This document shows positions 1 through 64,000 of a stretch of DNA of 64,000 nucleotides, one piece after another (the first letter of the stretch is position 1; each line of letters starts with the position of its first letter). Position numbers and translations under genes: made by a program. The notes beneath the pieces were generated by a model, which had not been told where the DNA came from, searched no databases, and saw only the letters and a list, made by a program, of their open reading frames with translations. Source of the DNA: Acidobacteriota bacterium. GTDB lineage: Bacteria > Acidobacteriota > CAIWXX01. The stretch covers positions 32,001 to 96,000 of the forward strand of contig JBFMAF010000023.1 of assembly GCA_040755995.1 (NCBI GenBank), read 5' to 3'.

Positions 1-356
1 TCATCGATGCAGCTCTGCGACTTCAGGGCCCGGCGCAGTCACGCGGATTTTTCCTAGCGAGCGGTATTCTGTCGACGGTCAGCGACAATGTCTTCGTCGC
101 GACGATCTACATCCAGGAGGCACAGAAGGCATTCACATCAGGCTTGATCGACAAGACGCAGTTCGACAGTCTCGCGATCGCAATCAACGCGGGAACGAAC
201 ATACCCTCCATCGCCACACCGAACGGCCAGGCCGCCTTTCTCTTTCTCCTGACCAGCAGCCTGTCGGTCCGCATCCAGCTCTCGTATTTCGAAATGCTCC
301 GGCTGGCCGTTCCCTACACGGTCGTCCTGAGCATCGTCTCGTATCTGGCCTGCTGA
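1..356 (+). CDS. nhaB: Na+/H+ antiporter NhaB, C-terminal part (5' end outside window)
   Basis: Frame 3 is open from the window edge: ...ILSTVSDNVFVATIYIQEA...LAIAINAGTNIPSIATPNGQAAFLFLLTS..., matching NhaB signature motifs. Confidence 0.85.
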   Translation, partial: IDAALRLQGPAQSRGFFLASGILSTVSDNVFVATIYIQEAQKAFTSGLIDKTQFDSLAIAINAGTNIPSIATPNGQAAFLFLLTSSLSVRIQLSYFEMLRLAVPYTVVLSIVSYLAC

Positions 357-409
357 GGCAGCTTGGGTTGCTATCATGGTTGCACGACCCGAAGCGGTTG
401 ACCCTGCTG

Positions 410-518
410 GCCGAGACCTACTCTGCCGTGGTCATTATGGTGATTGTGACGACGCTGATTACGCCTCCGGCGCTGAACTGGAGCCTGGAGCGGGGTTCGG
501 CACCGGCGCGTAGCTGAC
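410..518 (+). pseudogene. Remnant of the last TM helix of a cation:proton antiporter
   Basis: Translates ETYSAVVIMVIVTTLITPPALNWSL, typical of CPA2/NapA C-termini; no start codon. Confidence 0.45.
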
Positions 519-547
519 CATGCCGGACACGCAGAAGCGGATCTGAG

Positions 548-2302
548 ATGGGCGAGTTGGCGGTTCTCTACGATCTGGTCGTCATCTTCGCAATTGCGGT
601 GGCGGTGGTGGCGCTCCTCCGGCGCGTCGGCCTGCCATCCATCGCGGGTTTCATCCTCGCCGGAACGCTGGTCGGCCCTTCGAGTCTCGGCCTGCTGCGC
701 GATCCGAAGCAGTTGACCCTGCTCGCCGAGGTCGGCGTGGTACTGCTCCTTTTTGGGGTGGGACTGGAGCTCTCCGTCGAGCGCCTCCGCCGCAGCTGGC
801 GGCCCGTCGTTCTGGGCGGAGCGCTGCAGGTGACCGTCACCACCCTCTTGGTCGTGATCATCGGGCGTCGCCTGGGCCTTTCCACGGGAACGGCCTTCCT
901 GGTCGGCTACATGATCGCGACATCGAGCACCGCAATTGTCCTCAGAGGGCTGGATTCGAGGGGTGAGCTCGAGAGCCCCCACGGACGCTTCACGCTCGGC
1001 ATCCTGGTCTTCCAGGATCTGTGCGTCGTACCCATGGTCCTCTCGATCCCGCTGCTCTCCGGCTCGACCGCCTCGCCTGCGGCTCTTGTGCTCACGCTCC
1101 TGAAGGCGATCGGAATCACGGCCGTCGTGCTGGTCGCGGCAGGATTGCTGGTCCCGCGTGTGCTTCGTTTCGTCGCGCAGACTCGTGAGCGTGATCTTTT
1201 CGTGCTCACGGTCTTCCTCGCCTGCGTCGGCACCGCCTGGCTGGCTTCCATGGCGGGAGTGAGCCTGGCACTTGGAGCTTTCCTGGCCGGGCTGGTCGTA
1301 GCCGGTAGCGAATACCGCCATCAAGCGCTCGCTGACATCATTCCGTTCCGAGAGGTGCTCACCAGCGTCTTCTTCGTTTCGGTCGGCACACTCGTGGATC
1401 CGAGGGCACTGTGGGCCCGAGCCGGCACCATCGTGGCCCTCGTCTTCGCGATCCTCATCGGGAAGTTCCTGATCGTGTTCCTGGTCGGGCTGCTGATGCG
1501 CCTGCCGCTTCGGGTCTGTGTCGTGGCGGCTATGGCGCTGGCTCAGGTCGGCGAATTCTCCTTCGTCCTCTCGCACGCAGCAGAGGGAGCCGGCCTCGTG
1601 AGCGACCCCCTTCGGACCGACTTGCTCACCGCCGTGATCCTGACCATGCTGATCACACCGGTGCTGTTGATGCTCGGCCCGCGCGTGGGGGCCGCGGCGG
1701 CCGGCACCCGGCTGCTGAGATGGCTTGCCACTCCACGGTTGGCGGAGGAGGCGATAGAAGGACCAGTGAGACACGACCATGTGATCATAGCCGGCTACGG
1801 GCTGGCGGGAAGGGGGCTTGCCCGCAGCCTGGGCGAGTGCGGGGTCCCATATGTCGTTGCCGATCTCAACCCTGAGAACGTACGCGCTGCCATCGAGAAC
1901 GGGGTGTCGGCGTATTTCGGCGACGTGACGAACCAGGAGGTGCTGGACAAGCTCGGCGTCGCCCGGGCACGCGAGCTTGTCGTGGTGATCAACGATCCGG
2001 CCGCGGCCGACCGCGCTGTGAGTGCGGCACGCCGACTGGCCCCCCATCTTCACATCCTCGTCCGCTCGCGCCACCTGTTGGATGTCGAAAGCCTTCTGGC
2101 CACGGGCGCCAGCAGGGTGATACCCGCCGAGGTGGAGGGGGCCGTCGAGGTGACTGCGCACGTGCTGCGACGGCACTGCGTGGACCCGTCTGCAATTGAG
2201 CGGCATTTGGCACGTGTCAGGGAGTGCCGGGAGGAGACGACCCTGTCAGTCTGTGGCGGGCGCCAGACTCAGCGCGAGCCGAGCTCGCGGGAGGTTCGAT
2301 AG
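548..2302 (+). CDS. Kef-type CPA2 K+/H+ antiporter with TrkA-N (RCK) domain
   Basis: Multi-TM N-terminus (LAEVGVVLLLFGVGLELS, GILVFQDL, LAQVGEFSFVL) and C-terminal HVIIAGYGLAG...FGDVT nucleotide-binding domain. Confidence 0.92.
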   Translation: MGELAVLYDLVVIFAIAVAVVALLRRVGLPSIAGFILAGTLVGPSSLGLLRDPKQLTLLAEVGVVLLLFGVGLELSVERLRRSWRPVVLGGALQVTVTTLLVVIIGRRLGLSTGTAFLVGYMIATSSTAIVLRGLDSRGELESPHGRFTLGILVFQDLCVVPMVLSIPLLSGSTASPAALVLTLLKAIGITAVVLVAAGLLVPRVLRFVAQTRERDLFVLTVFLACVGTAWLASMAGVSLALGAFLAGLVVAGSEYRHQALADIIPFREVLTSVFFVSVGTLVDPRALWARAGTIVALVFAILIGKFLIVFLVGLLMRLPLRVCVVAAMALAQVGEFSFVLSHAAEGAGLVSDPLRTDLLTAVILTMLITPVLLMLGPRVGAAAAGTRLLRWLATPRLAEEAIEGPVRHDHVIIAGYGLAGRGLARSLGECGVPYVVADLNPENVRAAIENGVSAYFGDVTNQEVLDKLGVARARELVVVINDPAAADRAVSAARRLAPHLHILVRSRHLLDVESLLATGASRVIPAEVEGAVEVTAHVLRRHCVDPSAIERHLARVRECREETTLSVCGGRQTQREPSSREVR

Positions 2303-2399
2303 GCACGTCTGTCGCCGCTAAGCTCTATCCGGCGATTCCTCAGGTGCTTTTCCAATCGCAATCAGGGTTCCACCTGATGCCGAGATCCAGGCCAGCTGC

Positions 2400-2565
2400 T
2401 TCCGTATCGCACAGGAAGCCTTGACCAAATCGGTCCGTCATGCTGATGCCACCCATGTCAGTATCGAGTTGAGGCAAGAAAAGGGACATCTGCACTTGAC
2501 GGTCAAGGATGACGGGATCGGATTCGACATGAGCACGGCGCTCGAGAGGACTTCGCGGGGCGAGT
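2400..2565 (+). pseudogene. Fragment of NarX/UhpB-type histidine kinase HATPase domain
   Basis: FRIAQEALTKSVRHADATHVSIEL...LTVKDDGIGFD; isolated fragment. Confidence 0.7.
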
Positions 2566-2573
2566 GCCTTGAA

Positions 2574-2780
2574 CATGCCCTGGCGCGTGTAGTAGTCATC
2601 GATGGCCGCGCGCAGTGCCTTGTCCCCCAGGACGGAACAAGGGATCTTGTGGTCAGGAAACCCGCCGAGCTCCGGCGCAATATCCTTGGACGTCACTCGG
2701 TGGGCGGCGTCCAGCTCCCTGTCGTTCGCCAGCTCGGAAAGAATCGAGCTGCTCACAATGGCGCTGGCGCGCAGTTGGCG
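2574..2780 (-). pseudogene. Fragment of IscU/NifU-type Fe-S scaffold
   Basis: ASAIVSSSILSE...SKDIAPELGGFPDHKIPCSVLGDKALRAAIDDY resembles the IscU C-terminus (LP..K.HCS.L...AL.AAI.DY). Confidence 0.7.
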
Positions 2781-2869
2781 GATCCGCGCCGGTCGATGTA
2801 GTATTGGTGACAGGAGGCGGCACGGGCGGACCAATCCATGGCGCATCGTGCGCGCCTGAAGGTTATCCA

Positions 2870-5842
2870 GTGGAGAGAAAAGAGGTAGTAGAGCTCCTCC
2901 GGCGTGCCGCGTCGCTTTCTCCTGACGACCGCGAGACGTTTGTCACGGGTATCGCCAGCGGACGGGATGCCGTCAAGGCGCTACTCGAGGAATCCGTAGC
3001 CAATCTGAAGGAGTGCCCCGACCTGCTACAGACCGCCGTCAGAGGGCCGAGCCCATTCTGGGACAAGATGCTCTCTGAGCTGGAATTGGCGCTGGGGGGG
3101 GAGGCGGAGTTGGAACCAGCGGCGGTCGAGGAGGTGAAGAAGATCGGCAGCATCCGGATCGAGGCCAGGCTCGGAGTTGGAGGCATGGGCGAGGTCTACC
3201 GCGGGTTCGACGAGAAGCTCGAGCGTAGGGTGGCCGTGAAGACGGTGAAGGCGGCCAAACGCCTGAGCCCTGATGCGAAGGCGCGTTTCATTCGGGAGGC
3301 ACGGATACTGTCGAAGCTCAACCATCCGGCCATCTGCCAGGCATATGATCTGATCGAGACGGATGAAGCAGACTACCTGGTGCTCGAGTACGTCGAGGGG
3401 CAGACGCTGCGCAAGCGGCTCACCGAGCCGATGGATTCGGCCGGGAAGATGCGGCTGGCGGTGGCTATCGCGGATGCGCTGGCCGCCGCTCACGACATGT
3501 ACGTAGTCCATCGGGACCTCAAGCCGGACAACATCATGATCACCACAGGCGGCGGCGTGAAGGTTCTGGACTTCGGGATTGCGCGCAGTGGAACGGCGCT
3601 GGGCTTGGAGGGGCAGGAGCCTCTGACTCAACGGGCGTCCGGAGGAGAACCCGCCAGTCAGGAGCATACGGAAGTCGGAGGGCTCACAGCGACTGGCGCC
3701 GTGCTTGGCACACCGCGGTTCATGAGCCCCGAGCAGATCCGAGGAGAGCCGGTCTCCTCCGCGAGCGACGTGTACTCCTATGGGCTGCTCCTTCAGGAGC
3801 TGTTCACGGGCAAGCCGGCATATCCGCACGATCTGTCATTAGGTGAGACGGCCGTTCGCGTTGCGCAGGGCAATACGGCTCCGATCGAGGGGCTCGACCC
3901 CGACCTGACACAACTCATCCGCGGCCTCACCTCCGTCAACCCCACTCTGAGACCGAGCGCGCGGGATGCATCCGAGCGGCTCCGGTGGATCGACGGCAAG
4001 CCTGCGCGCATTCGCCGGAAGCGAATCAGGATAGCGGTCACGGCCGGGGTGGCGGCAATCGCCGTTGCAGCCGGCATTGCGGTCATCGCCTACCGATATC
4101 GCGCGCTTCGTCAGGTTGAGGTCGCCCGCCGTTTCTCCGATGAGGCGAAGGATATCGAGTGGTTATTGAGGGCGGAGCACCTGATCCCTGTGCATGACAT
4201 GCGCCCTGCGAGAGCACGGATTGAAAAGAGACTTCCGGCGCTCGAGAACACGATGCGCGAGTTGGGTCGCTACGCCGTGGGACCGGGAAACGCCGCGCTC
4301 GGGCGCGCCTATCTCGGAATGCTCGAGTACGACAAGGCCCGCGCACACCTGGATGGTGCATGGGCAGCAGGCTATCGGACACCCGATGTCGCCTGCGCCC
4401 TTGGGCAGGCGATCGGGGAGCAGTACAAGAAGGCGATCGAGGGGTTGCGTGGGATCAGCGGCAGGGAGGAGCGGCAGAAGAAGCTGGCCGCCCTCCAGCG
4501 TGAATACAGGGATCCCGCCGTTTCATTCCTGCGCGCGGCGGCCGGCTCCAGCATCGTTCCGGCAGATTACGTCCACGCCCAGATCGCCGCTTATGAGAAG
4601 CGGTACGACGATGCCCTGAGTGCGGCGCGCCGCGCTTTCGACCAGGTCCCGTGGTTCTACGAGGCGAAGTGTCTGGAGGGCGAGGTTCTGAGCGCTCTTA
4701 CGCTGGACCAGCGACGAGCCGGCAAGATCGAAGAGGCCCAGGATTCGTTCCAGAGGAGCGTTGACGCCTATCACGATGCCGCCCGGATAGGCGAGAGCGA
4801 CATCAGGGCATACGTGGGATTGGTCGCCGCCTGGTTGGACCTGCTCTATTTCCAGGTAGAGACGCGCAGAGGCGGAGACAGAGAGACACTGGACAAGCTG
4901 CTTTCCGCAGTGGAGACCGGGGTCCGGATCGATCCTGTGAACCTGGATATTCTCACCGATATGGCCCACGCCAACGCCCTGTGGGCGAACTACCTACTGG
5001 GTCATGGGCTGGATCCGACCGCCGCTGTCCAGGCGTCGATCGATGCGGGTCGCCGTGCAGCAGTCGCCCACCCCATGAGCGCAGTCCCACAGAGCGAGAT
5101 CGGCCTGGCGTACTGGGTGCTGGCCAAGTGGGAAGACGCCCACGGGAAGGATCCAACGCCGAGTATCGACATGGCTGTCAGCCACGGCCGCAGGGCGGTT
5201 GAGTTGGATCCTTCCCACGAGCCGACGCGGGCTATGTTGGGCCTCGTCTACCTTGACAAGGCCATATGCGAGCTGGAGGCCGGGCAGGATCCCCGGCGAA
5301 TGGTGGATCTGGCGGTGCAGGAACTGAAGGGCGCCCTGGCACTGGACGCACGTGATGAGCCGGTCATGCTGAACCTGGCCATGACGTATCTCTTCAGGCT
5401 CGACTACGAGGTCTCTCATGATGTCGGGGATCCTCAACACACTGCGCAGGAAGCGATGATGGTCCTGGCCCGGGTGGGAAAGGCAACGCCGTACCTGTTC
5501 TGGAGCGAGCGGACCATCGGGAATGTGCACAGGTGTTTGGCTGAGTACAGGCGGAAAAGAAGCATGGATCCGACTGAGGAGATCTCCCAGGCGAGAGAGC
5601 ATCTCGAGAACGCTCTGAGCGCGGCCCCCAGCGACCAGGGCGCATGGGCGTCCCTGACCGACCTCTTTGTGCTACAGGCGCGCTGTCAGATCGACAGTGG
5701 GCGATCGCCCATGGACTCCATCCGGCTGGCCAAGGAGGCCTGCCGCAAGGGACTGGCCATCAACCCCGATCACCCTGGACTGAGGGATGTCAAAGCGGCA
5801 ATCGCGGAGTTAGAGGCCGAGTGGCGAGGACGAAGGAAGTGA
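2870..5842 (+). CDS. Membrane Ser/Thr protein kinase (Hanks type) with C-terminal TPR-like region
   Basis: LGVGGMGEVY, VAVK, HRDLKPDN, DFG, GTPRFMSPEQ; TM helix; helical repeat region. Start GTG 2870 inferred from the N-terminal helical extension. Confidence 0.92.
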   Translation: MERKEVVELLRRAASLSPDDRETFVTGIASGRDAVKALLEESVANLKECPDLLQTAVRGPSPFWDKMLSELELALGGEAELEPAAVEEVKKIGSIRIEARLGVGGMGEVYRGFDEKLERRVAVKTVKAAKRLSPDAKARFIREARILSKLNHPAICQAYDLIETDEADYLVLEYVEGQTLRKRLTEPMDSAGKMRLAVAIADALAAAHDMYVVHRDLKPDNIMITTGGGVKVLDFGIARSGTALGLEGQEPLTQRASGGEPASQEHTEVGGLTATGAVLGTPRFMSPEQIRGEPVSSASDVYSYGLLLQELFTGKPAYPHDLSLGETAVRVAQGNTAPIEGLDPDLTQLIRGLTSVNPTLRPSARDASERLRWIDGKPARIRRKRIRIAVTAGVAAIAVAAGIAVIAYRYRALRQVEVARRFSDEAKDIEWLLRAEHLIPVHDMRPARARIEKRLPALENTMRELGRYAVGPGNAALGRAYLGMLEYDKARAHLDGAWAAGYRTPDVACALGQAIGEQYKKAIEGLRGISGREERQKKLAALQREYRDPAVSFLRAAAGSSIVPADYVHAQIAAYEKRYDDALSAARRAFDQVPWFYEAKCLEGEVLSALTLDQRRAGKIEEAQDSFQRSVDAYHDAARIGESDIRAYVGLVAAWLDLLYFQVETRRGGDRETLDKLLSAVETGVRIDPVNLDILTDMAHANALWANYLLGHGLDPTAAVQASIDAGRRAAVAHPMSAVPQSEIGLAYWVLAKWEDAHGKDPTPSIDMAVSHGRRAVELDPSHEPTRAMLGLVYLDKAICELEAGQDPRRMVDLAVQELKGALALDARDEPVMLNLAMTYLFRLDYEVSHDVGDPQHTAQEAMMVLARVGKATPYLFWSERTIGNVHRCLAEYRRKRSMDPTEEISQAREHLENALSAAPSDQGAWASLTDLFVLQARCQIDSGRSPMDSIRLAKEACRKGLAINPDHPGLRDVKAAIAELEAEWRGRRK

Positions 5843-5870
5843 TGAGATCTCGGCGCCGACTACCCCATCG

Positions 5871-6600
5871 TCACTGGTAGGTGAATGTTCCCACTGTCGT
5901 GCTAGTCACGCTGCTCGTCAACTTGACATCGACGGTGCCGGTGCCCGGAGGGCTGATGCACGTGATGATGTTCGGCTCGGTGAAGGTGATCGGTTGCAGC
6001 GCCAGCATCGACCCGAAGGGCACGTTGAACTGCGTGCCCGAGGTGCCCGCGGGCGCGAGGATCGTCACCAATGTGCCGCCGGCCGCAGGGCCGGTTGTCG
6101 GTTCGACGTTGCCGGCCGGTGTCGGCGGCAGCACGACGAAGCCATACGGATTGCTCGGTTCACCATTGTCCATTCGGTGCCGCCATCGACTGTCTTGTAC
6201 AATTCAGAAAGACTCAGCGCGTACACGGTCCCAGATCTCTTCGGGTCAATTGCCAGGCCCCAGGTGCTTCCGTCACGGATTTTGGTCCAGTTCATTCCAG
6301 CGTCCGCGCTCTTGCATACTCCCGATTTGCCGGCAGCAAACAGGATATTCGAGCTTGCGGGGTCGATCAGTAGCGCTCTTCCGTCCGTGTCGGCGTCGAT
6401 TCCCCTGTTCATGCGCCCGGGCGTATTGGCTGTCCAGTATCCCTTCTTGCTGCGTCATCGGCACTACATACAGGGGCCTTGTGCAGCGCACCCCCAGGGT
6501 CTCGGAGAAGGTGTCTGCCAGCTTCCATCGCCTCTCCAGTTGCCAGCCGGAGGGTATTTCGAGACGCGCCAGCCCTTGATCCGCCCGGAAGGGTATCCGC
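5871..6600 (-). pseudogene. Degraded BNR/Asp-box protein with C-terminal IPT/TIG domain
   Basis: Frame-broken pieces: KSADAGMNW, YKTVDGGTEW (Asp-box) and GPAAGGTLVTI...ITCISPPGTGTVDV...FTY (IPT). Confidence 0.6.
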
Positions 6601-6849
6601 AGACAGTGGCGCCAGACATGCCGCTTCCGTAGCCCAACGCAGTGCCACTTCCGCAGTGTGCGTTCGTTCCACTCGTCGCCTCCGGAGTGCGCCTGCACTT
6701 CGTTCTACGGGCTTCTGCGATGCCGCGCACTCGGGGGTTGTCGATCCCGCTGATGAACCGTCTAGCCGCTCGGCTGCCGACGGAAAATGCGGGAAAGTGC
6801 GCTGCCGGAAGATAGACGTGCCTGGCCAGGCTCCACTTGCCGAGAGAGC

Positions 6850-8778
6850 TCAAGGCTTGATCTTGTAGACGCCCCCTCCCTCAGTCCCAGCGTAGAGTGT
6901 TCCAGGATCCTTGGGATCGAACATCAGGACTGGAATGCCGATCATCGACGGCATGCCTTCGTTCATCGGGGTCCAGGTCGCCGCTCCGTCTTCGCTTCTA
7001 TAGACCCCGGACTGCACCAGGGCAACGCAGAGGTTCGACTCGTTCTTCGGATCGATCGCGATTGCGGATGCGCATACACCGGACGACAGGCCCGTATTCA
7101 TGACCCTCCATGAGCCACCACCGTCATCACTTCGAAAGACTCCCCCATGTCCCGTCCCGGCGTAGAGAACCCCTTTGGGGCTGGACGCCAGACAATTGAT
7201 CGCGTAGTCGGCCAATCCAGCCCTCGACCACGTCGAGCCGTCGACTGTCCCCTTCCAGATCCCCTCTGCCGTCCCTACGAACAGGCGGCCGGGCGAGGTT
7301 GGGTCCGGCGCGAAGGAGGTGATTTCGCCGGCCTTCTTGAGACCGGCCGGCACCCACACACGGCCCCCATCCCTGCTTCTCATTATCCCCTTCTCGCATG
7401 TGCCCACCAGAACTGTGTCGGGACGATCCGGATGTATCAGGAGGGGACCCATATTGCATCTGCGCGGGCCGGAGGTCTCCCAAGTTGCACATCCGTCGGT
7501 TGTCTTGTACACGCCGTGCCAACCAACGGCCAGATAGACTATCTTGGAGTCCTCCGGATGGACCGCGATACCATTCACCTCTGGAGGGGAAAGCAGAGAA
7601 GGAAGTGCGAATGCCTTCCAGCCGGATCCGGCCTGCATTCCCCTGCCAGCCCAGTTCATGCCGCATGCGTAGAACACCCCGGCCGACTTCGCGTCGAACG
7701 CCAAGGCCCTCACCTGTCGCGCACAGAGCCCCTTGTTGGTCGTCGCCCACCGTGCACCTCCGTCGGTGCTCAGGTACACCCCGTCACCTGCGGTCCCCGC
7801 ACAGACGGTGGACGGGTCGGAGGGGGACAACTCCACGGTGAACACCCAAGGCCTCTTCAGGACGGCGGTCCAGGTGGTACCGCTGTCAGATGTCTTGTAG
7901 ACGCCCATATCGGTGCCTGCGTAGGCAACGTCTGCGTTCTGCGTATCCATGGCCACAGTCGAAACAGGAGGGATACCCTTACCGAATTCGCCCCAGCTGG
8001 CACCGCCATCCGTGGTTCTGTATGACTGGGAGCCGCAAGCGACAATGAGCGTGTTGGATGAGTGTGGGCTGAGGACCAGATCCATGACGGTGTTGTTCGC
8101 CAGACCCACATGGCTCCATGTGTCCCCTGCATCCACGCTCTTGAAGACACCCGATGGCTCGATGCCGGTGACACCGGCATACATGACCTTCGGGTTCGAA
8201 CGATCAATCACCAACTGTCGCACGTGCCCATAGCCAAGGGTGTGTTCCAACCAACTCCAGCTCTTCCCGCCGTTGAGGCTCTTGAAGATGCCATGGCTGG
8301 AGGTACCGGCATAGACTGTGAGTGGTCTGTTCGGATGCACTGCGATTGCCACCACCTGCATCAAGGCCAACGCACCGCCTGCCGCTGTCCAGCTCTCGCC
8401 GCCGTCGCTGCTCTTGTGAAGCCCCATGCCGGTCCCCGCATACACGAATGAAGGATTGCTGGTACTGAACGTGATGCACTGGATGAATGGATAGATGGCG
8501 TCCTCGCCCACGGCGCCCCACGAGCCACCGCGGGTCGTACTCCGGAAGATCCCACCGCCGCCGGTCCCGCACAGAACCACCGACGGATCGGCAGGATGAA
8601 ATGCCGCAGCGGCGATGTTGCCGCCATTCGGACCTATCGGAGCCCAGCGTGGCGCCGTCTCCCGGACGGATTCAACGTAGGGTGAGCGCTCACCCTGGCC
8701 GTACATCGCCGAGGTGGCAAGCGCCAGCAGTGCCGGGAGCAGGAAGAGTCTTGATCCAGATATCATGGTCATCTCCAA
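6850..8778 (-). CDS. Secreted BNR/Asp-box repeat beta-propeller protein
   Basis: Signal peptide; many S/T-x-D-G-G-x-S/T-W repeats. Confidence 0.88.
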   Translation of the reverse strand: MEMTMISGSRLFLLPALLALATSAMYGQGERSPYVESVRETAPRWAPIGPNGGNIAAAAFHPADPSVVLCGTGGGGIFRSTTRGGSWGAVGEDAIYPFIQCITFSTSNPSFVYAGTGMGLHKSSDGGESWTAAGGALALMQVVAIAVHPNRPLTVYAGTSSHGIFKSLNGGKSWSWLEHTLGYGHVRQLVIDRSNPKVMYAGVTGIEPSGVFKSVDAGDTWSHVGLANNTVMDLVLSPHSSNTLIVACGSQSYRTTDGGASWGEFGKGIPPVSTVAMDTQNADVAYAGTDMGVYKTSDSGTTWTAVLKRPWVFTVELSPSDPSTVCAGTAGDGVYLSTDGGARWATTNKGLCARQVRALAFDAKSAGVFYACGMNWAGRGMQAGSGWKAFALPSLLSPPEVNGIAVHPEDSKIVYLAVGWHGVYKTTDGCATWETSGPRRCNMGPLLIHPDRPDTVLVGTCEKGIMRSRDGGRVWVPAGLKKAGEITSFAPDPTSPGRLFVGTAEGIWKGTVDGSTWSRAGLADYAINCLASSPKGVLYAGTGHGGVFRSDDGGGSWRVMNTGLSSGVCASAIAIDPKNESNLCVALVQSGVYRSEDGAATWTPMNEGMPSMIGIPVLMFDPKDPGTLYAGTEGGGVYKIKP

Positions 8779-8914
8779 GTTACTCTATCGTTGTGTTCGA
8801 ATGGGGCCTTCCTACGGCAGCACCATGTGGTGCTCGGCCCGGTGACTCCCGGTGTCCGTCCAGGGGGGAGATCATGGCGAAGGCATTCCTGATTGCCGCT
8901 TGCCGCTCCCACTC

Positions 8915-8952
8915 ACACTCAATAGAACGACAACGTGAGGCGTTTGCCGCCA
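8915..8952 (-). promoter_or_regulatory. Candidate ECF promoter motif, upstream of the BNR gene
   Basis: Minus strand TGGCGG-caaacgcctca-CGTTGTCGTT-ctatt-GAGTGT; same pattern at four other sites. Confidence 0.55.
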
Positions 8953-8984
8953 TCCCGCAGGTCCGTGCCGGGGCGCGGACCAGT

Positions 8985-9565
8985 GCCTTTGTGGCGAGAC
9001 TGGGCAGCAAGGGATCGCTCATCTGGCACGCGTTTCTCGGCGGCGTCGGAGTCGACATCGGCGGCGGCCTCTGCGTTGACGGCAGCGGCAGCGTCTACGT
9101 GACGGGTACCAGCGATTCATCCTGGGGCGCGCCGACCAGGGCTTTCACAGGTGGCTACGACGCCATGGCTGCGAAGCTGGACTCCAGCGGATCGCTCATC
9201 TGGCCCACCTTCCTTGGTGGGTACGAAGACGACATGAGCTATGGGACTGCAGGCGGCGCGGACGGCAGCGTACACGTGACGGGCACAAGCGAATCCAGGT
9301 GGGACGGCTCTGCCATCCCGCCCCCGGCAGACTACAACGCCTTCGTGGCAAAGCTCGTGGAAACCCAGTCCGGTCCGACGATCACGAAGATCAAATCGAA
9401 GCGTCCGACCGCAGGCAGTACGGCGACAATCATCGGCGCGGGCTTCTCCTCGAACAAGACCGCCAATGCCGTCTACTTCGGCAACCTCAAGGCCGAGGTC
9501 AAGCGAGCGCGAACGCGGTCGTCAACGGGGTCAAGAGCAACTCGATGCCGTTCACGGTGAAGTAG
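8985..9565 (+). pseudogene. Truncated, internally deleted paralog of the SBBP-IPT gene at 11067-12710
   Basis: High nucleotide similarity to ~12075-12710; 5' part absent; deletion/frameshift near 9510. Downstream 9640-9714 also mirrors 12790-12862. Confidence 0.85.
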
Positions 9566-9664
9566 GCGCGCCTCGCGGGCCGGGCGAGCGTCAGGTGTGC
9601 TGGAGAGCTGCCGGCCGCTCCCCGTGTTTCTGCGGCCGCCGTCGGCCACATGGCAGAAATCCAG

Positions 9665-9702
9665 TGGCGCCTCCGCTGGCCGTCTGTCGTTCTCAGGAGT
9701 GA
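9665..9702 (+). promoter_or_regulatory. Candidate ECF promoter motif (copy within the duplicated segment)
   Basis: TGGCGC-ctccgctggcc-GTCTGTCGTT-ctcag-GAGTGA. Confidence 0.45.
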
Positions 9703-9714
9703 AGGGTCGAAAGA

Positions 9715-9800
9715 GTTTCGCACACCAGGCGTCGGCGTCCTCAATAGAGAGCCTCTGCCCTACAAGGATGCAGCCTCCATCACTCATGGTCTCCATGGAT
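9715..9800 (-). pseudogene. Fragment paralogous to the N-terminus of the 17298-18971 protein
   Basis: SMETMSDGGCILVGQRLSIEDADAWCAKL vs SMEATSDGGCVLVGERFSGVNVDAWCGKL. Confidence 0.75.
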
Positions 9801-9849
9801 GTGACCTGGAGCCCCAGCACTGTGGGATCCTCGCACTCCCGCCCACGCT

Positions 9850-10130
9850 CGACCCGTCGTAGATGACCACGACATGCTGCCAGGTCGAAGACGCCAGAGG
9901 TGACGTCGAGACCAGTGCGGCGCCTCCTTTGTGGGTGAGCCTGATGTGCCCGCTGCTCAGCAGTTCCAATCCGTACGCCACACTCGCCGCGTTCGAGAAC
10001 TGGCGCTAAAAGAGCACGCCCTTCGACCCCGGGTTCGCTTTCACCCACATGGCCACACTCAGTTCCTCGTCATTCCGGCGCAACGCCGGGCTGTCGTGGA
10101 GGTACCCCGGATTGCCGCCGCGGTTTTCAT
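9850..10130 (-). pseudogene. LamG-like (concanavalin A) domain fragment
   Basis: ELSVAMWVKA... and, in another frame, STWQHVVVIYDGS. Confidence 0.55.
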
Positions 10131-10132
10131 GC

Positions 10133-10170
10133 ACACTCAATAGAACGACAACGCGAAGCTTCTCCCGCCA
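10133..10170 (-). promoter_or_regulatory. Candidate ECF promoter motif
   Basis: Minus strand TGGCGG-gagaagcttcg-CGTTGTCGTT-ctatt-GAGTGT. Confidence 0.55.
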
Positions 10171-10294
10171 TCCCGCACGCCCCGGCCCTCCCGTCGAGTC
10201 TGCGCCGAAGTCGCCATGATGCGGGGAGTCCGACGCAGGCTCCCGTCGCCGTCCACCACCCGAGAGAACAGCGATAGGGATCGCGCCTGACCCG

Positions 10295-10858
10295 TCAGGG
10301 AGCGAGCGCGGCACGGAGCAGTTCCCGTGCCTCCCGCCAGGCACGTTCGGCCGTGCGAACGGAGACGCCGAGCGCGTCGGCCGTCTCTTCCTCGCTCAGT
10401 CCGGCGAAATAGCGGCACTCGACCACGCGCACGAGTCGCTCGTCCTGGGCGGCCAGGCGCGTCAGGGCGTCGTCGAGCATCAGCATCCTTTCCGCTTCCG
10501 CCTGCACGGCCAGCTGCACCTTGTCCACGTCCACCGGAGTCTGGCCTCCGCCGCGCTTGGACCTGAGCTGCCGTTTGGCGAAGTCCATCACGATCTGCCG
10601 CATGACGCGAGCCGCCACCGCGAAGAAATGGCCGCGGTCCTGGTAGTCGACAGGCGCGCCGGCCGCGAGCTTCAGGTAGGCCTCGTGCACGAGACTGGTC
10701 GTTCCCATTCCCCTTCTCCGTGCGCGATACTGGAGCTGCCGCCTCGCGATCCGTCGCAGGTCGTCATAGACGGCGGCCATGACCTGATCCAGCGCGCCTG
10801 GCTCGTTGCGCACGTGCGCCCGCAACAGCTCGGTCAACTCGTGTAACGCCGGCTTCAT
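10295..10858 (-). CDS. ECF-type sigma factor (TIGR02999-like, Ser/Thr kinase-associated type)
   Basis: VYDDLRRIARR, TTSLVHEAYLKL, HFFAVAARVMRQI, KRGG, RYFAGLSEEETADALGVS. Confidence 0.92.
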   Translation of the reverse strand: MKPALHELTELLRAHVRNEPGALDQVMAAVYDDLRRIARRQLQYRARRRGMGTTSLVHEAYLKLAAGAPVDYQDRGHFFAVAARVMRQIVMDFAKRQLRSKRGGGQTPVDVDKVQLAVQAEAERMLMLDDALTRLAAQDERLVRVVECRYFAGLSEEETADALGVSVRTAERAWREARELLRAALAP

Positions 10859-10968
10859 GGGCCTCCGTGTGCGCAGTATACCCCAACCGGCGAGCGCGGG
10901 GTGTCCCCGTTTCTCGTCGCTCGCGCGAGCGACAGCGTCATCCCGGTCGCCTCCATGAGGATTCCACG

Positions 10969-11006
10969 TGTCGGGTCTGGACTCCTCTTGTCGTTCTCAC
11001 CAGTTG
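10969..11006 (+). promoter_or_regulatory. Candidate ECF promoter motif upstream of the SBBP gene
   Basis: TGTCGG-gtctggactcc-TCTTGTCGTT-ctcac-CAGTTG, about 60 nt before ATG 11067. Confidence 0.5.
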
Positions 11007-11066
11007 GGAGGCTGATGCACGATGCCCGGGTCCATTGGCCTTTCATGATGAAGAGGAGGAAATCCG

Positions 11067-12710
11067 ATGGGCACGAAGCGTGAATCGATTCTATCCGGAT
11101 TGTATCCGGCTACCTGTGGCTTGACGGCCATGTTGGTTGGGTGTGCGTTCCTGGTGGTGGCGACCTGTGGGGCGAGCAGCGCGATGACAGAGGTGGGCGA
11201 TACGTCGCCTTCTTCTGCCGGTGAATACTCATGGAGCAGGTACTTCGGCGGGAGCGACGTGGACTGTGCCAACGCGATCGCCGTGGACAGCTGGGGGAAT
11301 ACCTATCTTGCCGGCCACAGCAACAGGACCTGGGGCTCGCCGCTGCGTCCTTACACCGGCGGCTTCGATGCCTTCGTGGCAAAGATCGACGCGAATGGCT
11401 CTCTGATCTGGAACACCTTCATCGGAGGCGCCGGTGACGACCGTGCGTACGGAATCGCCGCAGACGAGAAAGGGGACGTCTACGTTGTCGGCGAGGTGAC
11501 GAATTCCTTTGGGATGACTGGCGTGGACGGATTCGTGTTCAAGTACGATGCCAACGGCACGCTCGATTGGGACATGGTGTTAGGCGGTCTCGGGAGCGAC
11601 TCGGTCTCGGGAGTCGTGTCGGATGGACGCGGGAGCGTGTTCCTGGTGGGCACCAGCGAGAACGCCTGGGACTGGACCGCCTTGGGCGTGCCCTTGATCA
11701 GGCCGTACACGGGAGATAGTGACGTCTTCGTGATAAAGATGAACGAAACCACCGGAGCTCTATGGACCACCTTTCTCGGAGGCAGCGCGTACGACGTGGG
11801 AGAGGGCATCTCGGTGGATGCCGAAGGGAGCGTCCGGGTGGCCGGGCTCAGCCTCGGCGGCTGGGGCTCGCCGGTCCGCCCCTATACAGCCACCGACGGA
11901 TTCGTCGCGAGGCTCGACGCCAACGGGTATCTTCTCTGGAACACCTTTCTCGGCGGTGCCGACTACGAGACCTGCCGCGGAGTATCCGTCGACCGGACGG
12001 GGAACGCCTATGTCGTGGGTTCAGCTGGTGGCCCGTGGGGCAATCCCGTCCGGCCGTTCGCCGGGCGCTTCGACGTCTTCGCGGCGAGACTGGGCGGCGA
12101 CGGATCGCTCCAGTGGAATGCTTTTCTCGGAAGCAGTGGTTTGGACATCGGCGCGGGCATCAATGTTGACGGCGGCGGCAATGCCTACGTGACAGGGATC
12201 AGCGATTCCTCGTGGGGCGTGCCGACGAGAGCCTTCACGGACAGCTACGATGCGATTGCTGCGAAGCTGGACTCGAACGGATCGCTCCTCTGGAACACCT
12301 TCCTTGGCGGGTGGGGAGAGGACGCCGGCTACGGCATCGCGGCAGGCACGGACGGCAGCGTCTTTGTGGCGGGTGGCTGCACATCCATGTGGGGGGGCAG
12401 CGTCATTCCGCCAGAAACAAACCATGCCTTCATGGCCAAGCTCGTGCAACCCCAATCCGGTCCCACCATCACGCAGATCAAGTCGAAACGCGCCACACGC
12501 GGCAGCGCTGCGACCGTCATGGGCAGTGGCTTCTCCGCGAAGAAGACCGACAATGTCGTCTACTTCGGCAACCTCAAGGCCGAGATCAAGCGAGCGCGGA
12601 CGACCAGGCTCCAGGTGAAGATCCCGATGAAATGCAAGAAGGGGCAGGTGATGGTGTACGCAGTGGTCAAGGGGGTCAACAGCAACTCGGTGCCGTTCAC
12701 GGTGAAGTAG
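11067..12710 (+). CDS. Secreted SBBP-repeat beta-propeller protein with basic C-terminal IPT/TIG domain
   Basis: RBS gaggagg; hydrophobic N-terminus; repeats DAFVAK.D..G.L.WNTFLGG; C-terminal GPTIT...GSGFS...VYFG...PFTVK. Confidence 0.88.
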   Translation: MGTKRESILSGLYPATCGLTAMLVGCAFLVVATCGASSAMTEVGDTSPSSAGEYSWSRYFGGSDVDCANAIAVDSWGNTYLAGHSNRTWGSPLRPYTGGFDAFVAKIDANGSLIWNTFIGGAGDDRAYGIAADEKGDVYVVGEVTNSFGMTGVDGFVFKYDANGTLDWDMVLGGLGSDSVSGVVSDGRGSVFLVGTSENAWDWTALGVPLIRPYTGDSDVFVIKMNETTGALWTTFLGGSAYDVGEGISVDAEGSVRVAGLSLGGWGSPVRPYTATDGFVARLDANGYLLWNTFLGGADYETCRGVSVDRTGNAYVVGSAGGPWGNPVRPFAGRFDVFAARLGGDGSLQWNAFLGSSGLDIGAGINVDGGGNAYVTGISDSSWGVPTRAFTDSYDAIAAKLDSNGSLLWNTFLGGWGEDAGYGIAAGTDGSVFVAGGCTSMWGGSVIPPETNHAFMAKLVQPQSGPTITQIKSKRATRGSAATVMGSGFSAKKTDNVVYFGNLKAEIKRARTTRLQVKIPMKCKKGQVMVYAVVKGVNSNSVPFTVK

Positions 12711-12811
12711 GCGAGCAGCCCGGGTCGGGCAAGCTTCCGGGGGCGCTGGTGAGCCCCCGGCCGCTCCCCCGCGCCCCGGCAGCCGCCGTCGAGCAGATGG
12801 CGGAAATCCAG

Positions 12812-12849
12812 TGGCGGCTCAGGCGGCCCGTTGTCGTTGTCAGGAGTGA
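12812..12849 (+). promoter_or_regulatory. Candidate ECF promoter motif upstream of the FGE-domain gene
   Basis: TGGCGG-ctcaggcggcc-CGTTGTCGTT-gtcag-GAGTGA, then RBS aaggagg and ATG 12883. Confidence 0.55.
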
Positions 12850-12882
12850 AGGGTCCGAAAGACACAACAAGGAGGATCGAAC

Positions 12883-14112
12883 ATGACCATGATCGAGCGA
12901 ATGAGAACCGTCGCCTTGCTGGCGCTGGCTGTAGTGGCCGCCGCCACGCCCGTCGCCGCTCAAAACGCAGGCGACCTGTACGCCGTGGATTCGATAGTCG
13001 GGAATCTCAGATGGGTGCCCGCCACGGGGCCGGGTGGATTCGTGCAGGGGTACCCCGGCGGCGATCCATGCTTCGCCGTGCCCCCCTATCAATTCGTGCA
13101 TGTCCTCACGAGAGACCTGGCGGTCATGGAGACCGAGGTGTCGCAGCAGATGTGGGAGAACCTCAAGGCGCGGCAGCCGGGTCTGCCCTCGGTCCCCTTC
13201 TACAACCCCGGAGCCAACAAGCCCGCCGAGGCGATCGATTGGTACACTGCAGTCCTGTACGCGAATCTCCTCTCGCTCCAGCAGGGACTCACCCGGTGCT
13301 ATTACACCGACAGCAGCATGACCGTGCCCATTGACGGCACCAACTATGCAGGGAATGACGCAGTGTACTGCAACTTCGACGCGGACGGCTATCGGCTCCC
13401 CACGGAGGGAGAGCGAGAGTACTTCACTCGCGCAGGGACGACTGGACCGTTCTCGATCGACGAACCCGAGTATGATGCCAGCATGTGCTATTCCATCGGA
13501 CCGTCGCCGGGCCCGGGAACCCTTCCGGCGCTCGAATCCGTGGCCTGGTTCAGCTTCAACTCCGGATTGGCAACGCACGATGTCGGCACTAGGTTGCCGA
13601 ATCCGTGGAACCTCCATGACGTGCATGGAAATGTCTGGGAGTGGTGCTGGGACTGGAAGGAGACGTATGGGACGTATCCGACGGGAACGGTCGTCGACTA
13701 CACGGGCCCTGCCAACGGAGACGGCAGGGCGATTCGAGATGCATCATTCAAGTATGGCCCGAAGTCTCTGACTTACTACTGGGCAGCGTGCGGCACGCCC
13801 CCGTTCGAGTGGGTCGACGGCGGATTCCGGCTCGTGCGTACCATCGTCCCGGTGCCATCCGGGCCGGTGATCGATTCGATCAAGAGCAAGCAGAGCAGGC
13901 CCGGATCGAAGGCCACCATCCGGGGGACCGGCTTCTCGCCCAAGAAGTCCGAAAACACCGTCTTCTTCGGCAAGAAGAAGGTTACTAAGATAAAGAAGGC
14001 AAGCGAGAAGCAGCTGCAGGTCGTCATACCTCAGGTTCGCAAGGGATGGATCGACGTAACCGTCGTCGTGGGCGGACAGACGAGCAGCGCGTACCCCTTC
14101 CTCGTGAAGTAG
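12883..14112 (+). CDS. Secreted formylglycine-generating-enzyme (FGE-sulfatase/SUMF1) domain protein with basic C-terminal IPT/TIG domain
   Basis: Signal peptide; ETEVSQ, YRLPTEGEREY, PNPWNLHDVHGNVWEWC, GFRLVR; C-terminal IPT ending PFLVK. Confidence 0.9.
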   Translation: MTMIERMRTVALLALAVVAAATPVAAQNAGDLYAVDSIVGNLRWVPATGPGGFVQGYPGGDPCFAVPPYQFVHVLTRDLAVMETEVSQQMWENLKARQPGLPSVPFYNPGANKPAEAIDWYTAVLYANLLSLQQGLTRCYYTDSSMTVPIDGTNYAGNDAVYCNFDADGYRLPTEGEREYFTRAGTTGPFSIDEPEYDASMCYSIGPSPGPGTLPALESVAWFSFNSGLATHDVGTRLPNPWNLHDVHGNVWEWCWDWKETYGTYPTGTVVDYTGPANGDGRAIRDASFKYGPKSLTYYWAACGTPPFEWVDGGFRLVRTIVPVPSGPVIDSIKSKQSRPGSKATIRGTGFSPKKSENTVFFGKKKVTKIKKASEKQLQVVIPQVRKGWIDVTVVVGGQTSSAYPFLVK

Positions 14113-14446
14113 CAGGCCGTCGCCTTCTCCTGATCCACGCGCGGGCCGCGCCGGCCGCGGCCCGCGCTCCGAGGTCCTCCCAGACGAGAAGATCGCCCGT
14201 GTGATGGGGCTGCGGACGCATAGAACCGAGATGGGGCTGATATGGACACGAGGACGCATCAACTGCTTCAGAAAGGAGCACGGAATCCCCGCCTATGGCA
14301 AACGCCCGAACAGCGTAACCACACCGCCACACTCGACTCGACGTGTTGATCTCTGTCGAGCAACCAGCTATCATGCTTAACCTTGAGGCCCTGCTGTAGC
14401 TGCATGTCCTGAAGCTATGCAGATTCTCGACATCAAGGAGGATCAC

Positions 14447-16009
14447 ATGTCTCGACGGATATCGCTGACGGGTGTATCGTTGATGGTCGTATGCATTGCG
14501 GCTCTCATCACGACGGGGATGCAGAATGGCGCTCCCGGCGGGCCGATCAAGGTCAAGATGAAGAAGCTCAACACCAGCCGCTTCGAGACGTTTGGAGGGC
14601 TCTCCTCCTGGTCGCAGACCCCTTCGAACGAAGGTACGGTGCCGTCAGACGCCGACGCCTACATGTTGTTCTACGACTCTTCCGGGCAAGAACGCGGCGC
14701 TACCGGCTCCCAGTTCGACAGGCTGTGGCTGCAGCGACTTTGGGATGACGGCGTCCATGGAATGAAACAGTTCGGTTCGCCCAACATGACATATTTTGTT
14801 GGCAGCGGGATGCTCTCAGTAACCGGCGATCCTAACGACGGTGCGGTGTTCCTTACTTTGTGGAATACGGAGAACAAGACTCTGACGACAGTATCCGCGC
14901 CATTCGACAAGATCGATAGTCTCGACTGGGCCAAGGGTCTATTCCCGGAACAAAAGACACCTCCGCCAATCGGACAGGATGGGACGGTCGATATCTACAA
15001 CGACCAGAAAGCCCTGCATGCCGGCGAGATCCCCGGCAGCAAGGGCGTGCGCGCCAACAAGGACAATGCCGCCGTGGGTGTCCTCAGCCAGTCATCCTGG
15101 TATGAGTACGGTGACAACTATATAGGAGCCAACAGTGCAACTGTAAGGTTCTCACAATCAAGCGACTGGGCGAGCGAGGATCCACACTGGACGACGAACA
15201 TCGTCTGGAAGGGGAAGAAACAACTGGCAATGATCGGGCCGCTGCAGCCATCTGGTCCGGGGACGGTCATTTTTCCATTCGCCATCGACCAGTATGGGGC
15301 GGATTCCGGTGCCCTCGCGTCGTTGAAGACCAGCACGGCGTTCACCGGCTCCGTCAAGGGCAAGAAGGTCTCGAAGAGCCAGGTGGTCAAGTACACCCAG
15401 GAGCGCGTGCCGGCTTTCGGATCGCTAGCGTTTCTTGCACAGGACGATGGGAATGCTCGCGATCAGGAAACCGCGGATACGACGCAGATACTCTTTTACC
15501 AATTCCGCAACGCCGAGAAGACGCACTGCGTGTTGGAGAGGTATGGAGGGGAGTACTACTTCCAGCCCATCAAAGGCGGGAAGAAGTCGGGCGCTCCAAC
15601 GGTTATCCCAGTCCCCTTCTGGCAGCACAAGCAGAAGCCCGGGGCCGAGAACTACATTCGAGCCTGGGATGAACAGGTCTCCAATTTCGTGGCTCTCGGA
15701 AACAGCCGCCACATGTGCATTCTCACAAAGCACCTCTACACGGAACCCAGGCAGGCCGGGAACACGGCATCGATCCCGACCCTCACCTATACCGACGCGC
15801 TCTTGCAGGTGCTGGTCTTCGACCTTGCGAAGAAGACAGTGGAAGTCGCAGCGACCCTTGGAATCCCGCTCAGAGAGGGTGACACCTTCTGCCAACCCAC
15901 TGTCTTCATATCGGGGGCCAACTATGTCTTCTACGTCGAGAGGTATAATCAGAAGAGCTGGTTGCGCGAGGCTTTCACCGGCGCGGTGAGTGCCTCTTCG
16001 ATCCACTGA
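14447..16009 (+). CDS. Hypothetical exported protein
   Basis: Long ORF with RBS aaggagga before ATG 14447 and an N-terminal hydrophobic segment; no family recognised. Confidence 0.75.
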   Translation: MSRRISLTGVSLMVVCIAALITTGMQNGAPGGPIKVKMKKLNTSRFETFGGLSSWSQTPSNEGTVPSDADAYMLFYDSSGQERGATGSQFDRLWLQRLWDDGVHGMKQFGSPNMTYFVGSGMLSVTGDPNDGAVFLTLWNTENKTLTTVSAPFDKIDSLDWAKGLFPEQKTPPPIGQDGTVDIYNDQKALHAGEIPGSKGVRANKDNAAVGVLSQSSWYEYGDNYIGANSATVRFSQSSDWASEDPHWTTNIVWKGKKQLAMIGPLQPSGPGTVIFPFAIDQYGADSGALASLKTSTAFTGSVKGKKVSKSQVVKYTQERVPAFGSLAFLAQDDGNARDQETADTTQILFYQFRNAEKTHCVLERYGGEYYFQPIKGGKKSGAPTVIPVPFWQHKQKPGAENYIRAWDEQVSNFVALGNSRHMCILTKHLYTEPRQAGNTASIPTLTYTDALLQVLVFDLAKKTVEVAATLGIPLREGDTFCQPTVFISGANYVFYVERYNQKSWLREAFTGAVSASSIH

Positions 16010-16330
16010 GGGACTCGAACGTCACCACGATCCACGTGTGCAACCCGCGGGCAAAGGGGAACTCGGGGGGCGCATTCCACGTGTAAGACAGGAGCTCATT
16101 CGGGATCAGGCTCAGGATCCGACACCCTTCTGAGCCGCGCTCGCCTTGGCGGGCCTCCGGGTTGAAGAAGACCTCGAACGGCTCACCCGGCAGTGAGCCC
16201 ATGCCCGCCTGCACGCAGAAGGCTTTCGATCCCTGCGAGGTCGCGAACATACGCCAGACGGTCTCACGATCGGCCACCACGACTGTCTCGACATCGACCG
16301 AAGCCAGAGGAGCTTCGGCATGCGCCGGCT
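15975..16330 (-). pseudogene. SRPBCC/AHSA1-like domain, apparently truncated
   Basis: ETVVVADRETVWRMFAT...GERGSEGCRILS..PNELLSYTWNAPPEFP...TWIVVTF; the usual C-terminal helix is missing and the ORF runs into the convergent gene. Confidence 0.65.
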
Positions 16331-16543
16331 CAAGGCGCCAGGACACCCGCAGGGGGACTGCCGCGATACGAAGAATGCAGAGAGACGGTCCCAGTCCGAG
16401 CTGAGGGGTTTTCGCGAGACCTACCGGCTCCGCGAGCGGAAGAAGGGAAGCGAGTTTCAGGGGACGTGGGTGAACCCAGACCGGCGGAGCGGTTCCCACG
16501 GCCCGGGAGCCGCTCGCCGGCCTGATTTCGAACAGCGCTGACG

Positions 16544-17101
16544 CTACTTCTCTGGATTCTCCCCGCCCGCGGCTCCGAAGTACAGATAGAGTTTCCCGCC
16601 GTAGGCTCGTACGTCACCGGTTCCGCTTCGGTAGAGTTGGAACTCGACGAAGTAGTAGTAGTCCCAGAAGTTCCAGCTGTGGTTGACGTCGACTGCCCCG
16701 AACTGGGTGCCGGTTCCTGCAAACCGGTTGCTGTCGAATGTGGCGACGGTTGAGGTGGAGCCGGTCGTGCGCGACACCCTTCTGAGGTAGGCCTTGACGC
16801 TGTTGGCTGTGGCAGTGCCGTCGGGATCCTTGAAGGTAAGTCCGAACCGATCCCACCCGGGATTCTGCCCCCCATCGTCCGGGTTGTTGACGTTGCAGCG
16901 CATCACTATGTAACCGGTGACACCTGTCTTGAAATAGACCTCTTCATAGGTTGCCAGGTAGTCGTTGACATCGCCTTCGTCAACGACGCAGGCAGAGGCA
17001 ACGCAATTCCAGTAAGGGCCCACCTGGCCGAAGGAAGCCGCCGGCAGTGCGAGGGCCAAGGCGGCGCCTATGAGTGTGATCAAGGTTATGCGGCGATCCA
17101 T
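16544..17101 (-). CDS. Small secreted hypothetical protein (beta-rich, Cys-containing)
   Basis: RBS aaggag; signal peptide ending in ALPAASFG. Confidence 0.75.
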   Translation of the reverse strand: MDRRITLITLIGAALALALPAASFGQVGPYWNCVASACVVDEGDVNDYLATYEEVYFKTGVTGYIVMRCNVNNPDDGGQNPGWDRFGLTFKDPDGTATANSVKAYLRRVSRTTGSTSTVATFDSNRFAGTGTQFGAVDVNHSWNFWDYYYFVEFQLYRSGTGDVRAYGGKLYLYFGAAGGENPEK

Positions 17102-17297
17102 TGTCTCAGACTCCTTTCTGTAGTTGTGGATACCAAGCGTTGAAACGACCTTTCAGATCTCCGACCTCCGTCCTTCACCTCCTTTCAAACAGGTTTCCTC
17201 AGCATTCCCGGGAGGCCTCTCGCTCGAACTGCATATGCCCTACCCACTGCAGTCCTGCTGGCCTGTTCCGCGTGTGTCAACACCTCCTAACGGCGGC

Positions 17298-18971
17298 TCA
17301 CCGGAACTTGTGTGCCGCCTTGTTGTTCCCCTCGTCGTCCTCGGCGACTGCGTTGGCGCTGTCGGTGTCGGCGATCACGTACTTGTCCTTCGTTCCAGGT
17401 TTCGCCTTCACTTTGAAGGAGTAGGCCCCGAACGCCCCCAGCCCCGGGACGTCAACTGTCTTGACGAGAGTCGCTTTGCGCCCGGTGCCGTTCTTCTTCG
17501 AGAAGTAGACCTTGATCGTGAAGGGTCCCGCCGCGGCAGATCCGGAGTTCACGCAGACCATGGTTGCATTCAGCTTCTTCTTCTTGAACTTGACATTGCT
17601 CCAGGATCCGGTCAGGTCAGGGGCCGGCGGCGAGCTGCAATGTAGTGTGACAACCGCGGGCACCGCAGATGGGGCTGCCGTCGACGCGACGCCGATGACG
17701 GCGGTGTCGACGATCGCCGCGGTTGTGGGAGTCGCCGGGAGCGCGGGATACGCGGGGACAACCGAGGAGGGCTGGGGGTTGCACGATGGATCGATTTCTC
17801 CCATCGAGTCGGTGCGACCTACGAAGGTGCTACGCTCCGACCCGTGCGAGTTGTTTCCTGCGAACAGGAAGCCCCCGTCTGAGAGTACCCGCGCCGCCAC
17901 GCTCTCCTCCTGATCAGGACCGGCCGCGGATTTCTGCCACAGCAAGGCGCCGCCGGCGTTGAGCTTCGCCATCCACGCATCGTGTCCCATCGCACCCACA
18001 CGAAGCATTCCAGCGGCAACGTAGCCGCCGTCGCTTGTCTGGCGGACATCGGACAGCCAGGGCTTCGCGGGGTCCGTATCAGGAAACCCCGTCTGCCAAC
18101 TGACAGCTCCCGTGGCCGCCAGCTTCACGATTCTGCTCCCCCCCATGCCCCCGGCCTCCCAGAAGGTGGCGCTCATGATGTAGCCGCCGTCGGAGGTCTG
18201 GTGGATTCTGGTATTCATCGCGGGCTGGCCCTGGGAGATTCCGTAACCCATTTGCCACTTGACACCGCCCGAAGAATCCAGGTTGAGACACCATATCTGG
18301 AACTTGGGAGACGCAAACGTAGAGCTGACCCCTGAGACGATGAAGCCGTTGTCAGAAGTCGGCCGGACGCATTGACTGCTTTCTACCCCGGCACCACCGT
18401 AGGCTCGCTGCCAGATGACATTGCCCGAAGCATCAAGTCTCAAGCACCACGTGTCCTTGCTACCAGAAACGGAGGACTCAGTGGTTCCTGCGACGATGAA
18501 GCCTCCTCCAGCCAGTGCGCGCCCTGACCCCCCATAATCATCTCCAGCTCCACCATATGTCTTCTGCCAGATGATGTTGCCCGTTGGACCGAGCAGCAGG
18601 CACCACAGGTCGGCGTCACCCGCGCCGTATGAGCACGTCAGACCAGTGACGAAATAACTGCCGTCTGCCAGGGGACAGACGTCCGTGAAGGTGTCGTAGA
18701 ACACCGCTCCGCCAAAGGCCCACATCCAGGAGACGTTCCCCTGAGCATCGAGTTTCCCACACCAGGCGTCGACATTCACCCCAGAAAACCTCTCCCCTAC
18801 AAGGACACAGCCTCCATCACTCGTGGCCTCCATTGATCTGAGCAGGAGCTGCCCCGCCGGATCCTCAATCCCTACCGCCCATCGGGCGGCGGCGTGCGCG
18901 AGGCCGGCTGACATGAGCAATGCCATCGCGGCCCACGCGGACACGCACGTGCGAGATCTTGATGAAATCAT
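17298..18971 (-). CDS. Secreted beta-propeller repeat protein with basic C-terminal CARDB-like domain
   Basis: Signal peptide; repeats (TSDGG.I..G, D.WCL.LD..GNVIWQ..YGG); C-terminal PDLTG...VNSG...DSANAVAEDDEGNN. Confidence 0.85.
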   Translation of the reverse strand: MISSRSRTCVSAWAAMALLMSAGLAHAAARWAVGIEDPAGQLLLRSMEATSDGGCVLVGERFSGVNVDAWCGKLDAQGNVSWMWAFGGAVFYDTFTDVCPLADGSYFVTGLTCSYGAGDADLWCLLLGPTGNIIWQKTYGGAGDDYGGSGRALAGGGFIVAGTTESSVSGSKDTWCLRLDASGNVIWQRAYGGAGVESSQCVRPTSDNGFIVSGVSSTFASPKFQIWCLNLDSSGGVKWQMGYGISQGQPAMNTRIHQTSDGGYIMSATFWEAGGMGGSRIVKLAATGAVSWQTGFPDTDPAKPWLSDVRQTSDGGYVAAGMLRVGAMGHDAWMAKLNAGGALLWQKSAAGPDQEESVAARVLSDGGFLFAGNNSHGSERSTFVGRTDSMGEIDPSCNPQPSSVVPAYPALPATPTTAAIVDTAVIGVASTAAPSAVPAVVTLHCSSPPAPDLTGSWSNVKFKKKKLNATMVCVNSGSAAAGPFTIKVYFSKKNGTGRKATLVKTVDVPGLGAFGAYSFKVKAKPGTKDKYVIADTDSANAVAEDDEGNNKAAHKFR

Positions 18972-20794
18972 CGCGTTTCCTCCTTGTTGGACTTCCAAGT
19001 ATCATTCTCGCCTTCACCGGCGCGTGCCACGCGCACGCTATCAGTGAGGCCCGTCATCGCTGCACAAGTCCGGGGGCGGTCCAGTCCCGGCGTGAATCTC
19101 GGTCCATGCTGCATTCCGCGAGCTCTACGCATGGTCGTCGTCCTCCCAGCCTCGATCTGGCGGAACCGCCTTGCTATCGTGTTGTTCGTCTCATCATCCT
19201 CAGCCACCGTGTTTCCGGCATCGATGACCGCAATGATGTACTTGTGATTGCGCCCCGGAGAAGCTCTGATCTTGAAGGATTCCGATCCGAATGCCGGGAG
19301 ACCGGCGCACTTCAAGGTCTTCACGGGCCTCACCCGGCGTGGCGGCACTATTCCGTTGGAAAGGTACACGTGGACGGTGAATCTCCCCGTGGGGAGTACG
19401 CCGCCGTTGGTTACGACCAAAGTCCCGTTCAATCGCGATCGTACGAGCCCGATGCTGGTCCAGGTTCCCGTCGCGTCCGGTGCATTGGGAGAAACACAGC
19501 CCTTGTTGACCAGCACGACTGTGCTTGCCGGAGCGGCGGCCGACGCAGCACTGACTGAAGACGTTGCAGCTGCCGTCGCAGTCGCCGGAACCGCCGAGTA
19601 GCCAACAGGTTCGGGGGATATCATCGTGTCTTGCGACGGGTATCCTGTGCACACGTCGCCCAGCCACGACGCGTGCATGACGAACTGAGCAAACGGTGTA
19701 GTGTCGGCGGAGCCGGCAACGATGAGCCCCCCGAGAGTGGTGACCCGCATCGCGCCCCCATACTCATCTTCCGGTCCGCCGATCGACTTCTGCCAGGCGA
19801 TCCTTCCGGTTTGATCCAGCTTGACCAACCAGCAGTCACGCGAGGATCCCGTAACCTGGCCGCAGGCGATGTAGCCTCCATCCGGGGCTTCCTGGACACT
19901 CGTGAGCAACGGTCGGGCCGGTTCCGACCACGAAATGTACTTCACCCAGAGTACTCTTCCATTCGCTGTGAGCTTCATGATGAAAGAGTCCAGGTCCGCC
20001 TTTCCGAGCAGTACGTACCCTCCGTCCGTTGCCTGTTGCAGGCCTGTCGCGAGCGCCGGCGGGCCGCCTCCGTACACCATCTGCCATGCCACACTCCCGT
20101 CGGTATTCAGCTTGAGACACCAGAGCTGGTTGGTGGTTTCAGACCTCAGGGAGCCGGCGAGAACAAAGCGGCCGTCTGCAGCCTGCCATATGCCAACTGC
20201 GTTGCTGAAGCTCGATCGTCCGTAGGCATTCTGCCAAAGGACGTTCCCGGCGCCGTCGAGTCTCAGGCACCAGGCGTTCATGATTGTGCCCGGCCCGTAC
20301 GAGGCTGTGGTTCCCGCGACGATAAAGCCCCCGCCTGCGACCGAGTCGCACGCGCTACCGACATCGAAGCCTGGCCCGCCGTGTGTCTTCTGCCAGATCA
20401 CGTTGCCACCCGGGCCCAGCAGAAGGCACCATAGGTCAGCATCCCCGGCCCCGTAAGAATAGGTCTGGCCCACGACGAAGCAACTCCCGTCGTCCAGGGG
20501 CCGGACTTCCTCAAACTTGTCTTTGCTGGAGCCGCCGTATCGATACGACCAGACAACGTTCCCCAGGAAATCCAGCTTCGCGCACCAGGCATCCAGATCG
20601 TCATGAACGCCTGGTGTCGAACCCGCCAGGATGAATCCGCCTTCCGGGAGTTGCCTGATATCCTCGATGTGGTACCCCGCAGGTGGATTAGCCAGGGTTT
20701 CATACCAGCGGGCCGTCGAATGCGCCCCTGCGGCGGACAAGAGGAAGGCGAATGTCATCACACCGGTAATCAGAGCCTTCGGAAGCAAGTTCAT
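18968..20794 (-). CDS. Tandem paralog: secreted beta-propeller protein with CARDB-like domain
   Basis: RBS ggaggag before ATG 20794; same repeats and DAGNTVAEDDETNN; extended C-terminal tail. Confidence 0.85.
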   Translation of the reverse strand: MNLLPKALITGVMTFAFLLSAAGAHSTARWYETLANPPAGYHIEDIRQLPEGGFILAGSTPGVHDDLDAWCAKLDFLGNVVWSYRYGGSSKDKFEEVRPLDDGSCFVVGQTYSYGAGDADLWCLLLGPGGNVIWQKTHGGPGFDVGSACDSVAGGGFIVAGTTASYGPGTIMNAWCLRLDGAGNVLWQNAYGRSSFSNAVGIWQAADGRFVLAGSLRSETTNQLWCLKLNTDGSVAWQMVYGGGPPALATGLQQATDGGYVLLGKADLDSFIMKLTANGRVLWVKYISWSEPARPLLTSVQEAPDGGYIACGQVTGSSRDCWLVKLDQTGRIAWQKSIGGPEDEYGGAMRVTTLGGLIVAGSADTTPFAQFVMHASWLGDVCTGYPSQDTMISPEPVGYSAVPATATAAATSSVSAASAAAPASTVVLVNKGCVSPNAPDATGTWTSIGLVRSRLNGTLVVTNGGVLPTGRFTVHVYLSNGIVPPRRVRPVKTLKCAGLPAFGSESFKIRASPGRNHKYIIAVIDAGNTVAEDDETNNTIARRFRQIEAGRTTTMRRARGMQHGPRFTPGLDRPRTCAAMTGLTDSVRVARAGEGENDTWKSNKEETR

Positions 20795-21572
20795 CTCTCC
20801 TCCATGGACGACCCGCCAACGACTGTGAAGAGGGCCGGCACGAGCTCCATTACACGTGTGCTTCTCTACGGATGTGCTTCTCATGGAAGACCTCCCGTTT
20901 TTCCATTTGTTCCCGACGACCTCTCTGTCCACGCCACCCGTGCCACAAACACCGCGGCACTCGGCGTCGACCACTCGCCTGCACCGACGCGTGCCCATTG
21001 CACGCGATCAAGTGCCTGTCAGCGTCACTCCCCCCCTGTGCACGATCCGTGCCTGCGCCGTTGGCGCGCCGAGGAGTTGTTTTTCAATGCACTATGGCCA
21101 GCAGGGTGGGCATGCCCGGTACTTGAGTACACATCCTTCCGCACTCCTTGGCGGGCTGGACTAACAAAACGTGGCCGAAACGCTGCCATCTCAGGATGTG
21201 TACTGCGGTACTTGGCGTGTGAGTACCTGTGTACTCAGCCAGGACCGTGAGCCGTGTCTGCACAGGTCGCCCCTCCGCAGTGCCCATTCCCAGCGAACGG
21301 TGGTACACGCGTGGCAGTTGGGGATTGTGTATGATTCTCAAGCGATTCGACAACCTACGGCTGATGGGGGCGTGTACCCGGGTATCCAGAGTAGGGTGGG
21401 CTTGACTCGTAACTCATTGAGACCCCTGCACCCTGCCCGGGCGATGGCGCTGGCACGGAACGTGCCTCATGAGGCAGTGAGATGAAGGCACATGATTCGA
21501 AGCGACATCACCCGCACAGGTCCTGGTCGGGTGGTGTCGAAACCCCGAACAGGATTTCAAGGAGGACACGGA

Positions 21573-23315
21573 ATGAACAACCAAGACCTCAGATGGCTTG
21601 ACGGCGCTGGGCGCATCACCCGGGCTGCAGTCTGGGTGGTCTGCTCTCTGTGGGGCTTTCTCTCGATCGGGCTGCAGGCCGAAGCGAGGGAGGTGCGCCC
21701 ATTCTCGGCAGGCAGGCAAGAACTCGTCTTCGATCGGAGCGGCGTGCGCGCGGCATCTGGCAATCAGCTCCTGGGCGCACGCAATCCCAGCATCCCACTC
21801 GCCGTCCCTGGCGAGCTCGCATTGAACACCTTCCTCGGCTCGGTCAAGTACGAGGACGCCTTTTCTGTGGCGATTGATGCAAGTGGGAACGTCTACGTGA
21901 CGGGCCAAAGCTCCGCTTCATGGGGCTCGCCCGTGAGGCCTTTCACGGGGGGAGTTTCTGACGCTTTCGTCGCAAAGCTCAATCCCCAGGGCGAGCTCGT
22001 TTGGAACACGTTCCTGGGCGGGAGCATCAGTGACGCGGGAACCGGCATCGTGGTCGACGCAGGTGGAAACACCTTCGTGACGGGCCACAGCACGTCATCG
22101 TGGGGCACACCCATCAGGCCGTTCTCGTCCGGCGAGGACGGCTTCCTGGCGAGGCTGAGCACGAACGGTGCGCTTCTCTGGAACACGTTCCTGGGAGGCT
22201 CGGGTTATGACTATGCGACTGAGGTGGCCCATGACGGCGTCGGCAATTTCTACATCGCGGGCACGAGCAGCGGCACGTGGGGTTCTCCCGTGACGCCGCG
22301 CGCCGCGCTGGATGATGCCTTTGTGGCGAGAGTTACCGCGAGCGGAATCCTGCTCTGGAACACATTCCTTGGCGGTGCGAATGATGACGGCGCCTCCGGG
22401 ATTGCGACGACGGGATCCGGGTATGTGTACGTTGCAGGCGGGAGCGATGCCTCCTGGGGCTCACCTCTGCGGCCGTACACTGCGAATAGTGACGCGTTCG
22501 TTGCGATGCTGAATCCCTATGGCTCGCTTATCTGGGGCACGTTCCTCGGGGGCTCGGGAGATGACAGGGGCCGAGGGATCGCGCTGGACAAGCTTGGATG
22601 CGTCTGGATAACAGGTCGGAGCGGCGCCACGTGGGGCGCGCCGACTCGTGCGTACACGGCATCCACGGACGCGTTTGTAGCGAAGCTGGATTCCTTCGGA
22701 ACGCTCTACTGGAACACGTTCCTGGGTGGCACGGGTAGTGACAGCGGCCACTGCATTGCGGTGGACGGCACAGGGAGTGCTGCCTACGTGGTGGGCGAGA
22801 GTAGTGCCACCTGGGGTGCGCCTGTCAGGCCGTACACGCCGAGCCCACGTGAGGCCTTCGCCGCGAAATTGGATGCCGGCGGATCGCTCGGCTGGAACAC
22901 ATTCCTCGGAGGGAGCGACTATGACGAAGGCAGAGCAATCGCATCCGACGCAGGCGGGAACCTGTGGGTATGCGGCGGGAGCGAAGCCACATGGGGTTCG
23001 CCCGTGCAGCCGTTCATTGGAGAAAAAGATGCGTTCGTCGCCAAGCTGGCGGTATCGGCCGGCGGGCCGACGATCAAGAAAGTAACGTCGAAGCGAGCCA
23101 CCCGCGGCAGTCCGGCGACGATCACCGGCACCGGCTTCTCGACCAATAAGACCGACAACGTCGTCTACTTCGGCGGCAAGAAGGCCGACATCAAGAGGGC
23201 CAGGGCCAAGAGGCTGAATGTGAATATCCCAAGCAAGTGCAAGAAAGGTTCGGTCGATGTCTATGTCGAGGTGAAGGGAGTCAAGAGCAACGTCGTGAAG
23301 TTCACGGTCAAATAG
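21573..23315 (+). CDS. Secreted SBBP-repeat protein with basic C-terminal IPT/TIG domain
   Basis: RBS ggagga; SBBP repeats; C-terminus GPTIKK...GTGFS...VYFG...KFTVK. Confidence 0.88.
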   Translation: MNNQDLRWLDGAGRITRAAVWVVCSLWGFLSIGLQAEAREVRPFSAGRQELVFDRSGVRAASGNQLLGARNPSIPLAVPGELALNTFLGSVKYEDAFSVAIDASGNVYVTGQSSASWGSPVRPFTGGVSDAFVAKLNPQGELVWNTFLGGSISDAGTGIVVDAGGNTFVTGHSTSSWGTPIRPFSSGEDGFLARLSTNGALLWNTFLGGSGYDYATEVAHDGVGNFYIAGTSSGTWGSPVTPRAALDDAFVARVTASGILLWNTFLGGANDDGASGIATTGSGYVYVAGGSDASWGSPLRPYTANSDAFVAMLNPYGSLIWGTFLGGSGDDRGRGIALDKLGCVWITGRSGATWGAPTRAYTASTDAFVAKLDSFGTLYWNTFLGGTGSDSGHCIAVDGTGSAAYVVGESSATWGAPVRPYTPSPREAFAAKLDAGGSLGWNTFLGGSDYDEGRAIASDAGGNLWVCGGSEATWGSPVQPFIGEKDAFVAKLAVSAGGPTIKKVTSKRATRGSPATITGTGFSTNKTDNVVYFGGKKADIKRARAKRLNVNIPSKCKKGSVDVYVEVKGVKSNVVKFTVK

Positions 23316-23877
23316 GAAACGGTTGTGTGGGTCGGCGGCAAGGTGCACTTGAACAAAGTGGGTCAGACGTGATCGGAGTGGCGCGACTCCAGGTCGAAGG
23401 AATCTACCGCCAGCGTCAAGAAGGGCGTCGCCCTCTCGACATCGGAGCGGTACACAGGGGGGGACGCGGAGAATCGGATGGCATCTCTTCACCGCATCTC
23501 CGCGTCGCATCTCTCGCGGACAACCACTCATAGGCCCGAACACCCACACATCCAAGAGAAGTCCGCGATTCAAATCAACGCGGCGCTCGCCCGGGTCGTC
23601 TGCGCTCCGGCCATGGTAGTCGCCCTATAGGTCGTCTGGTCTTCTTAGTGGTCAGGGTCACACAGACACGGATGGCCGCCCCGGCTGCAAGAGCCGTCCC
23701 CTGAACCGGCGCTGCATTCCGACCAGCGGTGAGATGGTTCCCTGCCATGGAATCTGCGATGCTTGACATGCCGGCCAACCGTGCGTAGATTCTGCACGGG
23801 ATACCACACATGCGGCGGGGGCAGGCATCAGTTTCCAGGTCGGGCGATCCCGATCGCCTGTTCGGGAGAATGACGCC

Positions 23878-26304
23878 TTGAGCCTTGTCGGCATGACCTT
23901 CGGACACATCCGCATCACGAGCCCGCTAGGGCGTGGTGCGATGGGAGAGGTCTGCGAGGGCTTTGATGATGTACTGAAGCGCAAGGTGGCCGTCAAGGCG
24001 ATGCAGGCCGGCCACCGGATGGACACGCAATCGAAGATGCGGTTCCTGCGTGAGGCCCGCATCCTTTCGCAGCTCGACCACCCCAATATCTGCCGCGTCT
24101 ATGATTTCGTCGAGAGCGATGAGGTGGATTTGCTCGTGCTCGAGTTCATCGAGGGGAAGAGCCTGAGGCAAGTCATCAGAGACGGGGCCCTGTATTCACG
24201 GCAGCGCGCGCGCATTGCCGACCAGATCGCAATGGCACTCCAGGCCGCCCACGCCATGAGCGTCGTCCACCGCGATCTCAAGCCCGACAACATCATGATC
24301 ACGCCTGAAGGGCAGGTCAAGGTACTCGACTTCGGGCTCGCTCGGACCGTGAGCCAGGTCGAGCCCAGGCCGGCGCCGGTGATCGGCTCGGAGGGGACGG
24401 TTGCAGCGGGTGCAGAGCGCGCTGGCGATTCCGGCACTGCAGCCAGACCCACCGACACCGCCGACTTCGGCCTCGTTCACCGCGGCAAATCAGCACCGGA
24501 GCCCAGTGCCTTCGTGAGTGCGCCGGGCGCCGCGGGAGCAGGGGGAGTGTCTCTCTGGACCACGGGCATGCTCGGGACCAGGGCCGCCGGTGTGATCGGA
24601 ACACCGAGCTACATGAGCCCGGAGCAGGCACGCGGCGAGGCCGTCACCGCTGCGAGCGACATGTACTCGTTCGGCCTCATTCTGCAAGAGCTCTTCACGG
24701 GCCGGCCACCCTACGAGGACGGTCTGACCATGGGAGAGATGCTGGAGAAGGCTAGTCACGGCGAAAGCCTCCCGGTCAAGGACCTCGACGCCGACCTCGC
24801 CAGGTTGATCCTGCAACTCAAATCGTACTCGCCCGCCTCCCGCCCGACGGCTGTAGCCGCGGCAGAGAGTCTGCGTTGGATATGGGAGAAGCCCAGAAGG
24901 CGAGTGAGACGCCTCGCGGTCGCGGCTCTGGGCGTGGTACTGGCAGCGGCTACTGTGATCTCCACGCTCGGCTTCATCGAGGCGAGGCGCGCACAGGCCC
25001 GTGCTGAGGCCTCGGAGAAGGCGGCCACGCAGGCGCAGGCCGAGGCCGAGGCAATCAACAAGTTCCTGCGGGACATGCTCGCCAGCGCCGACCCGAATGC
25101 TATGGGCATCGACGTGAAGGTGATCGACGTGCTCGATTCCGCCACGGAGCAGGCCAGGAGCCTGCTGGCACACCCCTTGCGGATGGCCGCGGCGCTCGAC
25201 ACGCTCGGCGTGACGTATCACTCACTCGGCGAGTACCCCAAAGCTGAAGCGCTGCTCGGCGACGCCCTGGCGATCCGTCGCAGGGAACACGGATTGGCAC
25301 ACTCGCAAACGCTCTCGACCCTGCATCAGCTTGGGGCTCTGCGTGAGAGCCAGGGTCAGTACGAGGAAGCCGAGAGGCTGCTGCGCGGAAGCATGCGATT
25401 GCGCCAGCTTCTGCTCGGACCTGAAAGCTCAGAGGCGGTCGACTCGATGGCGGCTCTCGGTGCAGTCCTCGCACGCAGCCGCCGTTTCGAAGAGTCTGAA
25501 ATCCTTCTCCGGCGTGTGCTGGACATCCGAGAACGGATTCTGGGGCCGGACCATCCTGAGACGCTCGACGCCATGACTGAACTCGGGGGTAGTTACACTG
25601 TGAGGTACCCCATGACAGAGGAGGACCACGCGGAGTCCGAGAGACTGCTTCGCGAGAGTCTCGAGAGAAAGCGCCGCGTGCTCGGCGTTGCGCACCCATC
25701 CACCGCTCGAAATGTCAGGATCCTCGGCGCGCTGTACTACATCCAGAACAGGCTGGATGAAGCCGAGGCGCTCCTGCGGGAGTCCCGATCGTTCTCAGAG
25801 CAGAAATTCGGTGAGAATCATCCGTACACATTGAGCGCGACAATGAACATGGGGGTGCTGCTCAATACTCGCAAGAAGTACGCCGAGGCCGAGCCCCTCC
25901 TTCGTGACGTGCTCGCCCGCCAGCAGAACTTGTTGGGGCCCGCCCACCCCAGCTGCCTCAGCACGATGGCAAGCCTGGGGTCCTCGCTAAAGAACCAGGG
26001 GAAATTGAGGGAGGCCGAAGCGATCTATCGCGGGCGGTGGAAGATCGCTCGGGATGCGCTTGGGGAGGAACATCGGGCGGCTCTGGAGACGATGAGCGGC
26101 GTCGCATCGTTCCTGCTGGGGCAGAAGCGCCATTCCGAGGCCGAGGTGCTCTACCGGAAGGCGCTGGAGGTTCGCACGCGTAAGTACGGGTGGGACAATG
26201 AAGCGACGCTGCGATCGAGGCGGGACCTTGCGCGGCTCCTCAGGGAGACGAACCGCGCCGAAGAGGCCGCCAAGATCGCGCCACCGCCTGATTGGGGCGG
26301 CTAG
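23878..26304 (+). CDS. Ser/Thr protein kinase with TM helix and kinesin-light-chain-like TPR repeats
   Basis: LGRGAMGEV, HRDLKPDN, DFG, GTPSYMSPEQ; repeats LG.DHP.TL. Confidence 0.92.
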   Translation: MSLVGMTFGHIRITSPLGRGAMGEVCEGFDDVLKRKVAVKAMQAGHRMDTQSKMRFLREARILSQLDHPNICRVYDFVESDEVDLLVLEFIEGKSLRQVIRDGALYSRQRARIADQIAMALQAAHAMSVVHRDLKPDNIMITPEGQVKVLDFGLARTVSQVEPRPAPVIGSEGTVAAGAERAGDSGTAARPTDTADFGLVHRGKSAPEPSAFVSAPGAAGAGGVSLWTTGMLGTRAAGVIGTPSYMSPEQARGEAVTAASDMYSFGLILQELFTGRPPYEDGLTMGEMLEKASHGESLPVKDLDADLARLILQLKSYSPASRPTAVAAAESLRWIWEKPRRRVRRLAVAALGVVLAAATVISTLGFIEARRAQARAEASEKAATQAQAEAEAINKFLRDMLASADPNAMGIDVKVIDVLDSATEQARSLLAHPLRMAAALDTLGVTYHSLGEYPKAEALLGDALAIRRREHGLAHSQTLSTLHQLGALRESQGQYEEAERLLRGSMRLRQLLLGPESSEAVDSMAALGAVLARSRRFEESEILLRRVLDIRERILGPDHPETLDAMTELGGSYTVRYPMTEEDHAESERLLRESLERKRRVLGVAHPSTARNVRILGALYYIQNRLDEAEALLRESRSFSEQKFGENHPYTLSATMNMGVLLNTRKKYAEAEPLLRDVLARQQNLLGPAHPSCLSTMASLGSSLKNQGKLREAEAIYRGRWKIARDALGEEHRAALETMSGVASFLLGQKRHSEAEVLYRKALEVRTRKYGWDNEATLRSRRDLARLLRETNRAEEAAKIAPPPDWGG

Positions 26305-26543
26305 CTTGCAGCCCCCGCCGCGCGCACCCGAGAACAACCAGCTCCATCTGGGTCGAACCGCGGGCGCTCTGCCTGATTCGTCGGGACATCCGCCAGCATC
26401 TCCCCTCACTGTCGAGTAGACGACACTCCACGGCCACACCGGCCCTCAGAGCTGCAGAGTGACCCGTTGCCGGCTCCGGCGATTGCTCATGTGCTTCGTT
26501 GCAGAGTGGTCTCCAGTGCTTGACATGCCAACCACGCCTGCGT

Positions 26544-26696
26544 AGACACCTCCGCCAATCCGACAGGATGGGACGGATTCCGGCGCCCTCGCGTCGGTGA
26601 AGACAAGCAGGGCGTTTGTCGGCTCCGTCCAATGGCAAGAAGGTCTCGAATAGCCAGGTGGTCAAGTACACCCAGGAGCGCGTGCCGGCTTTCGGA
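26544..26696 (+). pseudogene. Internally deleted fragment of a paralog of the 14447-16009 gene
   Basis: 26544-26576 matches ~14956-14988, joined directly to sequence matching ~15300-15421. Confidence 0.8.
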
Positions 26697-26949
26697 GGAC
26701 GGTCCCAGGAGAAACAAACCAGTCTTCAGAAGTGGATCGAAGCGAGGGCCCGACAGCGCGCTGCACGTGGACGGCCTACCTGCGTGCGAGTCGGCCGCCG
26801 GTGAGCGCCAACGTTCGGCATACAAGTCTCTCGCACGCCTGAGAAGGAGCCCACCGACTACTTGTTGTCGTGAAATCGGCATCACCGCCTCCAGCAGGTC
26901 GCCGGGCGGCTGTGTCTCGCGGTAGCCTCCAGCACTCCTGTAAGATTGC

Positions 26950-26984
26950 ATTGCATTCTTACATTCATTGTGTAAGAATGCAAT
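26950..26984. promoter_or_regulatory. Perfect 14-bp inverted repeat, probable operator
   Basis: ATTGCATTCTTACA-ttcattg-TGTAAGAATGCAAT, ending 3 nt before ATG 26988. Confidence 0.7.
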
Positions 26985-26987
26985 ACC

Positions 26988-28166
26988 ATGGAAACGCTGT
27001 TTCCACGACTACTCGAACTGCCGAAACGGTCTTTCTTCCTCTTCGGGCCTCGGGGAGTGGGGAAGAGCACGTGGCTCAGGCACGTACTGCCGGACGCGGT
27101 CCGGCTTGACCTTCTGGATGCGAGCCTGTTCCTGGAGCTCAATCGCGATCCGCACGTGCTGGAGGGGCTCGTCGGGCGCCGGCCCGCGCAGTCGTGGGTG
27201 GTCATCGATGAGATTCAGAAGTGCCCTGCGCTGCTGGACGAAGTGCAGCGCCTGTTGACCGACCGGCGCTGGCGGTTTGCACTCTGCGGCTCGTCCGCGC
27301 GAAAGCTGCGGCGAGGCGGCGCGAATCTGCTGGCCGGCCGCGCCCTGACGCGCCGGATGCTGCCTTTCGTGTCCGCGGAAGTCGGAGACGCTTTCGATTT
27401 CCATCGCGCGATCGAGTGGGGGAATCTCCCTTACGTCCTGCAGGATCTGCCCGGCGCGCCGGACATCCTGAGCGCGTATGTCAACACGTATCTGAAGGAG
27501 GAGATCCGGGAAGAGGGCGCGGTGCGCCGATTGGAGCCGTTCGTGCGGTTCCTGTCGGTGGCGGGGATGTTGAGCGGCCGGGCCGTCAGCGGGCAGAATA
27601 TCGCTCGCGAAGCTGCGGTCTCGCGGAGCACTGTCGACAACTACTTTGCCGTACTCGAGGACACGCTCATCGGGACATTCCTGCCTGCGTACCGGCCGGC
27701 TGTGAAGGTGAGGGAGCGAGCGCACCCCAAGTTCTACTGGTTCGACCCCGGCGTGGCACGCGCGGCGGCAGGACTTCAGCGACAGACGCCGGACGGCGAC
27801 TGGCTCGGCCGCTCGCTGGAGACGCTGGTGCTGCATGAGATGCGGGTCTACAACGAGGTGAGCGGCAAGCAGTGCCCCCTGGCCTTCTATCGCACACCAG
27901 CCGGAGTCGAGATCGACTTTGTCATCGAGACGCGACGCCGGACAATGTCGACACCGGGGCGCGTCGTCTGCGTGGAGGTAAAGCTGGCCGGGAAGTGGGA
28001 TCGGCGCTGGGAACAGCCGCAGCGTGACCTCGCGGCGCAATCGGGGCTTCGTGTCGATCGCATGATCGGGGTGTACACAGGCACGCGGTCGTATTCTTTC
28101 GGCGAATTCGACGTCCTGCCGGTCGAGAGCTTCCTCCGGCGTCTCCACGCCGGCCAGATCTTCTGA
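26988..28166 (+). CDS. AAA+ ATPase (AAA_14) with DUF4143 and C-terminal PD-(D/E)XK-like motif
   Basis: GPRGVGKST, VIDEIQK, GSSARKL, LLAGRA, PKFYWFDPGV, EIDFVI...VEVK. Confidence 0.9.
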   Translation: METLFPRLLELPKRSFFLFGPRGVGKSTWLRHVLPDAVRLDLLDASLFLELNRDPHVLEGLVGRRPAQSWVVIDEIQKCPALLDEVQRLLTDRRWRFALCGSSARKLRRGGANLLAGRALTRRMLPFVSAEVGDAFDFHRAIEWGNLPYVLQDLPGAPDILSAYVNTYLKEEIREEGAVRRLEPFVRFLSVAGMLSGRAVSGQNIAREAAVSRSTVDNYFAVLEDTLIGTFLPAYRPAVKVRERAHPKFYWFDPGVARAAAGLQRQTPDGDWLGRSLETLVLHEMRVYNEVSGKQCPLAFYRTPAGVEIDFVIETRRRTMSTPGRVVCVEVKLAGKWDRRWEQPQRDLAAQSGLRVDRMIGVYTGTRSYSFGEFDVLPVESFLRRLHAGQIF

Positions 28167-28195
28167 GACGAAGCCCGGGCCGGCGTCGCGACGCC

Positions 28196-28861
28196 CTACC
28201 GCTGACCTTCGCGCTCCAGCTCGAATACGAACTGTTGGGCCAGCAGCGACGGCCATGCCCGGCAGAGCGCATAATCGAGCCATTTCAGCGGGAACACGCG
28301 GTAGAGCCCGTACGGAAGCACGCTTGGAGTGACTGTCATGCGCCTCGTGCGCAGGCCGAGGCGCCGGAACATCTGCTGGGCAGTCCGCTTCGTGAAGAAG
28401 CGCAGGTGGGACTCATCGAGTATGCCGACCTGCTCGTACTCGAATCGGCCGGCCAGCAGCGACAGGCGTATCTTCCAATTGGCGATGTTTGGGATTGAAC
28501 AGAGAATCCGGCCGCCGTCCCGGAGATACGGGAAGAACTTCCGAACGTTGTCGTCGGGCCTAACGGTGTGCTCGAGCACGTCCGCGAAGATGATGTAATC
28601 GAAGACCCTGGCGCAGTCGAGCGACTCGATCGTGTCGATGTCGGCATTCCATACCCGCTCGCAGTACCGTGCGGCATCGCCCGCAGCCTCGGCAGACACA
28701 TCGATACCGAGGACGCGACAATCTCGGCGCTTCAGCTCGGCCGCGAGGTACCCCGTGGCGCATCCGACATCCAAGACGCACGAGCCGTCAGGAACCATCT
28801 CCAGAATGCGTTGGTTGGCGCTGAAGGGGCTCGGGTCGATGCGGGCATACTTGGCTGTCAT
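28196..28861 (-). CDS. Class I SAM-dependent methyltransferase (glycan-associated type)
   Basis: VLDVGCATG, FDYIIFADVLEH, SIPNIA, GILDESHLRFFT. Confidence 0.9.
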   Translation of the reverse strand: MTAKYARIDPSPFSANQRILEMVPDGSCVLDVGCATGYLAAELKRRDCRVLGIDVSAEAAGDAARYCERVWNADIDTIESLDCARVFDYIIFADVLEHTVRPDDNVRKFFPYLRDGGRILCSIPNIANWKIRLSLLAGRFEYEQVGILDESHLRFFTKRTAQQMFRRLGLRTRRMTVTPSVLPYGLYRVFPLKWLDYALCRAWPSLLAQQFVFELEREGQR

Positions 28862-29140
28862 CGGGATCTCACAACGATTCGCCGGGCCTGGGCATCGGAG
28901 GGTGTGCTTGGCGGATCTGCGGGAGGCCCTGGTTGAAGCCCGCGATTCGTACCCGTGCCCCTACCCGTGCCCGATCCCTCCTTCCCAGGTACGCGAACGG
29001 GTCCGCGTTGACAAGTCAGTCTCGTCGCCCCCAAATCCGTCATGCGCCGCATCGGAGGCAGGGTATTCCAAATCAGTGGAGAATGCGGTACTATCATTGT
29101 GCTGGATAGAGAATCAGCCACGCAGACTGAGGAGGGCATA

Positions 29141-29455
29141 GTGGTGGACGAGAGGCGGCGGAGGAAGCGTGTTAGCGTGGGGTTTCCAGTGAAGATCGTG
29201 GGCCTGGACGGGAGCGGCAAGCCGTTTGAAGAAATGACGCGCTCGATCGATGTCAGCCCCGGCGGCGTCAAGTGCCTGGTGAAGGCCCAAGTCAAGCTGA
29301 GCTCGCATGTGACCATCACGCTGCCCCTTCCCAGAGACATGCGGCCCACCTCGACACTGGACTATACATACACTTCGAAGGGTGTGGTCGCGCGCGTGGA
29401 GGAGTCCGCAGCCGACCCTGGTAAGCTGGCCATCGTTGTGAAGTTCGTCAGGTAG
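29141..29455 (+). CDS. PilZ-domain (c-di-GMP-binding) protein
   Basis: ERRRRKR (RxxxR) and DVSPGG (D/NxSxxG); RBS ggagg. Confidence 0.8.
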   Translation: MVDERRRRKRVSVGFPVKIVGLDGSGKPFEEMTRSIDVSPGGVKCLVKAQVKLSSHVTITLPLPRDMRPTSTLDYTYTSKGVVARVEESAADPGKLAIVVKFVR

Positions 29456-29615
29456 GCATCGCCGAAGCGCTCGTCCAGAAGGCAGCCGGCAGCCTTCGCG
29501 CCTGGGGGTCGTGCCCGCCCGCTCGACACCGATGGATTCCGGCCGTCCGGCGGTTTGGCGGTGCTCCGCTGCAGCGCACGAGCCCTGTTGGTGGGCGCAT
29601 CCGTGGTCTGGAAGC

Positions 29616-30332
29616 TCAGTCCTGCTTCTGGAGAATCACAACCTCAACTTTCCCCTTCAACCCCTGCTGGAACTCCACGGCGTCGGCGTCGCTGCCGACG
29701 ATGGAGCCGTAGTGCATGGGAATCGCGACCTTGGGGCTGAACGAAAGCGCCGCTTGGATCGCCTCATCCGCCGTCATCACATAGGTGCCTGAAACCGGCA
29801 GCATGGCGATGTCGGCCTTGATGCTCTTCATCTCCGGGATGAAGTCCGTGTCACCCGCGTGGTAGATTCGGACGCCGTCCACGGCGATCACGAACCCGAG
29901 CTTCCCGTCCGCCTTGGGATGGAACTTCTTGTTGACGTTGTAAGCAGGGACTGCCTCGATCGTGATCCCTTCCACGGTCAGCTGCTCACCGGGCTTCACG
30001 ATCTTGACGTTTCCCTTGAGCTTGCGCGCGCTGGCCGAGTCGGTCACGATCACGCTGCTCGCTTTCTGCACCTTGGCCACGTCCTCAGGCGAGCAGTGAT
30101 CGAAATGGTCGTGGGTGATGAGGATGAGATCCGCCGGCGCGGCTTTCTTCAGCTCGAAGGGATCGATGTAGATCGTCTTGCCGGCCGTGATCCGGAACGC
30201 ATCGTGGCCCAGCCAGGCGATGTTTTTCACGAACTCCTTTGCGGTCATGGTCACCTCCTTGCCTGTGGTGATACCCGAGGACACGGCGAGCGGGACGCCC
30301 GCCAGAAGTAGCAAGTAAATGAACCGGCGCAT
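29616..30332 (-). CDS. MBL-fold metallo-hydrolase
   Basis: WLGHD, THDHFDH, HAGDT, PMHYG; two possible starts (30332 with signal peptide, 30248). Confidence 0.9.
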   Translation of the reverse strand: MRRFIYLLLLAGVPLAVSSGITTGKEVTMTAKEFVKNIAWLGHDAFRITAGKTIYIDPFELKKAAPADLILITHDHFDHCSPEDVAKVQKASSVIVTDSASARKLKGNVKIVKPGEQLTVEGITIEAVPAYNVNKKFHPKADGKLGFVIAVDGVRIYHAGDTDFIPEMKSIKADIAMLPVSGTYVMTADEAIQAALSFSPKVAIPMHYGSIVGSDADAVEFQQGLKGKVEVVILQKQD

Positions 30333-30471
30333 CTCTCCTCCTGGGGTCAACCTCTCTCAGATCATACACCTTTTGCATCACCGGGGCCTCGACACGCGCT
30401 GAGGCACCCGAGGCGCGACGCCGATTGTTCGCGCCACTCCAATTGTACTATACTCGGATTCGAAGGGGCTG

Positions 30472-31146
30472 ATGGCCACGATAGCGGAGAACGTCGCCTC
30501 GCTGATGGAGAGGATCCGGAGAATGGAGAAGCGATCCGGGCGCGGGGAAAGCTCGGTCAGGCTGCTGGCCGCGACCAAGATGGTGGCGCCGGAGCGCATC
30601 CGCGAGGCGATCGCGGCCGGGATCGATCTGGTCGGGGAGAACAGGGTGCAGGAAGCGGAGTCCAAGCGCGGAGCGATCTCGAAGCAGGTCGAGTTCCACA
30701 TGATCGGGCACCTGCAGGGCAACAAGGCCAGGCGCGCGGTGACTCTGTTTGACTGTATCGAGTCGATCGACTCGCTGGATCTGGCTCGCAAGGTGGCCGC
30801 CGAGAAAGCCCGCGCCGGCGGGACGATGCGGGTGATGCTCGAGCTGAACTTGGGCGGCGAGGATTCCAAGAGCGGGTTTGAGGAGGACGATCTCCGGGCG
30901 CATTTCGAAAAAATCCGGCAGCTGGAAGGGTTGACGGTCAAAGGGCTGATGGCGCTTCCACCGTACGTGGAGCCGGAGGAGGCACGCCCGTATTTCCAGC
31001 GGCTGCGCCGGCTGGGCGAGGAGCTCTTCGGCCGGGAGTCGTTCGAGCTCTCAATGGGAATGAGCCACGACTTCGAGGTGGCCGTGGAGGAAGGGGCGAC
31101 GATTGTGCGGATAGGCACGGCGATTTTCGGGGAGCGGCATTACTGA
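30472..31146 (+). CDS. yggS: PLP homeostasis protein YggS
   Basis: LLAATK, GENRVQE, HMIGHLQGNK, LSMGMSHDF, VRIGTAIFG. Confidence 0.95.
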   Translation: MATIAENVASLMERIRRMEKRSGRGESSVRLLAATKMVAPERIREAIAAGIDLVGENRVQEAESKRGAISKQVEFHMIGHLQGNKARRAVTLFDCIESIDSLDLARKVAAEKARAGGTMRVMLELNLGGEDSKSGFEEDDLRAHFEKIRQLEGLTVKGLMALPPYVEPEEARPYFQRLRRLGEELFGRESFELSMGMSHDFEVAVEEGATIVRIGTAIFGERHY

Positions 31147-31466
31147 TGTTTATTCTGGCGAATTTCCTGCAGGCCGTCGCCCAGATTCTGGACATGATCC
31201 TGTACTTTTTCATCATCCTCATCCTGATCCGTGCGCTGATTTCGTGGGTCAATCCCGATCCTTACAACCCGATAGTTCGGTTCCTTCGCGGCTCCACCGA
31301 GCCGCTGCTCAAGCCATTTCGCAAGATCCTGCCTCCGTGGCGCACGGGCGGGATCGATTTCTCGCCGTTCATAGCCACGTTGGTCCTTGTGTTTCTCAAG
31401 ATACTCATTGTCCAGTCTCTCCTCGACTATGTCTTCCGCCTGAGGGGAGGCCGAGGGTACCTGTGA
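31146..31466 (+). CDS. yggT: YggT family membrane protein
   Basis: RALISWVNPDPYNPIVRFL..STEPLL...GIDFSP. Confidence 0.93.
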   Translation: MFILANFLQAVAQILDMILYFFIILILIRALISWVNPDPYNPIVRFLRGSTEPLLKPFRKILPPWRTGGIDFSPFIATLVLVFLKILIVQSLLDYVFRLRGGRGYL

Positions 31467-31479
31467 GAGGGGGTGCACG

Positions 31480-31986
31480 ATGAAGCTCACACCATCGGAT
31501 TTGCAGCACCAGACGTTCGGGGTGAAGTTCCGGGGATATGACTGCGAGGAGGTTCGCGCGTTCCTGAACCTGGTGTCGGAGGAGTACGAGAGCCTGGTCG
31601 CCGAGTCGCTCAGGCAGAAGAACGACGCCTCGCGGCTGCGCGAGAAGCTGGCGGACTTCGAGGAGCGGGAGCGGATTCTGAAGGACACGCTGCTAAGCGC
31701 TCAGAAGGTCGCCGAGGAGATGAAGGACAACGCCAAGAAGGAGGCGGAGCTGATCATCAAGGAGGCGGAGCTGCGGGCCGAGGTGGTGATAGAGCAGGCG
31801 GGCGACCGGTTGCGACAGATCCAGGCCGAGGTATCCGAGGTCAAGCTGATGCGCGGCAATCTGGAAGATCAGCTGCAGCTCTACATCAATAACCTCCAGA
31901 AGCTCCTCGATTTCCACAAGGAGGAGGATTCCAAAGAGGATCGGCTCTCGCTGTTCGCGCGCCTGCGCCGCCGCGACACCGCTTAG
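31480..31986 (+). CDS. divIVA: DivIVA domain protein
   Basis: LTPSDLQHQTFGVKFRGYDCEEVRAFL plus coiled coil; follows yggS-yggT. Confidence 0.9.
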   Translation: MKLTPSDLQHQTFGVKFRGYDCEEVRAFLNLVSEEYESLVAESLRQKNDASRLREKLADFEERERILKDTLLSAQKVAEEMKDNAKKEAELIIKEAELRAEVVIEQAGDRLRQIQAEVSEVKLMRGNLEDQLQLYINNLQKLLDFHKEEDSKEDRLSLFARLRRRDTA

Positions 31987-31989
31987 GGA

Positions 31990-32991
31990 ATGGCTGTCGA
32001 CCTGGATCTTACCAAGTACGCCGGCAGGAGAGTCCTCGTTACCGGAGGACTGGGCTTCATAGGCAGCAATCTTGCCCGGCAGCTGGTGGATCTTGGAGCG
32101 CGCGTGCTGCTGGTCGACTCCATGATTCCCGACTACGGGGGCAACTTCTTCAACATCGCAGGCATCGAGGACCGGGTAAAAGTCAACATCTGTGACATGC
32201 GAGATCACAACGGGATGAGGCACCTGGTCAGAAAGCAGGACTTCATCTTCAACCTGGCCGGGCAGGTAAGCCATATCGATTCAATGCAGGATCCCGAGAC
32301 CGACCTCGACATCAATTGCAAGAGCCAGCTCAGCCTTCTCGAAACGCTGCGGTGCGACAACCCCGGCGCAAAGGTGGTTTACGCATCGACGCGGCAGATC
32401 TACGGCAAGCCCCGGTACCTGCCCGTCGACGAGAACCATCCGCTCGTCCCCATAGACGTCAACGGCATAAACAAGATCTCGGGAGAGATGTATCATCTCC
32501 TTTACCACCAGATCTACGGGATTCGAACCGTCTCCTTGCGGCTCACCAACACCTACGGGCCGAGGCAGCTCGTGAAGCACAACCGCCAGGGATTCGTCGG
32601 ATGGTTCATCCGGCTGGCGGTCGAGGGCAAGGAGATCATGATATTCGGAGATGGGCTCCAGCGCCGCGACTTCAATTACGTCGACGACGCGGTCGACGCG
32701 CTGCTGCGCGCCGGCCTCTCGGAGAGTGCTGAGGGCCAGGCGATCAATCTGGGGTCAACGCCACCTTACACGCTCCTCGAATTCACCCGCATGTTGATCG
32801 AGTGCGCCGGCAGGGGGAGTTACAGACTCGCACCGTTCCCGTCGCTGCACAAGGTAATCGACATCGGCGACTACTTCGCAGCATATGACAGGGCCGCCGC
32901 ACTGCTAGGCTGGTCTCCCGGGACTCCCCTGCCCGTGGGTCTGGCGAAGACGGTGGAATACTACAGGCGACACTTGCCGGAGTATATCTAG
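31990..32991 (+). CDS. NAD-dependent nucleotide-sugar epimerase/dehydratase
   Basis: VTGGLGFIGS, NLAGQVSH, RLTNTYGPR, GDGLQRRDFNYVDD. Confidence 0.92.
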   Translation: MAVDLDLTKYAGRRVLVTGGLGFIGSNLARQLVDLGARVLLVDSMIPDYGGNFFNIAGIEDRVKVNICDMRDHNGMRHLVRKQDFIFNLAGQVSHIDSMQDPETDLDINCKSQLSLLETLRCDNPGAKVVYASTRQIYGKPRYLPVDENHPLVPIDVNGINKISGEMYHLLYHQIYGIRTVSLRLTNTYGPRQLVKHNRQGFVGWFIRLAVEGKEIMIFGDGLQRRDFNYVDDAVDALLRAGLSESAEGQAINLGSTPPYTLLEFTRMLIECAGRGSYRLAPFPSLHKVIDIGDYFAAYDRAAALLGWSPGTPLPVGLAKTVEYYRRHLPEYI

Positions 32992-33121
32992 TGTTGTGCA
33001 CTACCTACGCTCGAACAGCGAACGATTCTTCCCCTACCCGTTCCCGTACCCGGCCCCCCTCGACGGAGGTTCACTTTTCTCATCGCAACAGCCACCGGCT
33101 GCCTGCACCCTCGGAGCATTC

Positions 33122-34207
33122 GTGAAGGTCGAATTCAACGATCTGCAGCGCGAGACCCAGCGATTCCGCGAGGAGATCACGGCCGCGGTCGGTGGCGTAT
33201 TGGATCGCGGCTGGTACATTCTAGGACCCGAGGTGGAGGCGTTCGAAAAGGAGTTCGCGACATATTGTGGATCCAGCTACGCGGTCGGTGTGGCCAATGG
33301 AACGGAGGCCCTGCAGCTGGCTATCATCGGCGCGGGGATAGAGCCGGCGAGCGAGGTCATCACATCGCCCATCTCGGCGGCGTTCACGGCGCTGGGAATT
33401 CTCGCAGCCGGATGCATCCCGGTGTTCGCAGACGTCGACGACTCGACACTCCTGATCGATCCGCACAAGATCCACCCGACCAAGAAGACGCGCGCCATCG
33501 TGCCGGTCCACCTTTACGGCAACGCGTGCCGAATGGACGAGATCATGGACGTCGCCCGAGCCGAGGATCTCCTCGTCATAGAGGATGCGTGCCAGGCTCA
33601 CGGGAGCAGCCATGATGGACGGATGTTGGGCACGCTGGGGGCGGTCGGATGTTTCTCCTTTTACCCGACCAAGAACCTGGGAGCGCTCGGCGACGGCGGC
33701 ATGATCGTGACCGACGACGACGACGTCTACCACCTCGTGAGGATGCTGCGCAACGGAGGACAGGAAGGCCGGTACAAACATCGAGTCCGAGGGGTCAACA
33801 GCCGGCTGGACGAGATCCAGGCGGCGGTGCTGAGAGCGCGACTCGCGCACCTCGACGAGGAGAACGCCCGCCGGAACGAAATCGCGGACACCTACCTGGA
33901 TCGGCTGGCACACCTGCCGCTCAAGTTCGTCGAGCAGACCGAAGGAAGGAACTCACACCTCTTCCCAGTTCGCGTGGCAAACCGCGACAGGGTGCAGTCG
34001 AGGCTCACCGAGATGGGCGTGTCAACTCTGATCCACTACCCCATGCCCATCCACCACCAGGAGTTCATGGGGTCATTCCCCAGACCGGCCCTGCCGGTCG
34101 CGGAAATCGCTTCGACCGAGCTTCTCTCACTCCCTCTCTACCCGAGCCTCACCGAGGCCGAGATCGATCGCGTGGTTGCGTCTCTCGAGGCCGCGCTCGC
34201 GGATTGA
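33122..34207 (+). CDS. DegT/DnrJ/EryC1/StrS sugar aminotransferase
   Basis: NGTEAL, PVHLYG, EDACQAHG, FSFYPTKNLGALGDGG, NSRLDEIQAA. Confidence 0.93.
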   Translation: MKVEFNDLQRETQRFREEITAAVGGVLDRGWYILGPEVEAFEKEFATYCGSSYAVGVANGTEALQLAIIGAGIEPASEVITSPISAAFTALGILAAGCIPVFADVDDSTLLIDPHKIHPTKKTRAIVPVHLYGNACRMDEIMDVARAEDLLVIEDACQAHGSSHDGRMLGTLGAVGCFSFYPTKNLGALGDGGMIVTDDDDVYHLVRMLRNGGQEGRYKHRVRGVNSRLDEIQAAVLRARLAHLDEENARRNEIADTYLDRLAHLPLKFVEQTEGRNSHLFPVRVANRDRVQSRLTEMGVSTLIHYPMPIHHQEFMGSFPRPALPVAEIASTELLSLPLYPSLTEAEIDRVVASLEAALAD

Positions 34208-34209
34208 TC

Positions 34210-34340
34210 GTCGGGGCGACGCATGCGTCGCCCCTACACGGCCTTCACGCGGCAGGGCGCGCGCCGCACGCCCCTACACCCGTCTCCGCGTCCCCGCGTC
34301 TCCATGTCACCGCGTCCCCGTGTCTCCGCGTCTGTCGCGG
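34210..34340. repeat. REP-like palindromes followed by an 8-nt tandem repeat
   Basis: GTCGGGGCGACGCATGCGTCGCCCCTAC palindrome (GTAG-type REP-like), a degenerate second copy, then about 6 units of (C)CGCGTCNC; lies between convergent genes. Confidence 0.65.
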
Positions 34341-34359
34341 GAGGCATTGGGGGTTCCAA

Positions 34360-34782
34360 TTACTTACGGCGGACAATGTTGTAAACCGCCCGGCCCATCG
34401 CCACGATCTCCTCACGTCCCTCCTGCCGGACCGAGATGTGCACGACGGCCATCCGGTTGCCGATTCGCTTCACTCTCGCGTCCGCTTCGAGCGTGCCCTT
34501 CTGCGCCGGCGCCAGGTAATCGACCAGCAGATCGACGGTGGCGAGGCGATCACCTTCCTCCGTCTCCGTGAACGCCGCCGCGCCTCCCGCCGTGTCGATG
34601 AGCGTGCTGATCACCCCGCCGTGCAGCGCCGGCCGCTGCGTGTCGCCCAGGAATTCGTCGCGATAAGGCAGCACCATCACAGCCCGGCCCCGGCTGATGG
34701 CCTGCACCCGCATCCCCAGGAAACGGTTGAACGGAATCCGTGACTCCATGATCTCCCTGACAAGCGATCCCTTCTTCCTCAT
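34360..34782 (-). CDS. PaaI/hotdog-fold thioesterase
   Basis: IPFNRFLG, ALHGGVISTLIDTAGG, ATVDLLVDYL. Confidence 0.88.
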   Translation of the reverse strand: MRKKGSLVREIMESRIPFNRFLGMRVQAISRGRAVMVLPYRDEFLGDTQRPALHGGVISTLIDTAGGAAAFTETEEGDRLATVDLLVDYLAPAQKGTLEADARVKRIGNRMAVVHISVRQEGREEIVAMGRAVYNIVRRK

Positions 34783-34950
34783 GAGCCGAGATTCTCCGCC
34801 AGAGTGCCACTGCTTGTCCACTGGCGCGGGCCGTACCGTACCCGTACCCGACAGTGGCCACGATCGCGTCCGCGTAGGTGAAGACAGGGCCGCTGCGATC
34901 TCGCCCGAGCCTGCTCTTCGGTGTGATCGTATCCGTGGCGCCGGGCCGGT

Positions 34951-36135
34951 CTATGTCCAGCCGGACAGGGCCTGCGTGCGCCTGTGCTCGTCGAGCACCG
35001 ATTCAAGTCTCTCACTCAGCGCCTGGCAGTGCCCGCGCCACGAGAACTGCCGGGCGCGCGATCGCGCAGCGGCACCGAGCTGGGCGCGAAGCGCGGTGTT
35101 GTGGCACATCTCCACGAGCGTTCCCGTGAGCGCCTCGCGATCCCCCTCTGCGTAGTACCGGCCTGCGTCCCCGACGATCTCTTCGAGCTCCGCCCGGCGA
35201 ATCGTGACGACCGGCAAGCCCATCGCCATGGCCTCGAAAACCTTCAACGGCGACCAGTAGAAACCCAGGGAGAGGTATGGGTGCGCTTTCGTGTCGAACG
35301 GTGCCACCGCGAAGTCCGCCGCTTCCATGACCTGCGGCATCTGTTCGTACGGGATGCGCCCGGCGAGGATGAAACGATCCGCACAGCCGCCGGCCGAGAT
35401 GGTCCGCTTGATCGACGGCAGGGCCGGCCCGTCTCCAACGAGCAGAACACGCAGCCGGATGCTGGGGTCCCACATCATCCCGCATGCCGTCTTGACCAAA
35501 ATCTCGGCGCCGTGCCACTTCCTGAAAGATCCTGCGAAGAGGGCGACCGGCGCATCCGAAGGTATGCCCAGCCTGCAGCGCGTTTCAGCCCGCGCGCCGC
35601 GCGTGCGGAATCGCTCGCAATTCACCCCCCACGGCAGCTTCTGGATCCTGGCCGGAGGCACCGATGGCGGGATGATCGACGGCAAGGGCGTGACGATCAG
35701 CGCGGCTTGGCGCGCCTGCCACAGCCTGTAGGATTCGAGCGGGTTGATGAGCAAGATGCTGTCGATCCATTGCTTCGGCGAGCCGGGGTACTCGATCATC
35801 GGCGCGTTCGCTTCGAGCACCAGCGGGACCTTTGTCCGTCGCGCGAGCCATGCGCCCTCGCCGCCGAACTGGTAGTACCGCTCGATGATGACGTCAGGTC
35901 GGAGCGTCCCGGAGCTCCGGCGAATCGCGAATGCGTTCAAGAGGCGGAGGCAGCGCGGGAGGTGCCGCGGCATCGGATGGTAGGCGGGGTTGCCCGGCGC
36001 GTGCCGGCGCCCTCGTGCAAATACCGTTACCTCGTGCCCGAGCGCGGCCAGGTTCTCCGCGACCTCCAAGACGTGCGTCGCGCCGCCGTGGCCACGGTCC
36101 AGGTCGATGTCGGAAGCGATGTAGAAGATCTTCAT
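34951..36135 (-). CDS. Glycosyltransferase family 4
   Basis: GGATHV, FAGSFRKWHG, SPLKVFEAMAMGLPVV. Confidence 0.92.
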   Translation of the reverse strand: MKIFYIASDIDLDRGHGGATHVLEVAENLAALGHEVTVFARGRRHAPGNPAYHPMPRHLPRCLRLLNAFAIRRSSGTLRPDVIIERYYQFGGEGAWLARRTKVPLVLEANAPMIEYPGSPKQWIDSILLINPLESYRLWQARQAALIVTPLPSIIPPSVPPARIQKLPWGVNCERFRTRGARAETRCRLGIPSDAPVALFAGSFRKWHGAEILVKTACGMMWDPSIRLRVLLVGDGPALPSIKRTISAGGCADRFILAGRIPYEQMPQVMEAADFAVAPFDTKAHPYLSLGFYWSPLKVFEAMAMGLPVVTIRRAELEEIVGDAGRYYAEGDREALTGTLVEMCHNTALRAQLGAAARSRARQFSWRGHCQALSERLESVLDEHRRTQALSGWT

Positions 36136-36484
36136 CCCGGTGATGAATATCCTGAAATCGCTCCAAGATCAAACGGCAAGCTGCAATGATACCGGCGGGC
36201 GTCGGGCGACACGGTAATATCGGCAGCACCGGCTTGCGTGAAACGCCTCCAGTTGCCGCTCGATCGTGGCGATAGATCCGAGCGCGGCCCGCGATGCGCA
36301 TGTACCGGAGTGGGTCGCTGCGCGGTGGCTCGTCCGGTCGTCGCAGGCGACTTGACACTCCGCCTCGGGCCCGCCTATCATCGCGCCGGATGATTTGGAA
36401 CGCCACCCGGCCTGCAAGATCCTTTGTGATATCCCAGAGCGAGCAACTATTACCAGTCCCGCCTTCGGGCGAGGAGGATTGAGT

Positions 36485-37690
36485 ATGCCTGACGCTTATA
36501 TCTTCGATGCGGTCCGGACCCCGCGAGGGATCGGCAAGGACCGCGGCAGCTTGTACACAGTTCGACCCACCGACCTTCTGGTGACAGTGCTCCAGGCGCT
36601 CCGGGAGCGCAATGCGCTGGACACGAAGGAGGTCGAGGACGTTGTGATCGGGTGCGTGACGCAGACTGGCGAGCAGGGGACGTGCATTGCGCGCTTCGCG
36701 ACACTCGAGGCCGGGTACGACTACAGCGTGCCGGGGTGCACGATCAGCCGCTTCTGTTCCTCGGGACTGCAGGCCGTCAACCAGGTGGCGGCGATGATCA
36801 TCGCCGGATGGGGAGACCTCATGATCGCCGGCGGCGTAGAGAGCATGTCCCGCGTGAAGATGGGGTCGGATGTGGGAGCCATGTTCGAACCGTCGGCGCA
36901 GTGGAAGGTGGGCTCGGTGCCCCAGGGGATCTCGGCGGACCTCTTGGCCACACTTCGCGGTTTCTCGCGCGAGGACGTGGACCGGTTCGCCTGTGAGAGC
37001 CAGCGGCGTGCGGTGCATGCCCGGGATTCCGGCAAGTTCGACCGCAGCGTCGTGCCGGTGCGCGACCTCAACGGGCTGCCGATTCTGGAGAAGGACGAGC
37101 TCCCGCGCGCAGACTGCACGGTTTCGGGACTCGGCGAGCTGAAGGCGTCGTTCGAGATGATGGGCAAGCAGTTCGGGATGGATGCCCTGGCGCGAAAGGT
37201 ATATCCGCAGGTCGAGCGGATCAACCACGTTCACACGGCCGGCAACTCGTCGGGGATCGTCGATGGTGCCGCCGTGCTGCTGGTCGGAAGCAAGGAGAAG
37301 GGCCGGGCGCTCGGGCTCAAGCCGCGCGCGCGCGTCGTGGCTGCGGCGTCGACCGGCGACGAGCCGCTGCTGATGCTCACGGGGCCGCTGCCGGCCACGC
37401 GGCTCGTGCTCAAGAAGGCGCGGATGGATCTGAAGGACATCGACCTCTTCGAGGTGAACGAAGCGTTCGCCGCGGTCGCGCTGACGTACATGCAGGAGTT
37501 CGGTATCGACCACGATCGCGTGAACATGAACGGCGGCGCGATTGCGCTCGGGCACCCGCTCGGGGCGACCGGGGCCGTGATTCTCAACACGGCTCTGGAT
37601 CTGCTGGAGGAACGGAACTTGTCGACGGCGCTGACGACGTTGTGCATCGGCGGCGGCATGGGAACGGCAACGATCATCGAGCGCGTGTGA
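36485..37690 (+). CDS. Acetyl-CoA C-acyltransferase (thiolase)
   Basis: AVRTPRG, SRFCSSGL, GGVESMS, NEAFA, GGAIALGHPLGATG, LCIGGGMG. Confidence 0.95.
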   Translation: MPDAYIFDAVRTPRGIGKDRGSLYTVRPTDLLVTVLQALRERNALDTKEVEDVVIGCVTQTGEQGTCIARFATLEAGYDYSVPGCTISRFCSSGLQAVNQVAAMIIAGWGDLMIAGGVESMSRVKMGSDVGAMFEPSAQWKVGSVPQGISADLLATLRGFSREDVDRFACESQRRAVHARDSGKFDRSVVPVRDLNGLPILEKDELPRADCTVSGLGELKASFEMMGKQFGMDALARKVYPQVERINHVHTAGNSSGIVDGAAVLLVGSKEKGRALGLKPRARVVAAASTGDEPLLMLTGPLPATRLVLKKARMDLKDIDLFEVNEAFAAVALTYMQEFGIDHDRVNMNGGAIALGHPLGATGAVILNTALDLLEERNLSTALTTLCIGGGMGTATIIERV

Positions 37691-37699
37691 GGTGCGATC

Positions 37700-39850
37700 A
37701 TGGAGCAGACGAAGAACGGTGCAATGAAGCTCGACTTTGACTCGAATACCGGCATCGCCACGCTGACCATTCAGATGGCCGGAAAGGCGAACAAGATCAA
37801 CGATGAGTTCGGAGAGGCGTTTGCGGAGGCCCTTGCGTGGGTGAAGGCACAGAAGGGGCTCAAGGGCGTCATTCTCGCTTCAGGTCACAAAGACTTCTGC
37901 GTCGGCGCGGACATCGATATGATCTACAAGCTCCGCGATCCGGCCGAGACGTACAAGAAGGTGCGCGCGTTGCAGGCGGGCTTCCGCGAGCTCGAGACGT
38001 GCGGCGTGCCGGTCGTCGCGGCGCTCACTGGATCGGCGCTCGGCGGCGGCTACGAGCTGGCGCTCGCGTGCCACCGGCGGATCGCCGTCGACGATCCGCG
38101 CGCTCAGTTCGGGCTGCCCGAAGTCACGCTCGGAGTGATGCCCGGAGCGGGCGGGACGCAGCGGCTGCCGCGGATGGTCGGCTTCCAGATCGCGGCGGAC
38201 CACATTCTACAGGGAAAGATGGTGCGGGCACGCGACGCGAAGGATGCCGGCCTCGTCGACGAGCTGCAGAAGGACGCCGGCGCGGTGCGCGAGGCCGCCG
38301 TCAAGTGGATCGCGGAGAATCCGCACGCGACTCAGCCGTGGGATCAGCGGGGATCCGCATTTCCGCCGCCGGTCGCCGGCACCACTGACGCGCGGGACAT
38401 GCTCGTCGTCATCTGCGCAATGGTCTACCAGAAGACCGCCGGCGCGTTCCTCGGGCCGCAGTACGCGGTGAGCGCGATGCAGGAGGGCTGTCTGCTGACG
38501 TTCGACCGCGGGATGGAGGTCGAGGCGCGCTACTTCACGAAGCTCGCCTGCGGCGACCAGGCGAAGGACATGATCCGTACGCTCTGGTATCACCGGACGG
38601 CCGCCGAGAAGCACGAGGGGCTGCCGTCGATCGAGCAGCTCGGCATCGAGCAGGGTATCGCAAAGGTCGGCATCCTGGGCGCAGGCATGATGGGCGGCGC
38701 GCTCGCATGGGTCTCGGCCAATTACGGCTACGATGTCGTGGTGAAGGACATCAGGCAGGAGGCCCTCGACAACGCCGTGAAGCACTGCGAGGGCCTGACC
38801 TCCAAGCGGGCCAAGCACCTCGACGACGCCGGCCGCAAGCAGCTCATGGGCAGGATCAAGCCGACGCTCGATCTCGCCGACCTGAAGGGCTGCGACCTTC
38901 TGATCGAGGCTGTGTTCGAGGATCTCGATCTCAAGCACAAGGTGACGAGAGAGACCGAGCCGTTGCTGTCGGCGAACGGCATCTGGGCGTCGAACACGTC
39001 GGCGCTGCCGATCACGGATCTGGCGAAGGCATCGCAGCATCCCGAGCGATTCATCGGCATGCATTTCTTCTCGCCGGTGGAGCAGATGCCGCTGCTCGAG
39101 ATCATCGTGGGGAAGCAGACGAGCGAGCAGACGGCGGCTCGGGTTCTCGCGTACTGCCGCCAGATCAAGAAGACTCCGATCGTCGTCAACGACGGCTACG
39201 GGTTCTACACCACGCGAGTCTTCTCGTCGTATCTGATGGAGGCGGTGCAGCTTGTGGCCGAGGGTCACGATCCGGCGCTGGTCGAATGGGCGGCGCGATC
39301 GGCCGGCATGGTGATCGGCCCGCTGCAGGTTTTCGACGAGGTCACGCTCGCTCTGGTGCGCAAGGCCGCGCCGCAGGGCGAGAAGTACACCGGGCGCAGA
39401 TTCGGCGAGGCCGGCTTCGAGCTCTTGAAGAAGCTCGTGGACGATCACAAGCGGTACGGCCGGTCCGCGGGGGCGGGCTTCTACGAGTATGTCGACGGAA
39501 AGCGACAGCGGATCTGGCCTGGGCTGAAGGATCTGGTGACTGCGAAGCCCGCGACAACCGGCGTCGATCTGATCGGGAAGCGCCTGCTGCTCATGCAGGC
39601 GGCCGAGGCGGCGCGCGCGCTGGAAGACGGCGTGCTGCAGCGCAACCGCGACGCCGAAGTCGGCGCCATTTTCGGCATAGGCTTCGCGCCGAATACCGGC
39701 GGCCCGTTCTCGTACATCGACCGCCGCGGAGCTGCCACCGTCGTCCGCGATCTGGAAGCCTTCACCCGCGAGTACGGCGACCGCTACTCCCCGCCGAAGA
39801 TCCTGGTGACGATGGCCGAGAAGAACGAGCGCTTCTTCGAGCCGGTGTAG
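37700..39850 (+). CDS. Fatty-acid oxidation multifunctional enzyme (enoyl-CoA hydratase / 3-hydroxyacyl-CoA dehydrogenase, FadB/FadJ-like)
   Basis: FCVGAD, ALGGGYELALAC, PGAGGTQRL, GAGMMG, EAVFED, SNTS, GMHFFSPV. Confidence 0.95.
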   Translation: MEQTKNGAMKLDFDSNTGIATLTIQMAGKANKINDEFGEAFAEALAWVKAQKGLKGVILASGHKDFCVGADIDMIYKLRDPAETYKKVRALQAGFRELETCGVPVVAALTGSALGGGYELALACHRRIAVDDPRAQFGLPEVTLGVMPGAGGTQRLPRMVGFQIAADHILQGKMVRARDAKDAGLVDELQKDAGAVREAAVKWIAENPHATQPWDQRGSAFPPPVAGTTDARDMLVVICAMVYQKTAGAFLGPQYAVSAMQEGCLLTFDRGMEVEARYFTKLACGDQAKDMIRTLWYHRTAAEKHEGLPSIEQLGIEQGIAKVGILGAGMMGGALAWVSANYGYDVVVKDIRQEALDNAVKHCEGLTSKRAKHLDDAGRKQLMGRIKPTLDLADLKGCDLLIEAVFEDLDLKHKVTRETEPLLSANGIWASNTSALPITDLAKASQHPERFIGMHFFSPVEQMPLLEIIVGKQTSEQTAARVLAYCRQIKKTPIVVNDGYGFYTTRVFSSYLMEAVQLVAEGHDPALVEWAARSAGMVIGPLQVFDEVTLALVRKAAPQGEKYTGRRFGEAGFELLKKLVDDHKRYGRSAGAGFYEYVDGKRQRIWPGLKDLVTAKPATTGVDLIGKRLLLMQAAEAARALEDGVLQRNRDAEVGAIFGIGFAPNTGGPFSYIDRRGAATVVRDLEAFTREYGDRYSPPKILVTMAEKNERFFEPV

Positions 39851-39875
39851 GCGGGCCCCCCAATGGGGGATCGGG

Positions 39876-40144
39876 ATGCCTGAGACGCGGTTCAGTATCT
39901 CCCGCCACGCAGTGGAGGAGGCACAGCGCCGAGGTATTCCCGGTAGCCTCGTTGACCTGGTTCTCCAGTCACCCAGCAGATCGCGGACGAGCGCGGCGGC
40001 AAGAAAGCGTACCAATCCCAGTTGGACTTCGGCGGTGGGAGGATATACTTGTTGAGGGTGATCGTGGCGCATGACGTAGATCCGCCCATGGTGGTGACCG
40101 TCTATCGCACAACCAAGATCGGCAAGTATTGGAGGTCGAAATGA
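39876..40144 (+). pseudogene. DUF4258-like toxin, frameshifted
   Basis: MPETRFSISRHAVEEAQRRGI...LQSP / QQI...LLRVIV...VVTVYRTTKIGKYW with a 1-nt frameshift near 39972. Confidence 0.7.
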
Positions 40145-40338
40145 AGGTGACGTACGATCCGGAAGTGGATGTGCTTCGCATCGTCCTGAGCAACAGGCCG
40201 ATCGAGGAGAGCGATGAGGAGAAACCCGGGATCATCCTCGACTACGACAAGGACGGGAATGCCGTTGGGTTGGAAGTGCTGGACGCTTAAAAGCGTATGG
40301 AGAATCCCCGATCGGTAGAGTACGCTGTGACCGCCTGA
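40141..40338 (+). pseudogene. DUF2283 family antitoxin-like protein with premature stop
   Basis: MKVTYDPEVDVLRI...IILDYDKDGNAVGLEVLDA*KRMENP...; TAA at 40288 (likely from TCA); ATGA overlap with the upstream gene. Confidence 0.75.
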
Positions 40339-40680
40339 GCCAGTTCCAGAGAACCTCGATCGGGCAAGGGGTGAAGGGGAGCTTCGGGGAAGAACGAATC
40401 CTCGCCGAGGCGGTGTAGAGCGTTTGGTTCGCTGGCCTCTGATTCCGATCGAAGTTTCAGAGCCTCGGATAGATGCTTCACGCCGCGTTGGCGTGGCGAT
40501 CGTTGCCGGCGTGGAGGCATGCCAGCCGAGTTCTGGGCCCGGACCTCGACTCCCCCCGGGGCATAGACGGGCTGACGCCCTGTTTTGACAGTCAGGGCGT
40601 TCGGTCCGCATCCCTGACCAGCGATCTGAGCGGCCGGCACCCGGCGGCTTCTCCACCCGCCCGCCGGGTCGCCAGGACCG

Positions 40681-41046
40681 TCAGGCATGACTGTACAGGT
40701 CGCAGATGTCGACGTATATCAGGTATTCCCTGATTTCCTCGCCGCTCAGCTTGAAGATGGTTGCGAACGGCACGGTAAGCGTGGTCGCATCGTGTCGAGT
40801 GTAGGTCACAGTGCCATGGCAGGTCACCGCGCTCGGTTGCATCCACACCTCGACAAGATCGTGGTGCAGAGCTTTGATACTTCCAAGAAAGCCTCGCACC
40901 GCGTTGCCAACTTCCGTCCGGCCCTGGACAGGGGGTGCATTGCCGAATCGGAAGAGGACGTCCTGAGAAAGGAAGGTCAGGAAGTCATCTACCTGGCCTT
41001 GATCTACGCTCTGAAACAGCAGCCTTATTCGATCTTCCATCTCCAT
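40681..41046 (-). CDS. SnoaL/NTF2-like protein
   Basis: DDFLTFLSQDVLFRFGNAPPVQG...GTVTYTRHD...YLIYVD. Confidence 0.8.
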   Translation of the reverse strand: MEMEDRIRLLFQSVDQGQVDDFLTFLSQDVLFRFGNAPPVQGRTEVGNAVRGFLGSIKALHHDLVEVWMQPSAVTCHGTVTYTRHDATTLTVPFATIFKLSGEEIREYLIYVDICDLYSHA

Positions 41047-41236
41047 TGTGATAATCCCTTTCTTCCCGTGCCCGGCCAATAATGTCCATCGGGTCTCCAG
41101 GCAAACTCGCTTTGTTGTCCCTGCGTCCGGGTGATGCCCGGCGTGGGACGCCGGCGTGATTGGCGCCTGGCGCTTGCGCAGCTCCGGAGCTCCTCCGGCG
41201 AAACAGGCGGTTTTCGCACAGGCCGCTCGGATCTGG

Positions 41237-42847
41237 CTACTTCGGCCCGGACTTCACTAGTTCTACTCCGGTTCCCGCGGGCGACAGGTTGCGGCTGTAC
41301 TTCTTGTCGACGGCGTTGTTCCAGTGTTCGTGTACGCCGAGGCTCGCCAGGCGGACTCCGTCGTTCGATGGCGCGTAGACGATGCCGGAAGGTGGGTTAT
41401 CGGCCAGGGCCATCTCGTGCAGATAGTCGTCGCCGTGCAGGAATGCCTGTGTGACGCTGTACTGTTGATAGCAGAAGTCGAGCGCAACGGAATCGATCGC
41501 AACGGGATCGAACGAGGCGAAGAGGCTCTTGGGCCAGTCATTGGCAATGCCGCAGGTGTTCCACTTCTCGGGTCTGCCGTCCCAGCCCGCCGGCAGGTTC
41601 CCTCCCCAGAGTCCATCGATCAGGTACAAGACCGTCTTCCCGCCCAGATCGCGGTGCCCGGCCAGATCGACCAGTGAGCGATACTGGCCCGGCTGATCGC
41701 CGCTCACGGCGCCGTTGTTCATGTACTGATGGAGATCCAGGAAGTTGTGACCGGGCGAGTTGGCGGCTCCAAACGAGCGGCAGAACGAGCCGCCGAAGTT
41801 CTTCGCGCACAGGCTCACGGCGTTGCTCGCGTGCGACTTCAAGACGGCGAAGTTGATGTGATACGTCGAGTTGGCCGGCACGGTTGCGATGTGATCTGTC
41901 TCGAAGGCTGTGGCTCCTGGCACACTCCAGCTGATCACGTGGCTCGAGACGCCGGCCTTGAGCCTGCCGTGCGCCCCAACGGTGTCGTAGAACCTGACCC
42001 TCTTGAACGCCGCATTAGAGCGAATCTTGTTGTAGATATAGTCCGGGACAAGTTGATCGCCCAGGCCCGGCGACAGCAGCGACGTAGCCGTGTAAATGGA
42101 GATCTTGGCGGCAGGCACTCCGGCCTTGTTGACCAGTTGGTCGACGAGGGCGTAGAGAAGGTGCGCATCGTTGTCGACCGACTTCGAAGTGTATCCGCTG
42201 TTGTCGTACTCAAAGCAGGTGACCAGATTTGGTTTTATCGCAACGGTCTCGCCCTTACGGTACCCCACACTCCCACGGCCGTGAGTGCTGTTGTAGTACT
42301 TGAAGATCGCGACCCACGCGTCTTCGTCTGCGTTCTTGCCGGTCAGCCAGCGGATGCCCTTCGACAACATGCCGCTGATGTTCTTCTGGTTGCCGCGCGA
42401 ATCGTCGTACCAGTTCCCGGTCTTCCCGTCCCACTTCACCGCCGCTGCCGTACGGACCCATACCACTCGTCCTGGGTGTATGCCCTTCGCCACGCCCATG
42501 GGGTTGTTGGGTCCTTCACCCGGGACCCAGGCCGACACGCCCGCACTCGGGCTCGACAGGAATGCGGCAACGATGGCGGCGAGTCCCACGCAGACCAGCG
42601 CCGTCCCTGACGCAAGTCGAGCGACTTCGAAGCGGCGCCAGGCCTGCCGCAGTGCGGCTGCCGAGCTCACCAGCGCGGTCAACCAGACGATGAAACCGGC
42701 GGCCAGAGGCGCAGCGGCTCGTTGGCAGGGATAGCTGGCCCGCGCGGGCTTTGGGACGACACGCAGCAGGAACCAGGCCAATGAGGCCAATCCGACTATC
42801 TGCCACGGCCAGCTGCGGGAAAGCAGTCGGGGACGACTCTTCATCAT
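41237..42847 (-). CDS. DUF362-domain exported protein
   Basis: WFLLRVVPKP.RASYPCQR N-terminus, PMGVAKGIHPGRVVW, AIKPN, LKSH...SLCAKN, DPVAIDSV, GVHEHWNN; start approximate. Confidence 0.8.
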   Translation of the reverse strand: MMKSRPRLLSRSWPWQIVGLASLAWFLLRVVPKPARASYPCQRAAAPLAAGFIVWLTALVSSAAALRQAWRRFEVARLASGTALVCVGLAAIVAAFLSSPSAGVSAWVPGEGPNNPMGVAKGIHPGRVVWVRTAAAVKWDGKTGNWYDDSRGNQKNISGMLSKGIRWLTGKNADEDAWVAIFKYYNSTHGRGSVGYRKGETVAIKPNLVTCFEYDNSGYTSKSVDNDAHLLYALVDQLVNKAGVPAAKISIYTATSLLSPGLGDQLVPDYIYNKIRSNAAFKRVRFYDTVGAHGRLKAGVSSHVISWSVPGATAFETDHIATVPANSTYHINFAVLKSHASNAVSLCAKNFGGSFCRSFGAANSPGHNFLDLHQYMNNGAVSGDQPGQYRSLVDLAGHRDLGGKTVLYLIDGLWGGNLPAGWDGRPEKWNTCGIANDWPKSLFASFDPVAIDSVALDFCYQQYSVTQAFLHGDDYLHEMALADNPPSGIVYAPSNDGVRLASLGVHEHWNNAVDKKYSRNLSPAGTGVELVKSGPK

Positions 42848-43128
42848 GTGCGTCTGGTGCCGGCCCGACGCCGGCTCTGGATCATCGGCCGACCTGGATT
42901 CCATCTCGAACCTCCGGAGGCTATCGAAGCGCACGGACTCGCTATCTTCTCTAGTATATCGCGTGCCCAGCTGCTGGCAAGCTGCCATCTGGTCTGGCGA
43001 CGTACCTTGCTGCAGTGCTCCGGCTGAGCCGGCTCTACGCGCGTAGGCCACAGCGAGACCAGGCGCCGGACGCCGGTCACCTGCCCCGTTGCCTCATTCG
43101 CCGCGGGCAAGAGGCTGGCGCACGCGGT

Positions 43129-43998
43129 CTAAGGGCCGAGTCGCTGCGGGCGCGCGGTCGTGTCGATCTTCGTGTAGTCGAGCTCGCTGCCCAGGACGCT
43201 GTGCGGGATCACGAACACCGCCAACGTCAGGACGGCCGCGGCAAGAGAGAGCCAGCGCCCGGTCTTGCTCACGTCCCTCCGACGTACGCCCAGTGCCAGA
43301 CACGCCGAGAGCCACAGCAGGAATGCGACGAGGGTCTTGTTGTCGGTGAGATCCCAGCCGTACGGCACGCCGGTCCACCAGGCGCCGAAGGCCTGGTACT
43401 GGACGAGCGGGCCGAGGAGCATGCCGCCAAGAGAGATGAGTCCGAGCGTCCACCAGGCGAGCGGCCGGAGGCCCGGGCGGTTCAGGAGGGCAACGATTCC
43501 GGCGTGGGTCGAGCATAGCATCGCGAGGAATATGAAGACGACATGTGGAACCAGCGCCCACCGGCTCACATGCCCTTTGAACCGGATCACCACGTAGCGG
43601 TCCTCCGGGACATTCACCGTCTCGCCCCCGGAGGTCAGCCTGACGTGGTACTCGAGCTTGCCGGCGGGCGGCTGGTGAGGCAGTGCGGCCGAAAGGCGAT
43701 CTCCATCCAGACGCATCGCCACCGCTTTCATTGGCTCATCCACCTTGAACCGCTTGTAGCTCAGCGTACCGGAGACGACACCTCGCGGGATTGCGATACT
43801 GACGACGGCGTCGGAATCTCCGGCGTGCGTACGAGGCAGTTTGTAACTCGATGACTGCTGGGCAATGGTGACAGATCCGCGGACTGGGCGGGCTGGTCCG
43901 GTGATTCGCTGGAATGCGGCTGTTCCGAGCGTCACGATGAACACCGCGAGCCACCACGCGGCGTTGCCGGCGCCAGCTGGTAGTCGCTTCGATCTCAT
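43129..43998 (-). CDS. Conserved hypothetical membrane protein
   Basis: N-terminal TM, soluble domain (LPHQPPAGKLEY), about 4 C-terminal TMs (WTGVPYGWDLTDNKTL). Confidence 0.75.
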   Translation of the reverse strand: MRSKRLPAGAGNAAWWLAVFIVTLGTAAFQRITGPARPVRGSVTIAQQSSSYKLPRTHAGDSDAVVSIAIPRGVVSGTLSYKRFKVDEPMKAVAMRLDGDRLSAALPHQPPAGKLEYHVRLTSGGETVNVPEDRYVVIRFKGHVSRWALVPHVVFIFLAMLCSTHAGIVALLNRPGLRPLAWWTLGLISLGGMLLGPLVQYQAFGAWWTGVPYGWDLTDNKTLVAFLLWLSACLALGVRRRDVSKTGRWLSLAAAVLTLAVFVIPHSVLGSELDYTKIDTTARPQRLGP

Positions 43999-44070
43999 AG
44001 GCTGCGCATTCCGTCCCGATGCACAAGGCGTGAATCTTACCGACCAGACGTGCGGATGGCAAGCGGGGAT

Positions 44071-44205
44071 GTGAAGAGGTGAGACGTTAGAGGATAGACG
44101 GAAGACGTGCGCTGCTGCCACGTCGGACGTCAGACGGGAGACGTTAGACGGAAGAAGTGCGTTGTTGCCACCTTTGGCACCTGCTCTTTCGTGTTCCGTC
44201 TAACG
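44071..44205 (+). repeat. Heptamer-palindrome element R1 (double)
   Basis: AGACGnn arm, core GACGTGCGCTGCTGCCAC, then a second degenerate unit. Confidence 0.8.
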
Positions 44206-44297
44206 TAGGACGAGCTGGATTGACAGGCGGTCTTCGAGTCAAGGTGGCAGGCTATAGAGAGGGTGCAACCACCTGATTCGCGGCCACGGGCCGCCAT

Positions 44298-44642
44298 TCA
44301 GGCGGACTTCCCCAGAGTACGAAGCCGGGCCACGAGATCGCGAACATCTTCAACCGCCTGCTGGAGTGTATATCCCGACGGAATCGCAGCCCCGTCAATC
44401 AGATCCATCATCTCCCAAAGAGAGACCCCGGCGATTTTGGCCGCGCGCGACTTGCTGGCCCTGCCTTCATGATAGAGGCGCAATGCCAGTGCCTTCTTCT
44501 TCCGATCAATCCCATCCTGCAGAATCTGCCGCGCTACATCTACACGCGAAGCGTGTTCCTCTCCAGCAAGAATATCCAGGTCCGAAGCAGCCTCGTTCGG
44601 AAGACGGATGTTGAGTTGAACGGGCTTCGAGCTACTCATCAT
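44298..44642 (-). CDS. UPF0175-family antitoxin-like protein
   Basis: N-terminal RHH-like LNIRLP, C-terminal ALRLYHEGRASKSRAAKIAGVSLWEMM. Confidence 0.75.
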   Translation of the reverse strand: MMSSSKPVQLNIRLPNEAASDLDILAGEEHASRVDVARQILQDGIDRKKKALALRLYHEGRASKSRAAKIAGVSLWEMMDLIDGAAIPSGYTLQQAVEDVRDLVARLRTLGKSA

Positions 44643-44651
44643 GAACCTCCT

Positions 44652-45185
44652 CTACTGAGCCCGGAGGCGTCGAATCTCACCTGCCGCAGCTCGTAAGACT
44701 GTGATCACAGCTTCGTCCGTATGCATCGCCCTTCCGATCCGAAGAAGCATGTCATCACACTCCTCAAAACTCACCTGCCCGCCGATCAACCCGTGCAGGG
44801 GCAGCACCTGCAGGATCATGTATTCGACACCGTGAGCAAGTGCGATGTTCCTGCCACGCTGCTCTTCCATCACCAGGACGATGCGGCGCTCCTTGGCGCA
44901 GGCAATGGTCTGGCAGTCCGTGGCACTAAGTGCGGGGGCGCTGCGCCTGATCGACACTGCCATGTGTTTCTCGGCATCGGTCAAAGTGATGACGACGAGA
45001 TCCTTGTCCCGAATGGCATCTTCGATTCGCAAGGCATCGCGATAGCCACGGGCCTTGCCCTGGACCACTGTCTCCGCCTCCACCCCGGGAATCAACGCCA
45101 TCGCGCCGAACAGGCGCTTCAGCAACCAGAGCGCGTCGATTCGTGAAAGCACGATCAGGCTGGAGGCGTCGGCTATGGCTTTCAT
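44652..45185 (-). CDS. PIN-domain protein (DUF3368-like)
   Basis: AIADASSLIVL, LSATDCQTIACA, VLVMEEQRGR; upstream TGaTACAAT and RBS ggag. Confidence 0.75.
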   Translation of the reverse strand: MKAIADASSLIVLSRIDALWLLKRLFGAMALIPGVEAETVVQGKARGYRDALRIEDAIRDKDLVVITLTDAEKHMAVSIRRSAPALSATDCQTIACAKERRIVLVMEEQRGRNIALAHGVEYMILQVLPLHGLIGGQVSFEECDDMLLRIGRAMHTDEAVITVLRAAAGEIRRLRAQ

Positions 45186-45255
45186 GATCTCCTGCTACAA
45201 ATTGTATCACCTGGCAGGGTTTCGTCAATACGGGAGGTGTGCATGTCACACGCGC

Positions 45256-45382
45256 CGGCCGCCTGGAAATGATGAAGCTTATGGCGCGGTTCCAGGACTT
45301 CTTCCGTAGAATGCGGAGGCGTGGCTGGAGAGGTTCGACTACAAGGAGGCGGGGCCGCAGCTGTTGCTGCAGGCTTTCTTGC
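45256..45382 (+). pseudogene. Remnant of AAA-ATPase/nuclease (internal part)
   Basis: Near copy of ~55824-55950 (GRL.MMKLM..FQDFFR...WLERFDYKEAGPQLLLQAFL). Confidence 0.85.
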
Positions 45383-45450
45383 GTCCTCCTCCAGCCGGGT
45401 CCTTCAGGACCACGGATGCCGCCGGGGCCGTTGGATCGTAGTTGACCCCG

Positions 45451-45666
45451 TCACAGGCGTGCATCGGATGAATCCTCGATGATCTCCATGCGGAAGTCGC
45501 AGGCTTCCTCGGGGTGAGCCAAGCGCGGGCTCGGAACGTGAGCGATCTGTTCCACGTGAACTTCAGGGACGACCACAAAGACCCTGGTGTGCTCGGGCAA
45601 CAGCACGTTGCCGTCGACCCTGACCCTTCCTTCCTCAACGACGCCTTCGTATGTCGCCACTCTCAT
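45451..45666 (-). CDS. Small AF2212/DUF104-like putative antitoxin
   Basis: TYEGVVEEGRVR....LPEHTRVFVVVP; the overlapping downstream partner (MHACDGVNYDP...) is truncated. Confidence 0.6.
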   Translation of the reverse strand: MRVATYEGVVEEGRVRVDGNVLLPEHTRVFVVVPEVHVEQIAHVPSPRLAHPEEACDFRMEIIEDSSDARL

Positions 45667-45797
45667 ATACGAACCTCCCCGCCTCTCAAGATCATAGACC
45701 AGGAGCAGGCGGCAGACAAGATCGGCTGGGAAGACGGGCGTCTATGGTGCAGAGACAGCCATGCGAGTCGCTCATCCCGACCTTGTCCTGCAAGGAG

Positions 45798-45922
45798 CAG
45801 GGTGGTGAACGACACCGGGCGGATCGGGCGGGAGAGACATGTTAGACGAGAGACGTTAGGCGGAAGACGTGCGCTGCTGCCACCTCGGGCGCCCGGCTCT
45901 TTCGTCTTTCGTCTCCCGTCTT
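45798..45922 (+). repeat. ATPase remnant (RVVN..GRIGRE) plus heptamer-palindrome element R2
   Basis: AGACG arm, GACGTGCGCTGCTGCCACCTCGGGCG core, CGTCT arm containing the MazF stop. Confidence 0.85.
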
Positions 45923-46274
45923 ACAGCGGCAACAAGCCGACGGCAATTCTGATCCCGTCTTCCAGCTGCCTGAGCAGGTCTTGGTTCAAGGTGCCGAGGC
46001 ATTGCGAGAGCTTCGCCCGGTCGAGTGTCGTGGTCTGGTGGCATAGCGCCACGCTCTCCTGGCGGAGCCCACCGGCAGCCTTTGGCAGACCGACCACTGT
46101 GGGGCCCCGCTGTCCCTGTGCGGGGGAGGTAGAGACAGGCACGACGATGATCGATCTCCATCCGGGCGTCGTGTTGAATCCGTCGTGGGACACAACGATG
46201 ACCGGTCGCGTGCCTCTCTGCTCCGAGCCCGAGCGCGGTTTCAGGTGGGCGACCCAGACCTCGCCGCGCTTCAT
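45921..46274 (-). CDS. MazF/PemK family toxin
   Basis: MKRGEVW..L.P..GSEQ.G.RPVIVVS...N...IIVVP.ST. Confidence 0.9.
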   Translation of the reverse strand: MKRGEVWVAHLKPRSGSEQRGTRPVIVVSHDGFNTTPGWRSIIVVPVSTSPAQGQRGPTVVGLPKAAGGLRQESVALCHQTTTLDRAKLSQCLGTLNQDLLRQLEDGIRIAVGLLPL

Positions 46275-46525
46275 CTGGCCTTATCCTCCGAGAGGAGGTG
46301 CTCGACGGAGGACGCCTCCAAGCTCGCATCCAGGTCCGTGTCGGTACCCGCGAACTTCCTGGCGTAGGCCGTGATGGAATCGTGAATGGCCGCCTTCTTC
46401 CTCTCGGCCAGCCATCTCTCGATTGCCCGCCTGACGAGCACGGTTATCGGTTCGCCCTCGCGTTTGGACTCCACGCTGAGTTGGAAGTAGACGTCGTCGG
46501 GAACGGGAACGTGACAGTTGCGCAT
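46271..46525 (-). CDS. Cognate antitoxin (RHH-like)
   Basis: Overlaps the toxin start; upstream inverted repeats TGCCAT-N6-ATGGCA (46538-46555). Confidence 0.75.
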   Translation of the reverse strand: MRNCHVPVPDDVYFQLSVESKREGEPITVLVRRAIERWLAERKKAAIHDSITAYARKFAGTDTDLDASLEASSVEHLLSEDKAR

Positions 46526-46601
46526 GATAGCCCCCTGTGCCATAGGTCCATGGCAGATATTGTGCCACATCATAAGCCATCATTCAAGGCTGATCGGCTC
46601 A

Positions 46602-47411
46602 TCAGGATGCCAAGCCGCCGAGCGTGGTGGCCCCGGAATGGCCATGGCTGCGGCGATGGAGGCCACGCGATGGCGACCTGTTGCGTTTCTGGACGGAGAC
46701 GGCGTTTGGCTCCCAGGCAAGTTGTGGCTCCAGCTCGACTCGATTCTGGTGATAGTAGGGCTGCTCGCCCTTCAGCCCGTCGTACGATTTAATGCCCACA
46801 GCCAGCTCGCCAGGGAGCGCCGCGTCTTCCTCAAGGTCCAGACAGAGCACAACCCCCGGCTCGACTTCCCTGTAGCGAAATCCGCTCTCCGGGCAAACCA
46901 TGATCCCGTCCTCGCCAGGCCTGCTTAGCCGATGGCCGTGACGGCTCTTCCAGCCTTGCTGGCGCGCCGGCACTCCGACCATGAGCGCGTAGTCCGGCAC
47001 GTCCTTCGCGACGACAGCTCCGGCTCCGACGAAGGCATAGCGGCCGATCGTGATCCCGCAGACGACGGTGGCATTGGCTCCAATGGAACAGCCGCGCCTG
47101 AGCAGGGTTCGCTCGTACAGGCTGTGGCGGACCACCTGTGACCGCGGGTTGGTGACGTTGGTCAGGACGCAGGAGGGGCCGAGGAACGCGTCGTCCTCGA
47201 TGATCGAGCCCGTGTAGATCGAGACATTGTTCTGCACCTTCACATTGTTCCCGATGACCACATCACTGCCCACATAGCAGTTCTGCCCGAAGATGCAGTT
47301 CCTGCCGATCTTCACGCTCTTCATGATGTGGCAGAAATGCCAGATATTCGTCCCCTCGCCGATCTCGCACGGCTCGTCCACGTATGCGGATTCGTGTTTG
47401 AAATACGGCAT
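46602..47411 (-). CDS. WbpD/WlbB-like N-acetyltransferase (hexapeptide repeat)
   Basis: HESAYVD...IGEGTNIWHF, KVQNNVSIY, FLGPSCVLTNV.NPRS, IGANAT; 3' end may run on past the natural stop. Confidence 0.88.
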   Translation of the reverse strand: MPYFKHESAYVDEPCEIGEGTNIWHFCHIMKSVKIGRNCIFGQNCYVGSDVVIGNNVKVQNNVSIYTGSIIEDDAFLGPSCVLTNVTNPRSQVVRHSLYERTLLRRGCSIGANATVVCGITIGRYAFVGAGAVVAKDVPDYALMVGVPARQQGWKSRHGHRLSRPGEDGIMVCPESGFRYREVEPGVVLCLDLEEDAALPGELAVGIKSYDGLKGEQPYYHQNRVELEPQLAWEPNAVSVQKRNRSPSRGLHRRSHGHSGATTLGGLAS

Positions 47412-47425
47412 GATGCGGGCTCCTC

Positions 47426-48095
47426 TCACTCCCGGCCAGTCACCCATGGCCTATCGATGAATGGGTGCGGGCAGTCGGGCGCCTCGATGACTCGCGCAGT
47501 GCGTATCTGGTGCACCAGTTCAATCGACGGCCGGGCATCCTTGATCCCAAAGCCGTCGCCGGCCAGGGTTCTCTCGTAGACGCGTGTGTGCAGGTCGGTG
47601 AATCCCTCGGTGAACTCGACCTCCTGCCCGTCCACCGTGATCGACCGGTACGTACTGCGCTGCCCCGGCTGCACTGAGAATGGCAGGTCACCGGTCTCGA
47701 GTGAAAGAAACCATCGGACGTTGGCTCGGGCGAGCTCGATGAACCCGGCCATGCGCCGGCGTTCGGTCAGGTGTACCTCAGAGCGTTGCATCGAGCCGAA
47801 AAGCCACATCAGCAGATCGAAGAAATGGATGCCTATGTTCGTGGCGATGCCGCCTGATCGGTCTTCCTGGCCCTTCCACGACACGTCGTACCACCGGCCT
47901 CGGCTAGTGACGTACGTCAGGACTACCTCGCGTCGCGCCGTCCCGGTCTCGCTGTCGAATCGACGTTTCAGCTCCACGAGAGCCGGGTGCAACCGCAGCT
48001 GCAGCAGGGTGTAGACGCGCCGGCCCGACTCGGTCTCGATCTGCTCGAGCGCGTCGAGGTTCCACGGGTTGATCACCAGCGGCTTCTCGCAGTGC
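47426..48095 (-). pseudogene. WbpB/WlbA-like Gfo/Idh/MocA oxidoreductase, 5'-truncated and fused in frame to DUF5615
   Basis: CEKPLVINPWNLD, LQLRLHP, RGRWY..SWKG...SGGIATNIGIHFFD, EFTEGFTDLHT; NAD-binding N-terminus missing. Confidence 0.85.
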
Positions 48096-48340
48096 ACGCC
48101 CTCCTGGTCTGGCCTGAGAAGGAGCACCCCTGCGTGGCTGCCGGGCGGGTGAGCGCGCGCATCGGCCAACCCCTTGTCTGCAGTCACAAGGAATCGCCGC
48201 TCCGACTGGACCCCTTCCCATAGCTGAGCATCCTTCCATCCGCCCATCTTCTCATCAACGACGCGCTCAGCCTGGTGGCCGCGGTCGCAGATCAACTGGG
48301 CCACCGCCCTCGGCAGGTCCTCGTCCACCTTGATGCGCAC
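48096..48340 (-). pseudogene. DUF5615 PIN-like toxin, C-terminally truncated
   Basis: MRIKVDEDLP...L...GH...D...E.RFLVTADK...HAGVLLLR. Confidence 0.75.
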
Positions 48341-48350
48341 GCTTCCGCAG

Positions 48351-48590
48351 TCAGGATGGGAGGGGCATCAGAACTTCCTGATGCACCACTTCCGCGGCAT
48401 ATGCCAGTGCAGCCTGGATGTCCTCGACGGAGAGCTGAGGATATGCAACGAGAATAGCCCCCGCGTTCATTCCATCCGCCAAGCTACCGAGGATGATGGA
48501 CACGGGAATCCTCGTTCCCTTGATGCACGGATCGCCGTGGTGCAATTCCGGATCAATCACCACCCTGCCAGTCCAGCGGGTTCGGTTCAT
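48351..48590 (-). CDS. DUF433 antitoxin
   Basis: DPELHHGDPCIKGTRIPV..IL..LA.G....IL..YP.L..EDI.AAL.YA. Confidence 0.92.
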   Translation of the reverse strand: MNRTRWTGRVVIDPELHHGDPCIKGTRIPVSIILGSLADGMNAGAILVAYPQLSVEDIQAALAYAAEVVHQEVLMPLPS

Positions 48591-48781
48591 GCGTGTCTCC
48601 GTATATACCTCCGGGGTCCCGACCTACGTCCAGATTATACCCCCTTGCAGACCAGTAGCAACAGCCAGCTCGCCGAGAGGCCGAGAAGCCCCGAGAGGAT
48701 GTGCATGAGGGTATCAGGGCGGTGCTCAACGAGTGCGGGTCTCGCGCCAGGGCTTACCTGGGCGACGACGGTCTCGAGCGA

Positions 48782-48973
48782 GGGTCACCTCGTCATCTTC
48801 GACCGCGATCCGAAGAAGAGCTGGGATGCGAAGGTGTTCCAGCGGACGGGGACGTTCGAGGGGAAGACGATTCGGGTGTGGGGAATGTGAAGAGGTGAGA
48901 CTTTAGACGGAAGACGTGAGCTGCTACTCGTTCGCGCGCCTTCCTCCTCCGTCTTCGGTCTCCCGTCTTCCGT
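48782..48973 (+). repeat. ATPase 3' remnant plus element R3
   Basis: GHLVIFDRDPKKSWDAKVFQR...VWGM* followed by AGACG arm, core and CGTCT arm. Confidence 0.88.
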
Positions 48974-48989
48974 GTTCTGTCCGACCCCT

Positions 48990-49530
<541 letters not shown>

Positions 49531-49703
49531 TCACATCTTCTGACTCTCCTGTGAACACAGTATACCATCCGGCAGCCGTCTCCGTATCCACACGCGGTGC
49601 TCGACATTCGGCCGCTGGGTGCGGTTTCTTGGTCACGACGCACATGAAGATGCTCAGAGCCATGCGGCGCCAAGCCCTGGGGTTGAAGGTAAAGGGGGGG
49701 CCG

Positions 49704-49826
49704 CGAGAACGGTCTCGGGCGTGGCCGCGCCGACCTGCTGGTGATCTGGCGGCATCCGGGCGGCGTGCAGAAGACGGTAGTCGAGCTCAAGAGACGTCAG
49801 ACGGAAGAAGTGCGTGAGCTGCTGCT
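49704..49826 (+). repeat. ATPase remnant (GLGRGRADLLVIWRHPGGVQK.VVELK) plus half element R4
   Basis: Near copy of ~55985-56072, then gagacgtcagacggaag...gtgagctgctg. Confidence 0.8.
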
Positions 49827-50321
49827 GACTCTGTACTTTCCATCACATTGGGATCTGGAACGCATCCACGATCGGGGGGCGGATGGAAATCCGGGAGTTG
49901 GTTCTCGAAATGAAGCAATTCGAGCGCAGACTGACCAAGACGGCGTCCTGCCGTTTTCACGCCGCCTGCAACATCAGCTCCCGGAGCCCTGGGATGCCCC
50001 AAAGAGCGTTCGGATCTCCGCCCGAAGACCGTCCACCAGCGGCTCGTTCCAGCCGCTCCGGGCGTCGGCGACCACGTGGCGATCGAGTTCCGAAAGGTCC
50101 CGCAGCGAGCCGAACTTCGACGAACTTGTCAGCCATCACGGCGGGGCCCCAGGTCGAACTTGACACGGCGCCGCCGCTCATCACCCTTCTCCACGAGCGC
50201 GTCGTGGGGCACGTTCTGGATGACGTTCCAGGGCCTACAGAGCCGCCCGCTGGTACGCCACCTGCGACGAGGTCCGAGCAGGACCTTGCTGTCGGGCCGC
50301 ACAAGCCGCTCGAGTCTGCTC

Positions 50322-50422
50322 CTGGGACGCGAAGGTGTTCCAGCGGACGGAGACGTAGGAGGACAAGACGATCCAGGCGTGGGGGATGCGAGACGAGAGA
50401 CGTGAGCTGCTGCCGGCTCGCG
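50322..50422 (+). repeat. ATPase 3' remnant plus half element R5
   Basis: tgggacgcgaaggtgttccagcggacggagacg...gggggatgcga, then gacgagagacgtgagctgctg. Confidence 0.8.
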
Positions 50423-50432
50423 TGCCGTCGGA

Positions 50433-50855
50433 TCACGGAACCACAGGGAATCCCAGGGCCGCCGCGTTGGTCCTCACGCGTGCGTCCAGGCTCAGCACCG
50501 ACAGACCCGGCACGGCGGCGCGAGCCACCAGGGCCGAGACCAGATGGAGCGCGTCCAGAGTCCGAACGGGCTCTTCCGGGAAGGGCTTGCGAGCGCGGTC
50601 CAGGATCGCACTGTCCAGGCCGATGATGGTCCAGCCGGGCACGACGGACGCCAATACCGACCGGCAGTCTGCCGCATCGACTTCCGACATGATCCTCGTC
50701 GCGACAAGTCGCACGAAAACGCGCTCCGCCTCCACTACAGTCAGCGCAGATGTAGTCACCAGGTCGGCATGGGCCAGGACGTTTCGGACGCGCGCGCCGG
50801 CGGGCTCGCCGAGAACCCATGCCAGGAGCGCCGATGTCTCCAGATAAAGAGTCAC
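50433..50855 (-). CDS. VapC-like PIN toxin
   Basis: LYLETSALL...E, SALTVVE, VRTLDALHLVSAL, LSLD; GTGA overlap with the antitoxin stop. Confidence 0.85.
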   Translation of the reverse strand: MTLYLETSALLAWVLGEPAGARVRNVLAHADLVTTSALTVVEAERVFVRLVATRIMSEVDAADCRSVLASVVPGWTIIGLDSAILDRARKPFPEEPVRTLDALHLVSALVARAAVPGLSVLSLDARVRTNAAALGFPVVP

Positions 50856-51145
50856 CGTTCCCCTCGGCTGTCGTCCAGCGCCGCTATCGCGGTGCCGGGA
50901 GGGACCCGCGGCCGCCGGGGCCGGTACTTGGAAGGGTCGTGGTCGGCCCCGAGCACCACAGCCCCCTGCCTTGCCAGCAGCACCAATCCAGGATATGACG
51001 CCGCCTTCGTCGCCGGGAGTCCCGGCCTCCTCAACTCCGCAACGACCTCCCCACGATCCGTTACCAAGATCTCCTCGCCACCCTTGACCAGGCGGAGGTA
51101 CTCGCTGAAACGGCTCTTGATCTCCCGGATGCCCACGGCCTTCAT
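50852..51145 (-). CDS. Phd/YefM antitoxin
   Basis: VGIREIKSRFSEYLRLVKGGEEILVTDRGEVVA. Confidence 0.9.
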   Translation of the reverse strand: MKAVGIREIKSRFSEYLRLVKGGEEILVTDRGEVVAELRRPGLPATKAASYPGLVLLARQGAVVLGADHDPSKYRPRRPRVPPGTAIAALDDSRGER

Positions 51146-51166
51146 GGTCGGTCCTCCTGCGTGAAT

Positions 51167-51195
51167 AATGTAGTCTCAACAGACCATATTGTCAA
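51167..51195 (-). promoter_or_regulatory. Sigma70-type promoter of the phd-vapC operon
   Basis: TTGACA-17 nt-TACATT on the minus strand, followed by RBS aggagg. Confidence 0.75.
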
Positions 51196-51201
51196 ATCGC
51201 G

Positions 51202-51306
51202 AGTGAAGAGGTCAGATGTTAGACGATAGACGGAAGGCGTGAGCTGCCGCGAGCTCCCGCGTCTCCCGTCTTTCGTCTTCCGTCTCCCGTCTTCCGTGCA
51301 TCGTCT
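51202..51306 (+). repeat. Element R6
   Basis: gtgaagagg..gttagacgatagacggaag arm, core, four CGTCT units. Confidence 0.85.
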
Positions 51307-51356
51307 GCCTGAGCGTCCGTCGGTGCATCACGAGCTCGGCGTGCTATAATCGAGAG

Positions 51357-52949
51357 ATGGTGCGATTCTTCAACACTGAGGGGCCAGTGGACAGCCGAAA
51401 GCACTACTGCCTGCCTCCTCTGTCCCGCTTGGATCTTCCCGACGTGCTCTCGCTGATCGAACGCGAGAAGTACTTCGTCCTTCACGCCCCGCGGCAGACG
51501 GGCAAGACGACGTGCCTGCTCGCCTTGATGGAGTACCTCAACCGCGAAGGGCGCTACCGGTGTCTTTATGTCAACTTCGAGGTCGGCCAGTCCGCACGGG
51601 AGGACGTGCGGCGGGGCATCCGTGCGATCATCGGTGAGATCGGCTCACGAGCGAAGCACCAGTTAGAAGATCCCATCCCTCTGGGGATGATCGGCCCGGT
51701 CCTGGATGAATACGGCGAGGACGGCGCGCTCAACGCGCTGCTGACGCAGTGGGCCGAAGCGAGCCCCCGTCCGCTGGTGCTTCTCGTGGATGAGATCGAC
51801 TCGCTGGTCGGTGACACGCTCATAGCGGTCCTCCGGCAGCTTCGTGCCGGCTATGACAAACGCCCGCGGCTGTTCCCGCAGAGTGTCGTGCTGTGCGGTG
51901 TGCGCGACGTGAAGGACTACCCGATTCACTCTGACCGCGAGAAGACGGTGATCACCGGTGGGAGCGCCTTCAACATCAAGGCGGAGTCGCTCCGGCTGGG
52001 CGATTTCAGCCGAGAGGACGTGACGGTGTTGTACCGGCAGCACACCGAGGAGGCCGGACAGATCTTCGAGGACTCGGCAGTGGAGATGGTGTGGGAGCTG
52101 ACTTGCGGTCAGCCATGGCTGGTCAACGCGCTCGGGTACCAGGCATGCTTCAGAGCGGTGGAGGGGCGCACCCGTTCAAAGCCGGTGGATGCGGAGATGA
52201 TCGCCGATGCCAAGGAGAGCCTGATCCTGCGGCGCGTGACACACCTTCACCAGCTCGCCGACAAGCTCAGAGAGGATCGGGTGAGGCGTGTGGTCGAGCC
52301 GATGTTGCGGGGGGGCGACTTCGACCGGCCGCCCACGGCCGATGACCTCGAGTACGTGATCGATCTCGGGTTGGTCCGCCGGGGTCCGGCCGGCCCGGTG
52401 ATCAGCAACCCGATCTACCGCGAGGTGATCCCGCGCGAGCTCACGCAGATCGTACAGTCTAACATCGAGAGCATAGTCACGCCTCTCTGGTACGTCAGCC
52501 CCGACGGCCGCCTGGACATGATGAAGCTCATGGCGGGGTTCCAGGAGTTTTTCCGCGAGAACTCGGAGGCGTGGCTGGAGAGGTTCGACTACAAGGAGGC
52601 GGTGCCGCAGCTACTGCTGCAGGCTTACTTGCAGAGAGTGGTGAACAGTGCTGGGCGGATCGGGCGAGAGTACGGTCTGGGGCGTGGCCGCGCGGATCTG
52701 CTGGTGATGTGGCGGCATCCGGGCGGGGTGCAGAAGGCGGTAGTCGAGCTCAAGATCCTGCGCAAGTCGCTGGAGCGCACGATAGTCGAAGGACTTCGGC
52801 AGACGGCCGAGTACATGGACCGCTGCGGCGTCTCGATCGACGGTCACCTCGTAATCTTCGACCGCGACCCTGCGAAGAGCTGGGACGCGAAGGTGTTCCA
52901 GCGGGCGGAGACGTTCGGGGGGGAGACGATTCAGGTGTGGGGTATGTGA
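51357..52949 (+). CDS. AAA-like ATPase with C-terminal PD-(D/E)XK-like nuclease domain (copy 1)
   Basis: HAPRQTGKTT (Walker A), LLVDEID (Walker B), GQPWLVNAL; C-terminal REYGLGRGRADLLV...VVELK. Confidence 0.88.
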   Translation: MVRFFNTEGPVDSRKHYCLPPLSRLDLPDVLSLIEREKYFVLHAPRQTGKTTCLLALMEYLNREGRYRCLYVNFEVGQSAREDVRRGIRAIIGEIGSRAKHQLEDPIPLGMIGPVLDEYGEDGALNALLTQWAEASPRPLVLLVDEIDSLVGDTLIAVLRQLRAGYDKRPRLFPQSVVLCGVRDVKDYPIHSDREKTVITGGSAFNIKAESLRLGDFSREDVTVLYRQHTEEAGQIFEDSAVEMVWELTCGQPWLVNALGYQACFRAVEGRTRSKPVDAEMIADAKESLILRRVTHLHQLADKLREDRVRRVVEPMLRGGDFDRPPTADDLEYVIDLGLVRRGPAGPVISNPIYREVIPRELTQIVQSNIESIVTPLWYVSPDGRLDMMKLMAGFQEFFRENSEAWLERFDYKEAVPQLLLQAYLQRVVNSAGRIGREYGLGRGRADLLVMWRHPGGVQKAVVELKILRKSLERTIVEGLRQTAEYMDRCGVSIDGHLVIFDRDPAKSWDAKVFQRAETFGGETIQVWGM

Positions 52950-53041
52950 AGAGGTGAGACGTTAGACGATAGACGGAAGACGTGCGCTGCTCCCACCTCG
53001 GGCGTCTCTTCTTTCGTCTGCCGTCTCACGTCTTTCGTCTA
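52946..53041 (+). repeat. Element R7
   Basis: Begins within the ATPase stop codon; full left arm, core and right arm. Confidence 0.88.
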
Positions 53042-53044
53042 CCG

Positions 53045-53585
53045 GCACTCGCCAGGGCTGCAGCGCTCAGTGCCGCCCCGGGGAAGATACGTTGCGTTTC
53101 TCGACGGAGACGACGTGTGACTCCCGGAGAAAACCAAGCTTCAGCTCCAATTCATGGCCGATCGCACCGCGCCCTTCTGCGCGACGAGCTACCGCCGCAT
53201 GACAGAGGGAGGCGAGAAGGCAGGCCGATTGATCCGAGTGCCAGAGAGGATCCGATATGGAGATCTCCTTAAGAACACCTCGATCGCGGCATCGACGGTC
53301 ATGATCGACAGAGCGGTCACCGGGCCCATCCAGACGATCAGCACGTTCCACGACGATTTCGTCCTCTGGCTGAGTCTGCTCAAAAGGGGCCTCGACGGTC
53401 ATGGCCTGAACGAGGACCTCATGCGCCATCGTGTGGTCGCCGGGTCGTACTCGCGCAACAAGCCCATGATGGCCTATCACGTCTGGCGAACGTACAGGGG
53501 GGCGGAACGCCTGGGGTTCGCGTACTCCTGCTGGTAATTCTTGAACTACGCATGGAACGGCTTAAGGAAGTACCGGGCGTTCTGA
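53045..53585 (+). pseudogene. Glycosyltransferase family 2 (TuaG-like) pseudogene
   Basis: RYVAFLDGDDV*LPEK...DDFVLWLSLLK...SRNK...W*FLNYA; 5' missing, stops and frameshift. A related fragment lies at ~46640-46740. Confidence 0.75.
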
Positions 53586-53849
53586 CAGTTCACGGGGTTG
53601 GAGCCGCTCTATCGGATCTCGGCTTTCTGGTGATGCCGCGGAGGAGGTCCAGCAGGCGGAGTCCGCGGTAGGCGATGGCGGCAGGGAGCCAATCTCTCAC
53701 CCGATCGAGCAGCGGAAGCGCGAGTCTCCACTGCACCTGAATCCTGTTGTGTCCCTGGTGCCGGTAGGGTGGGAAGCGAAGGAGATCCAGGTGGCGCTCC
53801 AACCACCGCCTTCTGAGGCGACTGGGTGCGATTGTCTCCAGGACTGACT

Positions 53850-54005
53850 GTGAAGATGTGAGACGTTAGACGATAGACGGAAGACGTGAACTGCTGCCGC
53901 CCGGGGCGCCCACCCTTTTCGTCTTCCGTCTCACGTCTTTCGTCTACCGTTGGACGTGAGCTGCTACTGGCTCGCGCGCCCTCCTCTTCCGTCTCCCGTC
54001 TACGC
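53850..54005 (+). repeat. Element R8 (double)
   Basis: Two cores (gacgtgaactgctg, gacgtgagctgcta) with arms. Confidence 0.85.
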
Positions 54006-54119
54006 GTCAGCTCGGGTGTGCGGGTCTGGTGGGCGAGCTGCATTGACGGGCGATCATCGGCGATGCCGAAGCCACCCCCGGCCAGGGTTGGTTCGTACAC
54101 GCGTGTGTGCAGGTCAGCC

Positions 54120-54550
54120 CGGTGAGCCCTTTGAGCCCTTTCCGTGGTATCACGTAGAAGGTGCCCCTTCCCGTTCTACCTACCTTCAGCAGCACCCGCT
54201 TGGAAACGAGTTCGTCGAGGTCGCGCGTCGCAGTCGGTTTGGAGACACCGAACGCCTCTTGATAGGCCTTGTTGTCAAGGCGCCGTCTCTGCTTCAGCAG
54301 CGCCACCGCCCTCCGCTGGCGATCGTTCAACCCGAGTCTCTCCACTACCGCCTCAGTCAGCCAATCGCGCCACAACGTTACTACGAGCCCTCCGCCGCGC
54401 TGGTCGAAGTCCGGCTCCGGCAGTCCGCGCTCAGTGCACTGCCGGATCATCATCAGGGTTCCAGTGCCGAACTTCTCGATGTAGCGCGCCAGAAAGAGCG
54501 CTTCGCATATCCTCGCATTGCGCGCGACCGAGGCATGCGGCTCGCGCAGG
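54120..54550 (-). pseudogene. C-terminal fragment of HATPase_c_4/HTH (RecG-C-like) regulator
   Basis: PHASVARN..I...L....YIEKFGTG, GLPEPDF, LNDRQ, VSKPTATRDL. Confidence 0.7.
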
Positions 54551-54577
54551 CGGGCGGGCGTACCGCAGCCACCTGGG

Positions 54578-54628
54578 GCGTCTCCCGTCTCTCATGTTTT
54601 CCGTCTCCCGTCTCCCGTCTCGCCTCTA
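54578..54628 (+). repeat. Element R9 (right arm only)
   Basis: cgtctcccgtct...ccgtctcccgtctcccgtct. Confidence 0.7.
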
Positions 54629-54674
54629 AACCTCTAAACGGTGCATCACGAGTCCGGCGTGCTATAATCTCGAA

Positions 54675-56267
54675 ATGGCGCGATTCTTCAACACTGAAGG
54701 GCCCGTAGATGCACGGAAGCACTACTGCCTGCCTGCTCTGTCCCGCCTCGATCTTCCCGACGTGCTCTCGCTGATCGAACGCGAGAAGTACTTCGTCCTT
54801 CACGCCCCGCGGCAGACGGGCAAGACGACATGCATGCTCGCCTTGATGGAGTACCTCAACCGCGAAGGGCGCTATCGTTGCCTCTACGCGAACTTCGAGG
54901 TGGCACAGTCTGCGCGCGAGGACGTGCGCCGGGGCATCCGTGCCATCCTCGGTGAGATTGGCTCGCGAGCGAGGCACACCTTAGGCGATCCCATCCCTCT
55001 GGACGCGATGGGCCCCCTTCTAGACCAATACGGCGAAGATGCTGCGCTCAACGCGTTGTTGACGCAGTGGGCCGAAACCGGCCCCCGCCCGCTGGTGCTT
55101 CTGGTGGACGAGATCGACTCCCTGGTCGGCGACACCCTGATCGCGGTCCTCCGGCAGCTTCGTGCCGGCTACGACAAACGTCCGCGGCTGTTTCCGCAGA
55201 GCGTCGTCCTGTGCGGTGTTCGCGACGTCAAGGAGTACCGCATTCACTCGGACCGCGAAAAGGCAGTCATCACAGGGGGGAGCGCTTTCAACATCAAGGC
55301 CAAGTCGCTGCGCCTTGGGGACTTCAGCCAGGAAGAGATGACAGCGCTCTATCGGCAGCACGCCGAGGAGACGGGGCAGGTGTTCGAGGGTGAGGCAATC
55401 GAGGTTGCCTGGGAACTGACCCGCGGCCAGCCGTGGCTGGTGAACGCCCTCGCTTACGAGGCCTGCTTCGAGATGCCGGGAACTCAAGACCGGTCGAGCC
55501 CCATCACCGGGGCGACGATAGAGGAGGCGAAAGAGCGACTGATCTTGTACCGGGTGACTCACCTCGACCAGCTCGCGGACAAGCTGAGGGAGGATCGCGT
55601 GAGGCGTGTGGTCGAGCCGATGTTGCGGGGGGGCGACTTCGACCGGCCGCCTACCGCTGATGACCTGGAGTATGCGATCGACCTGGGATTGGTACGCCGG
55701 GGTCCGGCCGGCCCGGAGATCAGCAACCCGATTTACCGCGAGGTGATCCCGCGCGAGCTGACGCAGATCGTACAGTCCAACATCGAGAGCATAGTCACGC
55801 CTCTCTGGTACGTCACCGCGGACGGCCGCCTGGACATGATGAAGCTCATGGCGGGGTTCCAGGATTTTTTCCGGGAAAACTCGGAGGCGTGGCTGGAGAG
55901 GTTCGACTACAAGGAGGCGGGGCCGCAGCTACTGCTGCAGGCGTTCTTGCAGAGAGTGGTGAACAGTTCTGGGCGGATCGGGCGAGAGTACGGTCTGGGG
56001 CGTGGCCGCGCGGATCTGCTGGTGATGTGGCGGCATCCGGGCGGGGTGCAGAAGGCGGTAGTCGAGCTCAAGATCCTGCGCAAGTCGCTGAAGCGCACGA
56101 TAGCCGAAGGAGTTCGGCAGACGGCCGAGTACATGGACCGCTGCGGCGTCTCGATCGACGGTCACCTCGTAATCTTCGACCGCGACCCTGCGAAGAGCTG
56201 GGACGCGAAGGTGTTCCAGCGGACGGAGACGTTCGAGGGCAAGACGATTCAGGTGTGGGGAATGTAG
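54675..56267 (+). CDS. AAA-like ATPase with C-terminal PD-(D/E)XK-like nuclease domain (copy 2)
   Basis: 530-aa paralog of 51357-52949. Confidence 0.88.
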   Translation: MARFFNTEGPVDARKHYCLPALSRLDLPDVLSLIEREKYFVLHAPRQTGKTTCMLALMEYLNREGRYRCLYANFEVAQSAREDVRRGIRAILGEIGSRARHTLGDPIPLDAMGPLLDQYGEDAALNALLTQWAETGPRPLVLLVDEIDSLVGDTLIAVLRQLRAGYDKRPRLFPQSVVLCGVRDVKEYRIHSDREKAVITGGSAFNIKAKSLRLGDFSQEEMTALYRQHAEETGQVFEGEAIEVAWELTRGQPWLVNALAYEACFEMPGTQDRSSPITGATIEEAKERLILYRVTHLDQLADKLREDRVRRVVEPMLRGGDFDRPPTADDLEYAIDLGLVRRGPAGPEISNPIYREVIPRELTQIVQSNIESIVTPLWYVTADGRLDMMKLMAGFQDFFRENSEAWLERFDYKEAGPQLLLQAFLQRVVNSSGRIGREYGLGRGRADLLVMWRHPGGVQKAVVELKILRKSLKRTIAEGVRQTAEYMDRCGVSIDGHLVIFDRDPAKSWDAKVFQRTETFEGKTIQVWGM

Positions 56268-56347
56268 GACGGAAGACGATAGACGTTAGACGTGCGCTGC
56301 TACTACCTCGCGCGCCCTCGTCTTCCGTCTCCCGTCTATCGTCTTAC
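56268..56347 (+). repeat. Element R10
   Basis: Between the ATPase stop and the convergent AAA gene; the latter's reading frame ends inside the right arm. Confidence 0.85.
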
Positions 56348-58099
56348 GTGTTCCGCGTGGCACTCCTCGCGGTGCACCAGCTCCCACCCGTGGAAGACGG
56401 CAAGCAGTTTGCGGAGCTTCGTCGCACCGGGTGTAGCCTGCACGAACGGGTCCTGCGCATATTTCGAGAGCTGCTCGGTCGCCTCTCCGATCTTCGCCTC
56501 GAGCAGCTGCCCGTTGAGCTCGCCGCGCCTGAGGTACTTCAGCTCCAACAAGTACGAGTGCCCGATTTCCGGGTATTTGGCTAGGAACGGCTGGAAGTAG
56601 ATGTCGGCGAAGCCCTTGTTCATTTCCACCTCGGAGCGCGTGATGTATATGTCGGTGATGTTGAGCTAGGCGAGGAGGAATGTGCGCAATGCGGTCTCGC
56701 CCTGGATGTAGTCGCGGATGGAAGTCTGTTCGCTCAACGCATTGGCGAGGTAGTCGAGCACGGGTTCCCACTCGCCGGCGAAGGCCATCCGGGAGATCAG
56801 CCTTCCGTACTCGCCGACATCCATCCTGAAGATGTCGACGTCCTCGTAGCCTTCGCGGAGGTACTCGTAGAATAGCGAGCGCACGGTGAGATTGGGAATC
56901 CTCAGGACGGTCTGTCCCCTTTCTCTCCGGCCGATTGTGAGGAGGCCCAGGTAGTATAGCAGCGAGAGGAAGACGTCCGGGTTCAGGAGGCGCTCTGCGG
57001 GGAAGGCCTGCTGGAGTGTGGTGGCGATTTCCTCGCCCTCTGCGATCTCTTTCAGCCGTGAGAAGCTCCCGTTGAGGCGACGGTCGATCATCACCAGGTG
57101 CCGGAGCTTCTCGTAGTCAGTCTTGACGTTGGGATCCACGAGATCCAGAGGCAGCGACCCCGTTCTTACGGCTGTGCCCACGGCATACAGTACCATGTCG
57201 CTGTTGTACACCGTCTGTGCGCCCACAGGGGAGAAGCGGTAGTTCCCGTACCACTCATGCAGCAGTGGCGGGCGATCACCCGTGTCCTCCTTCAGCAACC
57301 CTGCCATGCCATAGTACTCCAGCAGGGTGTCGGTCTCACCCTCTGTGAAGCCGAGCATGCCCGAGAGATCGCCGTCAAGGGTGACGTTCGTGCCGATGTT
57401 GAATCCGCTGGTCACATCATCCATCGTCACCGGCGAGACGCCGGTGATGAAAAGCCTTGCAACGCTAGCGCCTGAGCCTGTCGTTCCCGCCTTCAGGACG
57501 TTGAAGAAGTGCCGGAAGAACCCATGTCCGTGCGTCAGATCGCGGTAGGAGTTCTCACCATAGCTCGAGAGGATCGTGTTGGCGAAGTTGTCGTACTCGT
57601 CGATCAGGACATACAGTCTCTGTCCCGCCTCCTTCACCCTCCTGATGACGTGGGATACCCTTTCGGAGGACCGGCCGGCCGTCTGCAGCTCGTCGAGGGA
57701 GCCCTCCGGCAGAACTGTCGTGTATCTGTTTCGGAAGTACTCGGTCTGTTCCCTGACATGGAACTCGAAGGATTCCTCGACATGGCGGACATCGGGGTTG
57801 ACGCCCGAGAAGTTGAAGCTCAGGATCAGGTAGGTGTTGTGCTCATCGGTCGGATGGTCGTGAATTGAGGTGCCTGAGAAGATCGAGTCGAAATCGTCCG
57901 TGCGTGCCAGGTCGTACTAGCAGTCGAGCACCGACAGCCAGAGCGACTTGCCGAAGCGGCGCGGGCGAAGGAAGAGAAGGTACTTCCCGGCCTGCTCCAG
58001 CAACGGGATGTACCGAGTCTTGTCGACGTAGTAGTAGTTTTCCCGCCGCATGGCGAGGAAGTCCGATATCCCGTACGGTATACGTTTCGGGCTGTTCAT
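56336..58099 (-). pseudogene. AAA-ATPase-like + PD-(D/E)XK nuclease (PF09820/PF08011-type) with two in-frame TAG stops
   Basis: IPYGISDF, YYVDKT, RPRRFGKSL, LIDEYD, FITGV, GFADI...LLELKY in one frame; TAG at 57917-57919 and 56666-56668. Confidence 0.85.
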
Positions 58100-58139
58100 G
58101 CCTCTATTCTACACGCAGCCGATGCAACAAGGAATGCCA

Positions 58140-58331
58140 CGTGACGCATCTCGACCAGCTCGCCGACAAGCTCAAGGAGGACCGCGAAGGTGTTCCAGCG
58201 GGCGGAGACATTCGAGGGCAAGACGATTCAGGTGTGGGGAATGTAAGACGTCAGACAAGAGACGTTTGACGTAAGACGTGAGCTGCTACTACCTCGCGCG
58301 CCTTCGTCTCCCGTCTTCCGTCTCCCGTCTT
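58140..58331 (+). repeat. Internally deleted ATPase remnant plus element R11
   Basis: VTHLDQLADKLKEDR joined to AKVFQR...VWGM*, then arm, core, arm. Confidence 0.85.
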
Positions 58332-58850
58332 TGATCTCCTGCGCGTCGGCGGTGATCGAGCGGTGCGTGCTACGCTCGCCGGGCCGCGCTGTGTAAGGCA
58401 GATCGCTGGTCTCGAGCGACAAGAGCCATCGGACCTCCGCGCCGGCGAGCTCCACGAACCCGCCCATGCGCCGCCGCTCGCGCAGGTGCACCTCGGAACG
58501 CTGCATCGGACCGAAGAGCCAGATAAGCAGATCGAAGAAGTGGATACCGATGTTGGTGGCTATGCCGCCCGAGCGTTCCTCGATCCCCTTCCACGACATG
58601 TCGTACCATCGCCCGCGGCTTGTGACATATGTGAGCACGACCTGGCGTCGGGTGCTGCGCGTCTCGGCGTCGAGTTTCTGCTTGAGCTCGATGAGCGCGG
58701 GATGGACGCGGAGTTGCAGCACCGTGTAGACGCGCCGGCCCGACTCGGGTTCGATCTGCTCGATCGCATCCAGGTTCCACGGGTTGATGACGAGTGGCTT
58801 CTCGCAGAGCGCGTGTGCGCCGTTGCGCAGCGCCATGCGCCCTATCGATT
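58332..58850 (-). pseudogene. Second WbpB/WlbA-like oxidoreductase fragment, truncated at both ends
   Basis: MALRNGAHALCEKPLVINPWNLD...RSITADAQEI, cut at element R11. Confidence 0.85.
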
Positions 58851-59008
58851 TGCATGTCGCAGGGGCAGTTCGACCGGGCGTGGGGGTGAGGGAGGCGTGA
58901 GGGATCGACTTGGCTACAGGGGGGCTGAGGGCAGGTAGGATCTTCGGCGTGGGCGTGAAGCGGGATGCGGGGGATAGTGGAGGGGTTTGAGGTGGAAGTC
59001 CGAACGGC

Positions 59009-60181
59009 TCAGGTTCGCAGACGATCGAGCCGGCGGCAGGCCTCCTCGAGGTCGGCGTCCTCTTTGGCGTAGCAGAAGCGGAGCAGGTTCTCGCCGGCAC
59101 CGTCGTGGTAGAAGGCCTCCCCAGGGACGCTGGCGACGCCCGTCTCTTCCAACAGGAACATGGCCTTCTGCTTGCTGGTGCGCCCTGGGAGATACGATGC
59201 ATCAGCGAGGATGTAATACGCCCCTTGCGGAAGCGGGAACTGAAATCCCGCGTGATGCAACGCATCGCTGATACGCATTCGCTTCCGGTCGAAGGCCCGC
59301 TGGAGCTCAGCATAATAATCGGGAGAGACCCCCGCTATGCCCGCTGCCACACCCGCCTGCAGGGGGGCGGGTGCACAGATATAGATCAGATCGTTGACGT
59401 GCCCGATCCGCTCGGCCCAGCGCGCGGAGCAGACGCAGTAGCCGACGCGCCAACCCGTGATGCTGTAGGTCTTCGAGTAGCCCGAGATCGTGATCGTGCG
59501 TTCAGCGATCTCGGGAAGCGCGCCTGGGCTGATGTGGCTTCGCCCATCGTACACGAAGTACTCGTATATCTCGTCTGTGAGCACGAACAGGTCATGCTTT
59601 AGGGCGGTATCGGCAATCCCGCGCAGTTCTTCCTGCGTGTACACCTTGCCCGTGGGATTGCCGGGCGTATTGAGGAGGATCGCCTTCGTGCGCGGCCCGA
59701 CGGCTCGCTCCAGGTCTTCGAGTGAGTAGTCCCAGTCAGGTGGTCGCATTGAGACGAATCTTGGCACTGCATCCACGGCGAGCAGAGTGCTGAGGTGATA
59801 TCCGTAGTATGGCTCGAACAGGATAACCTCATCGCCCGGGTCGAGAAGGGCCATACACGCGCAGTAGAGCGCCCCAGTGGACCCGGCGCTCACGACGACT
59901 TCAGTTTCGGGATCTGCTGTGATGCCGTTGTATTCGAGCATCTTCCGTGCGATGGCCTCTCGAAGTACCGCCAGCCCGTCGTGTCTCGTGTAGGAGTTGA
60001 CTCCCTGCTTCATCGCTTGCCACGCCCCGTCAATAACCGGTTCAGGCACGGCCATGTCGCAGACGCCTTGGGCGAGATTGACGCCTCCAACCTTCGCGCA
60101 CTCGACCGTCATCGTCCGGATCTCCGCCTTCGCGATGCATTCCGATCGGCCGCTGAGCGAGAGTTTCGGTGCCGACATCAA
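59009..60181 (-). CDS. PLP-dependent aminotransferase class I/II
   Basis: NLAQG, NTPGNPTGK, DEIYE, SKTYSITGWRVGY. Confidence 0.93.
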   Translation of the reverse strand: MMSAPKLSLSGRSECIAKAEIRTMTVECAKVGGVNLAQGVCDMAVPEPVIDGAWQAMKQGVNSYTRHDGLAVLREAIARKMLEYNGITADPETEVVVSAGSTGALYCACMALLDPGDEVILFEPYYGYHLSTLLAVDAVPRFVSMRPPDWDYSLEDLERAVGPRTKAILLNTPGNPTGKVYTQEELRGIADTALKHDLFVLTDEIYEYFVYDGRSHISPGALPEIAERTITISGYSKTYSITGWRVGYCVCSARWAERIGHVNDLIYICAPAPLQAGVAAGIAGVSPDYYAELQRAFDRKRMRISDALHHAGFQFPLPQGAYYILADASYLPGRTSKQKAMFLLEETGVASVPGEAFYHDGAGENLLRFCYAKEDADLEEACRRLDRLRT

Positions 60182-61173
60182 GACTCACGCGCAGGACATG
60201 CGATAAGCGCTTCGACTGCGTTCACAATATCTCCGGATCCGGGATAGTACGCGGCTTCCAGGGTCCGACTTGCGGGAGCCGGCAGGTCGGGCAGCGCAAG
60301 GCGTCTCACTGGTGCCTTCAGCTGAACCCAGCATGTCTCCGCAACATGGGCGGCGACCTCGGCGCCGAAGCCTCCTGTCCGCCAGCCGACGTCGCAGACC
60401 AGGGCCCTGCCAGTTCTCTCCACGGACGCAGCAACGCATGGAGCATCCCATGGCTTGAGCGACCGGAGATCGATCACTTCGCACGAAATGCCGTTCTCTT
60501 GCAAACAAGATGCGGCTTCGAGGGCCTTGGGTGCGAGGTATGAGAATGCCACGATCGTGGCGTCCTTCCCGCTACGGCGGACCACTGCCTCACCGATCGT
60601 CACCTCGTATGTTGCTTCCGGGACGTCCTCCTCCAGACCATAGAGCCATCTGTCGTCGACGAAGAGCACAGGGTCCTCATCGCGTATCGCTGCCACCATC
60701 AGCCCCTTGGCGTCGCACGGGGTGGAAGGCGCGACGACCTTTAGCCCGGGAACGTGTGCGAAGAGTGAGTGCAGTGCCTGCGAATGCTGGGCCGCCTGCT
60801 CGCCGCCTCTGTTGATGATTCCCCAGAAAACGACGGGGACCCTAGCGGACCCTCCACTCATGTATCGCCAGTTTGCTGCCTGGTTGATGATCGGGTCCAT
60901 CGCGTACAACATGAAGTCCATTCGTGGATGGACCACAACAGGCCTGAGGGCGGCCATGGCGGCTCCAACGCCCAGCCCTGTTACCGCGTTCTCAGAGACC
61001 GGGGTGTCGAATACGCGCCTGTCCCCAAACTCCTCAAGCAGCCCCTTGCAGGTGTTCCCCACATACCACGGGCTCTTCACGCCCTGGCCGATCACCACCA
61101 CGGAAGGGTCTTCCATCATAGCCTGCCGGAGGGCTTCGTTGATGGCCAAGCTGAATGTGAGTTTACGGCTCAT
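60178..61173 (-). CDS. 2-oxoacid dehydrogenase E1 beta-like (TPP enzyme subunit)
   Basis: RVFDTPVSE, AAQHSQ, PGLKVVAPSTP.DAKGL, EVIDLRSLKP. Confidence 0.92.
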   Translation of the reverse strand: MSRKLTFSLAINEALRQAMMEDPSVVVIGQGVKSPWYVGNTCKGLLEEFGDRRVFDTPVSENAVTGLGVGAAMAALRPVVVHPRMDFMLYAMDPIINQAANWRYMSGGSARVPVVFWGIINRGGEQAAQHSQALHSLFAHVPGLKVVAPSTPCDAKGLMVAAIRDEDPVLFVDDRWLYGLEEDVPEATYEVTIGEAVVRRSGKDATIVAFSYLAPKALEAASCLQENGISCEVIDLRSLKPWDAPCVAASVERTGRALVCDVGWRTGGFGAEVAAHVAETCWVQLKAPVRRLALPDLPAPASRTLEAAYYPGSGDIVNAVEALIACPARES

Positions 61174-62188
61174 GGGTCAAATTCGCGTGGAGGCAGCCAG
61201 GGGCTGGAAAGCAAGATTCTCTCGCGAATGCCACGGCCTCCTCAATCTCCTCCTGCACCAATCCCCTCACCCTTTCCAGATCGCCGTTATCCACCAAGCC
61301 CTGTGACAATAGCACCCGCTCGAGGCGCAGGATGGGGTCTCGCTCCTTCCAGGCCGCCAGCTCCGAGGCAGGGCGTATGTCTGTCCGGTTACCCTGTACA
61401 TTGTCGTCTGGGCCGACGTGACCGCGCAAGCGGTAGGTCAAGCACTCAAGGAACGATGGGCCGGCGCCGGAACGGCACCTCGACACCGCCTCCCTGGCTG
61501 CCTCGTGAACCGCCAGAACGTCGTTTCCATCAACCCTGGAGGCCCGTACGCCAAGGGGTTCGGCGCTCTTGTATATTTCCTCGGACACCCGGCATTCGCG
61601 GATGGGCAGGTGGGTGGAGTATAGGTTGTTCTCGCACACGAATAGGACCGGCAGGCGACGGAGCGCGGCGATGTTCATGGACTCGTACAGGACGCCCTCG
61701 CCGGCGGCCCCGTCGCCGAAGAATGCCACGGCAATTCTTTCCTCGCTCCGCACCCAGGAGGCATAGGCAGCGCCGACTGCAAGAGCGATAGTGCCGGCCA
61801 CGATCGGAGCGGCCCCGAGCATCCCGGCTTCGGGTGCGATCACATGCATTGACCCTCCGCGCCCCCGTGCACAGCCAGTTTCTCGGCAGTAGATCTCTGC
61901 CACCAATCGCCGCAGGTCTCCTCCCTTGGCAATGTAGTGCCCATGGGACCTGTGAGTACCGAACACGTAGTCGCGAGGCGAGAGGTTGGCGCAGACACCG
62001 GTGGCCACAGCCTCCTGTCCCGAACAGAGATGGACGGGGCACCTGATCTCACCGGCTGCTATCGGCGCGACGAAGCCTTCCTCGCAGAGCCGAATCCGGA
62101 GCATCGTGGTGTAGAAGCCGAGCAGGGTCTGTTTGTCACGGTGGCGTATGGGCCTGGACACCTTCGGTTCCTGCTCGTGAGCTCTCAT
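61163..62188 (-). CDS. 2-oxoacid dehydrogenase E1 alpha-like (TPP enzyme subunit)
   Basis: HLCSGQEA, THRSHGH, GRGGSMH, FFGDGA...CENN, TYRLRGH. Confidence 0.92.
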   Translation of the reverse strand: MRAHEQEPKVSRPIRHRDKQTLLGFYTTMLRIRLCEEGFVAPIAAGEIRCPVHLCSGQEAVATGVCANLSPRDYVFGTHRSHGHYIAKGGDLRRLVAEIYCRETGCARGRGGSMHVIAPEAGMLGAAPIVAGTIALAVGAAYASWVRSEERIAVAFFGDGAAGEGVLYESMNIAALRRLPVLFVCENNLYSTHLPIRECRVSEEIYKSAEPLGVRASRVDGNDVLAVHEAAREAVSRCRSGAGPSFLECLTYRLRGHVGPDDNVQGNRTDIRPASELAAWKERDPILRLERVLLSQGLVDNGDLERVRGLVQEEIEEAVAFARESCFPAPGCLHANLTHEP

Positions 62189-63294
62189 CTGAGCCCGTAG
62201 AAGGAGCGAACGATCTGGATGACGTAGTCGACCTCTTCGTCCTCCAGCTCAGGGTACATTGGCAACGAGCATACCTCTCGGCTAAGGGCCTCTGTCTCGG
62301 GGAAGCCTTTGTCCTCGAGCCGAAGCGCCTCGTGCTTGTAGTACGGTTTCCTGAACTGGGTCAGCACCTCCACGCCGTGCGCCTTGAGGTAGTCCGAGAA
62401 CTCGTCACCCTGCCTGGCGCGCACGGTGTAGTTCTGGTACACGTGGTCGAACCCGGGCCGGTCGTAGTGGGGCAGCAGAAGGTCGGGGATGTCAGAGAGG
62501 GCCGCTCTGTAGCACTCCGCGATCTGCTTCCGGCGTTGAATCCATGCGGGGAGATGGCGAAGCTTCACGTCGAGGAACGCGGCCTGCAGATTATCGAGGA
62601 GGCACGTGAACCCGTGCCCGTGGTACTCGCCCGTGTCGCGATCCTCGCCGTTGTATCGCATCCTTCTAGCAAACAGGGCAACGTCTGGGTCGTCCGTAGT
62701 GATCGCGCCTCCATCTCCGTAGCCGCCAAGGATCTTGAACGGGTAGAAGCTCCAGCATCCGGTGAGGCCCCAGGCACCAGCCTTCCTGCCGTCGATGGTT
62801 GATCCAAGGCTCTGGCAGGCATCCTCGACGACCACCAGATTGTGCTTCTCGGCGATCTTCATGACGCGCGGCATGTCAGCCATGAGACCACTAAGGTGCA
62901 CCGGGATGATCCCGCGTGTGCGCGCAGAGATCGCCCCGTCGACGAGGTCGCAATCGATGTTGAAGTCCTTCCCCACGTCGACCAAGACAGGAGTGGCGCC
63001 AGCGTTGACCACGGCCGAGCACGTCGCCACAAAGGTGTGTGCGGGCACGACGACCTCGTCCCCCGGGCCTATGCCCGCGGCACGAAGGGACATGTGCAGC
63101 GCGTCATATCCGCTGTTTAGGCCGACCGCATACCTCGTGCCGACGAACTTGGCGAGGTTCTCCTCGAACTGCCGCAGGTGTCTGCGGTCGATGAGCTCGC
63201 CGTTAGACATGACGTCGATATAGGCGGCATCAATCTCGGGTTTGATTCTCTGATAAGCCCGGGGCGGGTGTATGAAGCGTACGCGATATGCCAT
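62185..63294 (-). CDS. DegT/DnrJ/EryC1/StrS sugar aminotransferase
   Basis: NSGYDAL, PVHLSG, EDACQ, SFYPFKILGGYGDGG. Confidence 0.93.
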   Translation of the reverse strand: MAYRVRFIHPPRAYQRIKPEIDAAYIDVMSNGELIDRRHLRQFEENLAKFVGTRYAVGLNSGYDALHMSLRAAGIGPGDEVVVPAHTFVATCSAVVNAGATPVLVDVGKDFNIDCDLVDGAISARTRGIIPVHLSGLMADMPRVMKIAEKHNLVVVEDACQSLGSTIDGRKAGAWGLTGCWSFYPFKILGGYGDGGAITTDDPDVALFARRMRYNGEDRDTGEYHGHGFTCLLDNLQAAFLDVKLRHLPAWIQRRKQIAECYRAALSDIPDLLLPHYDRPGFDHVYQNYTVRARQGDEFSDYLKAHGVEVLTQFRKPYYKHEALRLEDKGFPETEALSREVCSLPMYPELEDEEVDYVIQIVRSFYGLR

Positions 63295-63347
63295 CTTCGG
63301 GACCCTCTGCCGAGTAACCGACTACCGGTGCTTCTTCTCTCGCTTCG

Positions 63348-63980
63348 TTAAGGACGGCCGAATGGCTCGAGGTCCATTGGCATCCAGTCCTTGCGCAGGA
63401 GTCTGAGGAAGGTGTAGCAGATGATCCTCAAGTCTGTCCGTAAGGAGTGCTCCTCGAGATACTTCAACTGGAGCCGTAGCTTGGTCGGCTGGATACGCGC
63501 CTTGTAGACTTGGTGAGCATCTGCGGCACAGGCAAGGACGGCACCTTCATCCGAGTTCCAAATGGATGCCCAATCGGTGATTCCTGGCCGGAGGTCCAGT
63601 ATTCTTCGCTGCTCTTCAGTATACAGGTCCACCTCGGAAAGAACCTCAGGCCGAGGTCCGACGAGGCTCATCTGGCCGAGGAGGACGTTGAAGAGCTGGG
63701 GCAGCTCGTCGAGCTTGTACCGGCGCATGAACGCGCCGACCCGGGTGACTCTGGGGTCGTCCCCCGCTGTAGAAGGCCCTCCGACCCTTTCGGCGCCCAC
63801 AACCATCGACCTGAACTTCATGACAAGGAAGGGCCGCCCCCATCTCCCCGCCCGCAGTCCTCGGTAGATGATTGGACCACGCGAGCTGAACCGGACCCAA
63901 AGGGCAAGGCCGGCGATCAGAGGCAGGAGCGCGATGAGCCCAAACAAGGAGACGGTGATATCGAAGGTGCGCTTCACCAC
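63348..63980 (-). CDS. Sugar transferase (initiating phosphoglycosyl transferase)
   Basis: [47 protein letters not shown]. Confidence 0.95.
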
Positions 63981-64000
63981 CAGGCGATGCCTCCTCGTGG

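Follow-up and report, generated by a model that had tools for sequence, protein, structure and literature searches.

The window (the whole stretch of 64,000 nucleotides that was analysed) carries an array between 44 and 58 kb in which a short hairpin-type repeat occurs thirteen times, complete or in part. Twelve cores with the consensus GACGTG(A/C)GCTGC were located at 44104, ~44155 (degenerate), 45866, 48913, ~49810, 50399, 51236, 52979, 53883, 53953, 56289 and 58275, and the remaining copy is a lone arm. An earlier note on this DNA had described about 11 elements with all cores pointing the same way. The array and the common orientation were confirmed (12/12 cores on the + strand), and the inventory was revised: both arms are present in only eight copies, the elements at 49790 and 50390 have no right arm, that at 54578 is a right arm only, that at 44071 is a doublet and an additional copy was found at 53948. 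When a strict arm and core pattern was applied to the window, 8 matches were observed on the + strand and 0 on the - strand, and each of 100 shuffled windows gave 0 matches. The array elements have inverted arms of tandem 7-nt units, and DNA folding of nine of them (11 folds, as two were folded on both strands) gave z values from -1.1 to -5.2. Similarity of the left arm and similarity of the loop were uncorrelated among eight elements (rho -0.18), which fits exchange across the core. An Rfam search returned 0 matches at E<=0.1.

In its left half, the array consists of pieces of an ATPase-nuclease gene, hairpins and cargo genes. It starts with the doublet (44065..44206, +), in which a left arm and core at 44071 continue directly into the complete element at 44126; of the ATPase gene, only the terminal ~10 nt precede the doublet. 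A PIN-like and UPF0175 pair follows (44298..45185, -; Pfam, with a weak PADLOC match to PDC-S70). Two ATPase remnants that are consecutive in the gene, aa 380-426 (45245..45382, +; 88 % nucleotide identity to the intact genes) and aa 427-438 adjoining a complete hairpin at 45835-45922 (45799..45922, +), are split by a block with a small antitoxin-like ORF (45451-45666, no Pfam match) and cut neighbours (45383..45798, -), neither end of which has a hairpin. Beyond them lie MazF (PemK) and its antitoxin (45921..46573, -; Pfam), a wbpD-like hexapeptide acetyltransferase (79 % nucleotide identity to C23:125.8k) with the 3' part of a wbpB-like oxidoreductase (46602..48098, -), and a DUF433 and DUF5615 pair (48100..48590, -; Pfam), whose DUF5615 member is truncated and continues in frame into the wbpB piece. 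The wbpB-like pieces are those that Pfam assigns to Gfo/Idh/MocA. An ATPase remnant of aa 77-105 joined to aa 492-530 is followed by a complete hairpin (48680..48975, +) and by BrnT (Pfam) with a putative antitoxin that has no Pfam match (48990..49521, -). The remnant of aa 436-467 (49699..49830, +) and the 3' remnant of aa 508-530 with an in-frame stop (50322..50428, +) each adjoin a left arm and core without a right arm, and a VapC (PIN) and Phd/YefM pair with its own promoter-like site (50433..51145, -; Pfam) closes the left half.

In the right half, a complete hairpin (51203..51306, +) lies upstream of the first intact AAA+ ATPase gene (51357..52949, +), which is AAA_22/AAA_35-like with a C-terminal PD-(D/E)XK-like domain and is followed by another complete hairpin (52950..53044, +). 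The next segment (53045..53850) holds a cut glycosyltransferase-like piece on the + strand (identified by eye, no Pfam match) and a - strand piece 47 % identical to the gene at C23:228.8k. A complete hairpin and the core and right-arm copy at 53948 (53853..54005, +) precede a wbpB-like 3' scrap, a cut HTH gene piece and the lone right arm at 54575-54623 (54018..54623, -). The second intact ATPase-nuclease gene (54675..56267, +) is followed by a complete hairpin (56268..56345, +), a broken AAA-ATPase_like / PDDEXK_9 gene whose stop lies inside the right arm (56336..58099, -; Pfam), an ATPase remnant of aa 294-309 joined to 510-530 with a complete hairpin (58141..58331, +), and a second 3' part of a wbpB-like gene, which breaks off at the right arm (58333..58860, -). 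The rest of the window (59009..64000, -) is the hairpin-free end of a polysaccharide block (aminotransferases, dehydrogenase E1 subunits and sugar transferase), and the array sits at the edge of this surface-sugar gene cluster. The 5' half matching the second wbpB part was found 29 kb off, at C23:119835-120188. The two halves, which flank a 29-kb block without arms, belong to different alleles that overlap by 50 nt at 78 % identity.

The cargo named in the earlier note was borne out by Pfam (UPF0175/PIN-like, MazF, BrnT, VapC/Phd, AAA-PDDEXK_9 and Gfo/Idh/MocA), with DUF433/DUF5615 in addition. The statement that minus-strand cargo ends at or near the right arm holds in full for MazF (45921) and AAA-PDDEXK_9 (56336) only, as these alone have their stops inside the arm; the hairpin at 52946 is followed by the + strand glycosyltransferase-like piece (by eye). 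Nor is all of the cargo intact, with truncations in the wbpB pieces, in DUF5615 and in the HTH piece and a break in the AAA-PDDEXK_9 gene.

The two intact 530-aa ATPase/PD-(D/E)XK genes, reported before, are 87 % identical, and their identity is patchy (60-100 per 100 nt). Remnants occur at six places, starting at aa 77, 294, 380, 427, 436 and 508. All copies and remnants are mutually 80-97 % identical and never identical, and this patchy divergence points to independent alleles with exchange. Seven elements follow an ATPase gene or remnant, as previously claimed. That these are mostly 3' ends is true of five of the seven preceding pieces, two being internal (aa 427-438 and 436-467), and two of the 3'-end remnants turned out to be internally deleted genes (aa 77-105+492-530 and aa 294-309+510-530). 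Pfam assigned AAA_22 and a weak PDDEXK_9 match to the protein, not GIY-YIG, and its Atlas neighbours are AAA_35/AAA_22. PADLOC and NCBIfam hold no family for it, and a PDB sequence search gave 0 matches. Both intact copies keep the Walker A/B motifs and the residues D447/E464/K466.

When the joints between array pieces were listed, 12 of 26 lay within 10 nt of a hairpin against 2 expected, the hairpins covering 7.9 % of the region; as the joints were picked out by eye and a cut element itself defines some of them, the enrichment is inflated. Counted in this way, joints do cluster at hairpins. The other 14 joints are off the hairpins and cut genes at unrelated points, and the term "cassette" had overstated the precision of the units. 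The heptamer hairpin is likely a joining spot. At the right end (54675-58860) the order is intact gene, hairpin, cargo, cut remnant, hairpin and older cargo. The left half (44065-51200) has no intact ATPase gene at its head, and a simple displacement from one end would therefore need further deletion.

We consider with moderate confidence that the locus is a displacement array, which grew by homology-anchored, illegitimate uptake of DNA from sister lineages and was eroded by deletion, the hairpins serving as portable homology. What was observed directly is the set of parts and how far they have diverged, the truncated ends, and the other arrangements in a sister population. As a first step, the ATPase gene would have come between two heptamer-arm hairpins; hairpins of the same heptamer-arm type also touch four-helix-bundle genes in this genome. 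DNA of a relative could then pair by way of the ATPase gene, the ~90-bp hairpin or both, and its far end would join illegitimately, often within the resident ATPase gene, so that a cut remnant, a hairpin and the old cargo would be pushed outward. Deletions between short homologies, many with an end in the repetitive arms or core, would wear down the older units, and self-selecting toxin-antitoxin pairs would tend to stay intact. The ATPase gene would act as anchor and passenger. Recombination functions of the host probably supply the enzymes, and a dedicated recombinase is not required.

Immunity arrays of the Vibrio cholerae T6SS and Rhs orphan modules are explained by homology-facilitated illegitimate recombination (PMC5361080). 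As described there, such arrays share with ours a conserved anchor with new cargo beside it and older modules or cut 3' ends outward, copies derived from different relatives rather than from duplication, and the lack of an integrase (PMC5361080). Unlike in those arrays, the anchor here is an accessory ATPase-nuclease with a hairpin, the cargo is mostly convergent toxin-antitoxin genes and sugar-gene pieces in a less polar order, and each unit carries a structured repeat (PMC5361080). Variable-length anchor remnants were found beside each older cargo, the 80-97 % patchy nucleotide identity indicates copies from different relatives, and order and content vary among relatives (X1 and X2, one study, short contigs). 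A single intact head with polar order fits 54675-58860; the left half is without such a head.

The sister population was represented by two runs of one study, X1 and X2, which contain related copies of most array parts joined differently; the order differs between this population and the window. Examples are a joint 45700-52231 in both runs, an element beside an aminotransferase end, and an ATPase gene deleted into the core. These joints come from short contigs with 80-85 % similarity, in which organisms or repeats may be mixed, and joints linking only ATPase to ATPase or wbpB to wbpB were set aside as allele continuity. Several ATPase copies were observed in this population, some with elements. 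Three loose-end flanks from X1 and X2 were absent from the 64-kb window. Among more distant genomes, the arm and core pattern was not found in two family relatives, the strict two-arm pattern occurred in 1 of 400 other genomes of the phylum, and a complete hairpin copy in genome G282 follows an oxidoreductase-like ORF. The ATPase was present in 1 of 40 relatives searched. In the family relative G002, the ATPase gene is multiplied and fragmented without hairpins. The left-flank gene has no array upstream in G002, and this flank was rejected as an empty allele because G002 is another genus.

The main alternative is that the hairpin is a true recombination site of integrase-free cassettes, on which some factor besides the ATPase acts in trans (Rpn, or a host nuclease together with a four-helix-bundle protein), with the off-site joints produced by decay. 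We regard this as possible and clearly less probable than a displacement array. The 12 cores share one orientation, as do the hairpins of a second family; a site-specific system would be expected to give this too, and it counts against displacement. This second family, with the heptamer GCGGAAT, forms a 14-copy oriented cluster at C32 with no match to the ATPase, where hairpins separate single genes or operons (a PIN pair, a MazF pair, Uma2, a response regulator, a four-helix bundle, cheR and cheB). The AGACG hairpin of the array also clusters at C23:120-128 kb, without the ATPase, and Rpn C-termini are stacked beside it there as the ATPase remnants are in the array. AGACG arms with four-helix-bundle (PF05635) pieces fused to them lie at C23:120.2k and 121.6k, and the intact PF05635 gene at C35:27626 has an AGACG arm downstream. 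The concentration of joints on hairpins (by eye) and the placing of the ATPase between two directly repeated elements or arms agree with a true site, as does the promotion of RecA-independent recombination by overexpressed Rpn, described in PMC5350276. RpnA is reported to be nearly sequence non-specific (PMC5350276), which argues against it. So do the lack of a visible fixed crossover point, the 14 of 26 joints off the hairpin, and the failure to find a four-helix-bundle (PF05635) remnant in the array, whose hairpins are gene-less; PF05635 (23S rRNA intervening-sequence protein) elements share the inverted heptamer arms and differ in this respect. No PF13366 was found in the genome. Stacking also occurs without heptamers, both in the ATPase pieces of G002 and in a stack of sat genes in this genome (2 full copies and 2 3' remnants, 86-94 %).

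By extension, each hairpin family (AGACG at the two ends of the polysaccharide locus, GCGGAAT in the signalling cluster at C32) might constitute its own oriented integrase-free cassette array with a trans factor of four-helix-bundle or Rpn type, a tentative proposal under which such arrays would gain and shuffle toxin-antitoxin, nuclease and regulatory genes gene by gene. If the hairpins were true sites, this would be a gene-capture system without integrase. In the three oriented clusters of one genome, hairpins mark changes of gene content, and the heptamer-free stacks provide an internal control, so that heptamer hairpins as recombination hot spots are now testable. No description of heptamer-hairpin arrays with such cargo was found in the literature consulted, which comprised few subscription papers.

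Integrons and CALINs contain same-facing ~90-bp imperfect palindromes separating toxin-antitoxin-rich cargo, and the array resembles them in this. It differs in having no IntI beside it, in agreement with the earlier claim of an accretion site without a neighbouring integrase: TIGR02249 exceeded its cut-off only at C36:325985, the one full-length intI of the genome, which lies on another contig and has an in-frame TAA stop, and the nearest tyrosine recombinases on C23 are at 149 and 157 kb and below cut-off. No attC boxes in the order RYYYAAC...GTTRRRY were found in 43901-58500 on either strand by a simple pattern scan that had no working positive control and was also blank near the C36 intI; attC-type boxes in reverse order were observed at 44143. 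Nor are there precise single-gene cassettes as in integrons, the cargo being cut at random and carrying its own promoters. The integron reading was rejected on the TIGR02249 result and the box order. A tandem run of seven IS-like copies at C55 and the repeats near intI at C36 are coding repeats and were rejected as attC.

It is improbable that the hairpins are passive 3'-end repeats with a terminator or mRNA-stability texture, the array a decaying junkyard and its joints the result of repeat slippage. Single arms of the AGACG word do follow ordinary genes (50 arms on 13 contigs, 30 of them on C23, with 1-13 arms for control words), and lone complete copies lie between ordinary genes at C24:75165 and C37:266318, with one more in G282. 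The element is thus not confined to the array; still, 12 of the 14 strongest paired elements are at the two ends of one polysaccharide locus, which passive repeats leave unexplained together with the conserved asymmetric core and the common orientation. Terminator-like matches showed no enrichment, with 10 in the region vs 7.4 +/- 2.5. Tandem heptamer repeats are known from cyanobacteria as STRR. PMC4692102 describes heptamer repeats as over-represented in bacteria and little characterised, with intergenic 7-nt units in Xanthomonas (GGGAATC) and Nostoc that often form convergent, stem-loop-capable pairs. In contrast to the dispersed Xanthomonas heptamers of that account, the pairs here enclose a conserved asymmetric core at one locus in one orientation and mark gene-content joints (PMC4692102).

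The earlier note had suggested that the ATPase-nuclease itself may act on the hairpin. In full form, this would have the protein recognise and cleave the hairpin beside its gene and so drive accretion, in the manner of Ssn nucleases and their repeats, and it is very unlikely. The residues kept in both copies, the hairpin 3' and the arm 5' of each intact gene, and the several ATPase copies of the sister population, some with elements, are consistent with such a role, and a nuclease gene flanked by hairpin-forming repeats is shared with the Ssn (GIY-YIG) and SRM/NTS systems (PMC11893778). However, among 104 3' ends of homologs that lie outside the array, 0 had a paired-arm hairpin, compared with the 71 % of SsnA homologs flanked by repeats according to PMC11893778, and the nuclease fold is another one. 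In this comparison 170 nt downstream were scored, homologs with <120 nt downstream were dropped, two entries (L033 and L105) look like one sequence, and a single 7-periodic arm of other words was present at four. The two paralog 3' ends examined in the same genome (C34 and C2) are without a hairpin, and the two other hairpin clusters are without the ATPase gene. The partnership was rejected on the homolog and paralog results: the ATPase-nuclease family is not a general partner of heptamer hairpins, which spares a wrong lead, and the ATPase is likely a passenger rather than the enzyme of the process. The homologs are only 39-72 % identical to it, and a lineage-specific partnership is possible.

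An assembly artefact, to which the one frameshifted cargo gene might point, is hardly credible, as the repeat copies differ by 3-20 % (ATPase copies being 80-97 % identical), each cargo is unique, independent runs contain related pieces with element joints and the contig is 339 kb long.

The array occupied 44065-58860 of the window (C23:32001-96000), in a 7.7-Mb genome of 56 contigs. A polysaccharide locus encoded on the minus strand and reaching about C23:128 kb has the array at its downstream end. It contained 12 element cores, all in one orientation. Eight copies had both arms (AGACGnn left, CGTCTnn right), three had the left arm and core (one of them continuing into a second copy) and one had the core and right arm only; a right arm without core was found at 54578. 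The strict arm and core pattern matched eight times on the window's plus strand and never on its minus strand, with no match in any of 100 shuffles, and the earlier note's description of about 11 heptamer palindromes with same-facing cores was largely right. On folding, nine elements formed DNA hairpins (z -1.1 to -5.2), and none of the array elements had a match in Rfam. A small DUF2283 toxin-antitoxin-like pair without hairpins was observed outside the array (39876-40290).

A displacement array interspersed with heptamer hairpins is the best fit, given the divergence of the copies, the variation in cut points and order, and one split gene. DNA would be taken up from sister lineages and anchored via the ATPase gene or the hairpin, deletions would follow, many terminating on arms, and toxin-antitoxin pairs would be retained; we consider this combination probable. 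It is a variation on an already known array type and resembles the arrays that have been suggested for T6SS immunity genes of V. cholerae and for Rhs orphans, in which, according to the excerpt of that report, a homologous anchor permits an illegitimate second joint (PMC5361080).

Intact cargo consisted mostly of toxin-antitoxin pairs (Pfam), and a truncated DUF5615 gene was fused to a wbpB-like (Gfo/Idh/MocA oxidoreductase-like) half. The names wbpA, wbpB, wbpD, sat and Rhs are our own presumed assignments. No intact wbpB was found, only halves and pieces, and there are pieces cut at arms. Between the 5' half (C23:119835-120188) and the 3' part (58333-58860), which have a 50-nt overlap at 78 % identity, lies a 29-kb arm-free block; thus, a large insertion occurred within a gene, distant from hairpins. 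A 416-bp piece with a hairpin at neither end separates two segments of the ATPase that adjoin each other in the gene. When joints were listed by eye, 12 of 26 were within 10 nt of an element and 14 were elsewhere. As elements cover 7.9 % of the region, two would be expected by chance, and the enrichment is inflated because cut elements themselves define some joints. Three wbpB-like fragments start or stop within about 65 nt of a CEKPLV motif (48098, 58813-58860 and C23:119850), which may reflect either a hot spot or shared ancestry.

Genome-wide, 50 arms of at least three units were distributed over 13 contigs. The 14 strongest paired elements included 12 at both ends of the polysaccharide locus (one being a 683-nt pairing between arms of two elements) and two solitary ones between ordinary genes. 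At the far end of the locus, a sister cluster (C23:120.2-127.9 kb; L118, C23:119800-127950) carries the same hairpin with most cores in the opposite direction; here it adjoins one intact copy of Rpn, three C-terminal remnants of this gene and BrnT/BrnA. Four-helix-bundle fragments are fused to its arms, one being cut at AVS codons that themselves contain the arm word. Other four-helix-bundle genes had GGTTC-type arms on either side (C35:65936-66253) or a weak AGCTGA-type run in the flank (C12:64265-64579). A second family, with GCGGAAT arms and its own core, was present in 14 copies at C32:363229-393145 (L116, L117). These hairpins separate, almost gene by gene, PIN and MazF pairs, Uma2, DUF433, an intact four-helix-bundle gene, cheR, cheB and response regulators. 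The 530-aa ATPase had no match in this cluster, which is a cleaner test case than the window array.

The shared core orientation, the joint enrichment and the gene-by-gene spacing on C32 favour a true recombination site worked by a trans factor, as does the uncorrelated similarity of left arms and loops (rho -0.18; 28 non-independent pairs). However, no fixed crossover was seen and stacks exist without heptamers, and we regard this alternative as doubtful. Rpn is a candidate factor in principle, but is nearly non-specific in the excerpted account (PMC5350276). Diverged copies are stacked without heptamer arrays at sat (C34:68055-91274): two copies are complete, another two are 3' remnants with a terminator, and identity is 86-94 %. 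Gene-copy stacking is common in this genome. Diverged gene pieces are also stacked in an Rhs-like locus whose core ends are repeated (C16:1-20000, L119) and at C4:21000-60000, where parts of a large glycoside phosphorylase-like gene recur; both were named by eye. That the hairpins are passive repeat texture fits less well than displacement and is unlikely.

The ATPase as the enzyme also fits less well, and we find it very unlikely. We scored 170 nt downstream of 107 ATPase 3' ends, three in the array and 104 elsewhere (own paralogs, the family relative G002, 18 genome loci and 79 metagenome loci; ends with less than 120 nt downstream were dropped). None of the 104 outside ends was followed by a paired-arm hairpin within this distance, and in four a 7-periodic run of another word was present on one side. 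In contrast, the Ssn report gives a nearby copy of the repeat for 71 % of SsnA homologs (PMC11893778). In G002, the ATPase is multicopy and fragmented without hairpins, once adjoining Rpn and once a glycosyltransferase. Of the earlier interpretation, accretion without a neighbouring integrase was supported, but the ATPase as partner of the hairpin was not. As the outside homologs are 39-72 % identical, a very recent partnership could still have arisen. Four intact tandem ATPase-family copies with about 2-kb spacing and no heptamer hairpins were seen in a Bryobacterales genome (L027:2901-10637).

The array does not appear to be an integron or CALIN, as the sole full-length intI (C36:325985-326929) has one in-frame stop and a pattern scan with the attC box consensus, run without a positive control, found no attC-order boxes in the array. 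Fragments of intI also lie amid about seven IS-like copies at C55:234671-238875. A literature search, at the level of search listings, found no description of arrays in which heptamer hairpins accompany such cargo. Xanthomonas is known to have inverted pairs of heptamers, with no gene-exchange role stated in the excerpt (PMC4692102).

Both intact ATPase genes (51357-52949 and 54675-56267) had AAA_22 and weak PDDEXK_9 matches in Pfam, and both keep Walker A/B and D447/E464/K466 residues, read as the catalytic motifs. No match was found in PADLOC, NCBIfam or PDB, and the Atlas neighbours were unnamed AAA_35/AAA_22 proteins from many phyla. Remnants were found at six places, in addition to a 10-nt gene end at 44065, with start points at aa 77, 294, 380, 427, 436 and 508. 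They include two internally deleted genes and two internal pieces terminating on a left arm. All were 80-97 % identical to the intact genes, which match each other at 60 to 100 of every 100 bases, depending on the stretch. Judged by sequence, the copies are evidently different alleles with past exchange, neither fresh duplicates nor collapsed assembly; misassembly fits less well and is scarcely credible.

A search of two family relatives did not find the element, and when 400 further genomes from the phylum were scanned, the strict two-arm pattern occurred in one. In a distant family of the phylum (G282, L144:45-210), a long hairpin with AGACG arms and a related core lies behind an oxidoreductase-like ORF, 45 nt from the contig end. 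Related copies of most array parts were present in X1 and X2, two sequencing runs of one study with short contigs, together with flanks not present in the window. Among the matches listed (15 of 37 joints), joint 45700-52231 occurred in both runs, unlike the window. Other listed joints that differ from the window placed an element or ATPase end beside an aminotransferase end (48845-59016, 50388-59017, 59035-58253) or an arm beside an HTH piece (53034-54161, 54325-58246), and in one (52363-52987) a deletion of the ATPase extended into the core. Cargo order, which the earlier note proposed comparing among strains, appears to vary; these joints are support rather than proof, because joints at such likeness may stem from other organisms or repeats. 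In X1, part of the ATPase 3' region reached a summed depth about 10 times that of one contig. In both runs, a contig links the ATPase, from about aa 292 (52231-52236), with other cargo, and the remnant at 58141 begins at aa 294; this may be a shared ancestral or a recurrent cut point.
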